Assembly: GCA_963733055.1 (NCBI GenBank)
Contig: CAVTBR010000003.1
Coordinates: forward strand, 256,001 to 320,000
DNA length: 64,000 bases
Origin: Candidatus Bathyarchaeota archaeon
Lineage (GTDB): Archaea; Thermoproteota; Bathyarchaeia; 40CM-2-53-6
Reading direction: 5' to 3'
A program made the position numbers and the translations under genes. The notes below the pieces were generated by a model. It worked only from the letters and a program-made list of their open reading frames with translations, was not told the origin of the DNA and searched no databases. This document shows positions 1 through 64,000 of this stretch, piece after piece (position 1 is the stretch's first letter; the number at the start of each line of letters is the position of its first letter).

Positions 1-1019
1 TTGCCGCGAGCAATCTGAATTAATGCCAGCGCGATTCCATATATCAGCATAGACGGCCACACCCACGAGAACGCGGTGTACACCAAGAGTGGAGCTGATA
101 CCAGACCGGGAAAACGTGACTCATTTGAGCGACCAGTTATCAGTGCAAGGATTACAACGTATGCCAACGTTGTCAGAGCAATAGCGTTTTCAGGGTACTC
201 AGTTCCATGCAGTTGAAGCACTGAGCCGAAAACGTCCAGAGCCTCAGGAACATATAGACCGGGCCTACCTTGAAACAACGCAATCGCGTCTGGCCGAAAG
301 ACAGTCAACCAAGTTAGAAGTGGTATGAATACAACAGCGATTGGTACGGTTGTGGCTAGTACCGCCGTCCATTCCCTCGCTCTCACTGCTCTTACGACCA
401 GAAACGGTAGAGCGATGAAGGCCAACAGCCGCATCAGACCCGCGACTATTAACGAAAATGCTGCCGCGCCGTACTTCTTTCTCTCAGCCAAAAATGCCGA
501 AAATACCACAAACATGAGCGGAATAGTGTCGACGTCATTCACATTACCAAGTATCAACGTAAGCGGATTGAATAGCCACGCTGAAACTGCGAAGTATATT
601 CTGTTCTTGCTAGCACCTGATTGAAGGAGCATTTTGTAAAATAATATGGCGATGACCGCGTCGGCGATTAGAGAGGGTAGTTTCATGATGAGAACGAAAA
701 GGATTGCACCAGGCGTGGGTTGGAAGTATGGGGGCACTCCATATGGAGGGAATGTTACGAAGCTTAACGGATCTGGGTGTGATATCGGCAAATGCAGCCA
801 AAGGGTGTAGAGTGCCGTAAACATGAATGGAGGGAGGGTGTAGATTCCGAGTATTTGGCCGGGTTGGTAATAGAAATTGATTCCAATGAGGTACCAGCTG
901 TGCCAATCCGGGGACAAGGGAGCAGCCACCGCATATGCAATGCGCACAACCATTCCGCCGACGAGGACAGCAAGTAGACGCGGATCGAATTCTCTTATGG
1001 TGGCAAAATTCATTCTCAT
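1..1019 (-). CDS. GT-C fold (GT87/PIG-M-like) membrane glycosyltransferase, runs off window end
   Basis: Not in the ORF track. Manual translation from ATG 1019 (ATGA overlap with the upstream stop): MRMNFATIREFDPRLLAVLVGG...LWLHLPISHPDP...MKLPSLIADAVIA...AWLFNPL...DVDTIP. Shares these motifs with the adjacent gene. Confidence 0.75.
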   Translation of the reverse strand, partial: MRMNFATIREFDPRLLAVLVGGMVVRIAYAVAAPLSPDWHSWYLIGINFYYQPGQILGIYTLPPFMFTALYTLWLHLPISHPDPLSFVTFPPYGVPPYFQPTPGAILFVLIMKLPSLIADAVIAILFYKMLLQSGASKNRIYFAVSAWLFNPLTLILGNVNDVDTIPLMFVVFSAFLAERKKYGAAAFSLIVAGLMRLLAFIALPFLVVRAVRAREWTAVLATTVPIAVVFIPLLTWLTVFRPDAIALFQGRPGLYVPEALDVFGSVLQLHGTEYPENAIALTTLAYVVILALITGRSNESRFPGLVSAPLLVYTAFSWVWPSMLIYGIALALIQIARG

Positions 1020-2266
1020 GCCGCCACCAGCGAATCCGCTGAATCGGCAGAGTCTCGATGGAGACTTTCAACTTTAGAAGACCACAACAAGAGCATCGAC
1101 AATAACATGAATCCCGTAAGCAAGGTGCGGAGTGTTGGTCTCAGAACTAAGTCGATGAACTGACTTGAAAGCAGAACGTTAGCCCATTCTGTACTTCGGT
1201 TGAAGAAGAGCAGACTCCACCCACTTGAAGTAGTAAATCCATCCGCGGTAAGGAACCCCAAAGTGAATGATGTGAGAAGAATCAAGATGAATAACGGAAG
1301 GGTCCTTTTGTGTTCTATGTTTGCGATTACGAAGAGAGGGATTAGCCAGAGTATGTATTCGACTTGGAAGTCTAGGAATGCTACGTATGCGAGGAGAGCG
1401 AAAAGAGCAATCGTCAGGGGCCGTCGGTATAGTTGGGGTCGAAATTCGTACGCTAGAAGATAGGAGATGACGACCGCGAAGGTTGCTAGCCCGATGAAGT
1501 CCGGCGTCACGGCTATACCATACAAGCTTTGAGTACCGAGTATAAACTCGGTCGTGGCCTGCGTGTAATAGGCCTCCGAGAACGGAAACTGAGACCAGAT
1601 TACGTAAGCGACGAGGCCCAACACAGCGAACACGGAGGAGATCAAGATTGCCACCCGCCTAGAGCCTGCAATTCGACTGGAATACAGAAGCGCGGGAATT
1701 GTGACGAGTGGGAACAGTTTCAGAGCGATCCCGGCGGCCACTGAAGCCGCGCCGAGAACATGTTTCCGCTTAATCACAAGCAGAAGACCAAGCATTATGG
1801 CTGCTACGGGAATCACGTCAACGGCTCCCATCATCTCGGTGACGAAGATCGCGTAAGGGTTTGCGAACCACAGCAGCGCAACGACGTATGGCCGACTCGT
1901 CATCGGCCACAAGAGTTTACCGAGCTTAAACAGGATGAACGCGATCAGCATGTCGGCTGCAATTAGTGGGAGTTTCACCAACAGTACGAGCAGTTGGAGA
2001 GAAAACGGAAGCAGAACTGCTCTATTTGTCAAAAAAGTTTCGAGGTCGGGATGATCAATTGGCAGGGAATACCACAGGCCGAGAGTTGCATTGTTGAATC
2101 TCCCCCAGGGGTTGCTTGAGTCAGGCGATCGAGAATAGCTCTGCACTTCGAGATAGTATACGACGGGCATACTGGGCGGGGTTGCCATAGCAAGAATCAC
2201 TTTGATGGCGACCAGAGCAACGAAGAGCACGACTATGAGCCTGGTTTTTCGCGGTAAAATCAACAA
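1016..2266 (-). CDS. GT-C fold (GT87/PIG-M-like) membrane glycosyltransferase
   Basis: 416-aa polytopic protein with VKLPLIAAD, WFANP, GAVDVIP, LKLFP and YILWLIP motifs typical of DUF2029/GT87-like enzymes. Confidence 0.7.
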   Translation of the reverse strand: MLILPRKTRLIVVLFVALVAIKVILAMATPPSMPVVYYLEVQSYSRSPDSSNPWGRFNNATLGLWYSLPIDHPDLETFLTNRAVLLPFSLQLLVLLVKLPLIAADMLIAFILFKLGKLLWPMTSRPYVVALLWFANPYAIFVTEMMGAVDVIPVAAIMLGLLLVIKRKHVLGAASVAAGIALKLFPLVTIPALLYSSRIAGSRRVAILISSVFAVLGLVAYVIWSQFPFSEAYYTQATTEFILGTQSLYGIAVTPDFIGLATFAVVISYLLAYEFRPQLYRRPLTIALFALLAYVAFLDFQVEYILWLIPLFVIANIEHKRTLPLFILILLTSFTLGFLTADGFTTSSGWSLLFFNRSTEWANVLLSSQFIDLVLRPTLRTLLTGFMLLSMLLLWSSKVESLHRDSADSADSLVAA

Positions 2267-2341
2267 GATCGCCTTCTAAATGCCGCTGAAAGTCGTCTTA
2301 GTTGTACGTATTTTAAACTAATGCGCAATAGGAGAGGCTAT

Positions 2342-2497
2342 CCGCCCGCCCAGGTGTTCCTCAGCACCTGCACCTGTTCGACCACCAAGCCGAAGGTGCG
2401 GCCGACCCATCTTCCAGGATATGTACCTGTTCCCGGCGGGATATGGTCATATCCCCTGTCGGCTGAATTCCAGAACGCGGGAGCGATTGGGACGGCA
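2342..2497. ncRNA. candidate structured non-coding RNA, family unknown
   Basis: GC-rich intergenic stretch with several hairpins (caggtg/cacctg, gggatat/atatccc, cagg/cctg, tcggccgc/gtggtcga on minus) and complementary ends; TTTTAAA about 25 nt upstream on +. Confidence 0.3.
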
Positions 2498-2538
2498 AAA
2501 CCTTTCTTGCAACAGGGTAGGTAATCGCGTCGATTGCA

Positions 2539-4221
2539 TTGCCTCGAGTCGCGATGGCTCAGATCAATTCTACCGTTGGGGATCTTGAAGGCAATTCTCA
2601 AATCATTCTTGAATATGCAAGGAAGGCTGCTGAAGCGGGCGCCGACCTTGTGGCATTTCCCGAGATGGCCATAACGGGTTATCCGCCGCTTGACCTTCTG
2701 CCTCCTCGAGAGACCCGCCCTCCAGGAGGTAAAAGGAAACCAGAGCAGGAGGATTTCGTTCGCCTCAACAAACAACACATGCTTGAGTTATCAAAGGAAA
2801 TTCGATCAATTACAGCCGTCGTGGGATTCGTTGATTACGACGAATCTAACCTATTCAACGCCGCGGCGGTGATCAATCAGGGCGAGCTGACGGCGGTTAT
2901 TCACAAGAGCCTGCTCCCAACGTATGACGTGTTCGACGAGCAACGTTACTTCACCCCCGCCTTTGTGAACGAACCGGTGACTGTCGAGATCCAAAGCCGA
3001 CAAGTGTCATTGGGAGTGTCGGTTTGTGAAGACCTCTGGGATGAGGAAGTGGGCTATGGGGTCAAGGTCGTTGATGCTCTCGCTGAGCGGGGTGCACGGA
3101 TGGTCGTGAACATTAACGCATCCCCGTTTCACGTCGGTATGCGCGAGACAAGATTGAATATTATGAGGCGAAAGGCAAGGCGTCTAGGCGTTCCGATCTT
3201 CTATGTGAACATGGTCGGTGGACAGGATGAGTTGGTTTTCGATGGGGAAAGCCTCGTCGTCGACGGCAGAGGTCGTCTGATAGGGGTTGGTAGGCAGTTC
3301 GAAGAAGACCTTGTCATAGTCGAAATTCCCACAGACCGCGAACCCATCGAGCTTCAACCACCGGCACGAGTGGCTGAGCAGGAAATGTTCGATGCACTGG
3401 TGCTTGGCGTAAGAGACTATTTCCGAAAGACCGGGTTCGGCACCGCGTATACTGGGCTCAGCGGCGGTATTGACTCGTCACTCGTAGCTGTGATCGCTGT
3501 TACGGCGTTAGGTAATGAGAACGTAACCGGTGTTTCAATGCCCTCACGCTACTCCAGTAGCCACAGCAAGAACGACGTGCGGGTGCTTGCCGAAAATCTA
3601 GGAATAGAGTTTCTCACGATACCCATCGAACCGATATTCGCTGCCTACCTTGGCCAATTGAGGGAGCCGTTCAAAGACCGCGCTCCTGACGTGACCGAAG
3701 AAAATCTCCAGTCACGGATTAGGGGGACTCTGTTGATGGGTCTGTCCAACAAATTTGGCGGGCTCGTCTTGGCTACCGGAAACAAGACTGAGCTTGCGCT
3801 AGGCTATGCGACATTGTATGGCGATATGAGCGGCGGCCTCGAAGTAATCGGCGACGTGAGCAAGATCGAAGTTTACGCGCTAGCACGATACTACAACGAG
3901 AAGAGCGACCGTGCAGTGATCCCTGAAAATTGCTTTAGCAAGACTCCATCTGCAGAACTGAAACCCGACCAGTTTGACCCATTCGACTATTCGGCAGTAT
4001 CGCCGCTCGCCGACGACATTATCGAGAACCGACTATCCAGAGGTGAATTGATCAAGAAAGGCTACGATGAGAAGGTGGTCGATGACTGCTTGCGCAGAGT
4101 CAGATTAGCCGAATACAAACGGCGTCAAGCTCCACCGGTCATTAAGATAACTAAGAAGGCGTTCGGCTTAGGATGGAAGATGCCGATCGTGAACAAACTT
4201 CCAGTGGACAAGCCTGTTTAA
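2539..4221 (+). CDS. nadE: glutamine-dependent NAD+ synthetase
   Basis: N-terminal nitrilase domain with E-K-C triad (FPE, HKSLLPTY, VCEDLW); synthetase domain with SGGIDS, ENLQSRIRG, GNKTE, EYKRRQ. Confidence 0.96.
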   Translation: MPRVAMAQINSTVGDLEGNSQIILEYARKAAEAGADLVAFPEMAITGYPPLDLLPPRETRPPGGKRKPEQEDFVRLNKQHMLELSKEIRSITAVVGFVDYDESNLFNAAAVINQGELTAVIHKSLLPTYDVFDEQRYFTPAFVNEPVTVEIQSRQVSLGVSVCEDLWDEEVGYGVKVVDALAERGARMVVNINASPFHVGMRETRLNIMRRKARRLGVPIFYVNMVGGQDELVFDGESLVVDGRGRLIGVGRQFEEDLVIVEIPTDREPIELQPPARVAEQEMFDALVLGVRDYFRKTGFGTAYTGLSGGIDSSLVAVIAVTALGNENVTGVSMPSRYSSSHSKNDVRVLAENLGIEFLTIPIEPIFAAYLGQLREPFKDRAPDVTEENLQSRIRGTLLMGLSNKFGGLVLATGNKTELALGYATLYGDMSGGLEVIGDVSKIEVYALARYYNEKSDRAVIPENCFSKTPSAELKPDQFDPFDYSAVSPLADDIIENRLSRGELIKKGYDEKVVDDCLRRVRLAEYKRRQAPPVIKITKKAFGLGWKMPIVNKLPVDKPV

Positions 4222-4223
4222 TC

Positions 4224-4261
4224 AAGAAATAAGAAAGAAAGGGTGAGAGCGTTTCGCTCTC
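4224..4261 (-). terminator. hairpin plus U-tract terminator
   Basis: gagagcg-aaa-cgctctc followed by ctttctttcttatttctt on the minus strand, after the 4286 gene. Confidence 0.55.
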
Positions 4262-4285
4262 CAGACGATTAGGCTCTTACAGGTT

Positions 4286-5023
4286 TCAGCGGTGGTCGTG
4301 CGAGTACCACTCGTAGCAGCTTACGTAGTAGTAATTTCCGTTGTAGTAAACGATGGCTTGGCCGTTGTAGCAGCCGCTAACTTGCTGGTAGCTCGGATAG
4401 TACGAGTAATAGTATGATGGATAATAGTAGTAGTAATACCCGTTGGAGTAGTAATAGTACATCGGATAACCATTGTAGTAAGACGGGTAAGATTGGTAAT
4501 AGTTAGACGGGTAGGAGGGGTAAGTCGGCGAATTATTGTACGGGTATGAGGGAGTTGAGTAGCTGTTCGAGTGTATTGTTACCGTTTGCGAAGTAGAGCC
4601 CACAGCTGAGCCATACTGTCCGTTGTTGTAGTTGTTGTAGACCGTGATTGATATTTGCAGGGTATGTTCCACCACCGATGATGGAAGCGTGAACACTAGT
4701 TGGCCGCCATTGTAACCGCCGTTCGCGTTGACTACGCCGCTCGCGGAGCCTACGTTCGTGTTAGCTACTGTATCGTACGCGTTGCCAACCGCCCATAGTG
4801 ATCCGCCCGCATTCTGACAGCTTGCTGAGATTGGTAATGTCAGCTGTATGTTCCAGGAACTAGAGGAACCATATGAGTTCGATCCATTGTTCTGTGTTGT
4901 TGCGCTCGCAGAACCAACTTGCAATGAGCAATATGACTGAGCGAAGACTGAGCCGCTTGCACCTAAGGCAGCTAATGGGAGAAGAAGAGCCAATGCTAGG
5001 AGTACACCATATCGCGTTTTCAA
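4286..5023 (-). CDS. secreted protein with Tyr/Ser/Pro-rich C-terminal tail
   Basis: Signal peptide (TTG-KTRYGVLLALALLL...VFA-QS), beta-rich domain, then YPSY repeats and YYYYYY runs; start moved to TTG 5023. Confidence 0.7.
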   Translation of the reverse strand: MKTRYGVLLALALLLPLAALGASGSVFAQSYCSLQVGSASATTQNNGSNSYGSSSSWNIQLTLPISASCQNAGGSLWAVGNAYDTVANTNVGSASGVVNANGGYNGGQLVFTLPSSVVEHTLQISITVYNNYNNGQYGSAVGSTSQTVTIHSNSYSTPSYPYNNSPTYPSYPSNYYQSYPSYYNGYPMYYYYSNGYYYYYYPSYYYSYYPSYQQVSGCYNGQAIVYYNGNYYYVSCYEWYSHDHR

Positions 5024-5190
5024 GATTCGCTTTGTCACCTCACGGGCGCTACTCCAAGTAGCATCCCGTAATGCGCGCTTCATACGGGCGGTTAAACGTC
5101 GTTCCACCAGTTCCACCTCTAGTCAGTATTGTCGCTGAGGTAGAAGGAGCTTGCGCGACAACGACTCTCATAATCACCGAATGGCGACCG

Positions 5191-6036
5191 CTACAAGAGT
5201 CTCGCTGCGATCATTTGGATTCTACGACTTTGTTCTCTCATGACGAATTCTCTAAGAGGTGGGTCGAATGGGGAAATGAACGGGTCCTCTGACCCTATTT
5301 GTGACTGAACGTACCCTCGCAGCATGTTGACTGAACCTTTTACTCCAATCGATCTGACCAGGGCGTTCTTTGAGATTCGGCCTAACGCATAGAGGGGATG
5401 GTAGCCGAGGGTACCCATGGCCGCACCCCAATACGCAAACTGGTGGGTAGTCCCTCTCGGGCGAACATGTTGGTATTGTAGATCGTTGAAAGGCCGAGTC
5501 TCCAGGCCCTTCATCGCGGCGGTGTACAACAGCCAAGTTTCCCACCCTGCCCTGACCGGATACTGACCGCCCACATCGACCCAGAAACTGCTCTTGATCA
5601 TTCGGCCGCTCCCTGAAACCGCGTGTTCCCGAGTACGGGCACCAGCGGATGAGGGTAGGCCACTGGCGACAACGAGTCGCTCGTTTGATTGCATCCTTGA
5701 AATTAGCGCTTCGGCGTAACTGGTGGGATAGGAGCAATCGTCTCCGCTTATCATGAAGAAGCCTGTTCGGAGGCCGGTTTCGGCGTTTTGTTTCCATGCT
5801 AAGTTGATGTTGGATGGGACGCGCCTGATGTCGTATCCCCTGTTCGGCAAGGTCAACATGTTAATCGTATTATAACGCTCTTTGTAGTTCAGGGCAATTC
5901 GTCCGGTTCCGTCCGTCGAGCCGTCATCAACGACAATTACGCGCTCGGGTGAAATGGTCTGTCGCAGCAGTGAATCGAGAGTAGGGGGAAGGTGTTGGTT
6001 GGCGTTTCTGGCGACTACGATGACCCAGTAGCTCAA
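5191..6036 (-). CDS. family 2 glycosyltransferase
   Basis: IVVARN...VIVVDDGSTDGT, GDD metal-binding motif, GWET. Confidence 0.88.
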   Translation of the reverse strand: MSYWVIVVARNANQHLPPTLDSLLRQTISPERVIVVDDGSTDGTGRIALNYKERYNTINMLTLPNRGYDIRRVPSNINLAWKQNAETGLRTGFFMISGDDCSYPTSYAEALISRMQSNERLVVASGLPSSAGARTREHAVSGSGRMIKSSFWVDVGGQYPVRAGWETWLLYTAAMKGLETRPFNDLQYQHVRPRGTTHQFAYWGAAMGTLGYHPLYALGRISKNALVRSIGVKGSVNMLRGYVQSQIGSEDPFISPFDPPLREFVMREQSRRIQMIAARLL

Positions 6037-6039
6037 ACC

Positions 6040-7914
6040 CTAAGCCACCAACGCCTCAACCTGAAGCTTGGCGGCATCGACATGCTCGCTTTCAATGAAG
6101 ATTTTGTGCCAGAAATGAAAGCCCAGTAGTTGCCAGAGAAGGACTTGCAATCGCCGATCCCTGACCGTCCCAGTCGTCTCCTCGATGATATGCTGGACCG
6201 TTTTCGTTTTGAAGTATCTGGGGAGGACATCTGAATCGGGTAGGATTTGGCGAATCAGTTCTCCTAATTCCCCGTTATACCATGCGCGTACGTCCACGCT
6301 GAATCCCCATTTTGGTTTGCGCATACTCTCCTCAGGAAGCACCTTCCGGACAACTTTCCTTAACAGCAATTTACCAAATGTCCCGGGGGCAAATTTCAGC
6401 TTCCAAGGGATCGCAGTCATTAGATCCACGATTCTGTTATCCAGTAGGGGAACTCTAAGTTCAAGTGAACTTGCCATACTCATTGAATCGTCGACCGCCA
6501 GCAGATCATCGACCAGCTTCGTGCGCAGCTCGGCATTCATAACGCCCTGAACGAAATCGACCCCTTCAAAGAACGATGCGTAATGCTCCTCTAGATTGGG
6601 GACTGAATCCCTTTCCTTGAATAACTTCTCGTCAAAAGAATCGGGAAGTGTTCCCGCCAGAATCAAGTATTCGCCCGCATTATCGCCGAGCGATTGTAGA
6701 ACCCTGAAACGGTTTTGTGTCTTGATGCCTAGCGGTATCGCCTGTATGAGACGGCTTGGCACTCTTAACGCCCCTCCAATTCCTTTTCTAGAAAGTTCTT
6801 GGATTCTCAGGGCATTCTGGTACCTGGAGTAGTACCCGCCGAAGACTTCGTCTCCCCCGTTTCCGCTCAGGCACACTTTCACGTATTTGTGGACCAGTTC
6901 GCACACGAACCATGGGTATAGATTGTATTTGGGTGCTTCCATGTGCCAAATCATTTTTGGATACAGTTTCATGGCCTGCGAGCTGTCGACTGTGATTTCA
7001 TGGTGGTCTGTTCCGAAATGTTCCGCGATCAGTCTCGCGTCCCTGAACTCGTCGGTTTCTTCTCCGAAGCCCATGCAGAAAGTCTTCAACGGTTCACGTG
7101 ATGCCTTTGCGGCATAAGCAACCAGCGCGGAAGTGTCCAATCCCCCGGAGAGGAAACAGCCAACGGGCACATCCGCGACGAGCTGGTCGCGCACAGATTC
7201 TGCGAGTGCGATTTGAAGCTCCTCCACCAACTGATCTTCATTGGCTGAAGCTTCGATTGATGGAATTGTCCAGTAGTGCTCAATCCTGACCGACTTGTTT
7301 TGGTAGACGAGATAACTGGACGGGGGCAGTTTTCGTATGCCTTGAAGTAGTGTCCGATCCCCTGGTATGTATCCTAGATTGAGGATTGTGTACAGAGACT
7401 GACGGTCTACCGTTCGATCAACGGGGGCTTGCAGAATGGCTTTCATTTCAGAGGCGAAGAGCAACACCTCGCTCTTGAGAAGGTAGTAAAGTGGCTTGAT
7501 GCCCATACGGTCCCGTGCAAGGATCAGCATGTTCTTGGTTGAATCCCACAACGCGATTGCGAACATGCCATTGAGTTTACTTACGAAAGACTCTCCGTAC
7601 TGCTCGTAACCGTGGACAATCACCTCCGTATCTGATTGGGTTCTGAATTCGTGACCTAACTGCTGGAGTTCCAGCCGTAGCTGGCGGTAGTTGTAGATTT
7701 CACCGTTGTAGGTTACATGCACGGTTCCGTTCTCGTTGTGGATAGGTTGGTGTCCGCCCTCGATGTCGATTATGCTTAGGCGGGCGTTAGCCAGTCCAAC
7801 GCTACTGTCCAGGTAGAAGCCAGTATCGTCTGGCCCACGATGGTGTAGGACTTCGATCATGCGGCGGAGAAGAGCCTCATCGTTGAGGCCGGAAAAGCCA
7901 GCTATGCCACACGT
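6040..7914 (-). CDS. asnB: asparagine synthase (glutamine-hydrolysing) family amidotransferase
   Basis: HRGPD, RLSIID, NGEIYN, RDRMGIKPLY, LSGGLD. The in-frame N-terminus extends to ACG-TGT-GGC-ATA-GCT-GGC (x-CGIAG) at 7914, with AGGAGG 8 nt upstream. Confidence 0.92.
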   Translation of the reverse strand, partial: TCGIAGFSGLNDEALLRRMIEVLHHRGPDDTGFYLDSSVGLANARLSIIDIEGGHQPIHNENGTVHVTYNGEIYNYRQLRLELQQLGHEFRTQSDTEVIVHGYEQYGESFVSKLNGMFAIALWDSTKNMLILARDRMGIKPLYYLLKSEVLLFASEMKAILQAPVDRTVDRQSLYTILNLGYIPGDRTLLQGIRKLPPSSYLVYQNKSVRIEHYWTIPSIEASANEDQLVEELQIALAESVRDQLVADVPVGCFLSGGLDTSALVAYAAKASREPLKTFCMGFGEETDEFRDARLIAEHFGTDHHEITVDSSQAMKLYPKMIWHMEAPKYNLYPWFVCELVHKYVKVCLSGNGGDEVFGGYYSRYQNALRIQELSRKGIGGALRVPSRLIQAIPLGIKTQNRFRVLQSLGDNAGEYLILAGTLPDSFDEKLFKERDSVPNLEEHYASFFEGVDFVQGVMNAELRTKLVDDLLAVDDSMSMASSLELRVPLLDNRIVDLMTAIPWKLKFAPGTFGKLLLRKVVRKVLPEESMRKPKWGFSVDVRAWYNGELGELIRQILPDSDVLPRYFKTKTVQHIIEETTGTVRDRRLQVLLWQLLGFHFWHKIFIESEHVDAAKLQVEALVA

Positions 7915-8129
7915 GGGTATTGCCTCCTTAGACAGGTTTGAGTCTTTGAGAGGGTGTGGGCTTTATCAAATTCTTGGTTCCGTGAACAGCAGTCTGAGAT
8001 ACCGTATTCGTTGCTAAGAGACAGTATTGGCTGGGAAATCAGCGAGTATCCATGAGGATCACTCGTAGAATCAGCCTCAACTCTCTGGGCGTCCCTTGTT
8101 TCTCTCCGGTTTAGCCTGCAAGGATCAAT

Positions 8130-9710
8130 CTATCGAGCTATGACCCTTGCTGGCGACGCTTTCGCCTCAGCTGCTTTCAGCAATGCTTTCGTTCGGAAGA
8201 CGGGCCTGTAGACGGGTCCGTAGATTATCAGGCCGGATTTGCCTTCATCATCTAACCGTCTGATGACCGTTTCGAGTTCCATTCCCGGTTTCAGTTCGCT
8301 CGCCATCGCGTCGACTATGAGCACTTTCCCTTGTTTCAGAAGTTCGAAGTTCGATTCGAATCGTTCTCGCATTGTGGGTTTGTCGATGGAGAGGAGTCGT
8401 GCGTTGAGCGGCATCGTATGCTGTTCGACTGGTCCCTTGCAATCAAATTCTAAGCACCTGTCTCTCGTTGGATAGAACACGCGGCCGCAGCCATTGCAGA
8501 GAGTATAGGTTATGGAGTTGCCGTTGTATGGTTCGACTTCGGCGATTATTCGTGGTATTTCTAATTTGCTCCTTATCGAGTGTTGCTTGAACCGGATTAA
8601 CCTGCGGTACGACTCTAAGCTGATGTCGCGCCTCCTATTCAGATAGTCCTTGACGCTGGGAGTTCTACCCCTCTTCCTCAGGATTGCATCCTCAACGTGC
8701 AACCACGTCGCGATAGTATACGCGCCTGAACCGTAAGACACAGCTAGAACATCTTCCCCGGGCTTAGCGTGGTCAAGGATGTCGCAGGTCGCGATTAGCG
8801 TGGAAGCCGCGTATGTGTTCCCCGTATCGAGCACCCTGAGCCAGGGTCGTATTCTTTCCTCAATGAATTCAGGCGTCAACCTGATGCGATCTTCAAGTTC
8901 CGGGTAGTCGAGTATGGGGATCTTTTCTTGTGCTAGAGTCTTGCATGTTTTCATAGGCATGTATCCGGATGGTTGATGGAAGGTGACGTAATCGAAGTCT
9001 TGCAGCGAAATTTCTGGGTGTTTCATGAGCAAGCCTTCGATGGCCCCAATCACATGTTTGATGTACGCCTCAACCGTGGTTCTACCGAAGTGGCTCGGGA
9101 CATGAACTCCATCCCTTCGCCAGAAGTCAAGTGTTAAGCTCGAATAAGCGGCGGTGTCCTCGATCGTGGCTACTCGATCAGCACTGCCGAGAAGAAATGC
9201 ACCCGCCCCAGCGCCACACGCGTACTCTAATGGGTCGCCTACTGGGGCTTGAGCGACATCGGAGCCAACTGCTAGCCCATACTTGATTCTGCCGCTCAGG
9301 ATTTGACTTTCCACAAATGAGGTCGATTGCATGCCAGAGTTGCAAGCCCCTTCTAGGTCTGCGATGTATACGCGGTTCCCCATTCCAAGGAATGATGCAA
9401 CATGGCGTGCTATCGTGCCCACTGCGTAGGGTTTCGATTCGGACCCGACGGCCACGGTTTCAATCTCGCTTGGATCTACTCCGGCCATATCTACTGCGTT
9501 CTGCGCGGCTTCAGTTGCAATCGTGATCGAGTCTTCCGATATGCCCGCCACCGATTTGTCGCGAAGGAGGAGACCATTCTTTACTTTCTCAAGAAATTCA
9601 GGGAGGTCTTCTCGCTTGCCCTCCCTTTCCCTAACGATGAGTTCGCTTTGGATACGTTGCAGGGGAACGTAAGCGCCGTATCCTACTATTCCGACCCTGT
9701 CGTTCGCCAT
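8130..9710 (-). CDS. hydroxymethylglutaryl-CoA synthase fused to a C-terminal DUF35 (Zn-ribbon/OB-fold) domain
   Basis: GSESKPY, EGACNSG (catalytic Cys), DFWRR, FHQP, GNTY, SYGSG; C-terminal CNGCGRVFYPTRDRC...C and GMELETVIRRL...GLIIYGPVYRP. Confidence 0.88.
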   Translation of the reverse strand: MANDRVGIVGYGAYVPLQRIQSELIVREREGKREDLPEFLEKVKNGLLLRDKSVAGISEDSITIATEAAQNAVDMAGVDPSEIETVAVGSESKPYAVGTIARHVASFLGMGNRVYIADLEGACNSGMQSTSFVESQILSGRIKYGLAVGSDVAQAPVGDPLEYACGAGAGAFLLGSADRVATIEDTAAYSSLTLDFWRRDGVHVPSHFGRTTVEAYIKHVIGAIEGLLMKHPEISLQDFDYVTFHQPSGYMPMKTCKTLAQEKIPILDYPELEDRIRLTPEFIEERIRPWLRVLDTGNTYAASTLIATCDILDHAKPGEDVLAVSYGSGAYTIATWLHVEDAILRKRGRTPSVKDYLNRRRDISLESYRRLIRFKQHSIRSKLEIPRIIAEVEPYNGNSITYTLCNGCGRVFYPTRDRCLEFDCKGPVEQHTMPLNARLLSIDKPTMRERFESNFELLKQGKVLIVDAMASELKPGMELETVIRRLDDEGKSGLIIYGPVYRPVFRTKALLKAAEAKASPARVIAR

Positions 9711-9816
9711 GGAAAACTCCTCTAGTTGCGAGGGTTAAAAGTATGGTAGCCGGATGGCGTCCGTATTTAAGAGGACATTGCCAAGGTCAAATTGAAGTGC
9801 AACATCCTCAAGACCT

Positions 9817-10128
9817 CTATTGTCTCACTCCGCACAAATCACAGAAGATCGCCGCTGCAGGAATCTCGGCCTGGCAATCTCTGCATCTCTTCGTGACGAC
9901 GGTGGTCACTACGGTATCCGTAACCTCTACAGGAGACGCGAGCGTGAGGGGAGGCGCATTCAATCTGAGAGGTGGCGGGTTCTTGAGGTTGTTCTCCCTG
10001 ATGTACTTGTGGAGTCCCTTGGATAGCTGGGCATAACTTACGTGATCTCCCTCCGTTACACCTAACATTGTTGCCAGTATCTTATCCGCGTAAACTGACT
10101 TCTTGGTAAGCCCATTCAAGTCAGACAC
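9817..10128 (-). CDS. SWIB/MDM2-like domain plus C-terminal zinc ribbon protein
   Basis: LATMLG...VSYAQLSKGLHKYIRENNLKNP resembles the SWIB helix bundle; CRDC...FCDLCG ribbon. Confidence 0.65.
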   Translation of the reverse strand: MSDLNGLTKKSVYADKILATMLGVTEGDHVSYAQLSKGLHKYIRENNLKNPPPLRLNAPPLTLASPVEVTDTVVTTVVTKRCRDCQAEIPAAAIFCDLCGVRQ

Positions 10129-10222
10129 GTCAAAAGTTTAGGTTTGCGGCGGTAATTAGTACTTTCGACCGATTCCGACATCTTATCTTCGCATACACGG
10201 TCGTTGAGGTAGACGGACCAGT

Positions 10223-10783
10223 TTAAGACCAAGGGATCGGGGGTTTTCTAACCAATCCGTAGGCGAGAAGGACTATCCCTACTACGCTGAGGCCCCAACC
10301 CACGTAGGGTGTTCTCGGGTCTGGTTGTCGACTAGTCGACACCTCATTGTAACTTACCGATAATGTCACATATTTCTTGAAGAGAGAGGCTCTGTTGTCG
10401 AAGACGAAGTGGTACACGCCGGCGTTGTTCGAGTTGAAGGTGAAGTTGGAGTGCCCCTGTTCATCTCCGGAAAATACGAAGCTTGACTGTTGGCCCGCGG
10501 CCCAATTCTGGTAATTGGTGCTGTCGAAAACTAGGAATTGAACATCGCTTGAACTATTTGAGGGGGCTTGGGTAACGTCGACCGTGCCGAAAACGGTTAC
10601 GCCGGCAGGTAATGAGTATGGCCTGTCCGCTACATCGCCCACTAAGAATCCAGCTCGCGATTCCACATCGTGCCTCTGCACGATCTGAACTTCGACGGTA
10701 ATGTATTGACCGGCAATGGTAAGCACCAGGATGCCCGCAAGAAGGAGGATGGCCCCGATTAGGGTCGTTTTCAGTAGAACCAT
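10223..10783 (-). CDS. membrane protein with emp24/GOLD-like domain
   Basis: N- and C-terminal TM helices; DVQFLVFD...FTF...GVYHFVFDNRASLFKKYVTLSV. Confidence 0.65.
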   Translation of the reverse strand: MVLLKTTLIGAILLLAGILVLTIAGQYITVEVQIVQRHDVESRAGFLVGDVADRPYSLPAGVTVFGTVDVTQAPSNSSSDVQFLVFDSTNYQNWAAGQQSSFVFSGDEQGHSNFTFNSNNAGVYHFVFDNRASLFKKYVTLSVSYNEVSTSRQPDPRTPYVGWGLSVVGIVLLAYGLVRKPPIPWS

Positions 10784-10903
10784 TCTGTAATCGCTAAGAA
10801 TCAGCCATAGGGACCCATGTTATCTGGTTTGGAAACGCCATTGCGTCCAATTGAACGACGTACCGCAAATCAGATTTATGTGAATGTGTTTCTGGCCGAG
10901 CAG

Positions 10904-11278
10904 ATGGTTTCCATGCCAAAAGACCCAAGCAAATCCCTGCCCGTGGAACAGTTCATCAGTTTACAGGTAATCGACACAAAGGGTTCGCTGGTTGGGACTG
11001 TGAAAGACATCTTGGTAGATTTCGCGAATAGAGAGATCTCAATTCGAGTCTCGACGAAGAATAAGGGAGATATGGACTTCGGGTGGGACGATGTGCAATC
11101 TGTTGAAGATGTTGTCCTACTCAAGAAGGAGGTCGATATCTCATCCCAGGAAGAAACAGAGGCGGATGCTACTAAGGCGCGGACAGTTAAGGCGGCCTTA
11201 ATTTGCCCCAACTGTGGCGCGTCGATGCCGGCACGGGCGAAGTTCTGTTCAAAGTGCGGGTCGGACCTTACGTCGTAA
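10904..11278 (+). CDS. PRC-barrel plus zinc ribbon protein
   Basis: QVIDTKGSLVGTVKDILVD...WDDVQSVEDVVLLK; CPNCG...FCSKCG. Confidence 0.8.
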   Translation: MVSMPKDPSKSLPVEQFISLQVIDTKGSLVGTVKDILVDFANREISIRVSTKNKGDMDFGWDDVQSVEDVVLLKKEVDISSQEETEADATKARTVKAALICPNCGASMPARAKFCSKCGSDLTS

Positions 11279-12128
11279 GCAAGGGTTGCTTCGGTTTCGC
11301 CTTGCTACCATGGGCCTCGATATCTTGGAGTGATTGAAGCTCCTTTATTCCTCTGAGCTTATGCCGAATCAGAGTGTTCTCCAATTCCTCCTTCAACAGA
11401 TGCAATATGTCCTTGTGCATGTGAACGAACATGGAGTGGGTTCGATCCCTTGGACGATCTAAGGATACGGGCATGACTTTCTTGACTCTCGCTGGCCTTG
11501 AGGATAGGACGACGACTTTGTCCGCCATCTCAATGGCTTCGGAAAGGTTGTGAGTGACAAGAACGAACGTCTTCCCGGTTTGCTTGTGTATATCGGTTAC
11601 TTCTTCACGAAGCACTTCAGCGGTAACTTCGTCGATTGCGCTGAACGCTTCATCCATTAGAACGACCTCAGGTTCGACTGCAAGTGCGCGTGCGATTCCG
11701 ACGCGTTGCCTCATTCCGCCGGATAGTTGCTTAGGGTACATGTGTTCGTATCCCCCGAGACCCACCATCTCTAGGTATTGCTCCGACAATTCTCGTCGTT
11801 CCTTTTTTGGCACCTTCTGCATTTCCAACCCATATTCGACGTTCTCCAAAACGTTTCTCCACGGGAACAAGCCGAAGGCCTGAAAGACCATGCTGATCTT
11901 TTCATGTGGGCCTCGAACGGCTCCACCGTTAAAGCGAACTTCTCCCGACGAAGGTCTATCTAGTCCGGCAATGATCTTTAGCAAAGTTGACTTTCCGCAC
12001 CCGCTAGGGCCGACGATGGATACGAATTCTCCAAGACCGATACCGAAACTCACTTCGTGCAGTGCGTGCAGTTTTCTTTCAACGTCGTAGAATTTGCTGA
12101 CGTTGTCTAATTCGACGTGATTATCCAT
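11268..12128 (-). CDS. NitT/TauT-family ABC transporter ATP-binding subunit
   Basis: GPSGCGKST, LSGGMRQR, LMDEAF, VTH. Confidence 0.93.
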   Translation of the reverse strand: MDNHVELDNVSKFYDVERKLHALHEVSFGIGLGEFVSIVGPSGCGKSTLLKIIAGLDRPSSGEVRFNGGAVRGPHEKISMVFQAFGLFPWRNVLENVEYGLEMQKVPKKERRELSEQYLEMVGLGGYEHMYPKQLSGGMRQRVGIARALAVEPEVVLMDEAFSAIDEVTAEVLREEVTDIHKQTGKTFVLVTHNLSEAIEMADKVVVLSSRPARVKKVMPVSLDRPRDRTHSMFVHMHKDILHLLKEELENTLIRHKLRGIKELQSLQDIEAHGSKAKPKQPLLTT

Positions 12129-12934
12129 TATGCCCACTTCTTCGCCCATGACTCCAACGAGCCGAAAAACGCCCTATCAACAGCGATCGCCACCAAAGCG
12201 ATTGCCAATATTGCGGCAAATCCGCTCTGCAACGAACCCGACGTGATATTACCGTCGATGAAGTTGCCTACCCCCGCCATTCGCGTGGCGATCTCAATTG
12301 CAATTATGATCTCCCATGCGAAATCGTACGCTAACCTCAACCCGCTGAACATGTGCGGGGAGATGGCGGGTAGAACCATCTTTGTAAAGGTCGAGAGACG
12401 TCCTGATTTGAAGATGGTCGTGACGTCGAACAGCTCGCGCGGAATATTCCTGGTTCCCTCGCGCACAGTGAAGTAGATCGGAAAGAAACCGGCTGTCGAC
12501 GCCATTATCACAGCAGCGACGTTGCCTGGGCCGAACCACAGTACGAGGAGCGGCAGAAAGGATAGATCCGGAAGCGCACCGAAGAGCATGATCAGCGGCG
12601 TGAAGGTTAGATCAAACTTATGCTTGCTGCCGGCCGCGAAAGCCAGTGGAAGAGCGATAGCGAATCCTAGGAGAAGCCCGAAGACTAGATTCAGAAAGCT
12701 GTGGGCTATTCGAAACAGAAACGTTTCGCTCTGAATGGATGAAATGAAGACAACTAGCACGCTGGAAAATGTCGGCAGACTATTTCTGGGTACAAGGCCA
12801 AGCCTGGTCGTTAGTTCCCACACCGTAAAACCCAATGCGAGCGGTGCGACCCACAGATAATTTGAAAATCTGTTACCTCCAAACACCGATGCAGTCAGGG
12901 ATAGCGCGAGGGCCTTCTGTTTCTCTACAGACAC
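12128..12934 (-). CDS. NitT/TauT-family ABC transporter permease
   Basis: About 6 TM helices, PLLVLWFG, VLPA...GLRLA, overlaps the ATPase start. Confidence 0.9.
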   Translation of the reverse strand: MSVEKQKALALSLTASVFGGNRFSNYLWVAPLALGFTVWELTTRLGLVPRNSLPTFSSVLVVFISSIQSETFLFRIAHSFLNLVFGLLLGFAIALPLAFAAGSKHKFDLTFTPLIMLFGALPDLSFLPLLVLWFGPGNVAAVIMASTAGFFPIYFTVREGTRNIPRELFDVTTIFKSGRLSTFTKMVLPAISPHMFSGLRLAYDFAWEIIIAIEIATRMAGVGNFIDGNITSGSLQSGFAAILAIALVAIAVDRAFFGSLESWAKKWA

Positions 12935-13293
12935 TTGATTGCGACCTCAGAATGCGATAAGCAAGTAGATGTCATGCTAACTGTCAAATTAAGGTTGGAA
13001 CGTTTTCTTTACGCAACTTGCTTCGAAAATGTGTCGTACCGACGAAATAATCTCGTTGAAAATCAACCGCAAATCGTTAATTGAAAACGATGACCATGAA
13101 GTGATTTACAGTCGGGTGTTAACAATAGTCCTCGTTGTGAAGCTGGGAACGCGTATTCCCGAGCTTCACCTACTTTTCTATGTGCAGCATCGCACATTCT
13201 TAATAGAAGATAGGCATATTCCTCGTTGCGAGTTGTGGAAACATAGAGAATAGTCGGCGGATCGACAAAGAAACATTAAGCGTTGATTAATCC

Positions 13294-14070
13294 TTGGGCG
13301 AATTCACAACATTTCCAGAATTCGAGAAGGAGATTCGACGAATAATCTTCGAAGCCGAAAACCGAAAGATCCCACTCCGGATCATGGGTGGAGCCGCCAT
13401 ACGAATGCACTGCCCCGACCACAAAGACTTGTACGACCGACTCAAACGCACACCCAAACACGACATGGATTTCGTTACATACAGCAAATATCGGCCTCTA
13501 ACGAAGAAATTGTTCACGGACTTTGGGTACGAACCTTACATCTCCATGGCGCTCACCGGCGCGACTGGGATGCATAGACAAATCTTCAACGATAAGGAAG
13601 GAAACAGGGCCATAGACGTCTTCCTGGACAAGCTGCAAATGTCTCACGTGATTGACTTTACCGGCAGGCTTCAGGTTGATTCGCCCACTGTGCCATTGGC
13701 AGAGCTTCTGCTGCAGAAGCTTCAGATTGTTCAGACGAACGAGAAAGACATCCAAGATGCGATAATACTTCTGAGCGAACACGACGTCGGGAATGGAGAT
13801 GCGGAGCAAGTAAATGGGGAATACATCGCTGAGATCTTGGGTAATGAATGGGGGTTCAACTATACGGTATCAGAGAACCTCGCGAAACTAAAGGAGTTCC
13901 TGGGCAAGTACAACCTCAGCAAGAAAGACAGCGAGGCGGTTTCACTAAGCATTGATAGGCTCAAAGCTATGGCCGAGAAGCAACCGAAAACCCTGAGATG
14001 GAAGCTGCGCGCTAAAGTCGGAACTTCGACCAAATGGTATAATGACGTTGAGGAAGTCCAACGCGGCTAA
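13294..14070 (+). CDS. uncharacterised nucleotidyltransferase-fold protein
   Basis: MGGAAIRMHC...HDMDFV...IDVFLD, ELLLQKLQIV..NEKD..D; paralogue of 62386-63171. Confidence 0.7.
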   Translation: MGEFTTFPEFEKEIRRIIFEAENRKIPLRIMGGAAIRMHCPDHKDLYDRLKRTPKHDMDFVTYSKYRPLTKKLFTDFGYEPYISMALTGATGMHRQIFNDKEGNRAIDVFLDKLQMSHVIDFTGRLQVDSPTVPLAELLLQKLQIVQTNEKDIQDAIILLSEHDVGNGDAEQVNGEYIAEILGNEWGFNYTVSENLAKLKEFLGKYNLSKKDSEAVSLSIDRLKAMAEKQPKTLRWKLRAKVGTSTKWYNDVEEVQRG

Positions 14071-14104
14071 CCAAGATCGGAGATTCCTTGGTTCCCTGAA
14101 TCGA

Positions 14105-14323
14105 TTACCGTCGCATCAGGAACAGAACAAGGAAGAGTACAGGGAACATTATCAACATCGGAATTAACAGCTGGTACTTTCGTTTCTTTTCCAAGCGCTT
14201 GAATTGGTCTTCACAATCTGAGCTGCAAAACTCCTTCTCAACAGCGATAGGGGTGGAGCAGACGATGCAGTGCCTGTGGCGAGGGACGCTGACTTTTTCG
14301 GCTTGCTTGAGGTACTTTGACAT
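14105..14323 (-). CDS. DUF2116-like Zn-ribbon membrane protein
   Basis: PRHRHCIVCSTPI...FCSSDC plus C-terminal TM helix. Confidence 0.8.
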   Translation of the reverse strand: MSKYLKQAEKVSVPRHRHCIVCSTPIAVEKEFCSSDCEDQFKRLEKKRKYQLLIPMLIMFPVLFLVLFLMRR

Positions 14324-14400
14324 CGGGTTCTTATTGTAGACGATTTCGATTCGCTAATAAACTATCGCTTACTCTTGCATGACCAATTCGGTTTCCGGCT

Positions 14401-14580
14401 CTATTCCGGTGAATCCCTTCGTCTTCTCCACAGCTTGCCTTCGTCCTCCGCGATTCCGGCGTGGCGGAGTTCGGACGCCATGTGCGTTGGATAATCCTCC
14501 GTACAGAATAGGTTGTTGCAATACTCGCACTTTTCGAGTTTTGGAAATTCCCTGCCACACGTTGCGCATTTAGGCAACAT
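14401..14580 (-). CDS. small AN1-like zinc-finger protein (59 aa)
   Basis: Too short for the ORF track; manual translation MLPKCATCGREFPKLEKCEYCNNLFCTEDYPTHMASELRHAGIAEDEGKLWRRRRDSPE. Confidence 0.7.
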   Translation of the reverse strand: MLPKCATCGREFPKLEKCEYCNNLFCTEDYPTHMASELRHAGIAEDEGKLWRRRRDSPE

Positions 14581-14664
14581 TTACCACGTCAACAATCAAA
14601 GAAGGTGCCAAGATTAAAAGTGAGAAGTAGGGACATACTTCCCGCCGCCAGGGAGCCTCACTTT

Positions 14665-15456
14665 GTGAAATGTGCTACGTGTGGGTCAGAAGTCGATCTT
14701 CCGTTCAAATGCAACTATTGCGGAAACTATTACTGCCCAGACCACAGGCTGCCCGAGAACCATGACTGCAGCGAAAACTGGCGTGTCAAAGCCCTCAAAT
14801 CCGCCCGAGCGATGACCGGCCCTATTCAAGTGGGTACCGGTGCCCGTAGCATGCTATTGCCACTCCGAACCCGTAGTCTTCGATTCAGCCCCACCGAAAT
14901 ACGACACCTACTCCTTGGGACAGTCTTGGTGACCGCCGCGGGCGTTTCATTTCTAATGGGCAATTCGTTCTCGCTACTTGCCTTGGTCGTGGCGACAGTG
15001 ATATTCGCTATGGGATTCATTCTGCATGAACTCGCTCACAAGTATGTGGCGCAACGGTATGGGCTGTGGGCTGAGTTCCGCGTCAACACCATGGGGGTAC
15101 TATTGACTGCGATCTCCATCGTCTCCCCCCTCAAGTTCATTGCGCCTGGGGCGGTGGTGATCTCTGGATTTGCCGACAAGGATCGAATGGGCTTGACAGC
15201 AATCGCTGGACCAATCGTCAATGTCGTAATTACATTGAGCATTCTTGTCACTGTTCCCGTGCTTGGCCACACGTCAATTGGTTTGGCTGTCCTTTATGGC
15301 GCGGCGATCAACGCTTTCCTCGCATTGTTCAATATGATTCCGTTCGCGATTTTTGATGGACGGAAAGTGTACGCGTGGAATCGACGCTACTGGGCTATAC
15401 TGTTCATCGTCGCGTTGGCGCTCACTGCGTATACGTATATTTTGCTGGGACTGTAA
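14665..15456 (+). CDS. AN1 zinc finger-M50 (site-2) membrane metalloprotease
   Basis: KCATC...PFKCNYCGNYYCPDHRLPENHDC; HELAH, AGP, FNMIP..FDG; GTG start at 14665. Confidence 0.88.
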   Translation: MKCATCGSEVDLPFKCNYCGNYYCPDHRLPENHDCSENWRVKALKSARAMTGPIQVGTGARSMLLPLRTRSLRFSPTEIRHLLLGTVLVTAAGVSFLMGNSFSLLALVVATVIFAMGFILHELAHKYVAQRYGLWAEFRVNTMGVLLTAISIVSPLKFIAPGAVVISGFADKDRMGLTAIAGPIVNVVITLSILVTVPVLGHTSIGLAVLYGAAINAFLALFNMIPFAIFDGRKVYAWNRRYWAILFIVALALTAYTYILLGL

Positions 15457-15467
15457 TGGAACCTTGG

Positions 15468-15626
15468 TTACTCTTTGAGTAGGTTTACGATAAGAAAGGC
15501 TCCAACTAGGAACATTACGAGTGCGACTAGGGCGACGATTGAAATGCTCAATCCCCCGTGCCTCATTAGGTAATACCCAACATAGCTCGGCGAAACTATC
15601 AGAGCCGCGGCAACTAGAATCAACAT
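15468..15626 (-). CDS. small two-TM membrane protein
   Basis: Hydrophobic 52-aa C-terminal part of ORF 15468-15806; start uncertain. Confidence 0.5.
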   Translation of the reverse strand: MLILVAAALIVSPSYVGYYLMRHGGLSISIVALVALVMFLVGAFLIVNLLKE

Positions 15627-15787
15627 GACATTAAGGGGACCGCGTTCTTTCTGGGACGGTTTTTCTGCCAGCGTTCTACACCTGTGTCTTCGCTGTCTTC
15701 TTATTTCGTGAAATAAAAGCTTCCCACAGGCTTTATACATAATGATTGTTTGCCGCCTCCTCAACCCGAAATGGAATGTGAATGTGA

Positions 15788-17150
<1,363 letters not shown>

Positions 17151-17177
17151 ACACAACACCAACAGACGACTAATTTC

Positions 17178-17210
17178 ACGGGGGGCTTTCAAGCCCCCGT
17201 CAACTTTTTC
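17178..17210 (+). terminator. hairpin plus U-tract terminator after gdhA
   Basis: acggggggctt-tc-aagcccccgt then caactttttc. Confidence 0.65.
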
Positions 17211-17245
17211 TGCTTCTTCTCTTATCGCTCCTAAGGTATCAGCCT

Positions 17246-17623
17246 GTGAGAATTCTCCACACCTGCTTGAACGTTTCGAATATTGACCGCTCGATCGAGT
17301 TCTACACGAAACATATCGGCTTGCAATTTGTTAGGCGCCGCGAGGTCAAGCAAAACAACGCCGAGATCGCTTTCTTAGAGGATAAAGATGGCGGAGCAAT
17401 CGAGTTGACTTACTGGCGTGACAAGAAAGAGTTGAAGGAAGGCGACAACTTCGACCATATAGCATTCGGAGTCAACAACATAGATTCATCTATCCAAGAC
17501 CTGAGAAAACAGGGGGTAACGATTGCTATGGAACCATTCTCACTTCAGGGCTCAACATCGAAAATAGCATTCATTAAAGACCCCGATGGAAATTGGTTAG
17601 AACTAATCGAATCTCACAACTGA
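17246..17623 (+). CDS. VOC family / lactoylglutathione lyase
   Basis: LHTCLNV...SIEFY, IELTY, DHIAFGV, FIKDPDGNWLELIE. Confidence 0.9.
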   Translation: MRILHTCLNVSNIDRSIEFYTKHIGLQFVRRREVKQNNAEIAFLEDKDGGAIELTYWRDKKELKEGDNFDHIAFGVNNIDSSIQDLRKQGVTIAMEPFSLQGSTSKIAFIKDPDGNWLELIESHN

Positions 17624-17685
17624 AAATGGCTGAGTCAGGCAGTTATGTCGTCGAATAGTTCCCGTTAACGTTAATTAGCGGGGCT

Positions 17686-19476
17686 TTGAGCGTACACGCG
17701 CTCATGCGCCATGTGACCTTCCTTCTCATCGCGTTTCTCGTTCTATCATCTAACTCCCTTCTCACGCCCTCATCATATCGAGCTACATCGCAAGCTGATA
17801 GCAGTTTTGCGTCAAGTAATGCCGGTATCGCGAACACCCAAGTTACGCTTCCCCTTGTTGGATCCGCCACGGATTGGGCTACGGGCAAGTGTGTTCAGAA
17901 TGCAAGTTTGCGTGCAAGTTTGGAGTCAATGATGGCGATTGACCCCAAGAACGCAGACCATCTCGTGGACGCGGCCAACTTCATTTACCAGTGGACTGGC
18001 CCAACATTTTCAGCGTCAATCGGTACGATATCTTCCACTGACGGTGGGCAATCTTGGAAAAGACAATTGATAACAGCAGCTGATTGTACCAAGCCCAATT
18101 TCAAGACGCTTCTTGGCCTGCTTGATCCTTCTATCGCAATTGATGAATCTTCAAACCTATACGCGAGTTTCTTAGCGGTTTCAGCAAAGTCGCGACCCAT
18201 TTACGTGACCCAATCAAGGGATGGAGGGCTGACGTGGACAATCTCCAACCATGGGAATCCTATCTTCGATTCGGGCATCTCAACAACAGTCGGAAATGAG
18301 CCCACGGTGTTAGTTGATAATTACGCATCAAGCCCCAACTATGGAACGATCTATGTAGTCTGGGAAAGACTTTCCATCAAAGACAGCTCCGCGATCGGTA
18401 ACGTAATGCTTTCACGATCAAGCAATAACGGCGACACCTTCTCTCAAGCGGTTCCCGTAAGTCCACAAGGCAACGCTAGTGTAAGCTATGTGAACCCCGT
18501 CCCAGCGATAGGCCCCGGCGGAACGCTCTATGTGAGTTTCGCGTCTGCCGCAGGTAGTTTGATTCCGGCGGCTAATTCGAAGAAGATCGTGTATGTTGTG
18601 AGGTCGCAGAATGGAGGCCAAACCTTCAGCGCTCCTCGCGAAGTTGCGGAAACCGTCCAGCATGGATACGTGAACACGCAGTTCATCTCCAATAGGTACC
18701 AAGCAATAGCCGTCAACCCCTCCAACGGCCACTTGCTACTCGCCTTCCAACACGCGGCTGACGTAGAAAGCCTGCCTGTCGGCAACATCACGTTAACACT
18801 AGCCACGAAAACCGACATCTTACTTTACGAATCAGCAGACGGAGGCTGAACGTGGAACAAACCGTTAACGGTTAACGATAACCCACCAGCTGAAAACGAA
18901 ACGCCCTTTCAACCCACCCTAGCAACCTCCTCGAAGGGTTTGGTCGCAGTCGCTTTCTACGATAGAAGACTCCCCTGCCCGAATTCCGGGTGGATCATGA
19001 CTAATGACACCGGAAAAACGAACCTCTGCATCGACACCGCCCTGCAACTCTACACCGACAAATCCGAATTAAGTCCGGTCGGGAACAACAACAGGGTGAC
19101 GAAGTATAGCTGGGACCCCATGAACCCAGGAGACATGGGCGGAACACAAGGTTTGCGAGCATTATGGTTCATCGGCGATTACTTCGGCTCGGCATTAACA
19201 AATGACACAGCGTACACATCCTTCACCGCTAACTTCGACCTTGGCCAAAACCCAGGACAAAACCCGCAGGTCTTCATCGCTCATTTCACATTGAACCAAA
19301 CCGAAGGCCAAACGCAGTCCCAAACGGCACTTCGCTCGCAAACCGCATCAAGCGTCGAGCAAACCTCACCTTTGTGGCAAGGCGGCGTGACAATTGTTGC
19401 TGTTCTAATAGTCGCGGTTGCTGTCTTGGCTGCTTGGATCGGAGTCCGGAGAAGAAAACGCTCACTCAAACCATAG
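17686..19476 (+). CDS. secreted Asp-box (BNR/sialidase-like) beta-propeller protein with C-terminal TM anchor; in-frame TGA at 18847
   Basis: Repeated S.DGG.TW boxes, VAFYDRR, IGDYFG, TM followed by RRRKR; the two ORFs share one frame. Confidence 0.78.
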
Positions 19477-19489
19477 GGTTCGTTGTCGT

Positions 19490-20257
19490 CTATGGAGTTA
19501 CCTTCTGAGCGAACGTCAGGTATCCCGTATGGCCGACCATCATTGTTGCAGGCCTCGTCTTTCCGGTTTCGGCCCTGATTTCTCGAATGAAAGATTCGAG
19601 GGTGTGCACGTTGACGAATCCAACACTCCGAAATGTCTCAGTGGTCTTCTCGACTTGGTTCATGGTCGGACTGAATGAAACGACTGGAGCGCCACCCGAC
19701 AAAGCTTTGTGAACATGAGGAATCAGAGGCCAAGGATCCCCGACGTCGATTATGGCGGCGTCAAAATCGTTTCCTTCAACTCCCCCGCCAGCGTCGGCCC
19801 TATGAAGCGTGACGTAGTCCGAGACGGAGGCTCTTCTCAGATTACGTTCGGCGATGTCCGCGAATTCATTGCGGGCTTCATAGGTGTGCACATGGCCTCC
19901 CGGCTTCACGGCTGTCGCTGTGGCGACCGTCATAGCCCCGCTCCCCGTCCCAATCTCAAGCACTTTCATACCCGAGGTTAGTGATAGTTTCAGGAGGATA
20001 ATGCCGATGTCTTTTGGGTACATTATCTGAGTCTGTCGGGCTGTGTGCATGATGAAATCGTGGGTGGTCGGTTTGAGAACCCAGAAGACCTCGCCTAATG
20101 AGCTCTTCACCGAGGTTCCAAATTCTCTTCCAATGATTTCGTCCACGTTAATGAAGCCCTTGTGGGTGTGAAACTGTTTGCCTTTCTCGACTCTGAGAAG
20201 CCATTGCCGTCTGAGATCCCAGTAAAGAAGAACCAATGAACTCTCTGAAATTGTCAA
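19490..20257 (-). CDS. trmI: tRNA (adenine-N1)-methyltransferase
   Basis: FHTHKG, TQIMYPKD, VLEIGTGSG, D..DPW, RP...MVGHTGYL. Confidence 0.93.
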   Translation of the reverse strand: MTISESSLVLLYWDLRRQWLLRVEKGKQFHTHKGFINVDEIIGREFGTSVKSSLGEVFWVLKPTTHDFIMHTARQTQIMYPKDIGIILLKLSLTSGMKVLEIGTGSGAMTVATATAVKPGGHVHTYEARNEFADIAERNLRRASVSDYVTLHRADAGGGVEGNDFDAAIIDVGDPWPLIPHVHKALSGGAPVVSFSPTMNQVEKTTETFRSVGFVNVHTLESFIREIRAETGKTRPATMMVGHTGYLTFAQKVTP

Positions 20258-20262
20258 TCTTG

Positions 20263-20709
20263 TCAGCTCATTGAAGATAGTTCCCGAAACCGTCTAGCCA
20301 AATGCTTTGCTCTCCGAACGAGCACAAATCTTAAGATCATTGCGTTCGCCTCTCCTTCGGAACGTACCAGGACGTTTACGAATAAGAGACGAAACAACGT
20401 CGGTATTGCGCATACCACCGCAGCAAACACGCCGGCCGTGGTGACTAGAAGAGTCTGTTGTTGCGTGAGATTGAATAGAAACCAGAAAGGGTTGTCCGCG
20501 GCTACAGCAGTAATCGCGGCAGCGAGTAAAGTCAAGATTGCGAACGGGATCACACCCTTGCGTTCGACCACCACAGCCGTGATTTTGTTGAGGGGTAATT
20601 CGCGGAACTGAACCAAACCGAAGCCTTCGCTGCGAACTACCATTTTGTCCTTGGATAAACTGATCGAACCGTTGACCCCGCGACAGTCAACCTCGTCAGC
20701 GTCGGGCAA
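20263..20709 (-). CDS. hypothetical membrane protein
   Basis: Beta-rich N-terminal part and two TM helices; operonic with trmI. Confidence 0.65.
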   Translation of the reverse strand: MPDADEVDCRGVNGSISLSKDKMVVRSEGFGLVQFRELPLNKITAVVVERKGVIPFAILTLLAAAITAVAADNPFWFLFNLTQQQTLLVTTAGVFAAVVCAIPTLFRLLFVNVLVRSEGEANAMILRFVLVRRAKHLARRFRELSSMS

Positions 20710-20757
20710 AGGCTGAATCCTCTTTATGAATCGTAGACAGGGTTGCAGCGTACCGCT

Positions 20758-21450
20758 TCAGATAAGGTATTGGAGGATAGCTCGCATATCATCATCCTCG
20801 ACTACAAAGTCTGCTTCTCGTCTTGCAATGTCGTCCTTTGGTTTGTAGGCGATCTTCAAACACCGTTCGTTTGCGAGGTCGAACGCCCGATCTCCAACGA
20901 GAGCCACGTCCCGCAAAGGGACATCCAGCTCGAAGGCAAGGCGTTCTATAATCTCCTGTTTGCCAGTAACCGCGACTTTCACAACGACCTCGCCAGTTAG
21001 GCGTCCGTTCTCAGTTCGCAGTTCGTTGGCGATCGCAATGTCGGCCCCAAGTTCTTCTGCTGCTTTCTCAGCCAGGATGGATAGGCCCGCGCTCAATATG
21101 ACAGTTTTTATTTCCCTTTTTCTCAGCTCCTTGAAAACCTCCCTCACCCCCTCGCGGTATGGAATTTGTGCGAGAATACTCCTCATTTGAGTCAGCGGAG
21201 TCCCAGCCCAGTAACGAGCATCCCTTTCGGCCCAGTCCTTGTAGGAGATTTCTCCTTTTCGATACAGCTGCTCTGCACCCTTGGCCCGATCCCAGGTTCC
21301 AAACGAATCATGTAGGTACCTCCAGAGACTGTCGATGGGCGTTAGGGTACCGTCCAGATCAAACACAACTATGCGAGGCCTGCGCGGCCTTTGATCTCCG
21401 TCACCTAGTTCGGTCCGACCATTTCGAGTGGGATTCGACTGTGGGGTCAC
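20758..21450 (-). CDS. HAD-IB phosphatase (phosphoserine phosphatase-like)
   Basis: FDLDGTL, LSAG, ANEL...LTG, K, VGD...D; GTG at 21450 overlaps the upstream stop. Confidence 0.85.
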   Translation of the reverse strand: MTPQSNPTRNGRTELGDGDQRPRRPRIVVFDLDGTLTPIDSLWRYLHDSFGTWDRAKGAEQLYRKGEISYKDWAERDARYWAGTPLTQMRSILAQIPYREGVREVFKELRKREIKTVILSAGLSILAEKAAEELGADIAIANELRTENGRLTGEVVVKVAVTGKQEIIERLAFELDVPLRDVALVGDRAFDLANERCLKIAYKPKDDIARREADFVVEDDDMRAILQYLI

Positions 21451-23093
21451 CGGGTTTCTCGAAGTATTCTGGATATTTCCAGGATTATCGGTGCGGGCGT
21501 CCATATTGAAAATGCTTTTGCGAATCTTACCGCCGTGGCCTTCCGTAATTCGATAGGATCTCCTCTATGAGAATAGCCAGTTGCTATTGCTTCGACTATT
21601 CCTCTGAGGCCTCCGGTTATGGTGGGGGAGATTCGGTAGTGGCCTATGTAGAATAGCAACTCGGCGATGTCCCAAGCGTATTCCTTCCGTTTACCGGCCT
21701 GTTCCAGGTCTACTACGAATATCTTCTCATCTTTGACCACAAAGTTCTCAGGTTTGGTGTCTCCGACCGACACGCCTGTCCGATGGATATCTGCGAGCGT
21801 TTCTCCGAGCGATACGGCTAGCTTGAATTGAGTTTCAGTCAGCTTCGGCTGGTTGACCGCTTCCTTCGCGATATCGGCGAAGGAAGGGCCTGAAAGGTAC
21901 CGCTCCACCAAGATGCGTTGCCTGATACTCAGGTACACTATGCTCGGGACCTTCAAGCCCCGTTTTGCAAGGTACCGATTCATTCCGTACTCGTTCGTCA
22001 TCCGCGCTTTTCCCGAGACGGCAAACAGCTTACTTCCTAAGGACACTAAGTTTAGGGTGAACCATTTGAAGCCGTGCCAATCGGTGAATTTCTTGACAAC
22101 AAGCTGATCCCTGCCCGCGGTTACCAAGAATACTTCGTTGAGTACGCCTGCCAACGGGGTAATGGTGATCGGTCCTCCGAGTTTCAGGTTGGCAATAACT
22201 TCGTCAAGCGACAGCTTTTCACCCATAGGAACTAGGCCCGCGGATGTTCGCACGTACAAGTAGTTCTTTGGGTCCTCAGGTTCCATTCTATCCAGTTCTG
22301 TATCGAGGGTCAGTTTCAGCGGGTTATACAGTTCGCGCGCTAGAAGGTCGGGGCTTAGGTATACCGCGCGTCCCTTTGTGAGAAATGAATACAGAGCCCT
22401 CTGACTCTGCCTCAGAACGTTAACAACCTGTTCGGACACTCTATCTTTTAGCCAACGGTCTACGGCAGTGTCCTCGAGCGATACATACTCGCCGTCAACG
22501 TTCAGGACATCACCTTTTGTTGCGTTTATCGCAGACTTGAAGGAGCTTCTCAGAGCGGCGAGGTTCCGTTCTCGGACGGGTTCCTCAAGAAGCCGTAGAT
22601 ATGCGGTCATGCTTGGAACTGATACTCGGGCGAGTTTTCTCATTCGCGAAATACCAAAAAACTCTGGGAGCGCTACGAGCCCTCGACACATTTCGCGGTA
22701 TTCAATGACGAGGTCTCTCGCCTCCTCCTCCGAGGCCCGGATTCTTGCTTTCTCAGCCATCTTCTCCAGATACTCAACGTTCAGGAGAGGATGATATGGG
22801 TAAAGGAATTGCTCGGTCAGATAATCTCCAAGCGTGCCTCTTTCGACATCAGACTCTATTAGAGCCCTATCAGCGATTAGGAACCTGAACTCTTCGCCAT
22901 CGTAGACTCTGAGAAGCGCCCTCAAACCGTTTGCGTAACTTTCGCATAAGACCAACAGGTCCTGGCCGCGTGTCACTCCGGGTTTTGCGAATACACCGGG
23001 ACCGTAGGCGCACACGGCTACTCGTTCGGCTGGGGCTACCAAGTCGTCAAGCATGCCTAATGCGTTCTCGGCACTGTGTACGAACGCGGTCAA
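21447..23093 (-). CDS. degenerate nucleotidyltransferase-like domain fused to a RIO/Bud32/Kdo-type kinase
   Basis: C-terminal VVKKF, GLKVP, GDTKPENF, VDLEQ, DIAELL; N-terminal CAYG...DLLVL. Confidence 0.72.
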   Translation of the reverse strand: MTAFVHSAENALGMLDDLVAPAERVAVCAYGPGVFAKPGVTRGQDLLVLCESYANGLRALLRVYDGEEFRFLIADRALIESDVERGTLGDYLTEQFLYPYHPLLNVEYLEKMAEKARIRASEEEARDLVIEYREMCRGLVALPEFFGISRMRKLARVSVPSMTAYLRLLEEPVRERNLAALRSSFKSAINATKGDVLNVDGEYVSLEDTAVDRWLKDRVSEQVVNVLRQSQRALYSFLTKGRAVYLSPDLLARELYNPLKLTLDTELDRMEPEDPKNYLYVRTSAGLVPMGEKLSLDEVIANLKLGGPITITPLAGVLNEVFLVTAGRDQLVVKKFTDWHGFKWFTLNLVSLGSKLFAVSGKARMTNEYGMNRYLAKRGLKVPSIVYLSIRQRILVERYLSGPSFADIAKEAVNQPKLTETQFKLAVSLGETLADIHRTGVSVGDTKPENFVVKDEKIFVVDLEQAGKRKEYAWDIAELLFYIGHYRISPTITGGLRGIVEAIATGYSHRGDPIELRKATAVRFAKAFSIWTPAPIILEISRILRETR

Positions 23094-23136
23094 CTGAAAA
23101 ACACCTTCTGAGTTCCTGCTTCTTTCAGGGCATTGG

Positions 23137-23898
23137 TTAGCGTGACTTAGATAGGTTGCGACCCATTTTGGTGAAATGGATTCGCCAAAAGAGAGTGAGC
23201 ATGCCGATTCCGTGAAGCCACATGTCTTTCAAGAGTCGCTTTAAGGGGGTTCTGCCGCCCTTTTTTTCAGTCCAATGAATTGGGATTTCCTTGAGAGTGA
23301 AACCCAACTTTCTAGCCAGGACTATCACCTCTGTATCCCAGAACCAAGAATCGCTCTTAGCTTCCACATCCAATTGTTCGACGAGCTTTCGTGAGAAAGA
23401 CTTGAAGCCGCATTGGTGATCGTGGACACCGGTGTTGAATAATATACGAACCATTCCGTTGTATGCAATTGAGCTCGCTCTCCTAAGGAGAGGTCGATTC
23501 GTGATTGATCCTTGGAGATACCTTGAGCCCGTGACAAGATCAAACTGCTTACCCATCTCAATCAAATTACGATAGGCATCGAATTTATCCAGGTCTGTAG
23601 CCAAATCCACATCAACGTATAGGTACATTTCACCCGGCACTTTTCTCCAGGCTTCGCGCAAGGCCTTTCCGCGACCTAGGCGACGGTCGTTCTGTAGGTG
23701 AATAATGTTCGGGTACTTCCATTTCAACTCGTCAACGGTGGCGGATGAATTAGATCCGTCCTCTGCGATCAGTAAGGTGAAATTCGGATTAATTGCCGCA
23801 GTGGCTTCCTCTAGTCTGACCGAAGTCGCCCCAAGGAACTTAGTGTCCTTGTAAACCGGAAGGGTTACTACAATTTGGCGTGCGTTGTTTCGGGACAA
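23137..23898 (-). CDS. polyprenol/dolichol-phosphate glycosyltransferase (GT2)
   Basis: LPVY, AEDGS, GRGKAL, DVDLATD, GSRY, DHQCGFK, WFWDTE. Confidence 0.9.
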   Translation of the reverse strand: MSRNNARQIVVTLPVYKDTKFLGATSVRLEEATAAINPNFTLLIAEDGSNSSATVDELKWKYPNIIHLQNDRRLGRGKALREAWRKVPGEMYLYVDVDLATDLDKFDAYRNLIEMGKQFDLVTGSRYLQGSITNRPLLRRASSIAYNGMVRILFNTGVHDHQCGFKSFSRKLVEQLDVEAKSDSWFWDTEVIVLARKLGFTLKEIPIHWTEKKGGRTPLKRLLKDMWLHGIGMLTLFWRIHFTKMGRNLSKSR

Positions 23899-23908
23899 TG
23901 AACTCGCC

Positions 23909-24875
23909 TTACGCTACTTCTGCCACGAGCTCCTTGGCTGCGGCTCGGATTGCTCCCTCGCTGTTGAGCTTAGGGTTCCAACCGAGTTTCATCAATTTCG
24001 CGACTGAGAGATGCATGACTTTCACATCTCCGAACCAGCCGCGCCCCCCATCAACACCCCCAGTCACTTTCATCTTTACCTCCCGCAGGCCCATTTCTTT
24101 AACGACGACCTCCGCGATCCGTTTCACACTTACCTGGTCGGGTGAACTGAGGTTGTAGACTTCAACCCTCTTATCTGAGCGCAGAAAAGACTCAGTCGAA
24201 ATCGAGATCGCGTCTTAGGCAATCGGTGATGTGGACGTACGACTTTGTCTGGGTACCGTCGCCCAGAATTTCAATTTCGTTAGGGTTTGTTTTCAGCTTT
24301 TGGATGAAGTCCCATAGAATACCGTGCCGCGAACGGGATCCAACACAGTTTCCCAATCGGAGTATCAACCCCCTCATCGCATGAGTGTAGGCGTATGCGG
24401 AAATGAGTGATTCACAACCAAGTTTGGAGGCGCCGTAGGTGGATATTGGAAGCATAGGCCCATAGGTTTCTGGCGTGGGTAACTGTGCCGCTTCGCCGTA
24501 AACGGTTGATGTCGATCCAAACACAATGGTTTTGGCATCATGACTGACGCGCATACCCTCAAGAAGCTTGAACGTTGCGAGGAGGTTCTCCTCAAAATGT
24601 ACGGAAGGGTCCACCTCACCTACTCGCACTTCGGGGTTTGCTGCCAAATGGTAGACAACCGACACACCGTGCAGAACCTCTTGAATATTCGGAATTGCCT
24701 TAAGATCAGCTTCAACGAACCGGAAACGTTCCCTGCTTTTGGCCTGACGAAGGTTTTCCATTCTTCCGCTGCTGAGGTTGTCGAGGACGACCACCTCATC
24801 TTCGTGCGCCAGGAGAGCGTCGACTAGATGGCTGCCTATGAACCCGGCGCCCCCGGTTACAAGTACCTTCCTCAA
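23909..24875 (-). CDS. NAD-dependent epimerase/dehydratase (+1 frameshift near 24215)
   Basis: TGGAGFIG, YGASK, LGDGTQ. Removing one base rejoins DCLDAISISTE...VYNL...GWFGDVK. Confidence 0.9.
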
Positions 24876-24953
24876 TCCTAGCCATTCCCTCGATATTTCT
24901 AAATTCGCGGTTCTGGGCGTGAAATTATATCGCTAAAGTAGGGAGTACGCCTA

Positions 24954-25706
24954 ATGACCATTATGGCAACGTGGCCGTCTAGCGCTAGTTCACGTGCGGG
25001 CCTTGTTTCTGTAGTGTTGTCCACCTATAATGAGCGCCAGAATCTCTCCAACCTTATCCCGTTGATCGAGAGTATCTTAACAAGCAGCGGGATTGACGGT
25101 GAGATCGTTGTGGTTGACGATAATTCTCCTGATGGGACTTCAGAGGTTGCAAGAGCGTTCGGTAGGCAGTATGGAAACGTTAGGCTTCTGTGGCGGCCGG
25201 GTAAGTTAGGACCTGGTTCCGCGCATGCCGACGGATACCGGTTTGCTGCCGGTGAGATAATCGTCGGTATGGACACGGACTTCTCACATGATCCACATGA
25301 TATTCCCAGGTTCGTTGCGAAGATTAGAGACGGATTCGACGTGGTAGCTGGGGCACGTTACATACGCGGCGGCCAGTACCAGGTTAACTCCCTTCAGACT
25401 TTGAAGAAGAGCGTTGCGAGTAGGTTAGGTAATATCATGATCCACTTGCTCTCGGGTGTGCCTGTGCACGACTTCACGACCGCGCTTCGAGCAGTTAGGA
25501 GAGAGGTCGTGCAAAATGTTGAGACGGAATCGAAAGGGAATTCGTTCTTCATGGAATTCATAATCAAAGCGTACCGCGAGGGTTACAGGACGACGGAGAT
25601 CCCCATCATCTTCAGGGATAGAATTGCTGGAAAATCAAAGCTTAGCCTCGGAAAACAGTCTCTGAAAATGATACTCGACCTGCTCAAACTTACCAGAAAC
25701 CGATGA
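24954..25706 (+). CDS. polyprenol-phosphate mannose synthase (DPM1-like GT2)
   Basis: TYNERQN, VDDNSPDGT, RPGKLG, MDTDFSH, GARY, FRDR..GKSK. Confidence 0.9.
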   Translation: MTIMATWPSSASSRAGLVSVVLSTYNERQNLSNLIPLIESILTSSGIDGEIVVVDDNSPDGTSEVARAFGRQYGNVRLLWRPGKLGPGSAHADGYRFAAGEIIVGMDTDFSHDPHDIPRFVAKIRDGFDVVAGARYIRGGQYQVNSLQTLKKSVASRLGNIMIHLLSGVPVHDFTTALRAVRREVVQNVETESKGNSFFMEFIIKAYREGYRTTEIPIIFRDRIAGKSKLSLGKQSLKMILDLLKLTRNR

Positions 25707-25864
25707 ACTCCTACCCGCCCCTTCAATTCTAATCCGTTGGGTATTCCATTTCCGCGGATCATGAAACTCGATGCCGTAGTAATTCGGACGATTCTGTTGG
25801 CCATAGGACTGAGAGAAACGCGTTGCGCTGAGGTTACGAAAATTCAACCGCGAGCATTGACCTG

Positions 25865-27160
25865 TCAGGGAGCTACCCAGATCCGCCGGTGGCAAGTTGC
25901 ACAATACCATTGGCCGTCGACAGGAGAGAGTGGGTTTCCGCAGATAGGGCATGGTACAATTTGGGGAGCTACAGGAACTCCAAATGGAGGCGGGGGAACT
26001 GCTGGGACTACAGCGACCGCCGGTCCAGGTCGAAGGAAGAAGAAGAGCAGGGGAATTAGGAGCAATAACCCTACTAGGCCAGCGATTATGTATGGGAGAA
26101 TATTGAACGTCGCAGAACATGCGCTTACGCTAACATTGAAGACAGCTTGGCGTACAATTCCGCCGCCGTTGCCTTGAACAGTTATTGCGTACGATCCTGG
26201 CGTTACGCTGCACGGCGTAACGATCGTAATCAAGGACGTAGCCTGCCCATTCGGCGGGGGTGTGATCGATGGCAGAGAGAAGGTTAACGACATTCCATTC
26301 GGAACGCCTGAGGCGGTGAGCGCAACGGCGTTGTTGAAACCGTTGAGTGATTGAACGGTTACCGTGGTCGTGTTTGTTTGTCCTGGTTGAGTATCCGGTT
26401 GAGGGGGTACTGAGATGAAGTTGGGGTTCACGGTTAAGGTGAATGACGGAGTAAGTACGACGAGGGTTACCGTGGCTGTGTGTGCGAATTTTGAACTAGA
26501 CCCGACCACGGTTATGGTGTACGTTCCGTTTGGTGTGTTTGTTGAAGTCTGGACTTGGAGCGTTGAGGTGAATGGAGTTTGTCCGGAAGGTGGGTTTAGA
26601 TTCCACGTGACTCCTGTTGGCGGAGATGAGGAGATGACTAAATTTACTGGTACGGGGCTGCTGCAGGCTAACGATGCTGCAACCGCAACGTTGTAGGACG
26701 TCGAACCGCCCGGTATGACGTTCTGTGTCGAAGGCGTCGCTGTTAACGTGAAATCGTAGTTCGGCATGAGAGGGATACTCACCACGGCCGTGTTGCCGGC
26801 GCTGTCGTAGGCGGTAACGGTTACGCAGTAGTTGGCTTGGGTCGCGTATTGGTGCGCCCGAATATCGCTGACCTGACTTTGAGCGGAGAATGGAACATCT
26901 AGCGTGGCTCCGTCCCCGAAGTCCCAGTGTAGGCTCGTTATCCAGAGCCCGTTTGCGGTCTTAGCTGCTACGTTGAATAGGTATGCCGGAGGATAGGCGA
27001 TTGTGAGCTGGGGAGCGGCATCGAACCATACCGTTAACACCTGAGCACTCTCGACCCCAAAACCTGCTGCGAGCCTGGCGGAAGAAGCGCGGGCAGGGGT
27101 AGAAGGAGCGTAGAACGGAAGAATGATGACGAGCATGGCCAATAGGACTAAAGACTTCAT
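25865..27160 (-). CDS. PKD/Ig-like domain surface protein with TM helix and cytoplasmic Zn ribbon
   Basis: Signal peptide, WDFGDG, two Thr-rich Ig-like repeats (GTYTITV, GSYAITV), TM, Pro-rich linker, CPICG...YCATC. Confidence 0.82.
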   Translation of the reverse strand: MKSLVLLAMLVIILPFYAPSTPARASSARLAAGFGVESAQVLTVWFDAAPQLTIAYPPAYLFNVAAKTANGLWITSLHWDFGDGATLDVPFSAQSQVSDIRAHQYATQANYCVTVTAYDSAGNTAVVSIPLMPNYDFTLTATPSTQNVIPGGSTSYNVAVAASLACSSPVPVNLVISSSPPTGVTWNLNPPSGQTPFTSTLQVQTSTNTPNGTYTITVVGSSSKFAHTATVTLVVLTPSFTLTVNPNFISVPPQPDTQPGQTNTTTVTVQSLNGFNNAVALTASGVPNGMSLTFSLPSITPPPNGQATSLITIVTPCSVTPGSYAITVQGNGGGIVRQAVFNVSVSACSATFNILPYIIAGLVGLLLLIPLLFFFLRPGPAVAVVPAVPPPPFGVPVAPQIVPCPICGNPLSPVDGQWYCATCHRRIWVAP

Positions 27161-27339
27161 ATGATTCCATCCAGACTGAGCCGTGAACGAAGACTCAGCC
27201 TAGAGCTGGTCAGTTAAGCAGTCTTTACGCAAGACAGTTCAATTTCGGCGAATAAGCGGTCGATTCTTGATTCTACTATGAATTAGAATGATAGCGACGC
27301 TACTTGGCTCTCTTTCGACCCAGCGAATCCAAAAGTCGT

Positions 27340-27603
27340 TCAATCAGGCGACGATTCGTCGATTTCCAAGAGTTCGACTGCGGTAATGTCGTTGGTTTCG
27401 GTGTCTCTGAAAACATGAACTCGCGGGTGTACTGGTTCCCCAAGCTCGCCTCTGGAGGGTTTCTTGAACCTTATGCACAGGGTGTTGAGCACGGGCTCAA
27501 GAGTCCCTTCTACTACTTCGCTAGGAAGCTTGCTTCCAGCGAGACGTTCCGCTCTGCGAAGCATCCGCTGAATGTCTAAGTCGAGTAGAGACGAGGTAGC
27601 CAT
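27340..27603 (-). CDS. DUF2283-like putative antitoxin
   Basis: NTLCIRF...G....RVHVFRD..TNDITAVELL. Confidence 0.55.
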   Translation of the reverse strand: MATSSLLDLDIQRMLRRAERLAGSKLPSEVVEGTLEPVLNTLCIRFKKPSRGELGEPVHPRVHVFRDTETNDITAVELLEIDESSPD

Positions 27604-27891
27604 CTCGCCTTCCTCATCCTTACATAAGGACGGTCGCCCATTAAATACGCTGTCTTAACCGACTCCCCAATCACAATTACATTCAGGTACAATTCGCTGA
27701 TGTTCAGGACGAAGTGTCTGGAACCTAGCGAGTCAAGAAACACCTCATTCGGATTCTCCAATGCTTGAATCAGGCATCGAAGAACGTCCTCTTGGGAAAA
27801 CCCAATCGCAGAGATGCTTTCGAAGAATAGGATCGATTACCTCAGGCCTAAGAACCACCGAGGATCCATCGTAAACCCTGAGCCGCCGCAT
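27576..27891 (-). CDS. putative RelE/DUF4258-like toxin (+1 frameshift at 27810)
   Basis: Corrected translation MRRLRVYDGSSVVLRPEVIDPILRKHLAIGFSQEDVLRCLIQALENPNEVF...VIVIGESVKTAYL; overlaps the DUF2283-like gene. Confidence 0.5.
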
Positions 27892-27915
27892 CTCGTTCTG
27901 CTCCGAGAACTCAAC

Positions 27916-29217
27916 TTAACTCGAACTCGATTTCCGTCGCCCCACGGTTTTTGCTTCGGGCTTTGAAGTGGTCGCGCCAAGTGGAGATGCGAGCCGCCCC
28001 GCGATTCGTTTAAGCGCACTTTGGAGCTTGGGATTGAAGCACACGAAGTAACCGGACAAGAAGATCAACTGTCGTATCGCGGCCTCAACGTTCGTTAGGC
28101 CAAAGGGCGTGAGCTGATCCGTCAAGTAGCGTGGGAGTTCTGGATGGCTGCTGCCTATGAAGTAGAACATTATGATGAATGCGTTCAGGACGTCGGCGAT
28201 TCGATATATGAGGAAGTTGAAGTTCGGTGTTAAGATTACGATTGGAATCAGCTGGACCATCATCTGCGGGTCGAAGAGATACACCACTCCATACCACGCG
28301 TACCACGTCATCAATATTTTTTCGAGGGGGGTATGTTTCGTGAGTAGCGCGTAGATCATGAGGAAGAAGAAAATCCCGAGGCTCAGTATCTGGCCCGCCC
28401 TCGCGCCCGAGATTATGTCTCCTAGCCCCGTCGCTGAAATCGCCATGGAGATCCATGTGTTTTGTAGTTGATGGTTCGGGCCGCTATAGCCTACGAAGAG
28501 TTTTACCCAGACATCGAAGTTCGCGACAGCGAACGGAAGATTTACCGCTAGCCAGACGATCGCGGCGGTCAGGGTGAAGTTGATTCGCATCCTCCAGTTC
28601 TGCAGCCCAGCGAGCATTGGGAAGAGCATTATGCCGGGCGTGAACTTCGTGAGTACGCCTAAGGCTAGCGTTACGGCCGCCCATTCGAAGCGTTGATCCA
28701 AGTATAGCCAAATCGAGAGGGTTACGAAATATGCGACGAGGAAATCCCAGTTGTAAAATCCGTACACGACGAAGGTTAAGGTGGTGAGCATGTAGAGGAG
28801 GATTCGGGTTTTGCTTAGGTTTAGTTTCGTGCAGAGCATGTAGAGGGTGTAGATAGTGCCGATCATGAACGGGTATTCGAGTAGGCCTTCGACAACTACG
28901 AAGGTGTTGTAGGAATCGATAACGAATGGGAAGTAGGTCGAGATGGCTTGGCCTAGGTAGATGAGTAGGCCTATCATCTGTGGGTATTCAAGCTCGTACT
29001 GGACATATGGAATCTCTAGGTTGTGATGCCCCGTGTAGACGTCACGAATCCACAGCCAACCGACATCGCTGTAGTGGCTCGGAACGATGAACGGAACCTT
29101 GCTGAGAGCGCTGAGGATCCATATGGTTGTGGCTATGATTATTATGATTCTAAATTCGGTATCCCGTTGGAGTAGGGATCCGAAACCGCGCAAGCCGTAA
29201 CCTGACATGCGATGCAC
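27916..29217 (-). CDS. GT-C fold (GT87-like) membrane glycosyltransferase
   Basis: HYSD, PY...LEYP, NWDF, GVLTKFTP, NLPF, PQ. Confidence 0.78.
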   Translation of the reverse strand: MHRMSGYGLRGFGSLLQRDTEFRIIIIIATTIWILSALSKVPFIVPSHYSDVGWLWIRDVYTGHHNLEIPYVQYELEYPQMIGLLIYLGQAISTYFPFVIDSYNTFVVVEGLLEYPFMIGTIYTLYMLCTKLNLSKTRILLYMLTTLTFVVYGFYNWDFLVAYFVTLSIWLYLDQRFEWAAVTLALGVLTKFTPGIMLFPMLAGLQNWRMRINFTLTAAIVWLAVNLPFAVANFDVWVKLFVGYSGPNHQLQNTWISMAISATGLGDIISGARAGQILSLGIFFFLMIYALLTKHTPLEKILMTWYAWYGVVYLFDPQMMVQLIPIVILTPNFNFLIYRIADVLNAFIIMFYFIGSSHPELPRYLTDQLTPFGLTNVEAAIRQLIFLSGYFVCFNPKLQSALKRIAGRLASPLGATTSKPEAKTVGRRKSSSS

Positions 29218-30387
29218 TCAACCCACGTCTGAGCGGGAACCATCTTTAGAAACTTTCTTTCCAGCCGACGCTTCCGGAGGTTTAGCTGCCGAGCCTGGGA
29301 ATCGTTTCCTCGCGTTTGCGTTTTCCAAGTGTATGACGAGAATTAGGTAGATGAAAATCCAAGCGATAAAGAGGATTTCGCCAATCGATCCGTGGAATGC
29401 TTCAAAGTCAAGGCTGATGTACGTGATGTACAATACTATTAGAGTGATGCGGATTACGTTCACGAAATAAGTTCCCGCCGCCCCAATCACGGCATAGATG
29501 ATTTTGCGGGTTCTGGACGCGTCAAGTTTTACCATGAGGACCAGAATTACGAGGCTGTAGACCACCATGCTAACCACGCCCGAGGAAGGCCAGTAGATGA
29601 CGAGGGGCATGGGGCCCTTCAGCCCGTAGATGGTAAGCCGGTTCCCGCGGAGCCACAGGCTGGGAGGTTTGATGGTCCCATTCAATGGGACGGAGCTTCT
29701 ATTCACTTGGTAGCCGGCCAAGCCCAGTATGAAAACGACCACGTTCCAAATCAGGTAGACCCAGACCTGCAGGAACGCTAGGGAGTCTTCGGGAAAGAAG
29801 GCATCCATCATATCGAGGATTGCGCTGCCGATAGTGTAGATGACGGGTGTCGCCATGAGGAGGATTGAGCTCGTTGAGTAGAGTACGCCGGTCGCGAATA
29901 TGCAGTAAACCGCGTACGTGAGATAATCCATGGCTAATAGAAAACTCAGCGGCGCGCTCTGTGAAACGCCAAGTTGACTCGTCACATAGACTCGTATATA
30001 CGTCGTGAAATTCGTGTCCATTGGCGTATTGTTGATCGGGTTGATTGGAGGGCGAACGAAGAACCCGTTGAAGATTCTAAAGTAGTAGTAGACGAGCAGG
30101 GCGATGAGGATTAGTCCCATGATTAGGTAGCGTCGTTTGTCGCGTGTAGCCTCGAATCTTTTGCGTGAGTCATGAAAGTCCCAGGCTACTAGGAAGAAGA
30201 TGAAGGCCATTCCGGCCCTTCCCACTTGTTGTCCCACGAACCATACAAGTGTGAAGGAGGCTGGGTCGGCTATGATTAGGAATATTATTGGAAATATGAT
30301 GAAGAGCAGCGGGTATGCGTCTCGTGTCTTGAATTCACGGTAGATGCTCGCGAAGAAGTTTCTAACCTGTCCTTTGACTAGCGGCAT
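29218..30387 (-). CDS. thaumarchaeosortase-type (Ser nucleophile) archaeosortase
   Basis: YWPSSGVVSMVVYS, GTYFVNVIRI, FEAFHGSIGEILF: Ser-Arg-His triad with Ser at the usual Cys position. Confidence 0.85.
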   Translation of the reverse strand: MPLVKGQVRNFFASIYREFKTRDAYPLLFIIFPIIFLIIADPASFTLVWFVGQQVGRAGMAFIFFLVAWDFHDSRKRFEATRDKRRYLIMGLILIALLVYYYFRIFNGFFVRPPINPINNTPMDTNFTTYIRVYVTSQLGVSQSAPLSFLLAMDYLTYAVYCIFATGVLYSTSSILLMATPVIYTIGSAILDMMDAFFPEDSLAFLQVWVYLIWNVVVFILGLAGYQVNRSSVPLNGTIKPPSLWLRGNRLTIYGLKGPMPLVIYWPSSGVVSMVVYSLVILVLMVKLDASRTRKIIYAVIGAAGTYFVNVIRITLIVLYITYISLDFEAFHGSIGEILFIAWIFIYLILVIHLENANARKRFPGSAAKPPEASAGKKVSKDGSRSDVG

Positions 30388-30433
30388 TGGTGATGATCGT
30401 CCTGTTTGGGCTAAGTAATCATCATGCGTGGGC

Positions 30434-30979
30434 TTACTTGTCTTTTAGAAGTCTCTCTACCAATCTGGTGTCATGTTGTGTTCGGTCTATTCTGTGGATA
30501 TAGTCGATGAGGAAGGCGGACATGAAGAATATTGCTACGATTACTTTCGACGCGAAGACTACGTTGATGGGGGTTGGGTTTACTGAGATTGGAAAGGGGT
30601 TTGCGATAACGTCTGGGTTCGCTAAACCCTGTACAGCTAACGCCGCTGACCAGAGGACCATTTGGTAGATTATTTCGAAACCGCTCGCCATGGCGACCAG
30701 CCATGCGCCTATGTACATTGTTCTAAGCACGCTCGGCCGTGCCGAGAGCATCCTTCGACGGGTTAAAGGAGTATAGAGTCCGAAGGCAAATGATAGAAAC
30801 ATTGTAAACTGGAAGAAGGTTATTGGCTTCATGTAGAAGCCTGGAAGAATCGGTACCTCGATCAGTACTAGGCTTTGGCCGATAATTTGTCCTGCGGGCG
30901 TAAGGGTTGCGCCCAGAATCATAGCTAGGGCGGCTACTCCGAACCCGATTGATAGGATTGAGAATAGGTTCTGTTTCAC
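30434..30979 (-). CDS. four-TM membrane protein next to the sortase
   Basis: KPITF, GFEII...LWSA, NPD...NPFP, NVVFASK; operonic. Confidence 0.7.
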   Translation of the reverse strand: MKQNLFSILSIGFGVAALAMILGATLTPAGQIIGQSLVLIEVPILPGFYMKPITFFQFTMFLSFAFGLYTPLTRRRMLSARPSVLRTMYIGAWLVAMASGFEIIYQMVLWSAALAVQGLANPDVIANPFPISVNPTPINVVFASKVIVAIFFMSAFLIDYIHRIDRTQHDTRLVERLLKDK

Positions 30980-31049
30980 GAATTCAAGGGTTGAGAGTGC
31001 AGGCTTTACGGCGTTCTTTACGCGAGGTGACTTTCTATCCGTTTCTAAT

Positions 31050-31892
31050 TCACCTTTTTTGTGGTTTTTCCGATTTCTTACGTTTTTGGCTCACTGCCAC
31101 TGTGATGCTTAGGAGTATGATGACTACTGCGTCAATGGATAGTACGGTTAGGGTTTGTGTTTGTGATAGGCTTTGGGTCTGAACCGGAGCCACGTTGACC
31201 GTTAGCCCGGTGAAGTAGCCAACCCAATCGCCTGGATGAAGCCATGTGGTCCCGAGGATCAGGGTGAATGAGATGGATTGTGGCATCTTCCACCCTGCGG
31301 CCTCGAATTGAGTTGAGATGTCAATCTCCCTAGTTGACCAAGTGTTGAGGGGCGTTTGTGTTAGAATGATTCTGTGGTGGGGTAGCTGGAATACTTGGTT
31401 CGGTTGGTCTGCGAATATGTACCAAAGTAGGTTTGTTCCGTCATTTATTTCGACTCCAAACGCGGTTTCTGGATTGTTTGAGGCGTTGTTATACAAGTAT
31501 GGAAAGGTTGGATAGACGTCAATCGTAATTTTGGAACGAAAGATCTCTTCTAATGCTTGCCCTCGCAGATCCTGGCGTACGTGGACCGTGGTCCACACTT
31601 GAGAGTTGTTTGTGTTGGTTCGCTGAACCCTCAATGCGGTGGTTGGGCGATCTGCGACTTGGGTTTGGTAGACTGTGACGTTGTCTGTGGGTCCCTGGAT
31701 TAAGTCGATTGTCCATAGGTACGGGGTAAGAATATTCTTGGTCGGATCCACGGTCCAGAATTTCATGTTCGTGTTGAGGAGCGGGGGAGGCTGGAAAACT
31801 TGACCGTAGAAAACTATGAAAGCAGAGCTTACCGCGAGAATGCAGAAAGCGATGGCGGCGACACCCACTGCGAGCTTAAACTTTTCTGACAA
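31050..31892 (-). CDS. doubly membrane-anchored protein with extracellular beta-sandwich
   Basis: N- and C-terminal TM helices, beta-rich middle, basic tail. Confidence 0.7.
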   Translation of the reverse strand: MSEKFKLAVGVAAIAFCILAVSSAFIVFYGQVFQPPPLLNTNMKFWTVDPTKNILTPYLWTIDLIQGPTDNVTVYQTQVADRPTTALRVQRTNTNNSQVWTTVHVRQDLRGQALEEIFRSKITIDVYPTFPYLYNNASNNPETAFGVEINDGTNLLWYIFADQPNQVFQLPHHRIILTQTPLNTWSTREIDISTQFEAAGWKMPQSISFTLILGTTWLHPGDWVGYFTGLTVNVAPVQTQSLSQTQTLTVLSIDAVVIILLSITVAVSQKRKKSEKPQKR

Positions 31893-33127
31893 GAAAACTC
31901 CGCCTGTATAGCATCACAGCCGACATCACAAGTAACGGCGTCCAGAAGATGAAGTAGTTCTGTAAGCCGCAGGTACGAAAACCAAAGGATTATCGCAGGA
32001 AAGGCCCAGAGAGCAAACGCTAGGCGCTCAAAGAAAACGAGATATACGATAACCAGGGTGGCGGCCACAGCGAGAGTTGCAACTAGATAGAAGGCAGGTG
32101 GCAATGGGACGCCACTGGCGAGGGTGATCAAGGAGAGACCTTGACTAAGCACAACCAGATTACCGAACGCAGGGGTGACTACTCCCGAATACCACGCGCC
32201 AAAATCCTTGAACATGAACCACAGGTTAGGGATTAGAAAAGCCGCAAGCGCCGCCCCGGTGAACACGCCCACCCTCATCAAACGATTTTGCAATTTGAGG
32301 CCCGAATCGGTCTTGAAGAACCAGATTAGAAGGTACGGAGCCAACAACCAAGGCGTCTGTTTCACCGCGCTCGCCAGTCCGAACATGATTCCCGCCACGA
32401 GCGGCCGATCCATGTAAACCACCATGAGAACTAACGGGAGTATCCAGATGAAATCGGCGATGGAGCCTGCTGAGAAATTGATTGCTAAGTCGGATCCTGC
32501 GAAGAGAGGGATTAAGGTCAGCGGCCTAATCTCCTTTGGAGCCCAAACGTAAATGATCACCAGCGTTACGATCTCGAAAATGTAGATTATGATTCTCGCA
32601 TCGCGTACCCCCGCCCAAACCGCCGGGACGAAGGCGATGACCTGAAGCGCGGGATAGTTCAGCGTACTTACGAGATTCCCATTTGGCGTAAGGGTGATGA
32701 ATTCGGGGCTTACGGAAAACATGCTCAGCGCTGACTGCAGGTCTTGCGGATACGGGTTAATCCCTTTGGATAGCAAAATCGCCGAATAGTGGACAAACGC
32801 AAGAGCGTCCGTCTGATATGCACCCGGATGCTCGATCTGCGTTACTACGTACCAACTCGCAAGGGTCGCAAAGATAAGTGACCCAAATGCGGCGTCCCTG
32901 AATCTCCTGATGCCTTTTATGTTTACGGTGGCGAGCAGGAAGAGAACGAAGGCGAGCGCGTAGCTAACGATTAGTAGCAGCACAACCTCCGGATGCGTCT
33001 CGACCCTACCCCGAATCCAATTTTGCAGCCCTTCAGCGAAAATGAAGCCGGCAGCAAACAGCATGCTAACTCTTACGCAGAACTGTTCCAGCGCATCGGC
33101 ACTGAGTCTGGACGCGGGATTAATCAT
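31876..33127 (-). CDS. GT-C fold (GT87-like) membrane glycosyltransferase (+1 frameshift at 31971)
   Basis: YQTD, GINPY, LNYP, KQTPW, PNL; corrected end WFSYRGLQNYFIFWTPLL...RKV*. Confidence 0.78.
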
Positions 33128-35321
33128 GGGTCTTCCTCTTGCGGATAAGGATGGCAACCGTGAGTGCGAGGCAGACAGTGAAGCTGGTAAGTGAAGCTAT
33201 GCTCCATTGGTTACCGCTTGTTCTTTGGTATAAGGTCACTTGCGTAGTGTCCGGGGGAATTGTTAGCAGAATGTATCCCGTGACGCTGTCTCTCCCCACA
33301 ACGAGCGGCGATCCATTCGCGGTACCAACCCATGTGGGGAAATACGCCTCCTTCACGATTATCGTTGACGTGCCCGGAGTCGGTTGGAAGTTCATTATGA
33401 TTTCATCTGGGTTGGGGCTTGTTACACTAGTTAGGTTAACGTTGGATGAGTTCGTCTCTATGAATGATGGGACGGTTGTCGATTTGTATACTACGAGGTT
33501 GATGTTTCCGTAGGGAACGATGAGTTGTTCAGTAAAGTTGGTGCTTTGCATGAGTTCACCCGCTAGAGTTCCATTGTCCCCGATCATAATCCACGTTACG
33601 TCAAGAAGTTCTGAATATGAAACAAGTTTTTGCCATTCGCTTAACCGTGCTGTTTGGTTGGGTGCGGTCTCTAGGTCGTCCAGGCGATAGTCATTGAAGG
33701 CCGCTAGTTGCTTAACGAGTATGGTTTGGGGATACCAGCCGTCGATAATCGTTTTGTTGACGTAGGATGGGAGTACGTAGATCCAGAAGGGTACGTTGAT
33801 TCCGAGGATTCTTCCTTGTGAAGCGTCATTGCGGAAGTAGTTGATTACCTCTGGAGGAATTTCAGCGTTGGAGGTTGAATAGGGGAGGACTCCGTTGACC
33901 GTATTGTTTAGGTCGTAATTGATTTTCATGGCTACGCTTACGGTGATCGAAATTATGGCAAGAGAGACGAACATGATGACTAAGACTGGACGTCGGGCAA
34001 AGATCTTCGAAACCGAACGGAGTATACCTCGCGCGGTAAGCGCACTCATGGGCAACGCCAAGTACAGCCAGATTCTGTAAACGTCCATTGTCTTCGTCCA
34101 TATCGTATCTATGAGAGGCAATTGAAGTACGGGTAGAGCGTAGTAACCTAATCCCAGCCATAGAAATAGTATGAACCAGAAAACCGCGAAGATTACCCCG
34201 TTCTTTCTTGAAATTACCCGCCGGGCGTACTGAATGATTATGAACTGTCCTAGAAAGATAACGAATGAGGCGGCCACAATAATCTCGCCCAAAACTTCGA
34301 TGGTTCCGAAAGTGAGTATTTCACCGGCTTGAAAGACTGCCATTCCCGCTAGAAGCGAGGTGAAAAATACGGCTGGGCTCACTGGGATCCGTTTGGCGAA
34401 GTTGCGGCCGATAATTGATTGTACGGCGACTGCTGCCAGGACGAATTGAACGATACCCAAGAGATATGATGATACGTCGTATCCGAAATACGTGAACCTC
34501 AGGAACGGGAACGTGACGTTCCTGTTGAAGAATTGGTTCGATGAGAAGAGGCCGAAGGAGGTTATGAATGGGACGAGCCAGAACGAGGTTATGCCCAAAG
34601 TGCCACCGGCGACGAGGCCGAGTTTTAGCAGGGGCCGAGATGGCCCGTCCTTTGCGGAGGCAAGCAAAACCATGAGTAAGGCGACGAGTCCTGCGATCAG
34701 GGCGGATAGGTGATGCGTTAGTAGTAGGGCGGACATGGCAAGCGTGGAGAATAGGATATTGGTCTTGGAGTCTTTTTGCGCGAGCGCGCGGTGGAATGTT
34801 ATGAAGAAGATACAGGAGAGGGGTATGGCTAGGACTGTTGGGAACCTGTCGAAGAAAATGTAATTTTCTATGACCTCGGGGAACAGGCTGAAGAGCAACG
34901 CGCCGAGCGCTGATTCGCCTTTGTTAAAGCCTAGCTCCTTTGCGAGGAAGTAAACTGCCAGAGGTGTCAGTGAGTAGAATAGTGCGTCGACGAGTTTGTA
35001 GGCGAGTAACGGGTCCAGACCTAGCACTGCAAGCCCCGCGGTTATGTAGTAACTTAGCGGCGGGTAGAGCAAGAGGGCCGGTGAGCCGGCGTACCAGTCT
35101 GTGCTCCAAAACGGGGTTATGCCTTGCTTCCACCAGTACTGTAGGAAGAGAATTTTGTAGAGGTGGCTTGTCGTATCCACACTCAGCGGAATCCCGGGCA
35201 GAAACCGTGGAATGGTTATCGCCGCAGAGATCACAGTGGCCCCGGCGAGGAGAAGCCTGGAATTAGTGTTAAGCGCGGTGTTGATTGATCGCGAAGGTTG
35301 GCCGGGTGGTTTCGTTGGCAA
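33120..35321 (-). CDS. large GT-C membrane protein (PTPS-related/YfhO-like)
   Basis: D...HLYK, W...WYAGSP..LYPPLSY, FW..P, DGWYPQ, KEAYFPTW. Confidence 0.78.
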   Translation of the reverse strand: MPTKPPGQPSRSINTALNTNSRLLLAGATVISAAITIPRFLPGIPLSVDTTSHLYKILFLQYWWKQGITPFWSTDWYAGSPALLLYPPLSYYITAGLAVLGLDPLLAYKLVDALFYSLTPLAVYFLAKELGFNKGESALGALLFSLFPEVIENYIFFDRFPTVLAIPLSCIFFITFHRALAQKDSKTNILFSTLAMSALLLTHHLSALIAGLVALLMVLLASAKDGPSRPLLKLGLVAGGTLGITSFWLVPFITSFGLFSSNQFFNRNVTFPFLRFTYFGYDVSSYLLGIVQFVLAAVAVQSIIGRNFAKRIPVSPAVFFTSLLAGMAVFQAGEILTFGTIEVLGEIIVAASFVIFLGQFIIIQYARRVISRKNGVIFAVFWFILFLWLGLGYYALPVLQLPLIDTIWTKTMDVYRIWLYLALPMSALTARGILRSVSKIFARRPVLVIMFVSLAIISITVSVAMKINYDLNNTVNGVLPYSTSNAEIPPEVINYFRNDASQGRILGINVPFWIYVLPSYVNKTIIDGWYPQTILVKQLAAFNDYRLDDLETAPNQTARLSEWQKLVSYSELLDVTWIMIGDNGTLAGELMQSTNFTEQLIVPYGNINLVVYKSTTVPSFIETNSSNVNLTSVTSPNPDEIIMNFQPTPGTSTIIVKEAYFPTWVGTANGSPLVVGRDSVTGYILLTIPPDTTQVTLYQRTSGNQWSIASLTSFTVCLALTVAILIRKRKTHD

Positions 35322-35322
35322 G

Positions 35323-36075
35323 TTAGAGCCCGGCGGAATCGTCTCTGAGCTCGGTTTTGGTTTGGCGTCGGAGTGGTATGGGGTTGAGGATTATGATTGC
35401 CGCTACTCCGCCTATGATGAGGGCGAGCACGAGGATGGTGTCAATTCTTTCGGTTGTGAAGAAGAGCCTGGGTGGCATTGACCGTATGTTGTATTGAGTA
35501 AATGTGTGACCTGTTTCGGAGTCTTGCCAGATGAGGACGCCGGTTTCTTTGTTTATGAATTGGAATGTTGTCGTTCCGGCACCCGCTAGCATTAGGTATA
35601 GATATACGTTGGGCAGGCCCATCTCGATGCTAAGGACTACGTCCACATACATCTTCGTGTGCCGGAAGTCGTTGTTGCCTTTGAAAAAGCCTACAATGTC
35701 TCCGGTCTTTGTGACGGTTGAATTGTAAAGCACGTCAACGAATGTGAGGCCGAAGCCTGCGTCGATTCTGTCGTCGCTATCATTGCCCGATAACCAACCG
35801 TGGCCGAGGAATTCGAGCACTCGTAATCCGTTGTTGTTCGTTCCGTATATGTCGTTGAACATTATCCTTGCCCAGTCGGCCGTTGAATCCATTATGATCC
35901 TGATCTCGGGGCTCTTCTGCCAGCCGGTGACCTGTACGTCAGATCTAGGGTTACTGTTCAACATCCGAACGACAAGGACTGTTGAACCTAAAACGACCAA
36001 GATGAGCAGCGAGACGAGTGAGATACCTTTCAGAATAGCCGTTTCATGTTTCCTGACGACTGCAACTCGAGGCAA
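35323..36075 (-). CDS. doubly membrane-anchored hypothetical protein
   Basis: N- and C-terminal TM helices, extracellular beta domain; tightly packed in the operon. Confidence 0.7.
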   Translation of the reverse strand: MPRVAVVRKHETAILKGISLVSLLILVVLGSTVLVVRMLNSNPRSDVQVTGWQKSPEIRIIMDSTADWARIMFNDIYGTNNNGLRVLEFLGHGWLSGNDSDDRIDAGFGLTFVDVLYNSTVTKTGDIVGFFKGNNDFRHTKMYVDVVLSIEMGLPNVYLYLMLAGAGTTTFQFINKETGVLIWQDSETGHTFTQYNIRSMPPRLFFTTERIDTILVLALIIGGVAAIIILNPIPLRRQTKTELRDDSAGL

Positions 36076-36139
36076 CGGACTCCTGCTTCCTCATCCCCAA
36101 GGGGACACCATTGACTTAACCTAGCTTCCGGGTAGGTCG

Positions 36140-36943
36140 TTAGCGAGTATTGGCCTGGAAGACTTTATCTTTCGGGTAGACTTCGATGCCAGTTTGACCA
36201 ATTTGGTATGGTCGTAGTTGGTCGTCGTGGCTGATCCCACGCATCTTCTCCACCTGAATCCCCCTGACGACGTTCCCATCGTGGACCATGGTGTGTAGTA
36301 GGACGACGCCTTGTGACAAATATTCTTCGATTTGAAATTGGCGTTCAAGCTCTGCGGTGCGTAGCTCACTGGTTACGATGCAGGAACAACCCGTTGATTC
36401 AAGGGCGTCGAAGAATAAGAGTAGGGCACGTCGCCTTTTGATTTCTTCAGGATAGCGAAGCATTAGTGACGTTATGGGGTCAACTACGATCCTCTGTGTT
36501 CCTTCCTCGGCAGCTATCCTGCGAATCGTTCGAACTAGCGATGGGAGGGTAAGTTCTGGCATGGTCAAAGTCACGGGATTGTCGCTGCCAATGTTGGGTT
36601 CCACGAACCTTTGACCCGGCCGTTTCAGGGGTGTCGCGTCTACAAATGTGAGCTTTCCCGCCTGTTCAAGAGAATCCAGGTCCCATCCGAATGATGTAAG
36701 ATCTACTTTCACGTGTTCGGGTTTCTCGTCGAGTGAGACATAGAGTCCGGTCTCGCCGGCTTTCGCGCCGCCAACGAGAAACTGTACCGCGAACGTGGTC
36801 TTTCCGGAGCCTGGGCTTCCAACGACAAGGATCGTTCTGCTCTTGGGCAGGCCGCCCCTCAATACTTCGTCTAAGCCCTTGATGCCAGTTGAAACCCGGT
36901 CCAACTCATTATCACTTAACTTGAGGAGAGTAGGGAATCTCAT
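36140..36943 (-). CDS. single-domain KaiC/RAD55-like ATPase
   Basis: STGIKGLD, GSPGSGKT, SLDE, RIVVDP, IEEY, EKMRG. Confidence 0.92.
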   Translation of the reverse strand: MRFPTLLKLSDNELDRVSTGIKGLDEVLRGGLPKSRTILVVGSPGSGKTTFAVQFLVGGAKAGETGLYVSLDEKPEHVKVDLTSFGWDLDSLEQAGKLTFVDATPLKRPGQRFVEPNIGSDNPVTLTMPELTLPSLVRTIRRIAAEEGTQRIVVDPITSLMLRYPEEIKRRRALLLFFDALESTGCSCIVTSELRTAELERQFQIEEYLSQGVVLLHTMVHDGNVVRGIQVEKMRGISHDDQLRPYQIGQTGIEVYPKDKVFQANTR

Positions 36944-37058
36944 TATTTACCTCAGTGGTCGGATACCCGATTATCTACCACTGTAATCGTAGTAGGACGT
37001 CGCTGAATTGCAACCAGTTATTCTAGAAAATGGTTTAGAGAGTCTTCTTTTGGTTTTT

Positions 37059-37096
37059 GAAAAAGAGAAACAGGGTACGGGCGCCTTGCGGCGCTC
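37059..37096 (-). terminator. hairpin plus U-tract after the giant surface-protein gene
   Basis: gcgcc-GCAA-ggcgc followed by tttctcttttt on the minus strand. Confidence 0.5.
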
Positions 37097-37102
37097 GGAC
37101 GC

Positions 37103-40100
37103 TTAAACGCGTCTTCGTTTGAGTAGGTATAGTGATGCTGCTAACGCCGAGAATGCGACAACCGCGACTGCACTGAATTCTGGGACAGGGATGTTGCTCT
37201 GCTCCAGGTACACGTTCTGACCCGATCCGGTTTGGCCTGGTGAGACCGCGACGGACCAAGTTTGAGGCGCGTATCCTGGTTGGCTTATGCTAAACTTGTA
37301 GGTGCCTGGGGGTAGGAAGGCTTGGTAAACGCCGTCATAGGTGTAGAAGTTCCACGTAGCTCCACTAGCGCCAGTCACGCTGACTGTGCCCCAGCTGAGA
37401 GTGCGGAACTCGTTACTCCACGTGAAAGCGAGTACGTTGCCCGAAACGAACCCGTTCAGGTCAACTTCAAAGATAGCACTAGCTTCTCCACTGTTGTGTG
37501 TTCCTGCGATTTGCCAAACTCCTTCTTGCGAGTACGGGCCTAAGTGGTTCGCGGCCATCGAGTGGCCGACGAAGTTGCTGTTCAATGCCATGTCTTCCGT
37601 CAGGCTGATGCCTGAGGTTGCGGTCGTGCCTGGGATGATGTGATACGATTCACCCATCAGCAGACCGTTGACTGGCGGATAGTACTGCGCGAATAAGCCT
37701 GGTGTAGTTGCTACTTGTAGACCGCCGCTTGCAGCTTCTTGGAAGCCTGCGTTGGCGGAGTACCATGGGACGAAGTCGGCTTCAGCTGTCCATCCACCCG
37801 TGTAGTCTGGTGCACCCACTATGCCCGAGTTCGGGAATGGGTACATAGCGTACGCGGCTGGGTAGCAGTCGAGCTCGAAATCGCATGCGCCACCCTGTAG
37901 CGGGTCACCAAAGTAGACACCCGTAATGTCGCTTCCGAACGGTACCTGCTGCGGCAAACCTGCCAACAACACGTTGAGCAGAGTTGTACCGGAGGGTACG
38001 TAGTTGTAACCGTTCAATCCGGAGCGTGGTTGGTCGTATGGTGATCCACCCTGGGTGCTGAATGGGTAGTACGGTGCAGTTGGGTTAGCGAATCCATTGC
38101 CGTTCGGCGAAAGGACGCCGTTGGCCGCAGTAGCGTGGCCGCTATAGACACCGCCTGGGTTACCAAACGGTGCTGTATAGCCTGAGCCTGGATAGGTGCC
38201 CTCACTGGACATCCATTCAGCCACTAACTGGCCTTGGTCATTGAATAAGCGAACCCGCGCAGACATGTTCTGACTTGTCGGAGTGATGATGCTCTCTTTC
38301 TTGAATAAGATTTGGAGAGAAACGTTCACACCGATGATCAAGTTGATCTTCATGTCCGCAACCTGCCCGCACGCCGCATAGGCTGTGAAGTCTTTGTCCT
38401 GGACGTAGCCGTACGTATAGGCTGCGAGGTTGTATTGACCAGGGGCAAAGGCGAGCGGCCATACAGTGTACAGGCTGTTAAACATGCTATTCTTCAGGAG
38501 CTTGTTAGCTCTGAGGAAGCCGAACGAGCCTGACGTGTAGCCGCCCACGAAAGCATAGCGGGCTGATTGGCCGTAGTAGACATCATGCGAGTTACTGAAT
38601 CCCAATAGTACGTTGCGTCCACCACCGTCCATCTCAGCACAGTTCAACGAATAGCCCTGGGATGGGTTGAAGCAGTCGGTTCCGCCCGGTCCCTGGAAGA
38701 GACCGCCGAGGAGACCGCCTTCAGTATTACCCGGAACTTCGTTGAATGGTACGCTGAGTGGTAGGTAGCTTGGTTCTGGGCCGAAGTAGTCGGTTAGGGC
38801 TCCGGCTGTGCCGTTAGTTACTTTGTAGAATCCGACATCAATCTCAGATCCTAAGCAGCCGCCTAGAGCTAGGAAACCGTTTTGGCATCCGGACCAGACC
38901 CAGTTCCTACTGACGCGTGGTCGTTCCCAGTCGATGCTGTACACTGATACGTTGAAGCCTGGGCCTAGGAATAGGTGGTCACTGATAGCGGTTGGATTAC
39001 CGCTTAAGGTGACTGATACCTGTTGCAATGGAGCGACCGCACATGGAGCAGAATCATAGTAGCCGTTTGCGGCTACGTTCACTGTGTACGTACCCGAGGG
39101 GATGCCGTAATTGTCACCACCCCAAGTATCGTTGATGCCCCAGTACTGAATCGCCGCACGACCGGAAGCAATGGAGTTTGCGTTCAAACCAGCTTTGTCC
39201 AACGCGCCGCCAACATATGGCGTGCCCGCGCAGGACACGCTTGGAGCTCCGTTCTCACCGGACCCGTTGGGTCCGTTGAACGTGTTTCCGTTGGCGCCGA
39301 ATAGGAATCCGTCGTACGCGTATTGATCGTACGAGTTGCATCCGTTAGTGTAGTAGTAGTAGCTTATTCCGCCAGCACCAGTGTAGCCGAGGGCTGTTAC
39401 GTTGTATGAGTAGATGTTTCCATCAGCTCCTTGCAAGTATCCCCAGAGGAATCCTGCGACGGAGTGGATTGGGCTTGTTACGATGGTGTTCGGTGTGTCG
39501 TGGAAGTAGACGGTCTTGTTCACCCAGCTGCTCAAGCGAATGTCGATTGGTAATGTTACGTCTCCTGCCCACTCGTTGGGTGTTACGTCAAAGTAGTACT
39601 CCTGGAAGGTAGAACCGTCCAGAGCAGTTTGAACATAACGGAAGGTCCAGACACGTACATAGTACCTGCCTGCTGTGAGGCCGTTGATCCAAGTAGCGTA
39701 AACCTGCGGAACTTCTCCCGACAAGTCTCTTGGAGCACCGTACTCACCCTTCAAACCCATCTCAAAGTGGAACGGAGTAGCAGTACCACCAGCAACGAAC
39801 CATTGCTGCGGTGGACCAACACCTTGCGGGTCGGAAGCCAGCAGGGTGTTTCCTGCTTGGCTGCTAATGGCTACATCACGCGAGTAACCATTAATCGCAC
39901 CCGTGAAGGGGTTGGGGTTGTCACCGTAAGCAGCGCCGTTGACTGTGCTGTACTCATGCCATGGAAACGCAATTGCGCTTCCATCGTGTGGGTCACCGCA
40001 CAAATCAGCCGCGCGTCGGCCGTAGTAGTCCTCTTGGCCTCCCGCTACACAAGGTAGTGGAGTCCAGACGACTGGCGCACCGGCGCTCGGGTCAACTTGG

Positions 40101-41473
40101 TTGCTGAGTGTTGCGTTACTGTATAGCTCAATCTTGATGTATTGACCACCGTCTGGCCCGTTTGGCCATGGTTGGTCACCGAACTGGTGTTTCGTGAACA
40201 CGTTACCGTGAACCACGGGTCCTGGTTGCAGGAAACAGTCAAAGTGAAGTGACTGACCTTTGAGGACAGTTACTCCGCTATTGCACAGTACCTGCGGGTA
40301 GCCTGCGGCTTCAGCGTAGATGTCGTAAACGCCCGGTGCGAGGCCTTCTAGTTCATAGTGGCCGTTCGCCGTAGCGTTCACGAAAGCTTGGCTGTCGATC
40401 GTGCCTAGGTCCGGTCGGTTCTGACCCGTGTAGGGGTCGATGCGCATAGTCATGTGCGCCCAAACCTTGCCAGCCTCAGCGATCGGTAGTTGGTATAGGG
40501 TTGAGTTGTAGCCCGCATACCGGAGAGTTCCGGTTATGATGGCTGGATCAGTCTCACCCTTCACCAACACGACTGGCCAGTTCTGAGGTGGAACCCAAAC
40601 GAATGGGTTCTCATTGCTCGCTCCGTGGCCGGCCAGTGTTGGGCCAACGCCGTAGACGTTGCTGCTGCTGTATAGAGCCATTTTGAAGAAGTATCGTCCC
40701 GCGACGGACGGTGCGGTTACGCCGTTGATTCTGGCGTAGTACCATTCGCCTGCGGATGTGAAGTTGATGTATTGGTGGTTGTAGTATATGCTACCTCCGC
40801 TGTTAGCGTCGATGGTAGCATCTACTGTTATCGCAACCATAGTCCAGCCTGGCGCATATCTGTCGTTCGGGCCAAGCTTCGCAACAAGGTACCGGTCGTA
40901 ACTGTTGGTTAACGTCGAGACGATTTGTGAAGAATCGAGTGACGTTGCACCTGGTACGTTGAATTCGGGTGGGATAAGGATGAACCATGTATCCCAACCG
41001 AAAGTCTTCTTCAAAGGTGTCTGAATTTCACAGACTGTTGCGCTACCAGATATACATGCATGGTTCGCATTCGGCGACCAAGTGTCTGGTGTGCCCGTTG
41101 CGTTCATTGCGAAGATCAGGTCACCGGTCGAGTTCGTTAGTACTGCTCCGAATGGGGCATACGTGTCCGATTGAAGCTGATACCAACTGTTGCTCGGTGC
41201 ACCCGGAGGATTACCCTGCGGGTAAGGTGACTGATAACCTGGTGAGCAGCTTGCGCTCACTGTGTTCGGCATACCCTGATACGCACATTGACCGCTACCA
41301 GGCCAAACATAACCAATAGGCCCAGCAACATGCGGGTCAAAATTATGAATGTCGTATGGGGACGTTCCGGACAGGTTGCCTAACGTGAAGTGCGCTTGTG
41401 TTGGAACAATAATTGCGAATGTACTAATTAGGAATATAGCGATTGTTAGCGTTGCAGCTAATTTTTTCTGCAA
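37103..41473 (-). CDS. giant PEF-CTERM cell-surface (probable S-layer) protein
   Basis: Signal peptide, carboxypeptidase-regulatory-like domains (GLAPGVYDIYAEAAGY, LPPGTYKFSISQPGY), many N-x-S/T sequons, C-terminal VPEF-TM-KRRRV; SD AAGGAG. Confidence 0.85.
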   Translation of the reverse strand: MQKKLAATLTIAIFLISTFAIIVPTQAHFTLGNLSGTSPYDIHNFDPHVAGPIGYVWPGSGQCAYQGMPNTVSASCSPGYQSPYPQGNPPGAPSNSWYQLQSDTYAPFGAVLTNSTGDLIFAMNATGTPDTWSPNANHACISGSATVCEIQTPLKKTFGWDTWFILIPPEFNVPGATSLDSSQIVSTLTNSYDRYLVAKLGPNDRYAPGWTMVAITVDATIDANSGGSIYYNHQYINFTSAGEWYYARINGVTAPSVAGRYFFKMALYSSSNVYGVGPTLAGHGASNENPFVWVPPQNWPVVLVKGETDPAIITGTLRYAGYNSTLYQLPIAEAGKVWAHMTMRIDPYTGQNRPDLGTIDSQAFVNATANGHYELEGLAPGVYDIYAEAAGYPQVLCNSGVTVLKGQSLHFDCFLQPGPVVHGNVFTKHQFGDQPWPNGPDGGQYIKIELYSNATLSNQVDPSAGAPVVWTPLPCVAGGQEDYYGRRAADLCGDPHDGSAIAFPWHEYSTVNGAAYGDNPNPFTGAINGYSRDVAISSQAGNTLLASDPQGVGPPQQWFVAGGTATPFHFEMGLKGEYGAPRDLSGEVPQVYATWINGLTAGRYYVRVWTFRYVQTALDGSTFQEYYFDVTPNEWAGDVTLPIDIRLSSWVNKTVYFHDTPNTIVTSPIHSVAGFLWGYLQGADGNIYSYNVTALGYTGAGGISYYYYTNGCNSYDQYAYDGFLFGANGNTFNGPNGSGENGAPSVSCAGTPYVGGALDKAGLNANSIASGRAAIQYWGINDTWGGDNYGIPSGTYTVNVAANGYYDSAPCAVAPLQQVSVTLSGNPTAISDHLFLGPGFNVSVYSIDWERPRVSRNWVWSGCQNGFLALGGCLGSEIDVGFYKVTNGTAGALTDYFGPEPSYLPLSVPFNEVPGNTEGGLLGGLFQGPGGTDCFNPSQGYSLNCAEMDGGGRNVLLGFSNSHDVYYGQSARYAFVGGYTSGSFGFLRANKLLKNSMFNSLYTVWPLAFAPGQYNLAAYTYGYVQDKDFTAYAACGQVADMKINLIIGVNVSLQILFKKESIITPTSQNMSARVRLFNDQGQLVAEWMSSEGTYPGSGYTAPFGNPGGVYSGHATAANGVLSPNGNGFANPTAPYYPFSTQGGSPYDQPRSGLNGYNYVPSGTTLLNVLLAGLPQQVPFGSDITGVYFGDPLQGGACDFELDCYPAAYAMYPFPNSGIVGAPDYTGGWTAEADFVPWYSANAGFQEAASGGLQVATTPGLFAQYYPPVNGLLMGESYHIIPGTTATSGISLTEDMALNSNFVGHSMAANHLGPYSQEGVWQIAGTHNSGEASAIFEVDLNGFVSGNVLAFTWSNEFRTLSWGTVSVTGASGATWNFYTYDGVYQAFLPPGTYKFSISQPGYAPQTWSVAVSPGQTGSGQNVYLEQSNIPVPEFSAVAVVAFSALAASLYLLKRRRV

Positions 41474-41497
41474 ATTTTCATTTCTCCTTTAATTTGT

Positions 41498-41635
41498 TAT
41501 GCGCAAACGTTACGCATACGATTTCGGCAAACGGCTCTAAACGCATATAAGGGGCACAGTTGGAACCCGATACATTCACGGAAATGTGCATTTCCGGCAT
41601 GGAAATGGACGCAAATTTATTCAACCATGGAATTT
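41498..41635. promoter_or_regulatory. divergent promoter region with TATA box, leader hairpin and repeated GGAAAT boxes
   Basis: CTTATAT on minus at about 41545-41551; tatgcg..cgcata 41498-41518; cggaaatg-tg-catttccg 41579-41596; catggaa at 41598 and 41626. Confidence 0.5.
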
Positions 41636-41736
41636 TCAGCCTGAAAACCGCTCAAAACCTCGGATTACCTTCGCGTCAGATGAACCGTGGATAACCCTAA
41701 TTTGGCACGTCGGTATACCACGCACAGGCCAACCAG

Positions 41737-43912
41737 ATGCGCGCCCGCATCCTCATCCTCACACTACTAATCCTCATACCCTTCCTGCTCGTTCCCCGGG
41801 CGCAGGCACAAACCACCCCCCAATACGTAATCCTCTACGCCCACGGCTACGGCAGCTCAGCTACTCTCACCGCCCTCCCACAATCCAACACTCAGAAAGC
41901 TGCGGACCTAACGAACGGCATGGACTTTAAACTCAGCCCCGTTCTCGGTCAAGATTTGCAAATTCAAGGGCCGGTTACGTTCAACGTCTACCTTCGCGCC
42001 AGCGGTCCCTTTGTCGGGACAGTCGGGGCGCAGTTAGCCGAAGTCGCGCCGGGCGGGTTGGAAACGCTCGTACCAGGCGCCAGGGTTGATACATTAATCT
42101 ACTTGAACACCGCGATGATTCCCGTAACCCTCGGTGTTGGACCCGCGATCACATACAAATTCCACGCGGGATCATCGATATTACTTCACATAGGCATTGC
42201 ACAAACCTCGGGAACCGCTAAACCCCTCTTGGTTTGGGACGACGCGAGCGCCCCTACAAGTGTAAAGATCCCGACAGTGGCTCCAGCCGATGTCGAGATC
42301 AAATATTTTGGCCAGAGAAATTTCGGCAGAATATTTGAAGCGGGCGTCAACGGGACTCAAGCGGTTCGCGTCAACGCAACGCTCACCGATGCGATTGGAG
42401 TATATCGGTTTAGCTCCGCCGCACTACGATTTACGGAGCAGAATGGAAGTAGCATCAGCGTACCGCTAAACCCCAAGAACACGACAGATTACTCCACCAC
42501 ATACACTGTTGCCTCGGATTTCGGGGAGGGACAGTGGCAGGGGAGTTTGCTTTTGCATGACTCGAGTGGAAACGATTACTCGTTCACTCAACCGTTTTGG
42601 GTCACCCAGTTCTACCCCGTCTCGATTGTTGTCTTGGCCTCCGACGGATCAAGCCTTTCGAACGCTACGCTAACCGTAGGCTTTGACGCGGAATCATTAT
42701 GGAGGTCGGTAACGAACTCAAGTGGTTGGAGTGCGCTAACGCTACCGTCCACCCAGGTTGTAGGGCCACTGAATCTGACGGTCTCATGGCTCGGCACCGA
42801 ATCTCTATTTCCCCTCGAAGTCACAAACGCCACAACGGTAACACTTCAACTAACGGTGTACTCACCCAGCATCAGAATCACATTACTCAACATCCCCGTG
42901 CCGTTCGCTAACGTAAGCCTCTACCAGACTAGCGAGGTGCAGCACGTGTCGACTGGGTTAGATGGGACTGCAAAATTTAGAAGCATCCCCGCGGGTGACT
43001 ACGTCGCCCGCGTCGACTATCTCTTCACATCATATCAAGCTCCCTCACTTCACGTGGGTCAGAACGGAGTAACCATAATCCAAGTCCCATTTCCTCACCG
43101 GACCATTACAACTACGACCTCTATAGCAATTATCGCAATGGCGTCCGTAGTTTTGATCCGGAGAAAACGAGGCAAACTGTACCCGACAAACTTCAACTAC
43201 TTCGCAGAGTTGACACACGGCGGTTTACCTGAAGCGTGCTTTGTTGTAATCGCCGGAAATTCGGGTTCAGGCAAAACGGTTCTTCTCAACTGCCTCGCCG
43301 CAGAACACCTTGCAACGGGCAGCTCAATCTACATAACCAACACAGAATACCCGGACAAAATTCGTGACGGCATGATGAGGCTTGGAGTAGGAAACGTCCC
43401 CGAAGTGAAGAACCCAGCACGCTTGATGTTCATCGACGCTTACTCAGCCGTGGGTGGAGGGAGTTCGATGGAAGAATTCTCAGTGAATTCACACACCGAT
43501 CTAACAAACCTAGGGATGAGCATATCAAAATGCCTTCAAGTTGCCGGCACTCGCGCGGACATCTACATGGACTCACTGAACCCTCTGACCACAGCGCTCC
43601 GGATTGATTACGTAATCAACTTCCTTCAAACCGTAGCCGCACGAGTCAAAGCAAACAACGGAAAGCTCTGCATAACCGTTGGCGCTGGCATCGATGATCA
43701 TGATATGACGAAACTTGAAGAATCTGCCGACTGCGTGATCGAAACCCAACTCAACGAATCCGGAGGGGGACAACGAAGGCGACTGAGAATAAAGAAACTT
43801 CGAGGCAAACCCTACATCGATCGCTGGACGCAATTCCGCAGTCGAACAAGACAAAGGCATCGTCTTCCTCACGCGAACCAAACCAACCAACCCACCCATC
43901 TTGGCAATCTAA
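41737..43912 (+). CDS. receptor-like protein: extracellular Ig-like domains, TM helix, KaiC/RAD55 ATPase (+1 frameshift at 43840)
   Basis: Signal peptide, TM followed by RRKR, GNSGSGKT, FIDAYS, MDSL, ADCVIE, RIKKLRG; corrected end QFRVEQDKGIVF...LAI*. Confidence 0.85.
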
Positions 43913-44114
43913 AAGATCTTGGTCCCGAAGAATTAACTACTGCTCAGTTCGTGGCGTAATCAGATCTAATTCGGATTATCTATACGATCCTTTCGTCTGC
44001 CTGCTAGAATATGCTCTCCGACGGCTACTCGGAGAAGTACCTGGCTCCATGGAAAAACCGGTAACGTATGCCAAGCTTTAAGTTCAACTAAAAAATCGTA
44101 TTACTGGAATACAG

Positions 44115-44336
44115 TTGTACGTCGTGAAAGTTAAACAGAAAGGGCAGGTAACACTGCCTGCGGAGATACGGGACAAGATGCGAATCCAAGAGGGGTCCAT
44201 GCTTCAACTGGAGGAGATTGAGGGGGGCATCTTGCTGAGACCTGCAGCACCAATCAAGGCCGGAAAGGTGCGAGGGCCAGATGTCTACAAGAAAGTACTC
44301 AGTGAGCTTGATGAGTTGCGGAGAAACTGGCGTTGA
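44115..44336 (+). CDS. AbrB/MazE-type antitoxin
   Basis: VKVKQKGQVTLPAEIRDKMRI.EG. Confidence 0.9.
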   Translation: MYVVKVKQKGQVTLPAEIRDKMRIQEGSMLQLEEIEGGILLRPAAPIKAGKVRGPDVYKKVLSELDELRRNWR

Positions 44337-44728
44337 CTGGCGTTGCGGACACACGCCTGCTGCTCACGTTGGAATTCCCACCAAATGAAAAGATCAAGGG
44401 AGGTATAGAGAAACTTGTAGATAGGGAACTCTCGACACGACTTTTCGCTCCTTCAATAGTGCTCTCTGAATTCATCAAGATAGCGGGACGCAGGATAGGG
44501 GAGGAATCGGCCCTAGTGCGGATCAACCTACTCAAAGAAAGAGGCATGCGGGTTATTGCCGTAGACGAAGAAATGGCAATTGAAGCTGGGAAGACCCTAC
44601 TTACTACATCTGATGTACCGTTTGCTGAGGCTCTGATAGCCTCGCCGGTCAAGCTTGGTAAGGCGGATTATGTTGTTAGCGACGATCCACACTATGAGAA
44701 GATTGGAGTTGATTTGAAATGGATTTGA
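44333..44728 (+). CDS. PIN-domain (VapC-like) toxin
   Basis: VADT, VLSEF, FAEALI, VSDDPH; 4-nt overlap with the antitoxin. Confidence 0.88.
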   Translation: MTGVADTRLLLTLEFPPNEKIKGGIEKLVDRELSTRLFAPSIVLSEFIKIAGRRIGEESALVRINLLKERGMRVIAVDEEMAIEAGKTLLTTSDVPFAEALIASPVKLGKADYVVSDDPHYEKIGVDLKWI

Positions 44729-44821
44729 AGCACGTGCTTTGGGTAGAGTAACGTAGTCGTGTCATGTTCTGTGGAAGTAACGTTTTCGAGTTCAGTCCAA
44801 TATTCGATCGCTCATGACCGC

Positions 44822-47791
44822 CTATGTGTTGGCAAATTCCCGCGCGTTTCGCATTCCGCCGTCCTTTCGTTTCCGTTTGCCAGCCAAGAGGAGCAATCCG
44901 AATAGGAACCCGAGAATTATTCCTTCTACTGGGAAGCCGGGTATTGCGGGTATGCTTAGCTGAGTTGTGTATGATGCGACATATGTTCCCGGAGCGTTCA
45001 CGGTTAGCGGGCCTTGAGAGGTTCCTCCGGTGGAGTTTCGCCAGCCAGTGAATTTGTAGCTCTCGATTCCGGCCACGATTGTTTGGTTTAGTGATGGGTT
45101 GATTGCTGCGCCTTTCTCGACCCAGGCTTGGTAGTTTGCGTTCGCGGGTAAGGTGTAGGAAGCGTTGTTGAGATTTAGTGTAAGGACTGTAGAGTTGGGT
45201 AATCCACTAGCCGCGAGTGTCACTAAGTATTGTGTGCTCCATTGTGCAGTGATGGTCTTCGCTGAATTTACGCGTAGGGTCACGTTGTTTGATAGACCGG
45301 AAAGGTCGCCGGTCCAGCCGGTGAATGTTCTGCGGGTTGCGTTCGTGTAAGTGATTTGGGAGGGGACACTGATCGCCGCCTGTGTTCCCGCGTCATACCA
45401 GCCGGCGCCGATTGGGGAGCCGTATTGTGATTGTAGTGTGAGTAGATATTGCGTCTTCCACGCGGCTAACAGCCTTGTAGGGGAATTGACTGTAATTTGC
45501 GCTGTAGGGTTATGCCCTAGCGTTGTGGAGTTCCAGCCGTTGAATATCATACGTGTCCCATTCGCATATTGGACAGTGGATTGAACTCCAACTGTGACGA
45601 CGGTGCCGGAGTTATACCAACCTTGACCGCTCGGTGAACCGGTTGGTGAAATTATTGTTACGTAATATTGCTTGATCCAGTTCGCTTGCAGAGTTACTGG
45701 TTTACTCATCGTTACGCTCAGTGAGGTTGAGTTCGAGGCGAGGTCCCCGCTCCAAGAAGAGAACATGAACCTGGAGGCGTTGACGGTAACGTTCGAGGGG
45801 TTGTTGGCGGATACGGTTACGGTCGCGTTAGGTTTGTACCAGGCACTTGGTGTTGTGGTTCCGCCGTTCTGGTTTATGGCTAGCAGGTATTGGGTTGCGT
45901 AAAATGCTTGGAGGACGGTACCTGAGGTTACTGTGACTTGCCTTGGGTTGGCAGTGCTCCCGTCTCCCCATCCAGTGAAACTTTGCCTGACACCCTGGGA
46001 CGTGTTCACTGCTTGCTCAATCTGGACGGTTATTGTTCCGTTCGGGACGCTGGTTTGGAATTGACTTGAAGTTATGTTATACTTTGCACCGTTGATGAGC
46101 ACCCAAACGTTTCCCGTAACGGATACGTTGAGCGGAATGTTGATTGTCAGTGTTGGTCCGACGTTCAACGTGAACGTTGATACGTTATTGGCGCGGTTTG
46201 TATCGTTGATTGTGTTGCCGGGGTCGATTGTTATTTTGAACGTGTGGCTTCCCGCCGTTGAGACCCATGTGAAAGTTGTGGGCGTTGTTGCTCCGGCGCC
46301 TACGGTGACCGTGACGTTAGTGTAGGGTTGTGTGTCGAGGTTTACTGCGACTGGGACATTGTTCGCTGCCTGTGTGCCGTAGTTTGCGATTTGTATGGTA
46401 ATCGTTACCGTTGTGTTGGGGACGGTGATTACTTGTGGTTGGGCTGAAACGCTTGCGATGGCTAAGTCGATGTATGTCTGGTTCTGTTGCTGAATCGGTG
46501 GAGGCTGTCCTCCGCCTCTGTTCACGCTCACTTGGAATGAGTTACCCGTCTGACCCGTGACCGTTACGGACAAACCATTTGCGGTATCGGTGAATGTTTG
46601 CCCGACACTCCATGTAGCCTCATTTAGTTGCGATACACTCGGGTGGCCATTAATGACCCTCACCTTACCAATCAGCTGCGTACTGTCTACGTAAAGTATC
46701 AGCACCCCAGCCGCTGGGAGGCCTGAGTCGTAACCCGTCCCCGATCTAACCTCAATCAAATAATACTTGCTCGCCGGCACGCCAGTACCCAACGGTACCT
46801 CAACGGCGTGAACGCTACTGCTCGCAACCTCAGTAGGAATTATCGTGAAAGTGGACGTCACTCCGCTACTCGCTGTTGTGACCATCGACCCGCTCATAAA
46901 TCCTAATTGTAATTTTGACCAAGCGTCCATGTGCGATGGGCTTGAGCCCGGTGGGTTACCATTCCACAAGCCCTTATCCATCAAAGACCATGGGCCCATG
47001 ATAGTCTGACCTGTATTCGTATTGTAGAGATCAGGAAGACCTAATTGATGACCGAACTCATGGCAGTAGACTCCCAGCGGAACAGCTCCTCCTGCCTCCA
47101 TTTCTGGGACGATATTGAATTTTGTTAACGTTATTCCGTTCGAACAAGCGGTTGGGGTTGGTCGCACGTATACCCCACCCAGGTAAGTAACTGACCAGAC
47201 GTCGTCCTTAACGCCGCTCGACTCTTCCCCGTTCCCCGAATGCAAGAAGATGAAATAGTCGTAGTTTGCGAAGTTAATGTCCTTACACGCGAGATTGTAT
47301 GCGTCCTGCGCTATTTGCCACGACGCATCTTGGCCATCGCATCCCGCGTCATCTATAGCAAGGCAATCCTTTCCATAGTGGGCCTCAGCGTAGGGAAGCT
47401 TGTACCATCCGAAAACGTCACCCGTTATCGTGACTTTTCCATACGAGTCCTCAAGATAGTAGGAAGCCACCGATTGGCTGGAACCGAAATATTCCGACCT
47501 GATCTTGCTCGTGCTAACTGAAAAATTAATGTCAGTGAAGTAAGATGCGATTATCGCGAGCTTCAAAGTACCCGAAATCGGCGCCGGGTTAGCAACATAC
47601 CCAAGGGTTGGAACAGGTAGAGGCATGGCCGGTAGCGGAGTTGAATTTGACTTAGTCGATAATGCGGGTTCGTATACGGCCGTCGGGCGAATAGTCGTGG
47701 CGGCTGCCACGTGTGAACCGCTTGGTACGAAGACAAGCGCGAAGAGAACGAGTGCGACCACGATAATCTTCCGTACGATTTCTAATGCCAT
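44822..47791 (-). CDS. M6 (immune inhibitor A) metalloprotease with CARDB and repeat domains and PGF-CTERM anchor
   Basis: HEFGHQLGLPDLY, WSLM..G.WNG, YYLIE, IDP.NTI.DTN.ANN, W.TQY repeats, C-terminal IPGF-TM-KRKRK; ATG 47791. Confidence 0.9.
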   Translation of the reverse strand: MALEIVRKIIVVALVLFALVFVPSGSHVAAATTIRPTAVYEPALSTKSNSTPLPAMPLPVPTLGYVANPAPISGTLKLAIIASYFTDINFSVSTSKIRSEYFGSSQSVASYYLEDSYGKVTITGDVFGWYKLPYAEAHYGKDCLAIDDAGCDGQDASWQIAQDAYNLACKDINFANYDYFIFLHSGNGEESSGVKDDVWSVTYLGGVYVRPTPTACSNGITLTKFNIVPEMEAGGAVPLGVYCHEFGHQLGLPDLYNTNTGQTIMGPWSLMDKGLWNGNPPGSSPSHMDAWSKLQLGFMSGSMVTTASSGVTSTFTIIPTEVASSSVHAVEVPLGTGVPASKYYLIEVRSGTGYDSGLPAAGVLILYVDSTQLIGKVRVINGHPSVSQLNEATWSVGQTFTDTANGLSVTVTGQTGNSFQVSVNRGGGQPPPIQQQNQTYIDLAIASVSAQPQVITVPNTTVTITIQIANYGTQAANNVPVAVNLDTQPYTNVTVTVGAGATTPTTFTWVSTAGSHTFKITIDPGNTINDTNRANNVSTFTLNVGPTLTINIPLNVSVTGNVWVLINGAKYNITSSQFQTSVPNGTITVQIEQAVNTSQGVRQSFTGWGDGSTANPRQVTVTSGTVLQAFYATQYLLAINQNGGTTTPSAWYKPNATVTVSANNPSNVTVNASRFMFSSWSGDLASNSTSLSVTMSKPVTLQANWIKQYYVTIISPTGSPSGQGWYNSGTVVTVGVQSTVQYANGTRMIFNGWNSTTLGHNPTAQITVNSPTRLLAAWKTQYLLTLQSQYGSPIGAGWYDAGTQAAISVPSQITYTNATRRTFTGWTGDLSGLSNNVTLRVNSAKTITAQWSTQYLVTLAASGLPNSTVLTLNLNNASYTLPANANYQAWVEKGAAINPSLNQTIVAGIESYKFTGWRNSTGGTSQGPLTVNAPGTYVASYTTQLSIPAIPGFPVEGIILGFLFGLLLLAGKRKRKDGGMRNAREFANT

Positions 47792-49816
47792 AGTCTCGCC
47801 GACCGAAGAGATAAGAGACGTGCAGGCGCGACGAAGATGGAGTGTTGGAGTGTGGCTACGAGGCTTTGCAATGCAGCAACGCTTGAGCTCAGGAAGATTA
47901 AGGCTAGTGAGATGGCCCAAACAATTGCAAGAGGGGTCAGGGTCTTGATGTTTGGTTGGCGTTTTGTTCTTGCTGATCGGTAGAACATTGCGACCGCGCT
48001 GACTGGGAGGACGTAGATCAGGCCAATGAACAGGCTTCCCAGTAGATAACCCGCTATTGGGGATCCGCCTGGGACGATAAACGCCGCTAGCAAATATCCG
48101 AACTTTGCCAGGGTTGCGGTGAGGCTGATCATCGGTGTCAGTTGCGGAATACTCCTTCCGATCATTAAACCATTACTCAAGAAAACAGAGGAGAGATCTG
48201 CATTGACCGTCATCGGTGTCGGAACTTGGTTTGATTTCAAACCAATGGCCGGAGCGCTACTAGGCGAGGCAGAGTACATCAGCCAAATGGTAATTGGTTG
48301 TGTGACATCAACGATTCCGCCAAATGTCTGGTTGTCCGCGCGGAGTTCCGAGAATGAGTAGTTCCCGGTCGGGGCCTGAACATGCTGATTTTGAACTGTA
48401 ATGGTCAACTGTTGATTCGCATCGACCCATTCCGTGATCGGGGTCGGGCCGGTGAGGGTGACTGGCTGATCACCGACGAGCACGTTTGTGCTGGCGTTCG
48501 CGGGTAACCCCGGTGCGCTTATGCTGAGGGCGTACTGCGTTTTCCATTCTGCGGTCACCTGCTTCCCAGAGTTCATAATCAACCACCCTCCGGGTGAAGT
48601 GGAATTCGAATCCCCATTCCACTGCAAAAAGACACGCCTAGTCCCGTTTCCAAAATCAAGAGTGCGATTACTCACAGTGAAAGTAGCGTTTGCCCCGGCC
48701 AAATACCAACCCGAACCTTGCGGGGCTCCGTAAGGGCTGTTGACGTTAAGCGCGTATTGATCGGTATACTTCGCCGTAATATCCAATGATGAGTTCATGA
48801 CAACTCTAAGCGGATTTGATTTTCCAAATTTGCCCCAATCAGAGAAGGTCAACTTCGAATTGTCGGGCCCGGGAATGTCCGACGGAACCTGCAAGGTTAT
48901 CCCTCCTCCAGGCACCGAGGCAGAGAGAACTCCCTTCTGGTTGGCTTGAAACGGGAACCCATCCACCGACACCATCAGATTCGGTACCCCGGTTCTTACG
49001 GTAACTTGATTTACGAAGTCACCTAACCGCCAACGTGCGTTTACGCTGATCCCGTTGAGTTTCAGGTAATCGTTCAACCGAAGCTGATGTTCAATGATAA
49101 CATGCGATGCGTCGCTGTTCTGCATGTAGAGAATCGCAAAATAATAGTTGCCTGCGGCATCTGTAAGGAGAGACCAGACTTCGTTGTAATCATTGGCACC
49201 GGTAAAGTATTGGTTGTAGAGCGGGTAGATCGTTAGTGCGTTTGTTCCATTCAGCCACGTACCGGACGTTGATGTGAGGTATAGCTGCGGGCCGAGCGCA
49301 GAGAGACCGTTCGTAACCTTAGCAACGGCTGGGATGCTTAGTTTCGGAAGTACTGGGGGACTCGCGGCTACCGTTCGATTGTAGACATGCTGAATGCCTT
49401 GAAACGTCCAAACCTGAATGTTGTTGGAAGCGTAGTCGTACCAGCGTAAGATGAACGGTTCGTTTGTGGAGTTGGTTAGGTAGAGAAAGCCTATCCGGAA
49501 GTTGGTCGCGGTGACGTTGACTAAGAAGAATATGTACTCTTTACCAGTGGGCCATTGAGATGTCACGTATCCCCAAGGCGTTAATCCCATCGATAGGTAA
49601 TCGTTTGCCGACAAAGTGCCACCCTGTGGTGAAATGCGGAGCGTGTACGCGCTCTGCCGTTCCGCCGGCATAGAAGTCCAGAAGCTGGTTCTGCCCCGGT
49701 GTCCCTGGTGAAGGGATGGTAAGATAGGCTTGTGCGCCGACGTACGGAAGTATGCTACCGAGCAGCATCAATGCGAACAGTAAACCGAAACAAACCTTTG
49801 GAGTCCTAACGCCCAT
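47782..49816 (-). CDS. secreted multidomain surface protein with C-terminal multi-TM region (+1 frameshift near 49657)
   Basis: Signal peptide in ORF 49541-49816 joins ORF 47782-49671 (DFYAGGTQSAYTLR); SPYG..QGSGWY and WKTQY repeats. Confidence 0.75.
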
Positions 49817-50007
49817 ACCTATTGCCTGGAGTCATTTCCGAACTCGCTCAGACATCGGTAGGCATGTACCTTACCCACTTCTCTCGTTAAATGTCCATGC
49901 CGCAAATGCCGCGGCAATTGCCATGTCCATGTGCAGCTATCCCAAACTGATAGAAACCGTTGCACAACCTTTATTGGAACTTTCCAAGGTTAACCTAGTG
50001 ACGTGCC

Positions 50008-50487
50008 ATGAAGCCGACCCGGTACCTTCTCTTAGCGGGACTGACGATCGGAATGTTACTTCTAGGTACGGAACTGGCTAGTGTTAGCGCACAGCCGCAC
50101 GTCCAACAGGTATGGGGTGCGGGTGGCGGAGAAATCGTCGGCGCGGTTTATGGCATGACGTGGGATGATCAGCTTACCCCCATAGCGTGGGCTACAGTGA
50201 ACACGAACAACGGACGAACTACATTCGTAGCCTACAGTAGCGGAGGCGGCGATTACCAAATGTACCTCCCCCAAGGAACGTATAACGTCACAGTCGTCCA
50301 ACCAGGTTACGTACCGCAAAGTAGCGCCGTAGCCGTTGCACCTGGATCAGCGAGCACCATAAACTGGTATCTGGAAGAATCACACGTCCCAGTACCCGAG
50401 TTCCCATCAGGAATGGCATCAGCTATAGCCATCCTCGCGTTGGCCGCAGTCCTTGTCGCTGCGAGACGGACCAAACGCACGAAGTAA
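50008..50487 (+). CDS. small PEF-CTERM surface protein
   Basis: Signal peptide, one carboxypeptidase-regulatory-like domain, VPVPEF-TM-RRTKR; TTTATT at 49970. Confidence 0.87.
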   Translation: MKPTRYLLLAGLTIGMLLLGTELASVSAQPHVQQVWGAGGGEIVGAVYGMTWDDQLTPIAWATVNTNNGRTTFVAYSSGGGDYQMYLPQGTYNVTVVQPGYVPQSSAVAVAPGSASTINWYLEESHVPVPEFPSGMASAIAILALAAVLVAARRTKRTK

Positions 50488-50686
50488 ACCCCCACCTCTC
50501 CCACTCGTCTCTTCGTGGAGAATATGCCGCATTCACGAGGATTTCGTTGAACCGGGCGACGGAAACTTGATTCGTCGCAGAAACACAATTCGCACCCGCA
50601 CTACGCGTCGCTGGGCGACATCACACTCCCTTCAGTCTGTAGAATCCAGCAAGATTGATAATGCCCAAGCGTCGAGAATTGGGAGT

Positions 50687-51232
50687 ATGGAACCTAGCGC
50701 TTTTCACAAGGCTGCGGCTTTCGAGATCCTGAGGTTTCTTGGGATCACTTCCGCGATAGCTCTTGCATTCTACTATATCCCCAATTACTGGTTCCTAGAG
50801 AACATTACCGCCCAACACTCCGCCCTAGTGATGAACATGATTGGGATGAGGGCCACGGTTTGGTATCAGGGAGGCGAAGTTTTCGTAAACCAGTTTGATG
50901 TCCAGAGAATGTGCACCGGAGTACAAGTAATCGCTGTCTTTCTCGGAATCATCGTTGCACTTCCCAAAACCGCATTGAAGAAGAAAGTTCTAGCATTCGG
51001 GATCATAGCCATCAGCGTCTATCTCGCGAACATCGGAAGAATCGTTCTCGAGATCTGGCTACTATACAGCGGTACCCTACCCTGGTCGCTCGCCCATTAT
51101 CCAACCGGACTCATCCTGGGAGTTTTTGCCGTTGCTTTCCTGGTTGTTGTAGCGGATCATTTCATGCCCGCCATTGGTGACATGGCGCTCTCGGCGCTCG
51201 ATGGGTTCAGGAAACCAACATCGTCAAAGTAG
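50687..51232 (+). CDS. Cys-type archaeosortase/exosortase family protein
   Basis: MCTGVQ, ANIGRI, LAHY (Cys-Arg-His triad); ATG 50687. Confidence 0.88.
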   Translation: MEPSAFHKAAAFEILRFLGITSAIALAFYYIPNYWFLENITAQHSALVMNMIGMRATVWYQGGEVFVNQFDVQRMCTGVQVIAVFLGIIVALPKTALKKKVLAFGIIAISVYLANIGRIVLEIWLLYSGTLPWSLAHYPTGLILGVFAVAFLVVVADHFMPAIGDMALSALDGFRKPTSSK

Positions 51233-51394
51233 CTCTGCCAGATCGAAGGTCGCGGTTCAATCAATCCGTCCGTCGTCAGCACGGCCATAGCAGTGCATGA
51301 TTGACAAGAGCGTGCGTGTTCAATTCATATAATATTCCGTCCGGTTTAGCGATTAGGTCATGGTTAGTCGCATAGAAATGCTGGAATTGATTAC

Positions 51395-52561
51395 ATGGTA
51401 AGAACGCAATCGATCTTGCTCATCATACTTGTCGCGTTGGCCCTGAGCCCGGTTGCCGTGGCCGTTTCGGCGTCGCCTAACCTTGGGCTGTTGCGAGTTG
51501 CGAGTTTTCTATGTCCTCGCCAGGTGGCACCGGGAGCCACTTTTCCAGTGAGTTTAGATGCGCAGTACGCAATTCAAGGTTTGCCGAACAGCGCAACAAT
51601 TCGCGGCGCAATTTACCCCGGGAACGATAACTCTTCCAGTCCATTATGGCAGAGCGATCCAACGTCGGTTTCGAATGGGGGCGATCAGGTTTGGAATATC
51701 ACCCTCACCGCGCCTCCAACTGAAGGATTCCTAAACCTCACCGCTTACGCCCTGTTCCTTGACAACGGAACTTGGAGATTCTTCAACGACCCAGTCAGTG
51801 GACCGGGCGTTAGCCATTCAACTATCAAAATTGGAAAAACCGCAAATCTCAACATAATTCTCGGCGCACCGAACGTCCCCGTAACCATCGACACCACAAC
51901 CGTCCAAACATCAGCTAACGGCGAAGCAAGCCTTCAGGTCGCGGTAGGTACCAGCCCTCTCGTGGATGTCCCGCCTACTGTGGAATTTCAGAATTCAACC
52001 CGAATCGTCTTCGTCCAATGGAGTGACGGCATTACTCAACCTCAACGCCACGTCCTGATCGACGGCGACATTACCCTTAGCCCTAATTACAAAACGCAAT
52101 ACCTTCTGAGGCTTACCACATCCAATTCAACCACTGATGCTTGGTACGATAAGGGGTCAAACGCGACGTTAACGGCTCCAGCGTCGGGTTCGGGTTCCTG
52201 GCCTCTGAATCTTTTCGGTGTCACTCAGACCTTCTCAGGTTGGGGCGGTGATGTTCACTCGTCGATTCCACGGCTGAACGTTACGATGGATTCACCAAAG
52301 ACAATAACCGCAAGTTACGCTGCCGATTACCTACCTCTTGCTGTACCAGTTGTATTCGGAGTTGGGATCGCCATTATCCTAATCGGCGTAGTCTTGGTGA
52401 TGCGACGAAGATCAAGCGTGGTGGCGCCTCCAGCAGAGGAACCCGTTCAGGCCACAGTCGAGGAGACGGTGGAAAAACAGACCCCCCCGACGTGTCCAAA
52501 TTGCGGACAAGAAACCGAACCAGAATGGGCGCATTGCATTAAATGCGGAACCAAACTATGA
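51395..52561 (+). CDS. surface protein with TM helix and cytoplasmic Zn ribbon
   Basis: Signal peptide, FVQWSDG / YKTQY / WY repeat, TM followed by RRR, CPNCG...HCIKCG. Confidence 0.8.
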   Translation: MVRTQSILLIILVALALSPVAVAVSASPNLGLLRVASFLCPRQVAPGATFPVSLDAQYAIQGLPNSATIRGAIYPGNDNSSSPLWQSDPTSVSNGGDQVWNITLTAPPTEGFLNLTAYALFLDNGTWRFFNDPVSGPGVSHSTIKIGKTANLNIILGAPNVPVTIDTTTVQTSANGEASLQVAVGTSPLVDVPPTVEFQNSTRIVFVQWSDGITQPQRHVLIDGDITLSPNYKTQYLLRLTTSNSTTDAWYDKGSNATLTAPASGSGSWPLNLFGVTQTFSGWGGDVHSSIPRLNVTMDSPKTITASYAADYLPLAVPVVFGVGIAIILIGVVLVMRRRSSVVAPPAEEPVQATVEETVEKQTPPTCPNCGQETEPEWAHCIKCGTKL

Positions 52562-52595
52562 AGCCGGGTCTTCGGGGTACGATCGCCCGAGATCG

Positions 52596-53258
52596 CTAGG
52601 TCTTAGCGGCGTGTTTTCTGAGTGCCCATTCCGTAGCTTTGCTAATTGCCTCGCTAGAATTCCGCGCGACGACAAGGGGTGATTCCACCGTTTCGGATAG
52701 CCCTGGTGCGATCGGAATAACTTCAAACTTGTTACGAAAGCCTCCTCGTTCAAGTTCGCCTACAAAGTTTCGCAATTGCACCTCTGCTTCGTCCCCGGGT
52801 AGCAGTGGAATAACTAGGTTAGCGCCGAGTTCCTCTGAGTTTCGAAGTAGGTCCAGAGCGGTCTGAGTCTTGCCGAGGGATGTTGACTGAAAACCTGCTG
52901 ATCTCAGCGCGGCTGACAATACCAACGATGCTAATGCGCCTGCTTTGACACCTACCGGTCCGACGGTCACTTTCTCTCCGAATCTCCGCTGTGATTTCGC
53001 GAGCCAATCCTCTAAGACCTGGAGGCTGGCATTTACGGCGTTTTCGACTGCCGCGAGCTTTCCATGTTCATATTGACCGAGCTCGTGAAGGTCCACAACG
53101 ATATTCGTCGCTTCAATTACGGCGTCGAGTAATTCGCCGCTGGTATTTCCTCTGCCTAACGCCGCGTAAGTGTTCTGCCTCGCCTCGTCCGCTTTACCGG
53201 CCAGTAAAGCGCTTGTGAGTTGTTGAAGGCTCTGTTCTTTCTCGGTCAAGGTCACCAT
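52596..53258 (-). CDS. corrinoid-binding-protein-like (cap plus Rossmann) protein lacking the His ligand
   Basis: Helical cap (LTSALLAG...AL.RG...ELL) followed by VTVGPVG...LRSAGFQSTSLG. Confidence 0.5.
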   Translation of the reverse strand: MVTLTEKEQSLQQLTSALLAGKADEARQNTYAALGRGNTSGELLDAVIEATNIVVDLHELGQYEHGKLAAVENAVNASLQVLEDWLAKSQRRFGEKVTVGPVGVKAGALASLVLSAALRSAGFQSTSLGKTQTALDLLRNSEELGANLVIPLLPGDEAEVQLRNFVGELERGGFRNKFEVIPIAPGLSETVESPLVVARNSSEAISKATEWALRKHAAKT

Positions 53259-53317
53259 GCTCCTCCTCTCTCCGTGAGATTAGGACTTCGGTCCACCCCA
53301 CATCCTTAGGTGGTGAA

Positions 53318-54013
53318 CTACATTAGACGTGATTGAATTCCGAGGTCAGATATCGGGATGCGTTGTATCCCATCATCGACCGGCGAAACGCCGTAGATGA
53401 AACTCAATAACCTTGACACTGAAACGATCGGGACCTTGTCGACCATACGTTCTCTAAGATCACTCAAGGCTAGAATGACAGGCATGATCCTTCGCCTCTC
53501 CGTGTGATCAACCTTTAGGCGCTTAAGCAGGTCGGGCCGGCTAGCCAACGCAATCACCCGTTCTACTTGGGCCTTTGCCGCGTCCTGCATTTGTCCAGTC
53601 GACAGGCCCCTAAGCCAGTGTTTGCAATCCACAGCGAACGTTAGGGTATCGTTCCATGCGAGTATGTCTATCTCTCTCTTTCGGGTCTGAGATTTGAATA
53701 CGAAATGCTTCACCGTCCGAAAACCGTTCGCAGAAAACGTGTGCTGCGTGAAATCCTCGAATTCCTGCCAACCCAAGAATCGCGATATCCTCTTGGGGTC
53801 TCCCCCGTCGTGAATTAAACCTTCGGCAAGCATCATCCTCTGTTGCCGGTCCATTCTGAGGAGGCCGTCTGAGATCGAGACAAGCCCATGCTCTCGTAAG
53901 GCGTCGAGCTTCGCGGCTAGATTCATTTGTTGGGCAGATTCCAAGTCCTCAACATCTACGGCACGACTCTCAGCTGTAAGCTCAAGTAACTTGAGTTGCA
54001 GATTGGCAGGCAT
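53318..54013 (-). CDS. PD-(D/E)XK restriction-endonuclease-like (NERD/Mrr-like) protein
   Basis: WQEFE...NGF, EIDILA, VDCKHW. Confidence 0.8.
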   Translation of the reverse strand: MPANLQLKLLELTAESRAVDVEDLESAQQMNLAAKLDALREHGLVSISDGLLRMDRQQRMMLAEGLIHDGGDPKRISRFLGWQEFEDFTQHTFSANGFRTVKHFVFKSQTRKREIDILAWNDTLTFAVDCKHWLRGLSTGQMQDAAKAQVERVIALASRPDLLKRLKVDHTERRRIMPVILALSDLRERMVDKVPIVSVSRLLSFIYGVSPVDDGIQRIPISDLGIQSRLM

Positions 54014-54038
54014 GGTCGATCCTAGTCGGGCGAATAGT

Positions 54039-55178
54039 TCACAATATTACGAATGAGAGTGCAAGCATCACTAGAGCTAGAGCAAACAAAACCTTCCTTG
54101 AGTTGGAGAGCGGAGAAATATCATCCAATGGCTCGAGGCCTTCAAACGGCCGTCGACTGACAAACATGAACACTAAAAGCAGAACCGCGAACGGCCAATA
54201 GCCAGCAAGCAACAGGATCCCGAACGCGATGACAGCCGTGGCCTTATGTCCTTTGGGCCCGAGCGTCGCCCTTGTAATGTGTCCGCCATCCAATTGCCAG
54301 ACCGGAAGGAGGTTGAGGAAGGTTATCAGTGCACCAACCTCTGCAGCAAAAACAACCTGAGTCAACACGAGCACTTGGCCAGCAGGTACAGCGCGTAAAC
54401 CCGCCTGCGTCAGCAAGTCGAGAAGGAATGGTTCGTTAGGCCAAGAATTGTATTGTAACAGCTTAGCGCCGAGTAGCTGGGTCGCCTGTTGGCTGGTGAT
54501 TATTGGGGAGGTCATAATGGCTACGATCGCAACAAAGAGTATGACCACGAACCCCGTGACAGGCCCGCTGAAGCCCAAATCAAATAATTGATCACGATTC
54601 GTAGGCGGCCCACGAAGAGAAATCATTGCGCCAAAGGTCCCTATAGGTGGTGGTCCGGGGACGAAGTATGGGAGGGTGGCGTCCATCTTATGGTATCTGA
54701 CAGCGAGTACATGTCCGAATTCGTGAAGCCCAATTATTCCCAGAATCCCCGCCGCCAGAGCTACGGCCTGATCGGCGGCGCTAAAACCCGAAAACATGAC
54801 CGCTGCAAGCCGAGGATCTACACCGAATATATTCAAGTAACTCGCCACCGAAACACTAACCAATGTCGCTAGAAAGAGCAGCAAATTGATCTTTCTTCTC
54901 GGTTTGCCTAGGATTGGTTTCGGGAATACGGATACGACGAGCTTGTCAGACACCCGCCTCACCTTGGCCATGAGGCCGTGGTTGGCTAGGTCGTGTAATA
55001 GTTCACGGAACTTATCCTTCACCGGTTCATTGACAACAGCGAAAGTCGGGAGGCCATTCACGTCTACGTAAGCGTCCAAGACGGTGAAACGATATTCGAG
55101 CATATTACGGATAGAACCGAAATCGATCCCAAAGGGTGGCGCTGCCGGGGTGAAAGTTGGCGTAGGGTCGGCAGTCAC
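54039..55178 (-). CDS. site-2 protease (M50)
   Basis: HEFGH, LPYFVP, GTFGA, SGP, LNLLPVWQLDGGH; probable GTG start at 55178. Confidence 0.92.
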   Translation of the reverse strand: MTADPTPTFTPAAPPFGIDFGSIRNMLEYRFTVLDAYVDVNGLPTFAVVNEPVKDKFRELLHDLANHGLMAKVRRVSDKLVVSVFPKPILGKPRRKINLLLFLATLVSVSVASYLNIFGVDPRLAAVMFSGFSAADQAVALAAGILGIIGLHEFGHVLAVRYHKMDATLPYFVPGPPPIGTFGAMISLRGPPTNRDQLFDLGFSGPVTGFVVILFVAIVAIMTSPIITSQQATQLLGAKLLQYNSWPNEPFLLDLLTQAGLRAVPAGQVLVLTQVVFAAEVGALITFLNLLPVWQLDGGHITRATLGPKGHKATAVIAFGILLLAGYWPFAVLLLVFMFVSRRPFEGLEPLDDISPLSNSRKVLFALALVMLALSFVIL

Positions 55179-55284
55179 ACGGTTATCCTTCTGTTTTTCG
55201 GGGCTAACACGACGGAGCTGATTTAAACATATTCGGGTCAAGGTCAGTTTGAAGCGTAGGTAATATCAAATAGTCGTCGGCTGC

Positions 55285-55791
55285 ATGAAATCGGCGAGTA
55301 ACCCGTTGCTGATTCAGAGAAACTATACGCTTCGCGGTTTTGGCCCGGCCGACCTCGACGCGGTCATGAACATAAACAGAGTTTGCCTCCCGGAAAACTA
55401 CGCACCTTACTTCTTCCTCGACACGTTCAACACTCTCCCGGACGCGTTCATAGTCGCTCAGTCTCAAGCGGGGGTTGTTGGGTACATAATGTGCCGTCTC
55501 GAGCACGGGTTCTCGGATCTAAGGCACCTTCGCTTCGCCAGGAAGGGCCACATTGTTTCGGTAGCTGTCATGCCCGAGTATCGTAACATGGGGATGGGCT
55601 ACTCGCTCGTACAACAAGCACTTTCAGCCATGTCCTTGCGCCGCGTTGACGAGTGTTACCTTGAGGTGCGGATAGAGAACTATCCTGCGATCAACCTATA
55701 CAAGAAAATGGGCTTCGACGTTTCCCGAACCATCCCAAGGTACTACTTTGATGGGTCGGATGCCTACGTGATGTCGAAATCCTTCATCTAG
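55285..55791 (+). CDS. N-terminal protein acetyltransferase (Ard1/RimI family)
   Basis: LPENY, GYIMCR, GHIVSVAV..YR.MG.G, LEVR..N..AI.LY. Confidence 0.92.
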   Translation: MKSASNPLLIQRNYTLRGFGPADLDAVMNINRVCLPENYAPYFFLDTFNTLPDAFIVAQSQAGVVGYIMCRLEHGFSDLRHLRFARKGHIVSVAVMPEYRNMGMGYSLVQQALSAMSLRRVDECYLEVRIENYPAINLYKKMGFDVSRTIPRYYFDGSDAYVMSKSFI

Positions 55792-55798
55792 CCGAGCA

Positions 55799-57158
55799 CT
55801 ACCGTTCGACCGGTTCCGGATGAATGGTTACGATAGCGTTTTCGAATTTCTGCCTAACGCTCTCCTCAATTTTAGAGATTAACTCATGAACATCCGAGAT
55901 GGGCTCGTCCCCTCGGAATACGCAGTGGACATTTATGTGCAGCTTGCCTTCGCTTCGATAAGTTGCGATCGCGCTTATTTCCAGGACGTCGGGGTACCGT
56001 TTGATTACAGACTTCACGGTATCCGAGACGCAGTTTGTCCTCCACGAGTTGACCCTCTCCAATTTCGGGAAGCAATGGTTCCAAGTGGACCGTGACCTGT
56101 CGAACCCTTGGAATCGATTTTTCGATTCCCTGCTCGACGGATCGTGCGATCTCGTGCGCCTTATCTAATGGGAGAGAAGGGTCGACCTGAACATGCAATG
56201 TCACATAAATGCCGCCTTCAACGGAAGTAACCGAAAGGTTATGCACCCCCTTCGCCCCTTCGACCAGGTTCGTTGCGTTTCGAACCTGCAACTCTACAGG
56301 GAGGCCCCATTCAAGAGGTTCCACATGTATCATAACCGTAGCCTTTCCAAGTAACTTGGTGAGTCTTGCCTCAACCCTAGAGGCTATCGTATCCGCGTCA
56401 GTTACTTTGGCATCAGGGGAAATTGCGCAGACCGCGTCCACGTACGTCTGTTCCCCCACACGCCGAACTCGCAAAGATTTGCATTTCAACACGTCGTCGG
56501 TGCTCCTAATTTCGCGCAGTACCGACTGGACAAGTTTTCCTGATACAGCGTCACTTAGGTCGAGCATCGAGCCGTAAATTAGTTTCACGCTGAGATAGCC
56601 TAGGAGGCCCGCGAGAACGAACGATATGGCCGTGTCCCCAACAGTATAGCCAAGGCTCGTCAGCCCTAATGCGACAAAAACCAGAGAGGTCGAAAAGAAG
56701 TCAGAGGCTGCGTGGTACAGGTCAGCCTTAACGGAAAGACTTCCCGTCTTCAAAGCCGCGGTGAGGATGACCATCCGAATGATTTCGATACTCATTGTGT
56801 ATGAAGCGGCAGCATAACCCAGCAGGCCCGGTTGCGCGTGGTTTCCAATGTTGAGGCGTAACAGGGCGAGAGCGGTAATTCCGACTGCGAATAGTAGGAG
56901 TATGATGCCGCCGATTAGTGCTCCTAAAGATTCGATCTTACCATGCCCGTAGGTATGGTCTTCATCTGCGGGTTTGAGGGAGAGGCTTGTCGCGACAAAC
57001 AGTATCAGTGTTGAGATTGCATCGAACAATGCGTGTCCGGCGTCGCTTAATAGCGACAGGCTTCCCGTTATGATTCCAGCTAGCCCCTCCACGATGATAA
57101 CCGAGGCGATGGCGAGGAGTGAGAGCTGTAGGGCTCGAGTCTTACTGATTCTTAGCAT
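55799..57158 (-). CDS. cation diffusion facilitator with three C-terminal dimerisation domains (+1 frameshift at 56032)
   Basis: SDAGHALFD, HTYGHGKIE, HAASD; IHVEP, VHLEP and IHPEP domain ends. Confidence 0.88.
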
Positions 57159-57274
57159 CGCCTGACGCGGTCACCCCGATAATAGCCGTTTATGGGTTTA
57201 TCGGAAAGAGCTAGCGTAATCCTGCAACCATCCCGGTTCTCTAATAATGGGATCGCCATGAACTTAACAAAATT

Positions 57275-57859
57275 CTAAGTTGACATTGCGGGGTCGCCTT
57301 CCGGAAGTACGTCGACAGCCCAGTCGGAGCGTTTCCATTCCGGAACTGGAGTCTTACAGCCCTTCTTGGGAATGAATTTCGATCGCTCTATCAGTTTGTA
57401 TTGGTGGATGTAGCGTGGACAGTTCGGGAAGACATGGGTTGCGCGAACTCTCACGATAAACTGCGCTTCAGGGTAGTCAGCCATCAACGGGTCCTGTATG
57501 CTGATAGTGGCGTTTCCGTTCACTCTGAGTCTATTTCCCTCTTCGAGGTCGATGAATAGGAGACCCACGTGTGGGTTTCTGAGTACGTTACCCATCGAGA
57601 GGTACATGCCGTTTCCGTCGTAGTTGGGGAAGGCGAGGGTATGTTCGTCTACTACCCGCACGAACCCCGGAGCCCCTCCCTTATACGAGCAGCTAGGGTG
57701 TCCCAACTCATCTGACGTTGCGAGAAAGAACATGTCTCTCGTTTCGATAAGTCCTCTGTAATCGGTCAACTTGTCACTGACTAGAACTTCCTCAATCCTA
57801 TCCGCCATTCGCCTAGTATCAAACTGATCCTGAAGTCTCCGACTTCCTTCATGGTACAA
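57275..57859 (-). CDS. pyridoxamine 5'-phosphate oxidase-like FMN-binding protein
   Basis: FFLAT, SYKGG.PGFV, GNG...SMGN, RLRVNG, NCPRYI. Confidence 0.88.
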   Translation of the reverse strand: MYHEGSRRLQDQFDTRRMADRIEEVLVSDKLTDYRGLIETRDMFFLATSDELGHPSCSYKGGAPGFVRVVDEHTLAFPNYDGNGMYLSMGNVLRNPHVGLLFIDLEEGNRLRVNGNATISIQDPLMADYPEAQFIVRVRATHVFPNCPRYIHQYKLIERSKFIPKKGCKTPVPEWKRSDWAVDVLPEGDPAMST

Positions 57860-57929
57860 GTGGATAACCGACTGAATTTACGCTCATGAACACTTAAGTT
57901 GATTCGGCGGAGCGCACACTCTCAGGGAT

Positions 57930-58574
57930 TTATTTGACTCTGTAACTAATCGCTAATCCATCCCCGAGTGGGATAATTAGGCTCGATAGTCGAGGGTCGT
58001 TGAAGATCCGTTTCGTGTACTCAATTATTCCTTCGGCACCTTCCCTCTGCACCCCTCGTAGGAAGGTTGCGCCGCCCCAGAGCAGATTATCAGCTAGAAT
58101 GATGCTGCCAGGCGAAGTTAACTTGATTGCATATTTCAAGTACTGCGGATACTCGTCCTTGTCAGCGTCGATGAAAACTACATCGTATGGCCCTTTCAGT
58201 TTCCGCAGTATTTCCAGGGCGGCGCCATGATGAACTTTTATCCGACGCTGCAGCCCGGTTTTTTGGATGGCCTCCTGCAATTCGCTGGCGACTTGACGGT
58301 CGACCTCGATCGTCTCCAACTTTCCCCTCTGGCCCATGCCTTTCATGAACCATAATGCGCTGTACCCGACCCCTGAACCGATTTCCAAGATTCGCCGAGG
58401 GGATTTGATTCTGGCGATGAGTTCTAGGAATCGGCCTCTAGTCGGGTCAATTGGGACCACGCCGAGTTCGTTGAGTTCATTAGACTTGTTCCAAACCCAG
58501 ACCTGTAGTTTATCCCCGGAGCCAACCCAGCCGCCAACGTAATTCATGATATCCTCATAATCCAGCGCGATCAC
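57930..58574 (-). CDS. class I SAM-dependent O-methyltransferase
   Basis: ILEIGSGVGYS, FIDADK..Y, ADN.LW.G, GDG. Confidence 0.9.
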   Translation of the reverse strand: MIALDYEDIMNYVGGWVGSGDKLQVWVWNKSNELNELGVVPIDPTRGRFLELIARIKSPRRILEIGSGVGYSALWFMKGMGQRGKLETIEVDRQVASELQEAIQKTGLQRRIKVHHGAALEILRKLKGPYDVVFIDADKDEYPQYLKYAIKLTSPGSIILADNLLWGGATFLRGVQREGAEGIIEYTKRIFNDPRLSSLIIPLGDGLAISYRVK

Positions 58575-58593
58575 CTAACAACCGTCTCTGAAA

Positions 58594-59394
58594 CTACGTA
58601 GACCTTAGACTGACTGCTTTTCCATATTTCTCCGCCACGATCTCAACCATTATGCTCAGGGCTATCTCAGCAGGAGTCTTGGCGCCAATATCCAGGCCGA
58701 TAGGTGACTTGACTCTGGTAAGCAAATCAGGCGTTACGCCTTGCTCTTTGAGGCGCGAGAATGTAGTCGAGATCTTATTTCTGCTTCCGATCATGCCAAT
58801 GTAACCCGGAAGAACGGACTTGTTCAGGCATTCTCTCAAAACAGTCGCGTCAAATTCATGCCCGTGGGTAACGATGACGACGGAATCGATATCACGGAAG
58901 TTCAGGGCTCTGACGATTTGAGCATAATCACCCGTTTGAGTTTCATCCGCAAGCGGGAACCGCTTCTTATTGCTAAATTCTTCTCGATTGTCGGCGACTA
59001 ACACTTTGTAATCTAGTTGCTTTGCGAACTGCACCAGCGAGAGCGCGATGTGGCCTCCCCCAAACACAAACAACCTGGGAGTTCCTTCAATCATTTCGAG
59101 GAACACTTTCACTTTACCGCCGCAAAGCATCCCTAAGCCTTGAGCATTTCGTTCATCGAGGATGTATTCTACCAACTCCGTCTTCTTGCTCTGCATACAA
59201 CGCAACGCGTCCCCACGTACCTTTTCTTCAAGAAGGCCGCCCCCAACGGTTCCGCTAACTCTGCCATCGGGATAGACCAACATCCGAAATCCCATCTTCC
59301 CTGGACTCTGACTACCTCCTTCAACAACCGTTGCGAGAACAACCCTACTCCCTTCGCGCTTCACCTGCGCAATTTCTTCGAAGACGTCAACCAT
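58594..59394 (-). CDS. XdhC/CoxI molybdoenzyme maturation factor
   Basis: GTVGGG, CGG, FGGGH, YIGMIGS, PIGLDIGA.TPAEIA. Confidence 0.92.
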   Translation of the reverse strand: MVDVFEEIAQVKREGSRVVLATVVEGGSQSPGKMGFRMLVYPDGRVSGTVGGGLLEEKVRGDALRCMQSKKTELVEYILDERNAQGLGMLCGGKVKVFLEMIEGTPRLFVFGGGHIALSLVQFAKQLDYKVLVADNREEFSNKKRFPLADETQTGDYAQIVRALNFRDIDSVVIVTHGHEFDATVLRECLNKSVLPGYIGMIGSRNKISTTFSRLKEQGVTPDLLTRVKSPIGLDIGAKTPAEIALSIMVEIVAEKYGKAVSLRST

Positions 59395-59759
59395 CGCTAT
59401 TCCTCGAAGACGAATCCGACAGCATCGTTCTGTCCTAAGAAACTCCCGGCGGGGTCCCTGAAATCAATGGTGTGGCACAATTCGAACACGCACAGAACGA
59501 CGTTGTCTGTACGATAATGTTTTTGCGCAAATGCGAATTTCAGATCGATATCTCACAAGGATACTAAGAACTTTTCGCAACTGCTCTCCGACTGGGCGCT
59601 CTTACCACACCGCGGCCACGAAAGACGCAGTTATAAGTTCACGGGTAGCAATATTGTGGTTGAGTACAGCTCGTCAACCCCGCGTATATGTCGAATATAG
59701 TTTACGTCAGTTACCGTTATACAGTTGGTTGGGAGCAGCGGTTGTTTAAGTGATTTGTT

Positions 59760-61358
59760 GTGAGTGGAAGTCAAACTGAGGGACCGGCCTATGTTCGAAG
59801 AGCATCTGGCCTTGTTCGTGAGTTTAATGCGAGAGATTTCGCGTTCTTCAATCTCGCCGGAATGGGACTCTTCTTCTCACTCTTCTATTGGGTAGCTGCC
59901 ACACCGCTTATTGGCGGCAACTATATAGTCGGATTCTTACTTTTCGTTATCGCAACACTCGCTGTCACTTTAGTTTACTATTGCTTCATGGTCATAATGC
60001 CCAGGAGCGGCGGCGATTACGTGTTTGTCAGTAGAGCGCTGCACCCATCAATTGGCTTCATCGGCAACATGACCTACGGTATGTTCTGGCTGGCTTTCGT
60101 TGCAATCGGGACAACCACGATTACTTCGTTTGGACTTACCGCATTCTTCGGCTATACGGGAGTAGTTTACAATATCCCATTATTTGTCAACATTGCAATA
60201 GCCACGTTGTCTACGTTTTGGATTTTTGTCTTGGGCGTGATATGGATCCTTCTTGGAGTGGTGATTGCTGGCCAGTCCCTTCGGACTTATCTTAGAATTC
60301 AGCAGATCATTATCGTCATTGTCGTAGTTCTCTATGTCCTCGGGCTTGGGGCCCTGCTGGTCGCAACGCCTGAAGGCTTCAAGTCAGCATTTAACGGCTT
60401 TACGTCCCAATACACGGGTAATGCGACAGACCATTACACTGCCATAATCACTGCGGCTGCACACGATGGGTGGTCCATCCCTGATCAAGTCTCTCTTTGG
60501 GGTAGCGTTCTTCTACTCCCCGCATTCGGTGTGGTAGGCTTCTTCCAATGGAACGCAAACGTCGGGGGCGAGATACGCAGCCCTAAGAGAACAGCGCTAT
60601 ATGGTCTAGTACTTGGGTCCATGATTTTTCTCGGCCTATTGGCCGCGGCCTCACTTCTTCTCTACCGGGTGGCGGGATTCAATTTTCTGTCATCAATGGA
60701 TTACCTGCTGGGGAACGATCCAAGCAAGGTTCCATTACCGGCGCTGCCTTACGCTGGGATAATGATCGCGATGATCATGCCACCCTGGCTTGGGGCAATA
60801 TACAATCTAATGCCCGCTATTCAGTCGATTCTCTTTATCCCCAGTGCGTATCTCGTCTTTTCCAGAGGACTATTCGCTTATTCCTTCGACGGCGTATTGC
60901 CGAAATGGTTTGCAAATGTGAACAGCAAAACGAAAGGCCCGCTAAACGCCATTGTGACCGCCTGCATCATTTCAATAATCTTCTTCATCATTATCAGCCT
61001 CCCAGCGAGCGCAACCTACGCCTTCTCCTTCAGTTCAGTTTACATATGGTTGACTGCAATTTTGCCAACTTTCTTCGTGGCACTAGCCGCCCTACTACTG
61101 TTCAAACTGAAACCGCAGCTTCATGAGCTGTCGCCGATGAAGGGAATCAAACTAGCCATCCCAGCGATTGTCAGCATAATCTTCATTGCGATCATTGTTT
61201 ACCTTACCCTAACGAGTCCGATTTACGCAGCAAACTCACCCTTAGGGATATACACGGCCATTGGAGTTGTAGTCGCGATTACATTGGTCTACTTAGTGAG
61301 CAGGATACGAAGGGGTCGTCTCCTGGAACTGAGTTTCAAGGAAATACCGCCAGCGTAG
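59760..61358 (+). CDS. APC-family amino acid permease
   Basis: R.ASGLVR, MPRSGGDYVFVSR, GGEI, SR..FAYSFDG.LP, FKEIPP. Confidence 0.9.
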   Translation: MSGSQTEGPAYVRRASGLVREFNARDFAFFNLAGMGLFFSLFYWVAATPLIGGNYIVGFLLFVIATLAVTLVYYCFMVIMPRSGGDYVFVSRALHPSIGFIGNMTYGMFWLAFVAIGTTTITSFGLTAFFGYTGVVYNIPLFVNIAIATLSTFWIFVLGVIWILLGVVIAGQSLRTYLRIQQIIIVIVVVLYVLGLGALLVATPEGFKSAFNGFTSQYTGNATDHYTAIITAAAHDGWSIPDQVSLWGSVLLLPAFGVVGFFQWNANVGGEIRSPKRTALYGLVLGSMIFLGLLAAASLLLYRVAGFNFLSSMDYLLGNDPSKVPLPALPYAGIMIAMIMPPWLGAIYNLMPAIQSILFIPSAYLVFSRGLFAYSFDGVLPKWFANVNSKTKGPLNAIVTACIISIIFFIIISLPASATYAFSFSSVYIWLTAILPTFFVALAALLLFKLKPQLHELSPMKGIKLAIPAIVSIIFIAIIVYLTLTSPIYAANSPLGIYTAIGVVVAITLVYLVSRIRRGRLLELSFKEIPPA

Positions 61359-61364
61359 TCGCCT

Positions 61365-62321
61365 TTGACAAGAGTATTCTTCGCAACCGACGTCCACGGT
61401 TCTGAACGTGCGTTCAGAAAGTTCGTGAGCGCCGGTCCCTTCTACAAGGCAGGAATAGTGATTCTGGGAGGGGACATAACCGGCAAGATGATGACTCCAA
61501 TCGTTAAGACGAGCGAGCACACCTACGACGGTTACTACTATCAGAAAAAAGTTGAATTACATAACGATAGTGAACTTGAAAAGTTCGAGAAAGAAGTCAA
61601 GAATACTGGGTACTATCCATACCATTGTTCAGCAGACGAACTAGCAACGATTACGACAGACAAAGACAAAGCAGGCGCCATAATATTTCAGTTAATGAAA
61701 GAGCGACTTGAAGACTGGATTAGGCTCATTGAGGAGAAGCTCAAGGGCACCGGGGTTAAGATCTACATAACGGGAGGAAATGACGACCCCTACGAGGTTG
61801 AAAGTATCCTTCGTAAATCGGATTTTATTATCGACCCCGAAGGTGAAGTAATCAAGATCGATGAGAACAAGGAAATGATTAGCTCTGGCTTCAGCAACCC
61901 AACACCGTGGAAGACACCCAGGGAAGTCAGCGAGGAGAGGTTGAAGGAAGAAATTGAGAAGATGGTCTCCAAAGTTCAAGACATGAAGAACTGCATCTTC
62001 AACATTCACGTTCCACCTAAGGACTCCCAGTTAGACACATGCCCGCAACTGGATGATTCGGTGTATCCTCCGAAACCAATTCTGGACAAGGGAAGACCTG
62101 TGGAGTTTGGAGCCGGAAGCTCGTCAGTGCGTCTCGCTATAGAGAAACTCCAACCGCTCCTAGGCCTCCATGGTCACATTCATGAGAGCCGCGGCGCAAT
62201 AAAGATAGGAAGAACAGTTTGCATAAACCCAGGTAGCGAATACCAAGAAGGAATACTTCGCGGCGCAATAATTGACCTCAAGAAGGACAAGATTGACGAT
62301 TACCAGCTGACGTCAGGCTGA
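61365..62321 (+). CDS. calcineurin-like metallophosphoesterase
   Basis: TDVHG, GGD, GNDD, HVPP, HGHIHE, NPGS. Confidence 0.9.
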   Translation: MTRVFFATDVHGSERAFRKFVSAGPFYKAGIVILGGDITGKMMTPIVKTSEHTYDGYYYQKKVELHNDSELEKFEKEVKNTGYYPYHCSADELATITTDKDKAGAIIFQLMKERLEDWIRLIEEKLKGTGVKIYITGGNDDPYEVESILRKSDFIIDPEGEVIKIDENKEMISSGFSNPTPWKTPREVSEERLKEEIEKMVSKVQDMKNCIFNIHVPPKDSQLDTCPQLDDSVYPPKPILDKGRPVEFGAGSSSVRLAIEKLQPLLGLHGHIHESRGAIKIGRTVCINPGSEYQEGILRGAIIDLKKDKIDDYQLTSG

Positions 62322-62385
62322 CCGCAACTTCGCCCAAAACAGAATATGTCCTTCGGTCCACATGGCGACTTAGCGTCGATGTGGA

Positions 62386-63171
62386 TCAGCGAGTTACTTC
62401 TTCAACATCCCTGTACCATTTGCTCTTTGAGCCCACTTTCGCTCTCATTTTCCAGGAGAATGATTTCGGTTCGTCTTCTATCCGTTTCAACAATTCTCCT
62501 ATCTTCAGGGTTATATCGTTGCGGTCTTCGTGCCTTAACTCGTTATACTTTGCGAGCCGGGTCTGAACTTTTCCCAGGTTCGTCGTCACGGTGTAGTAAA
62601 AGCCCCAATCTGATGCAAGCAGTTTAGCTATGTGTCCAGCGTCGACTGTTTCCGGCGTATTACCGTCCTTACCAATCGCATGTTCTCGAAGGAGCATCAT
62701 TGTGTCGATGTAATCTTTCTCGTTGACTTGCACGATCTGCAGCTTCTCAAGCAGCATGTCTGCGAGTGAGATAGTTAGCTCATCAAGAGCTAGGCGATCC
62801 TTGAAGGGAATATCGTGGTTCATCTCTAACTTGTCTAGAAAAATATCGATGTGGATCCCGTTTGACTTATTGTCCCAAATCAAACGCTTGTGGCCGAAGA
62901 GCGCAGTGACTGAGGGTTCATCCTCATACCCAAATTCCTTCATCATCGACGCCATCGCGTCTTTCTCTTTGCTGTACCCCGCAAAGTCGATGTCAGTTAG
63001 AACTCTATCCAATTTGGTGCTAAAGTAGCTGAACTTCGGGCAGTGAATTTGGAATGCTATTGCACCAAGAAGACGAATGTGTACCTCACGTTTCTTTGCT
63101 TCTTCGACTAACCGGGTTCCTTCGCCCATCATAAGCGCTAGCCGTTGCCGATCGGATACTGTGCCTGCCAT
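62386..63171 (-). CDS. uncharacterised nucleotidyltransferase-fold protein
   Basis: LLGAIAFQIHC...TDIDF...IDIFLD, LLEKLQIV..NEKD..D; paralogue of 13294-14070. Confidence 0.7.
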   Translation of the reverse strand: MAGTVSDRQRLALMMGEGTRLVEEAKKREVHIRLLGAIAFQIHCPKFSYFSTKLDRVLTDIDFAGYSKEKDAMASMMKEFGYEDEPSVTALFGHKRLIWDNKSNGIHIDIFLDKLEMNHDIPFKDRLALDELTISLADMLLEKLQIVQVNEKDYIDTMMLLREHAIGKDGNTPETVDAGHIAKLLASDWGFYYTVTTNLGKVQTRLAKYNELRHEDRNDITLKIGELLKRIEDEPKSFSWKMRAKVGSKSKWYRDVEEVTR

Positions 63172-63249
63172 GTAGCCAGACTCACAACACTATTGCACTC
63201 TCAATTTGCCAGTTCTTTATAGCTTTGACCGGTCGTTACCGGGAAACTC

Positions 63250-64000
63250 TCATTTATTCTGCTTCAACGCCTTTAGTACTCTGTCAGGGTTGGCTGGAAG
63301 GGAATTGATCCTGACCCCGGTGGCGTTGTAAATTGCGTTCAAAATCGCTGGTGCCGTTGGAACGCTGCTTTGTTCCCCGACTCCCTTGGCGCCAAAGGGT
63401 CCGGAGGGTTCGTCTGTCTCCACGATGATTGGGTCGATCTCGGGCATGTCCATCGAAGTCGGAACGAGGTAGTCGACGAAATTCGGGTTCAGATTTCTGC
63501 CCTGCTCTAGCGCAATGTTCTCCAAAAGCGCCATACCTATCCCGAAACCAATTCCTCCGCTTATCTGACCACGAACCAAGGACGCGTTCATGGCCTTGCC
63601 AACATCGTGCGCGGCTGCGATCTTCAGTACTTTAACTATGCCAGTTCGTGTGTCAACCTCGACCTGCGCAACTTGGGTCGCGTAGGCGTAGGTAGGGTAT
63701 GGGTTCCCCTGTCCCGTCTCAGGATCTAGAGGGGTATTGGGAGGGTTGAACGTGGCCACCTCGCTAATCGGCTTCCCTCTATGATAACTGAGGGTCGCGA
63801 CTTCGCTGATTGGAATGTGTTTTTCAGGTGCTCCTCTAACGTACACCATATCATTCGCGGTTTCTAACGCATCGGTCTTGACTGATAATTTCTCGGCCGC
63901 AATTTCTAAAAGCTGTTGTCTGGCGGCGGTCGTCGCAAGTTTTACAGCGTTACCATTAGTGTATGTCCCTCGGCTTGCAACGCATCCCAGGTCGTAGGGG
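63250..64000 (-). CDS. xanthine dehydrogenase/CO dehydrogenase-family molybdopterin subunit, C-terminal part
   Basis: VEVD..TG, DVGKA.N, GQI.GG, DYLVP, GPFGAKGVGE; frame continues past the window edge. Confidence 0.93.
   Translation of the reverse strand, partial: PYDLGCVASRGTYTNGNAVKLATTAARQQLLEIAAEKLSVKTDALETANDMVYVRGAPEKHIPISEVATLSYHRGKPISEVATFNPPNTPLDPETGQGNPYPTYAYATQVAQVEVDTRTGIVKVLKIAAAHDVGKAMNASLVRGQISGGIGFGIGMALLENIALEQGRNLNPNFVDYLVPTSMDMPEIDPIIVETDEPSGPFGAKGVGEQSSVPTAPAILNAIYNATGVRINSLPANPDRVLKALKQNK

Follow-up and report, generated by a model that had tools for sequence, protein, structure and literature searches.

Enzymes of the exosortase/archaeosortase superfamily have a conserved Cys nucleophile accompanied by a conserved Arg and His. 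The lipid that has been proposed as acceptor for Haloferax ArtA requires phosphatidylserine (PS) decarboxylase. Among GT-C glycosyltransferases, those acting on proteins have a large ectodomain, and mycobacterial PimE (GT87) draws on polyprenyl-phosphate-mannose as donor and on a glycolipid as acceptor. The thaumarchaeosortase (TIGR04297) and PEFG-CTERM (TIGR04296) models are presumably intended as a pair. Haloferax volcanii ArtA has Cys-173 as nucleophile and archaetidylethanolamine as proposed acceptor, and the fact that artA, pssA and pssD are syntenic pointed the way to the acceptor-lipid genes (PMC7157517). Rhombosortase leaves GlyGly-CTERM proteins with a new C-terminus bearing a glycerophosphoethanolamine-containing moiety (PMC6219818).

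We analysed a window of 64,000 nucleotides from a Bathyarchaeia archaeon, described as a soil archaeon, utilizing Pfam and NCBIfam profile searches with curated or gathering cut-offs for family matches. Nine open reading frames (ORFs), all on the minus strand, extend from 41473 to 27916 with the coordinates of the preliminary description and intergenic gaps of -64 to 159 bp, confirming the tight co-directional run reported there. In order they encode a 1,456-aa PEF-CTERM protein, KaiC, anch1, PTPS_related, GT87a, anch2, tm4, a Ser-archaeosortase and GT87b. As the arrangement recurs in relatives it is far beyond chance. The features of the run and its surroundings are:

37103..41473, minus strand: giant surface (S-layer-like) protein, 1,456 aa, with signal helix, CarboxypepD_reg domain and PEF-CTERM tail
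36140..36943, minus strand: KaiC-like ATPase, 267 aa, single domain, cytoplasmic; Pfam KaiC 199.3 bits
35323..36075, minus strand: anch1, bitopic; no family match in Pfam or NCBIfam
33120..35321, minus strand: PTPS_related GT-C-type membrane glycosyltransferase, 733 aa; PF10131 77.4 bits
31829..33157, minus strand: GT87a, core GT-C of the module; GT87 just under cut-off; frameshifted copy
31050..31892, minus strand: anch2, N-terminal membrane helix and beta-jelly-roll ectodomain; modelled partner of GT87a
30434..30979, minus strand: tm4, 181 aa, four membrane helices by eye; no family match
29218..30387, minus strand: large sortase (archaeosortase family) of 389 aa; Ser268 stands at the nucleophile position, with Arg313 and His332 kept
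27916..29217, minus strand: GT87b, second GT87-like membrane protein; GT87 23.3 bits (cut-off 25)
41737..43959, plus strand: type-I membrane protein with KaiC-like domain, 740 aa, divergent from the giant gene
23137..23898, minus strand: GT2 candidate dolichyl/polyprenyl-phosphate sugar synthase (Pfam Glycos_transf_2)
24192..24875, minus strand: SDR epimerase/dehydratase, frameshifted (Pfam/NCBIfam)
24954..25706, plus strand: GT2 candidate dolichyl/polyprenyl-phosphate sugar synthase (Pfam Glycos_transf_2)
50008..50487, plus strand: CarboxypepD_reg protein with VPVPEFP tail, 159 aa
50453..51232, plus strand: small Cys-type archaeosortase, reading MCTG...NIGRI...AHYP

We tentatively read the operon as a conserved Bathyarchaeial system of PEF-CTERM surface-protein maturation in which two tracks meet at the same proteins, a reading drawn from homology and structural models to which we would give slightly less than an even chance. 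In the first track, suggested by homology and conserved adjacency, the giant protein would, once exported, stay tethered through the PEF-CTERM helix at its C-terminus; the large archaeosortase (Ser268, Arg313, His332) would cut at the PEF motif via an acyl-enzyme, and the new C-terminus would be handed to a membrane lipid or to water. In the second, suggested by fold, a modelled complex and neighbouring genes, cytoplasmic GT2 enzymes would charge dolichyl phosphate with sugar and, at the outer face, a two-subunit GT-C (GT87a and its jelly-roll partner) together with PTPS_related and GT87b would extend a lipid-linked glycan, tm4 being a candidate flippase or enzyme. For the fate of the glycan we favour, by choice and not as a result, a lipoglycan or glycan decoration for the same surface layer; module and sortase would cluster because components or targets of the module are themselves sortase substrates, and not because a glycolipid is the sortase acceptor. 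We guess that the probable role of the KaiC-type ATPases is to regulate assembly or to supply it with energy. With its giant-protein gene beside an unusual sortase and sugar enzymes, the locus would offer a lead on how uncultured soil archaea assemble and anchor their outer coat.

The giant protein has hydrophobic segments at residues 5-23 (the N-terminal signal helix) and 1428-1446, a CarboxypepD_reg domain near its C-terminus (Pfam) and the C-terminal end IPVPEFSAVAVVAFSALAASLYLLKRRRV, which comprises a motif, a hydrophobic helix and a basic cluster (IPVPEF, 21 hydrophobic residues and KRRR). The tail SNIPVPEF...RRRR is kept in relatives, 39 of 41 of which contain the family, and five paralogues are present in the same genome. 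It matched neither the PEF-CTERM (TIGR03024) nor the PEFG-CTERM (TIGR04296) model, both very short models whose weak matches are removed by HMMER filters; the tail of one paralogue scored 14.5 bits for PEFG-CTERM (cut-off 25) and that of a 722-aa protein 20.6 bits for PEF-CTERM (cut-off 23). PEF-type tails lie beside the large-sortase clade in several lineages, those of the genus belonging to the giant genes, and at three loci (L034, L052, L072) a Cys-type orthologue of the large sortase has a small PEF-CTERM protein at a distance of 35-190 bp. The giant protein shows no enrichment of N-glycosylation sequons (15 against a shuffle mean of 12.7, with 263 of 1,000 shuffles reaching 15) and the oligosaccharyltransferase gene (AglB) is on another contig; a simple N-glycan role of the module is therefore without positive support.

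The large sortase carries the exo/archaeosortase signature TIGR04178 (cut-off 23), scoring 39.7 bits for the single protein and 43.8 bits when the genome was searched, and is the only copy of its clade in the genome. The preliminary description had called it a thaumarchaeosortase (WPSSG) with Ser in place of Cys. The motif (WPSSGV) and the exchange stand, Ser268 aligning with the nucleophilic Cys of its orthologues and of the two canonical archaeosortases in the same genome, but membership of TIGR04297 does not, the protein scoring 99.1 bits in the NCBIfam scan and 95.3 in the phylum-sample search against a cut-off of 250. Although the enzyme departs from the conserved Cys of the superfamily, Arg313 and His332 also align and are, with 29 other columns, invariant among 11 divergent sequences. 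Orthologues in other Bathyarchaeia have Cys at the nucleophile position whereas all 30 true thaumarchaeosortases examined have Ser (WPSAGV), a contrast that is new here. Five of five complete genomes from the thaumarchaeosortase family contain no sortase-family member other than the Ser enzyme, and the Ser form therefore functions by itself. The stem branches of the Ser-type sortases are very long (2.25 and 2.56 changes per column), which could signal altered function.

The large sortase and the true thaumarchaeosortases share one protein clade, a Bathyarchaeial profile finding the latter at E 1e-66 to 1e-76, as well as the Ser and the conserved Arg and His, and at one locus (L105) a cupredoxin-like protein with a PEFG tail lies directly upstream of a true member. 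In contrast to these, the large sortase is Bathyarchaeial, about 75 residues longer and has orthologues carrying Cys; all 43 genomes of the phylum sample over the TIGR04297 cut-off belong to one other family (f19), and module genes were found within 1.5 kb of true members at none of 30 loci. An archaeosortase together with an S-layer glycoprotein bearing a tripartite C-terminal signal recalls ArtA/PGF-CTERM, whose lipid-biosynthesis genes pssA and pssD likewise lie in synteny with the sortase in certain genomes and apart from it in others (PMC7157517). The operon differs in its Ser nucleophile and in having GT-C neighbours, not phospholipid enzymes. PS decarboxylase was found in none of five genomes in which controls were detected, so that the lipid put forward as ArtA acceptor is probably not made here. 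Rhombosortase is also a Ser-nucleophile membrane enzyme removing a tripartite C-terminal signal (PMC6219818), but it has a rhomboid fold, is bacterial and comes without a glycosyltransferase module.

Linkage of the GT-Cs to the sortase, as put forward in the preliminary description, held in part of the clade. The two are adjacent in 22 of 41 distinct related loci, comprising 14/14 of Ser-type, 8/15 of WPC-type and 0/12 of WQC-type, which is new here. Three distinct gene arrangements show the linkage, with the tm4 gene beside the sortase. The sortase is present in 23 of 24 GT87a-positive genomes, 7 of 31 relatives with the sortase have neither GT87a nor tm4, and in the phylum sample the sortase family occurs in 69 of 301 genomes and tm4 in only five; the sortase family is widespread without the module. 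From one cassette type of the genus to the other, the sortase falls to 31-35 % identity along with the module while the giant tail is nearly identical. Unlinked modules start with an Omp28-like PEF-CTERM protein at 4/4 loci, and this protein lies between sortase and module at L069 and L072. That a module unlinked from the sortase carries its own PEF-CTERM protein is new here, and provides a plainer reason for the linkage than a glycolipid acceptor. PEF-CTERM proteins linked to the module across lineages have the tail in common but not the ectodomain.

Within the module, the profile assignment was upheld for PTPS_related (PF10131, 77.4 bits against a gathering cut-off of 26.4) and, as with thaumarchaeosortase (99.1 against 250), fell short for GT87 (PF09594), GT87a and GT87b scoring 24.1 and 23.3 bits against 25. 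Among 11 orthologues of GT87a, GT87 was matched in six (best 8.6e-7), Alg6_Alg8 in one and PIG-M in none (Pfam, E up to 1). In the window, a 1-nt frameshift near 31,970 interrupts GT87a, whose conserved C-terminus can be followed in the +1 frame as far as about 31,876, so this copy may be defective or the assembly in error. The predicted model of a 70 %-identical orthologue has a GT-C fold, matching 21 GT-C entries at Z 20.0 to 11.7 with unrelated rows at Z 7 or less. These include GPI mannosyltransferase I (9wno_A, Z 20.0, 307 residues aligned, rmsd 4.0), ALG3 (Z 19.5), PIG-U (Z 15.7-16.2), PimE (Z 14.5), and Pmt and AglB (Z 11.7-13.1). The best matches all have lipid-linked acceptors and lie 6-8 Z units over the protein-acting enzymes. 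In fold the core GT-C is nearest to enzymes or subunits handling lipid-linked glycans, Dol-P-Man enzymes in particular. Besides the multi-helix core, GT87a has an acidic residue in the first outer loop, as expected of GT-Cs, an invariant Asp in YxTD just past the first core helix.

Although anch2 had been described as a second anchored protein, its C-terminal helix is not kept in orthologues. Its model (pLDDT 86.3) has a jelly-roll ectodomain whose fold matches are glycan-binding or glycan-processing beta-sandwiches (Z 10.3-12.7); PIG-X/Pbn1 chains were found neither in the Foldseek top 50 nor in a second look with VIA over the Foldseek top 1000 chains. The predicted complex of GT87a and anch2 scored 0.69 in three runs against 0.27 for the best control (partner pLDDT 83, at least 83 % of contacts agreeing); at calibration 116 of 157 solved complexes reached the mark, as against 2 of 215 mismatched pairs. 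anch2 is thus predicted to bind GT87a, and this modelled pairing, together with the structural closeness of GT87a to GPI mannosyltransferase I and ALG3, is new here. The PTPS_related protein has a C-terminal ectodomain and terminal helix and is missing from the second cassette type (L037-L040), and GT87b was seen in the genus alone. tm4, with 44 invariant columns, has four membrane helices by eye, only two being marked by a simple hydropathy window, and its place next to the sortase recurs across several gene arrangements.

In GPI mannosyltransferase I (PIG-M/Gpi14 with PIG-X/Pbn1) a single-pass partner stabilises the catalytic subunit; for GT87a the binding of a single-pass partner with an ectodomain is a prediction of the model. 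In the GPI system, as is proposed for the operon, a C-terminal helix is taken off the surface protein. However, GT87a lacks sequence membership and ALG3 ties as its structural match, the operon transpeptidase is unrelated to PIG-K, the helix of anch2 is N-terminal and the protein not homologous to PIG-X/Pbn1 as far as tested, and steps involving inositol, GlcN or ethanolamine phosphate were not found. PimE represents the closest Pfam family to GT87a by sequence, although both GT87-like proteins fall under its cut-off and the structural match is lower than those of GPI mannosyltransferase I and ALG3.

A small Cys-type archaeosortase (50453-51232), absent from the preliminary description, lies 21.5 kb from the large sortase next to the 159-aa PEF-CTERM protein. 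The genome has three sortase-family members, the large Ser-type enzyme and two Cys archaeosortases, each of the latter adjoining a PEF-type protein. Small and large sortases are 12-23 kb apart on one contig in 7 of 22 sampled genus genomes (this one included). The best partial matches of the small enzyme are archaeosortase H and heimdallarchaeosortase, both far below cut-offs, and a tail scoring at the Loki-CTERM cut-off is 2.5 kb away, which together point to PGF-like tails as its targets. One genome (G008, 76 % complete) has a canonical giant tail and only the small sortase was found in it.

These data bear on three other explanations. The GT-C module might make an outer-face glycolipid on whose amine or hydroxyl the sortase acyl-enzyme is resolved, leaving PEF-CTERM proteins covalently glycolipid-anchored in a GPI-like or PorU-like manner. 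Operonic linkage in three arrangements with tm4 beside the sortase, the nesting of the module in sortase-positive genomes, the joint divergence of sortase and module over a near-identical giant tail and the absence of PS decarboxylase, with the ArtA-type acceptor probably not made, would all fit, as would the likeness of GT87a to GPI mannosyltransferase I and to PIG-U, the glycolipid-binding subunit of GPI transamidase, and the modelled two-subunit architecture. Precedents for such a link are the artA-pssA-pssD synteny (PMC7157517) and a Ser-type sorting enzyme with lipid attachment (PMC6219818). We nevertheless consider this explanation rather unlikely, since members of the sortase clade function in many genomes where the module is missing (seven of the 31 relatives), tm4 is far rarer than the sortase family, sortase and module are unlinked in the WQC clade and a PEF-CTERM component belonging to the module accounts for the co-occurrence more simply. 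Likeness of fold is not proof of function. A GPI-type pathway calls for an amine-bearing bridge (ethanolamine phosphate) and its donor lipid; the cluster has no visible deacetylase, phosphoethanolamine transferase or other amine-supplying enzyme, the sole PIG-L-family match being on the same contig about 390 kb away.

It is improbable, in our view, that the small archaeosortase processes the giant protein and that the Ser-type enzyme has drifted to a role with the GT-Cs, such as a scaffold or the handling of lipid-linked intermediates. The invariant Arg, His and 29 other columns of the large-enzyme clade argue against this, as does the Ser enzyme being the sole family member in five thaumarchaeosortase-family genomes; Cys-type orthologues of the large enzyme directly adjoin PEF-CTERM proteins, and the targets of the small enzyme appear PGF-like. 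In its favour are the three family members, with two Cys archaeosortases beside PEF-type proteins that could process the giant protein, the recurrent synteny of the small enzyme, the long Ser-type stems and the G008 genome. We attach a similarly low probability to the GT-Cs acting on protein directly, adding or extending O- or N-glycans of the surface protein in a Pmt- or AglS-like manner with no lipid-linked end product. This would suit the position of the GT-C genes beside the main surface-protein gene, the large ectodomain of PTPS_related and the presence of Pmt and AglB in the fold list of GT87a, but the best fold matches use lipid-linked acceptors at 6-8 Z units higher, sequons are not enriched, AglB is encoded elsewhere and the module-linked PEF-CTERM proteins of different lineages have a common tail and not a common ectodomain.

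Among the remaining genes, the two GT2 proteins, previously described as polyprenol-phosphate sugar synthases, are confirmed as GT2 members (Glycos_transf_2, 103.2 and 38.8 bits), although their best NCBIfam matches, polyprenyl/dolichyl-phosphate sugar transferases, are all below cut-offs; the epimerase reported with them at 23.1-25.7 kb was recovered, though frameshifted. anch1 has conserved N- and C-terminal helices flanking an ectodomain of roughly 170 aa (alignment) and is unrelated to the Omp28-like PEF-CTERM protein that holds the same position in other lineages (hhalign probability 1.6 %). The KaiC ATPase (PF06745, 199.3 bits, cut-off 26.6) has the Walker A sequence GSPGSGKT, and its orthologues, 72-95 % identical, adjoin the cluster or the sortase in most loci. 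The 740-aa protein consists of a signal peptide, an ectodomain that includes CarboxypepD_reg, a single membrane helix and, on the cytoplasmic side, a KaiC-like ATPase domain; counterparts, about 626 aa long, adjoin the module at L125-L128 and also at L030, L031, L037, L039 and L043.

Nine ORFs on the minus strand, running from 41473 to 27916 with a spacing of -64 to 159 bp, encode a giant (1,456-aa) S-layer-like protein, a KaiC ATPase, the bitopic protein anch1, a PTPS_related enzyme, the core GT-C enzyme GT87a, the jelly-roll membrane protein anch2, a 4-TM protein, a 389-aa sortase with Ser268 at the nucleophile position and a second GT87-like enzyme (GT87b), within a genome of 2.88 Mb in three contigs. 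We consider it probable that this cluster is one functional unit which matures PEF-CTERM surface proteins, combining a sorting enzyme with an outer-face machine that assembles glycan on lipid using dolichyl-phosphate sugars. ORF positions and matches to Pfam and NCBIfam agree, so the genes listed in the preliminary description are correct, including two GT2 enzymes and an epimerase at 23.1-25.7 kb. The KaiC and PTPS_related proteins were matched at 199.3 and 77.4 bits, and the GT87 matches (24.1 and 23.3 bits) both lie slightly below the Pfam cut-off of 25. The sortase reached 39.7 bits with the exo/archaeosortase signature (cut-off 23) but only 99.1 bits with the thaumarchaeosortase model (cut-off 250). 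Anch1, anch2 and the 4-TM protein had no Pfam or NCBIfam match even when E values up to 10 were allowed, and none of the sortase, GT87a and giant-protein sequences retrieved a usable match among solved structures. The giant protein carries a signal helix and a C-terminal CarboxypepD_reg domain, and its tail passes from IPVPEF through a hydrophobic helix to KRRR. Frameshifts or splits affect three conserved genes of the window: GT87a at ~31,970, an SDR epimerase at ~24,190 and glutamate dehydrogenase at 16,708-16,740. This pattern suggests assembly indels. The 4-TM protein has a distantly related paralogue (44.5 bits) encoded outside the window at C3:351338-351829 on the third contig, and several relatives have similar second copies.

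The genome encodes three members of the sortase superfamily, the large Ser enzyme and two Cys enzymes. These and other features outside the nine-gene cluster are listed below.

Features outside the nine-gene cluster
Window 41737-43959: type-I membrane protein with a CarboxypepD_reg ectodomain and a cytoplasmic KaiC-like ATPase domain
Window 44822-47920: M6-family metalloprotease of 1,032 aa with a CARDB domain and the tail IPAIPGFPVEG...KRKRK
Window 50453-51232: small Cys archaeosortase, directly after a 159-aa CarboxypepD_reg protein ending VPVPEFP (the pair spans 50008-51232)
Contig 1: Cys archaeosortase of 267 aa, adjoining a protein ending TIPEFP

The KaiC-fusion protein stays next to the module (defined below) and to the separate KaiC gene even at loci whose sortase lies elsewhere, as at L125-L128, and the two KaiC proteins could be a surface-to-cytoplasm signalling pair.

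To describe conservation we define the module as anch1, PTPS_related, GT87a, anch2 and the 4-TM protein, counted when parts fall within the fetched flank of the sortase. The linkage of GT-C enzymes to the sortase, central to the preliminary description, held in part among 41 distinct loci of relatives grouped by sortase motif: module parts were present at all 14 Ser-type loci and at 8 of the 15 WPC-type loci but at none of the 12 WQC-type loci. Three arrangements occur, one with the gene order of the window, one running giant-KaiC-sortase-anch1-GT87a-anch2-4TM without PTPS_related, and one in which the sortase is divergent or convergent to the module and adjoined by the 4-TM gene. GT87a and the 4-TM gene are present elsewhere in all five WQC-type genomes, about 1 kb apart on the same contig in four of them, the best matches in G339 being on different contigs. 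At four fetched WQC loci the unlinked module comprises an Omp28-like PEF-CTERM protein, PTPS_related, GT87a, anch2 (its ORF uncalled at one of the four), the 4-TM protein, a 626-aa KaiC fusion and KaiC. The Omp28-like protein also lies between sortase and PTPS_related at loci L069 and L072 and is absent from the window's genome; homology with anch1, which occupies the same position, was ruled out (hhalign probability 1.6%).

Among 41 genomes of relatives the sortase was found in 31 and a GT87a orthologue (E < 1e-100) in 24. Of these 24, 23 also carry the sortase, and the one that does not is a genome in 500 contigs at 89% completeness. From gene content the sortase appears to be independent of the module, because seven sortase-positive genomes (84-100% complete) have neither a GT87a nor a 4-TM orthologue, and because, of the 301 genomes sampled from the phylum, 69 match the sortase family and only 5 the 4-TM protein. 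Genomes with the module but no sortase are very rare, and the module's first gene is always PEF-tailed or membrane-tethered. The hypergeometric probability of this nesting (P = 0.0005) treats related genomes as independent, and we therefore take the counts and not the P value as evidence.

An alignment of orthologues from 17 loci places Ser at the W-P-x-x-G-V position in the window's genus (WPSSGV or WPSVGV), and other Bathyarchaeial families have Cys there (WPCAGV, WPCVGI, WQCAGI). Eleven divergent sortases all retain Arg313, His332 and another 29 columns, and two canonical small archaeosortases from the same genome have their Cys at the position aligned with Ser268. The TIGR04297 cut-off was exceeded in 43 genomes of the phylum sample of 301, all 43 from family f19, which we call the thaumarchaeosortase family solely because its members exceed this cut-off. 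All 30 proteins examined above the cut-off have WPSAGV, and in each of the five complete f19 genomes the thaumarchaeosortase is the sole superfamily member. The recurrence of Ser inside an otherwise-Cys clade, with the remaining active site retained, is the pattern expected of a putative nucleophile exchange and not of decay. Very long stems lead to the two Ser clades of the genus in the tree (2.25 and 2.56 changes per column), which may reflect a shift of function; the clades are joined to each other weakly (79/82), with a long-branch attraction warning from the program. Such a natural Cys-to-Ser exchange inside one orthologous sortase clade lends itself directly to testing the mechanism.

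Scanning the genome for C-terminal tails gave 52 pattern matches, which we sorted by eye into 22 of the type EYP[LFYI]GL, 8 IPGFP, 6 of the giant type, 11 other PEF/PEL/PEY and 5 chance matches. The giant type comprises four giants, one 722-aa protein and one paralogue with PEL. Several observations are evidence that PEF-type tails probably belong to the large-sortase clade: in each of the genus's two cassette types the giant gene adjoins the cluster, its tail is nearly unchanged across relatives, and small PEF-CTERM proteins lie at 35-190 bp from Cys-type orthologues of the large sortase at loci L034, L052 and L072. To these is added locus L105 (genome G122, 622-1428), where a cupredoxin-like protein with the tail VVPEFG (amicyanin model 38.5 bits; PEFG-CTERM 18.6 bits versus a cut-off of 25) is encoded immediately upstream of a true thaumarchaeosortase, the only one of 30 such loci, each with 1.5 kb flanks, to have a PEFG-tailed neighbour. 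Adjacency in several lineages supports pairing the PEF/PEFG-CTERM signal with the thaumarchaeosortase-related clade as its candidate enzyme. For the small Cys enzyme of the window we lean towards PGF-like tails, given that the tail of the M6 protease scores 19.9 bits with Loki-CTERM, exactly the cut-off, and that the best partial matches of the enzyme are archaeosortase H and heimdallarchaeosortase; IPGFP tails occur on seven further proteins of the genome. Small and large sortases lie 12-23 kb apart on one contig in 7 of the 22 sampled genomes of the genus, including the present one, so the whole stretch looks like one surface-protein island.

GT87a was modelled from a 70%-identical orthologue (pLDDT 77.6, pTM 0.82). 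The model resembles Candida glabrata GPI mannosyltransferase I with Dol-P-Man (Z 20.0, 307 aligned residues, rmsd 4.0), tied with yeast ALG3 (Z 19.5), followed by PIG-U of GPI transamidase (15.7-16.2), PimE (14.5), ArnT (14.2), AglB (13.1) and Pmt (12.6), with unrelated rows at or below 7. Orthologues share an invariant Asp in YxTD past the first core helix. The anch2 model (pLDDT 86.3) is an N-terminal helix followed by a jelly-roll, which has glycan-binding or glycan-processing proteins of similar score (Z 10.3-12.7) as its fold neighbours; the C-terminal helix of anch2 is not conserved. In the protein atlas all scores for anch2 and anch1 fell below 0.9, including CBM_4_9 at 0.84, and serve as leads only. 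Modelling supports binding of anch2 by GT87a: the complex scored 0.69 in three runs versus 0.27 for the best control, with a partner pLDDT of 83 and at least 83% of contacts common to the runs. Of the complexes used for calibration, 116 of 157 solved ones attained the mark, as did 2 of 215 mismatched pairs; because our own alignments were used, these counts apply only roughly. The GT-C module would carry out glycan-on-lipid synthesis at the outer face of the membrane, dependent on dolichyl-phosphate sugars. The AglB gene is on a different contig from the cluster, and enrichment of sequons in the giant protein was rejected. We found no GtrA-family flippase in the genome; that the 4-TM protein is a flippase is a guess.

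As to how enzyme and module are linked, we tentatively prefer that module components or targets are sortase substrates and that what the module makes decorates the surface layer or lies beneath it. The preliminary description had proposed that the surface protein is attached by its C-terminus to a glycolipid, in analogy with GPI transamidation. That PEF-CTERM proteins of Bathyarchaeia, the main S-layer-like protein included, become covalently attached in this way we regard as unlikely. It is similarly improbable that the GPI-mannosyltransferase-I-like two-subunit GT-C builds that glycolipid outside the membrane for a Cys-or-Ser sortase to make the link, and doubtful that the two divergent sortase-plus-module cassettes of one genus correspond to different anchor glycans. 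Such a system would be an archaeal counterpart to GPI anchoring and to bacterial PorU/A-LPS anchoring, the latter a precedent for covalent glycolipid attachment, and, if true, a third independent invention of protein glycolipid anchoring. In its favour are the fold neighbours of GT87a, the way sortase and module diverge together from one cassette type to the other, and the missing PS decarboxylase (found in none of five genomes, with Haloferax and Methanosarcina controls positive). Against it stand how widely the sortase occurs where the module does not, and the absence of an amine-supplying step. Other good precedents are acceptor-lipid genes syntenic with artA (PMC7157517) and a Ser sorting enzyme that attaches lipid (PMC6219818).

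The locus bears on the question of surface-layer attachment in Bathyarchaeia and ammonia-oxidising Nitrososphaeria. It defines a set of five to eight genes, among them the two-subunit GT-C resembling GPI mannosyltransferase I, and what this set makes can be looked for at the C-terminus of a single abundant protein. S-layer anchoring in Nitrosopumilus is treated only as speculation in one study (PMC11153153). Literature searched outside subscription journals on thaumarchaeosortase, PEF-CTERM, archaeosortases and S-layers yielded no description of the cluster and no mention of thaumarchaeosortase.

The giant family is present in 39 of 41 relatives, mostly in multiple copies. Paralogues in the same genome lie at C1:1325815-1330269, C1:931989-936302, C1:1056619-1060317 and C2:181642-186024, with 75%, 56%, 30% and 73% identity (tblastn). 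In G022 (95% complete, no sortase found) the tail is absent from two of three giant paralogues examined and the third has IPIPDL; in G020 (88% complete, no sortase found) the three examined have PEF, AEF and IPIAEP. Twenty-two mostly small proteins of the window's genome, including those at C2:486219 and C3:153417, share the very uniform tail PIPEYP[LFY]GL..ILAI...GYG.[IV]RRRTRN, which matched none of the NCBIfam sorting-domain models (best, Heimdall-CTERM at 9.7 bits) and may be an undescribed class of sorting signal. Two membrane-anchored proteins at window positions 47782-49671 and 51395-52561, both without a Pfam match, consist in part of repeated beta-rich 'TQY.L' segments, which the M6 protease also has in its C-terminal half.
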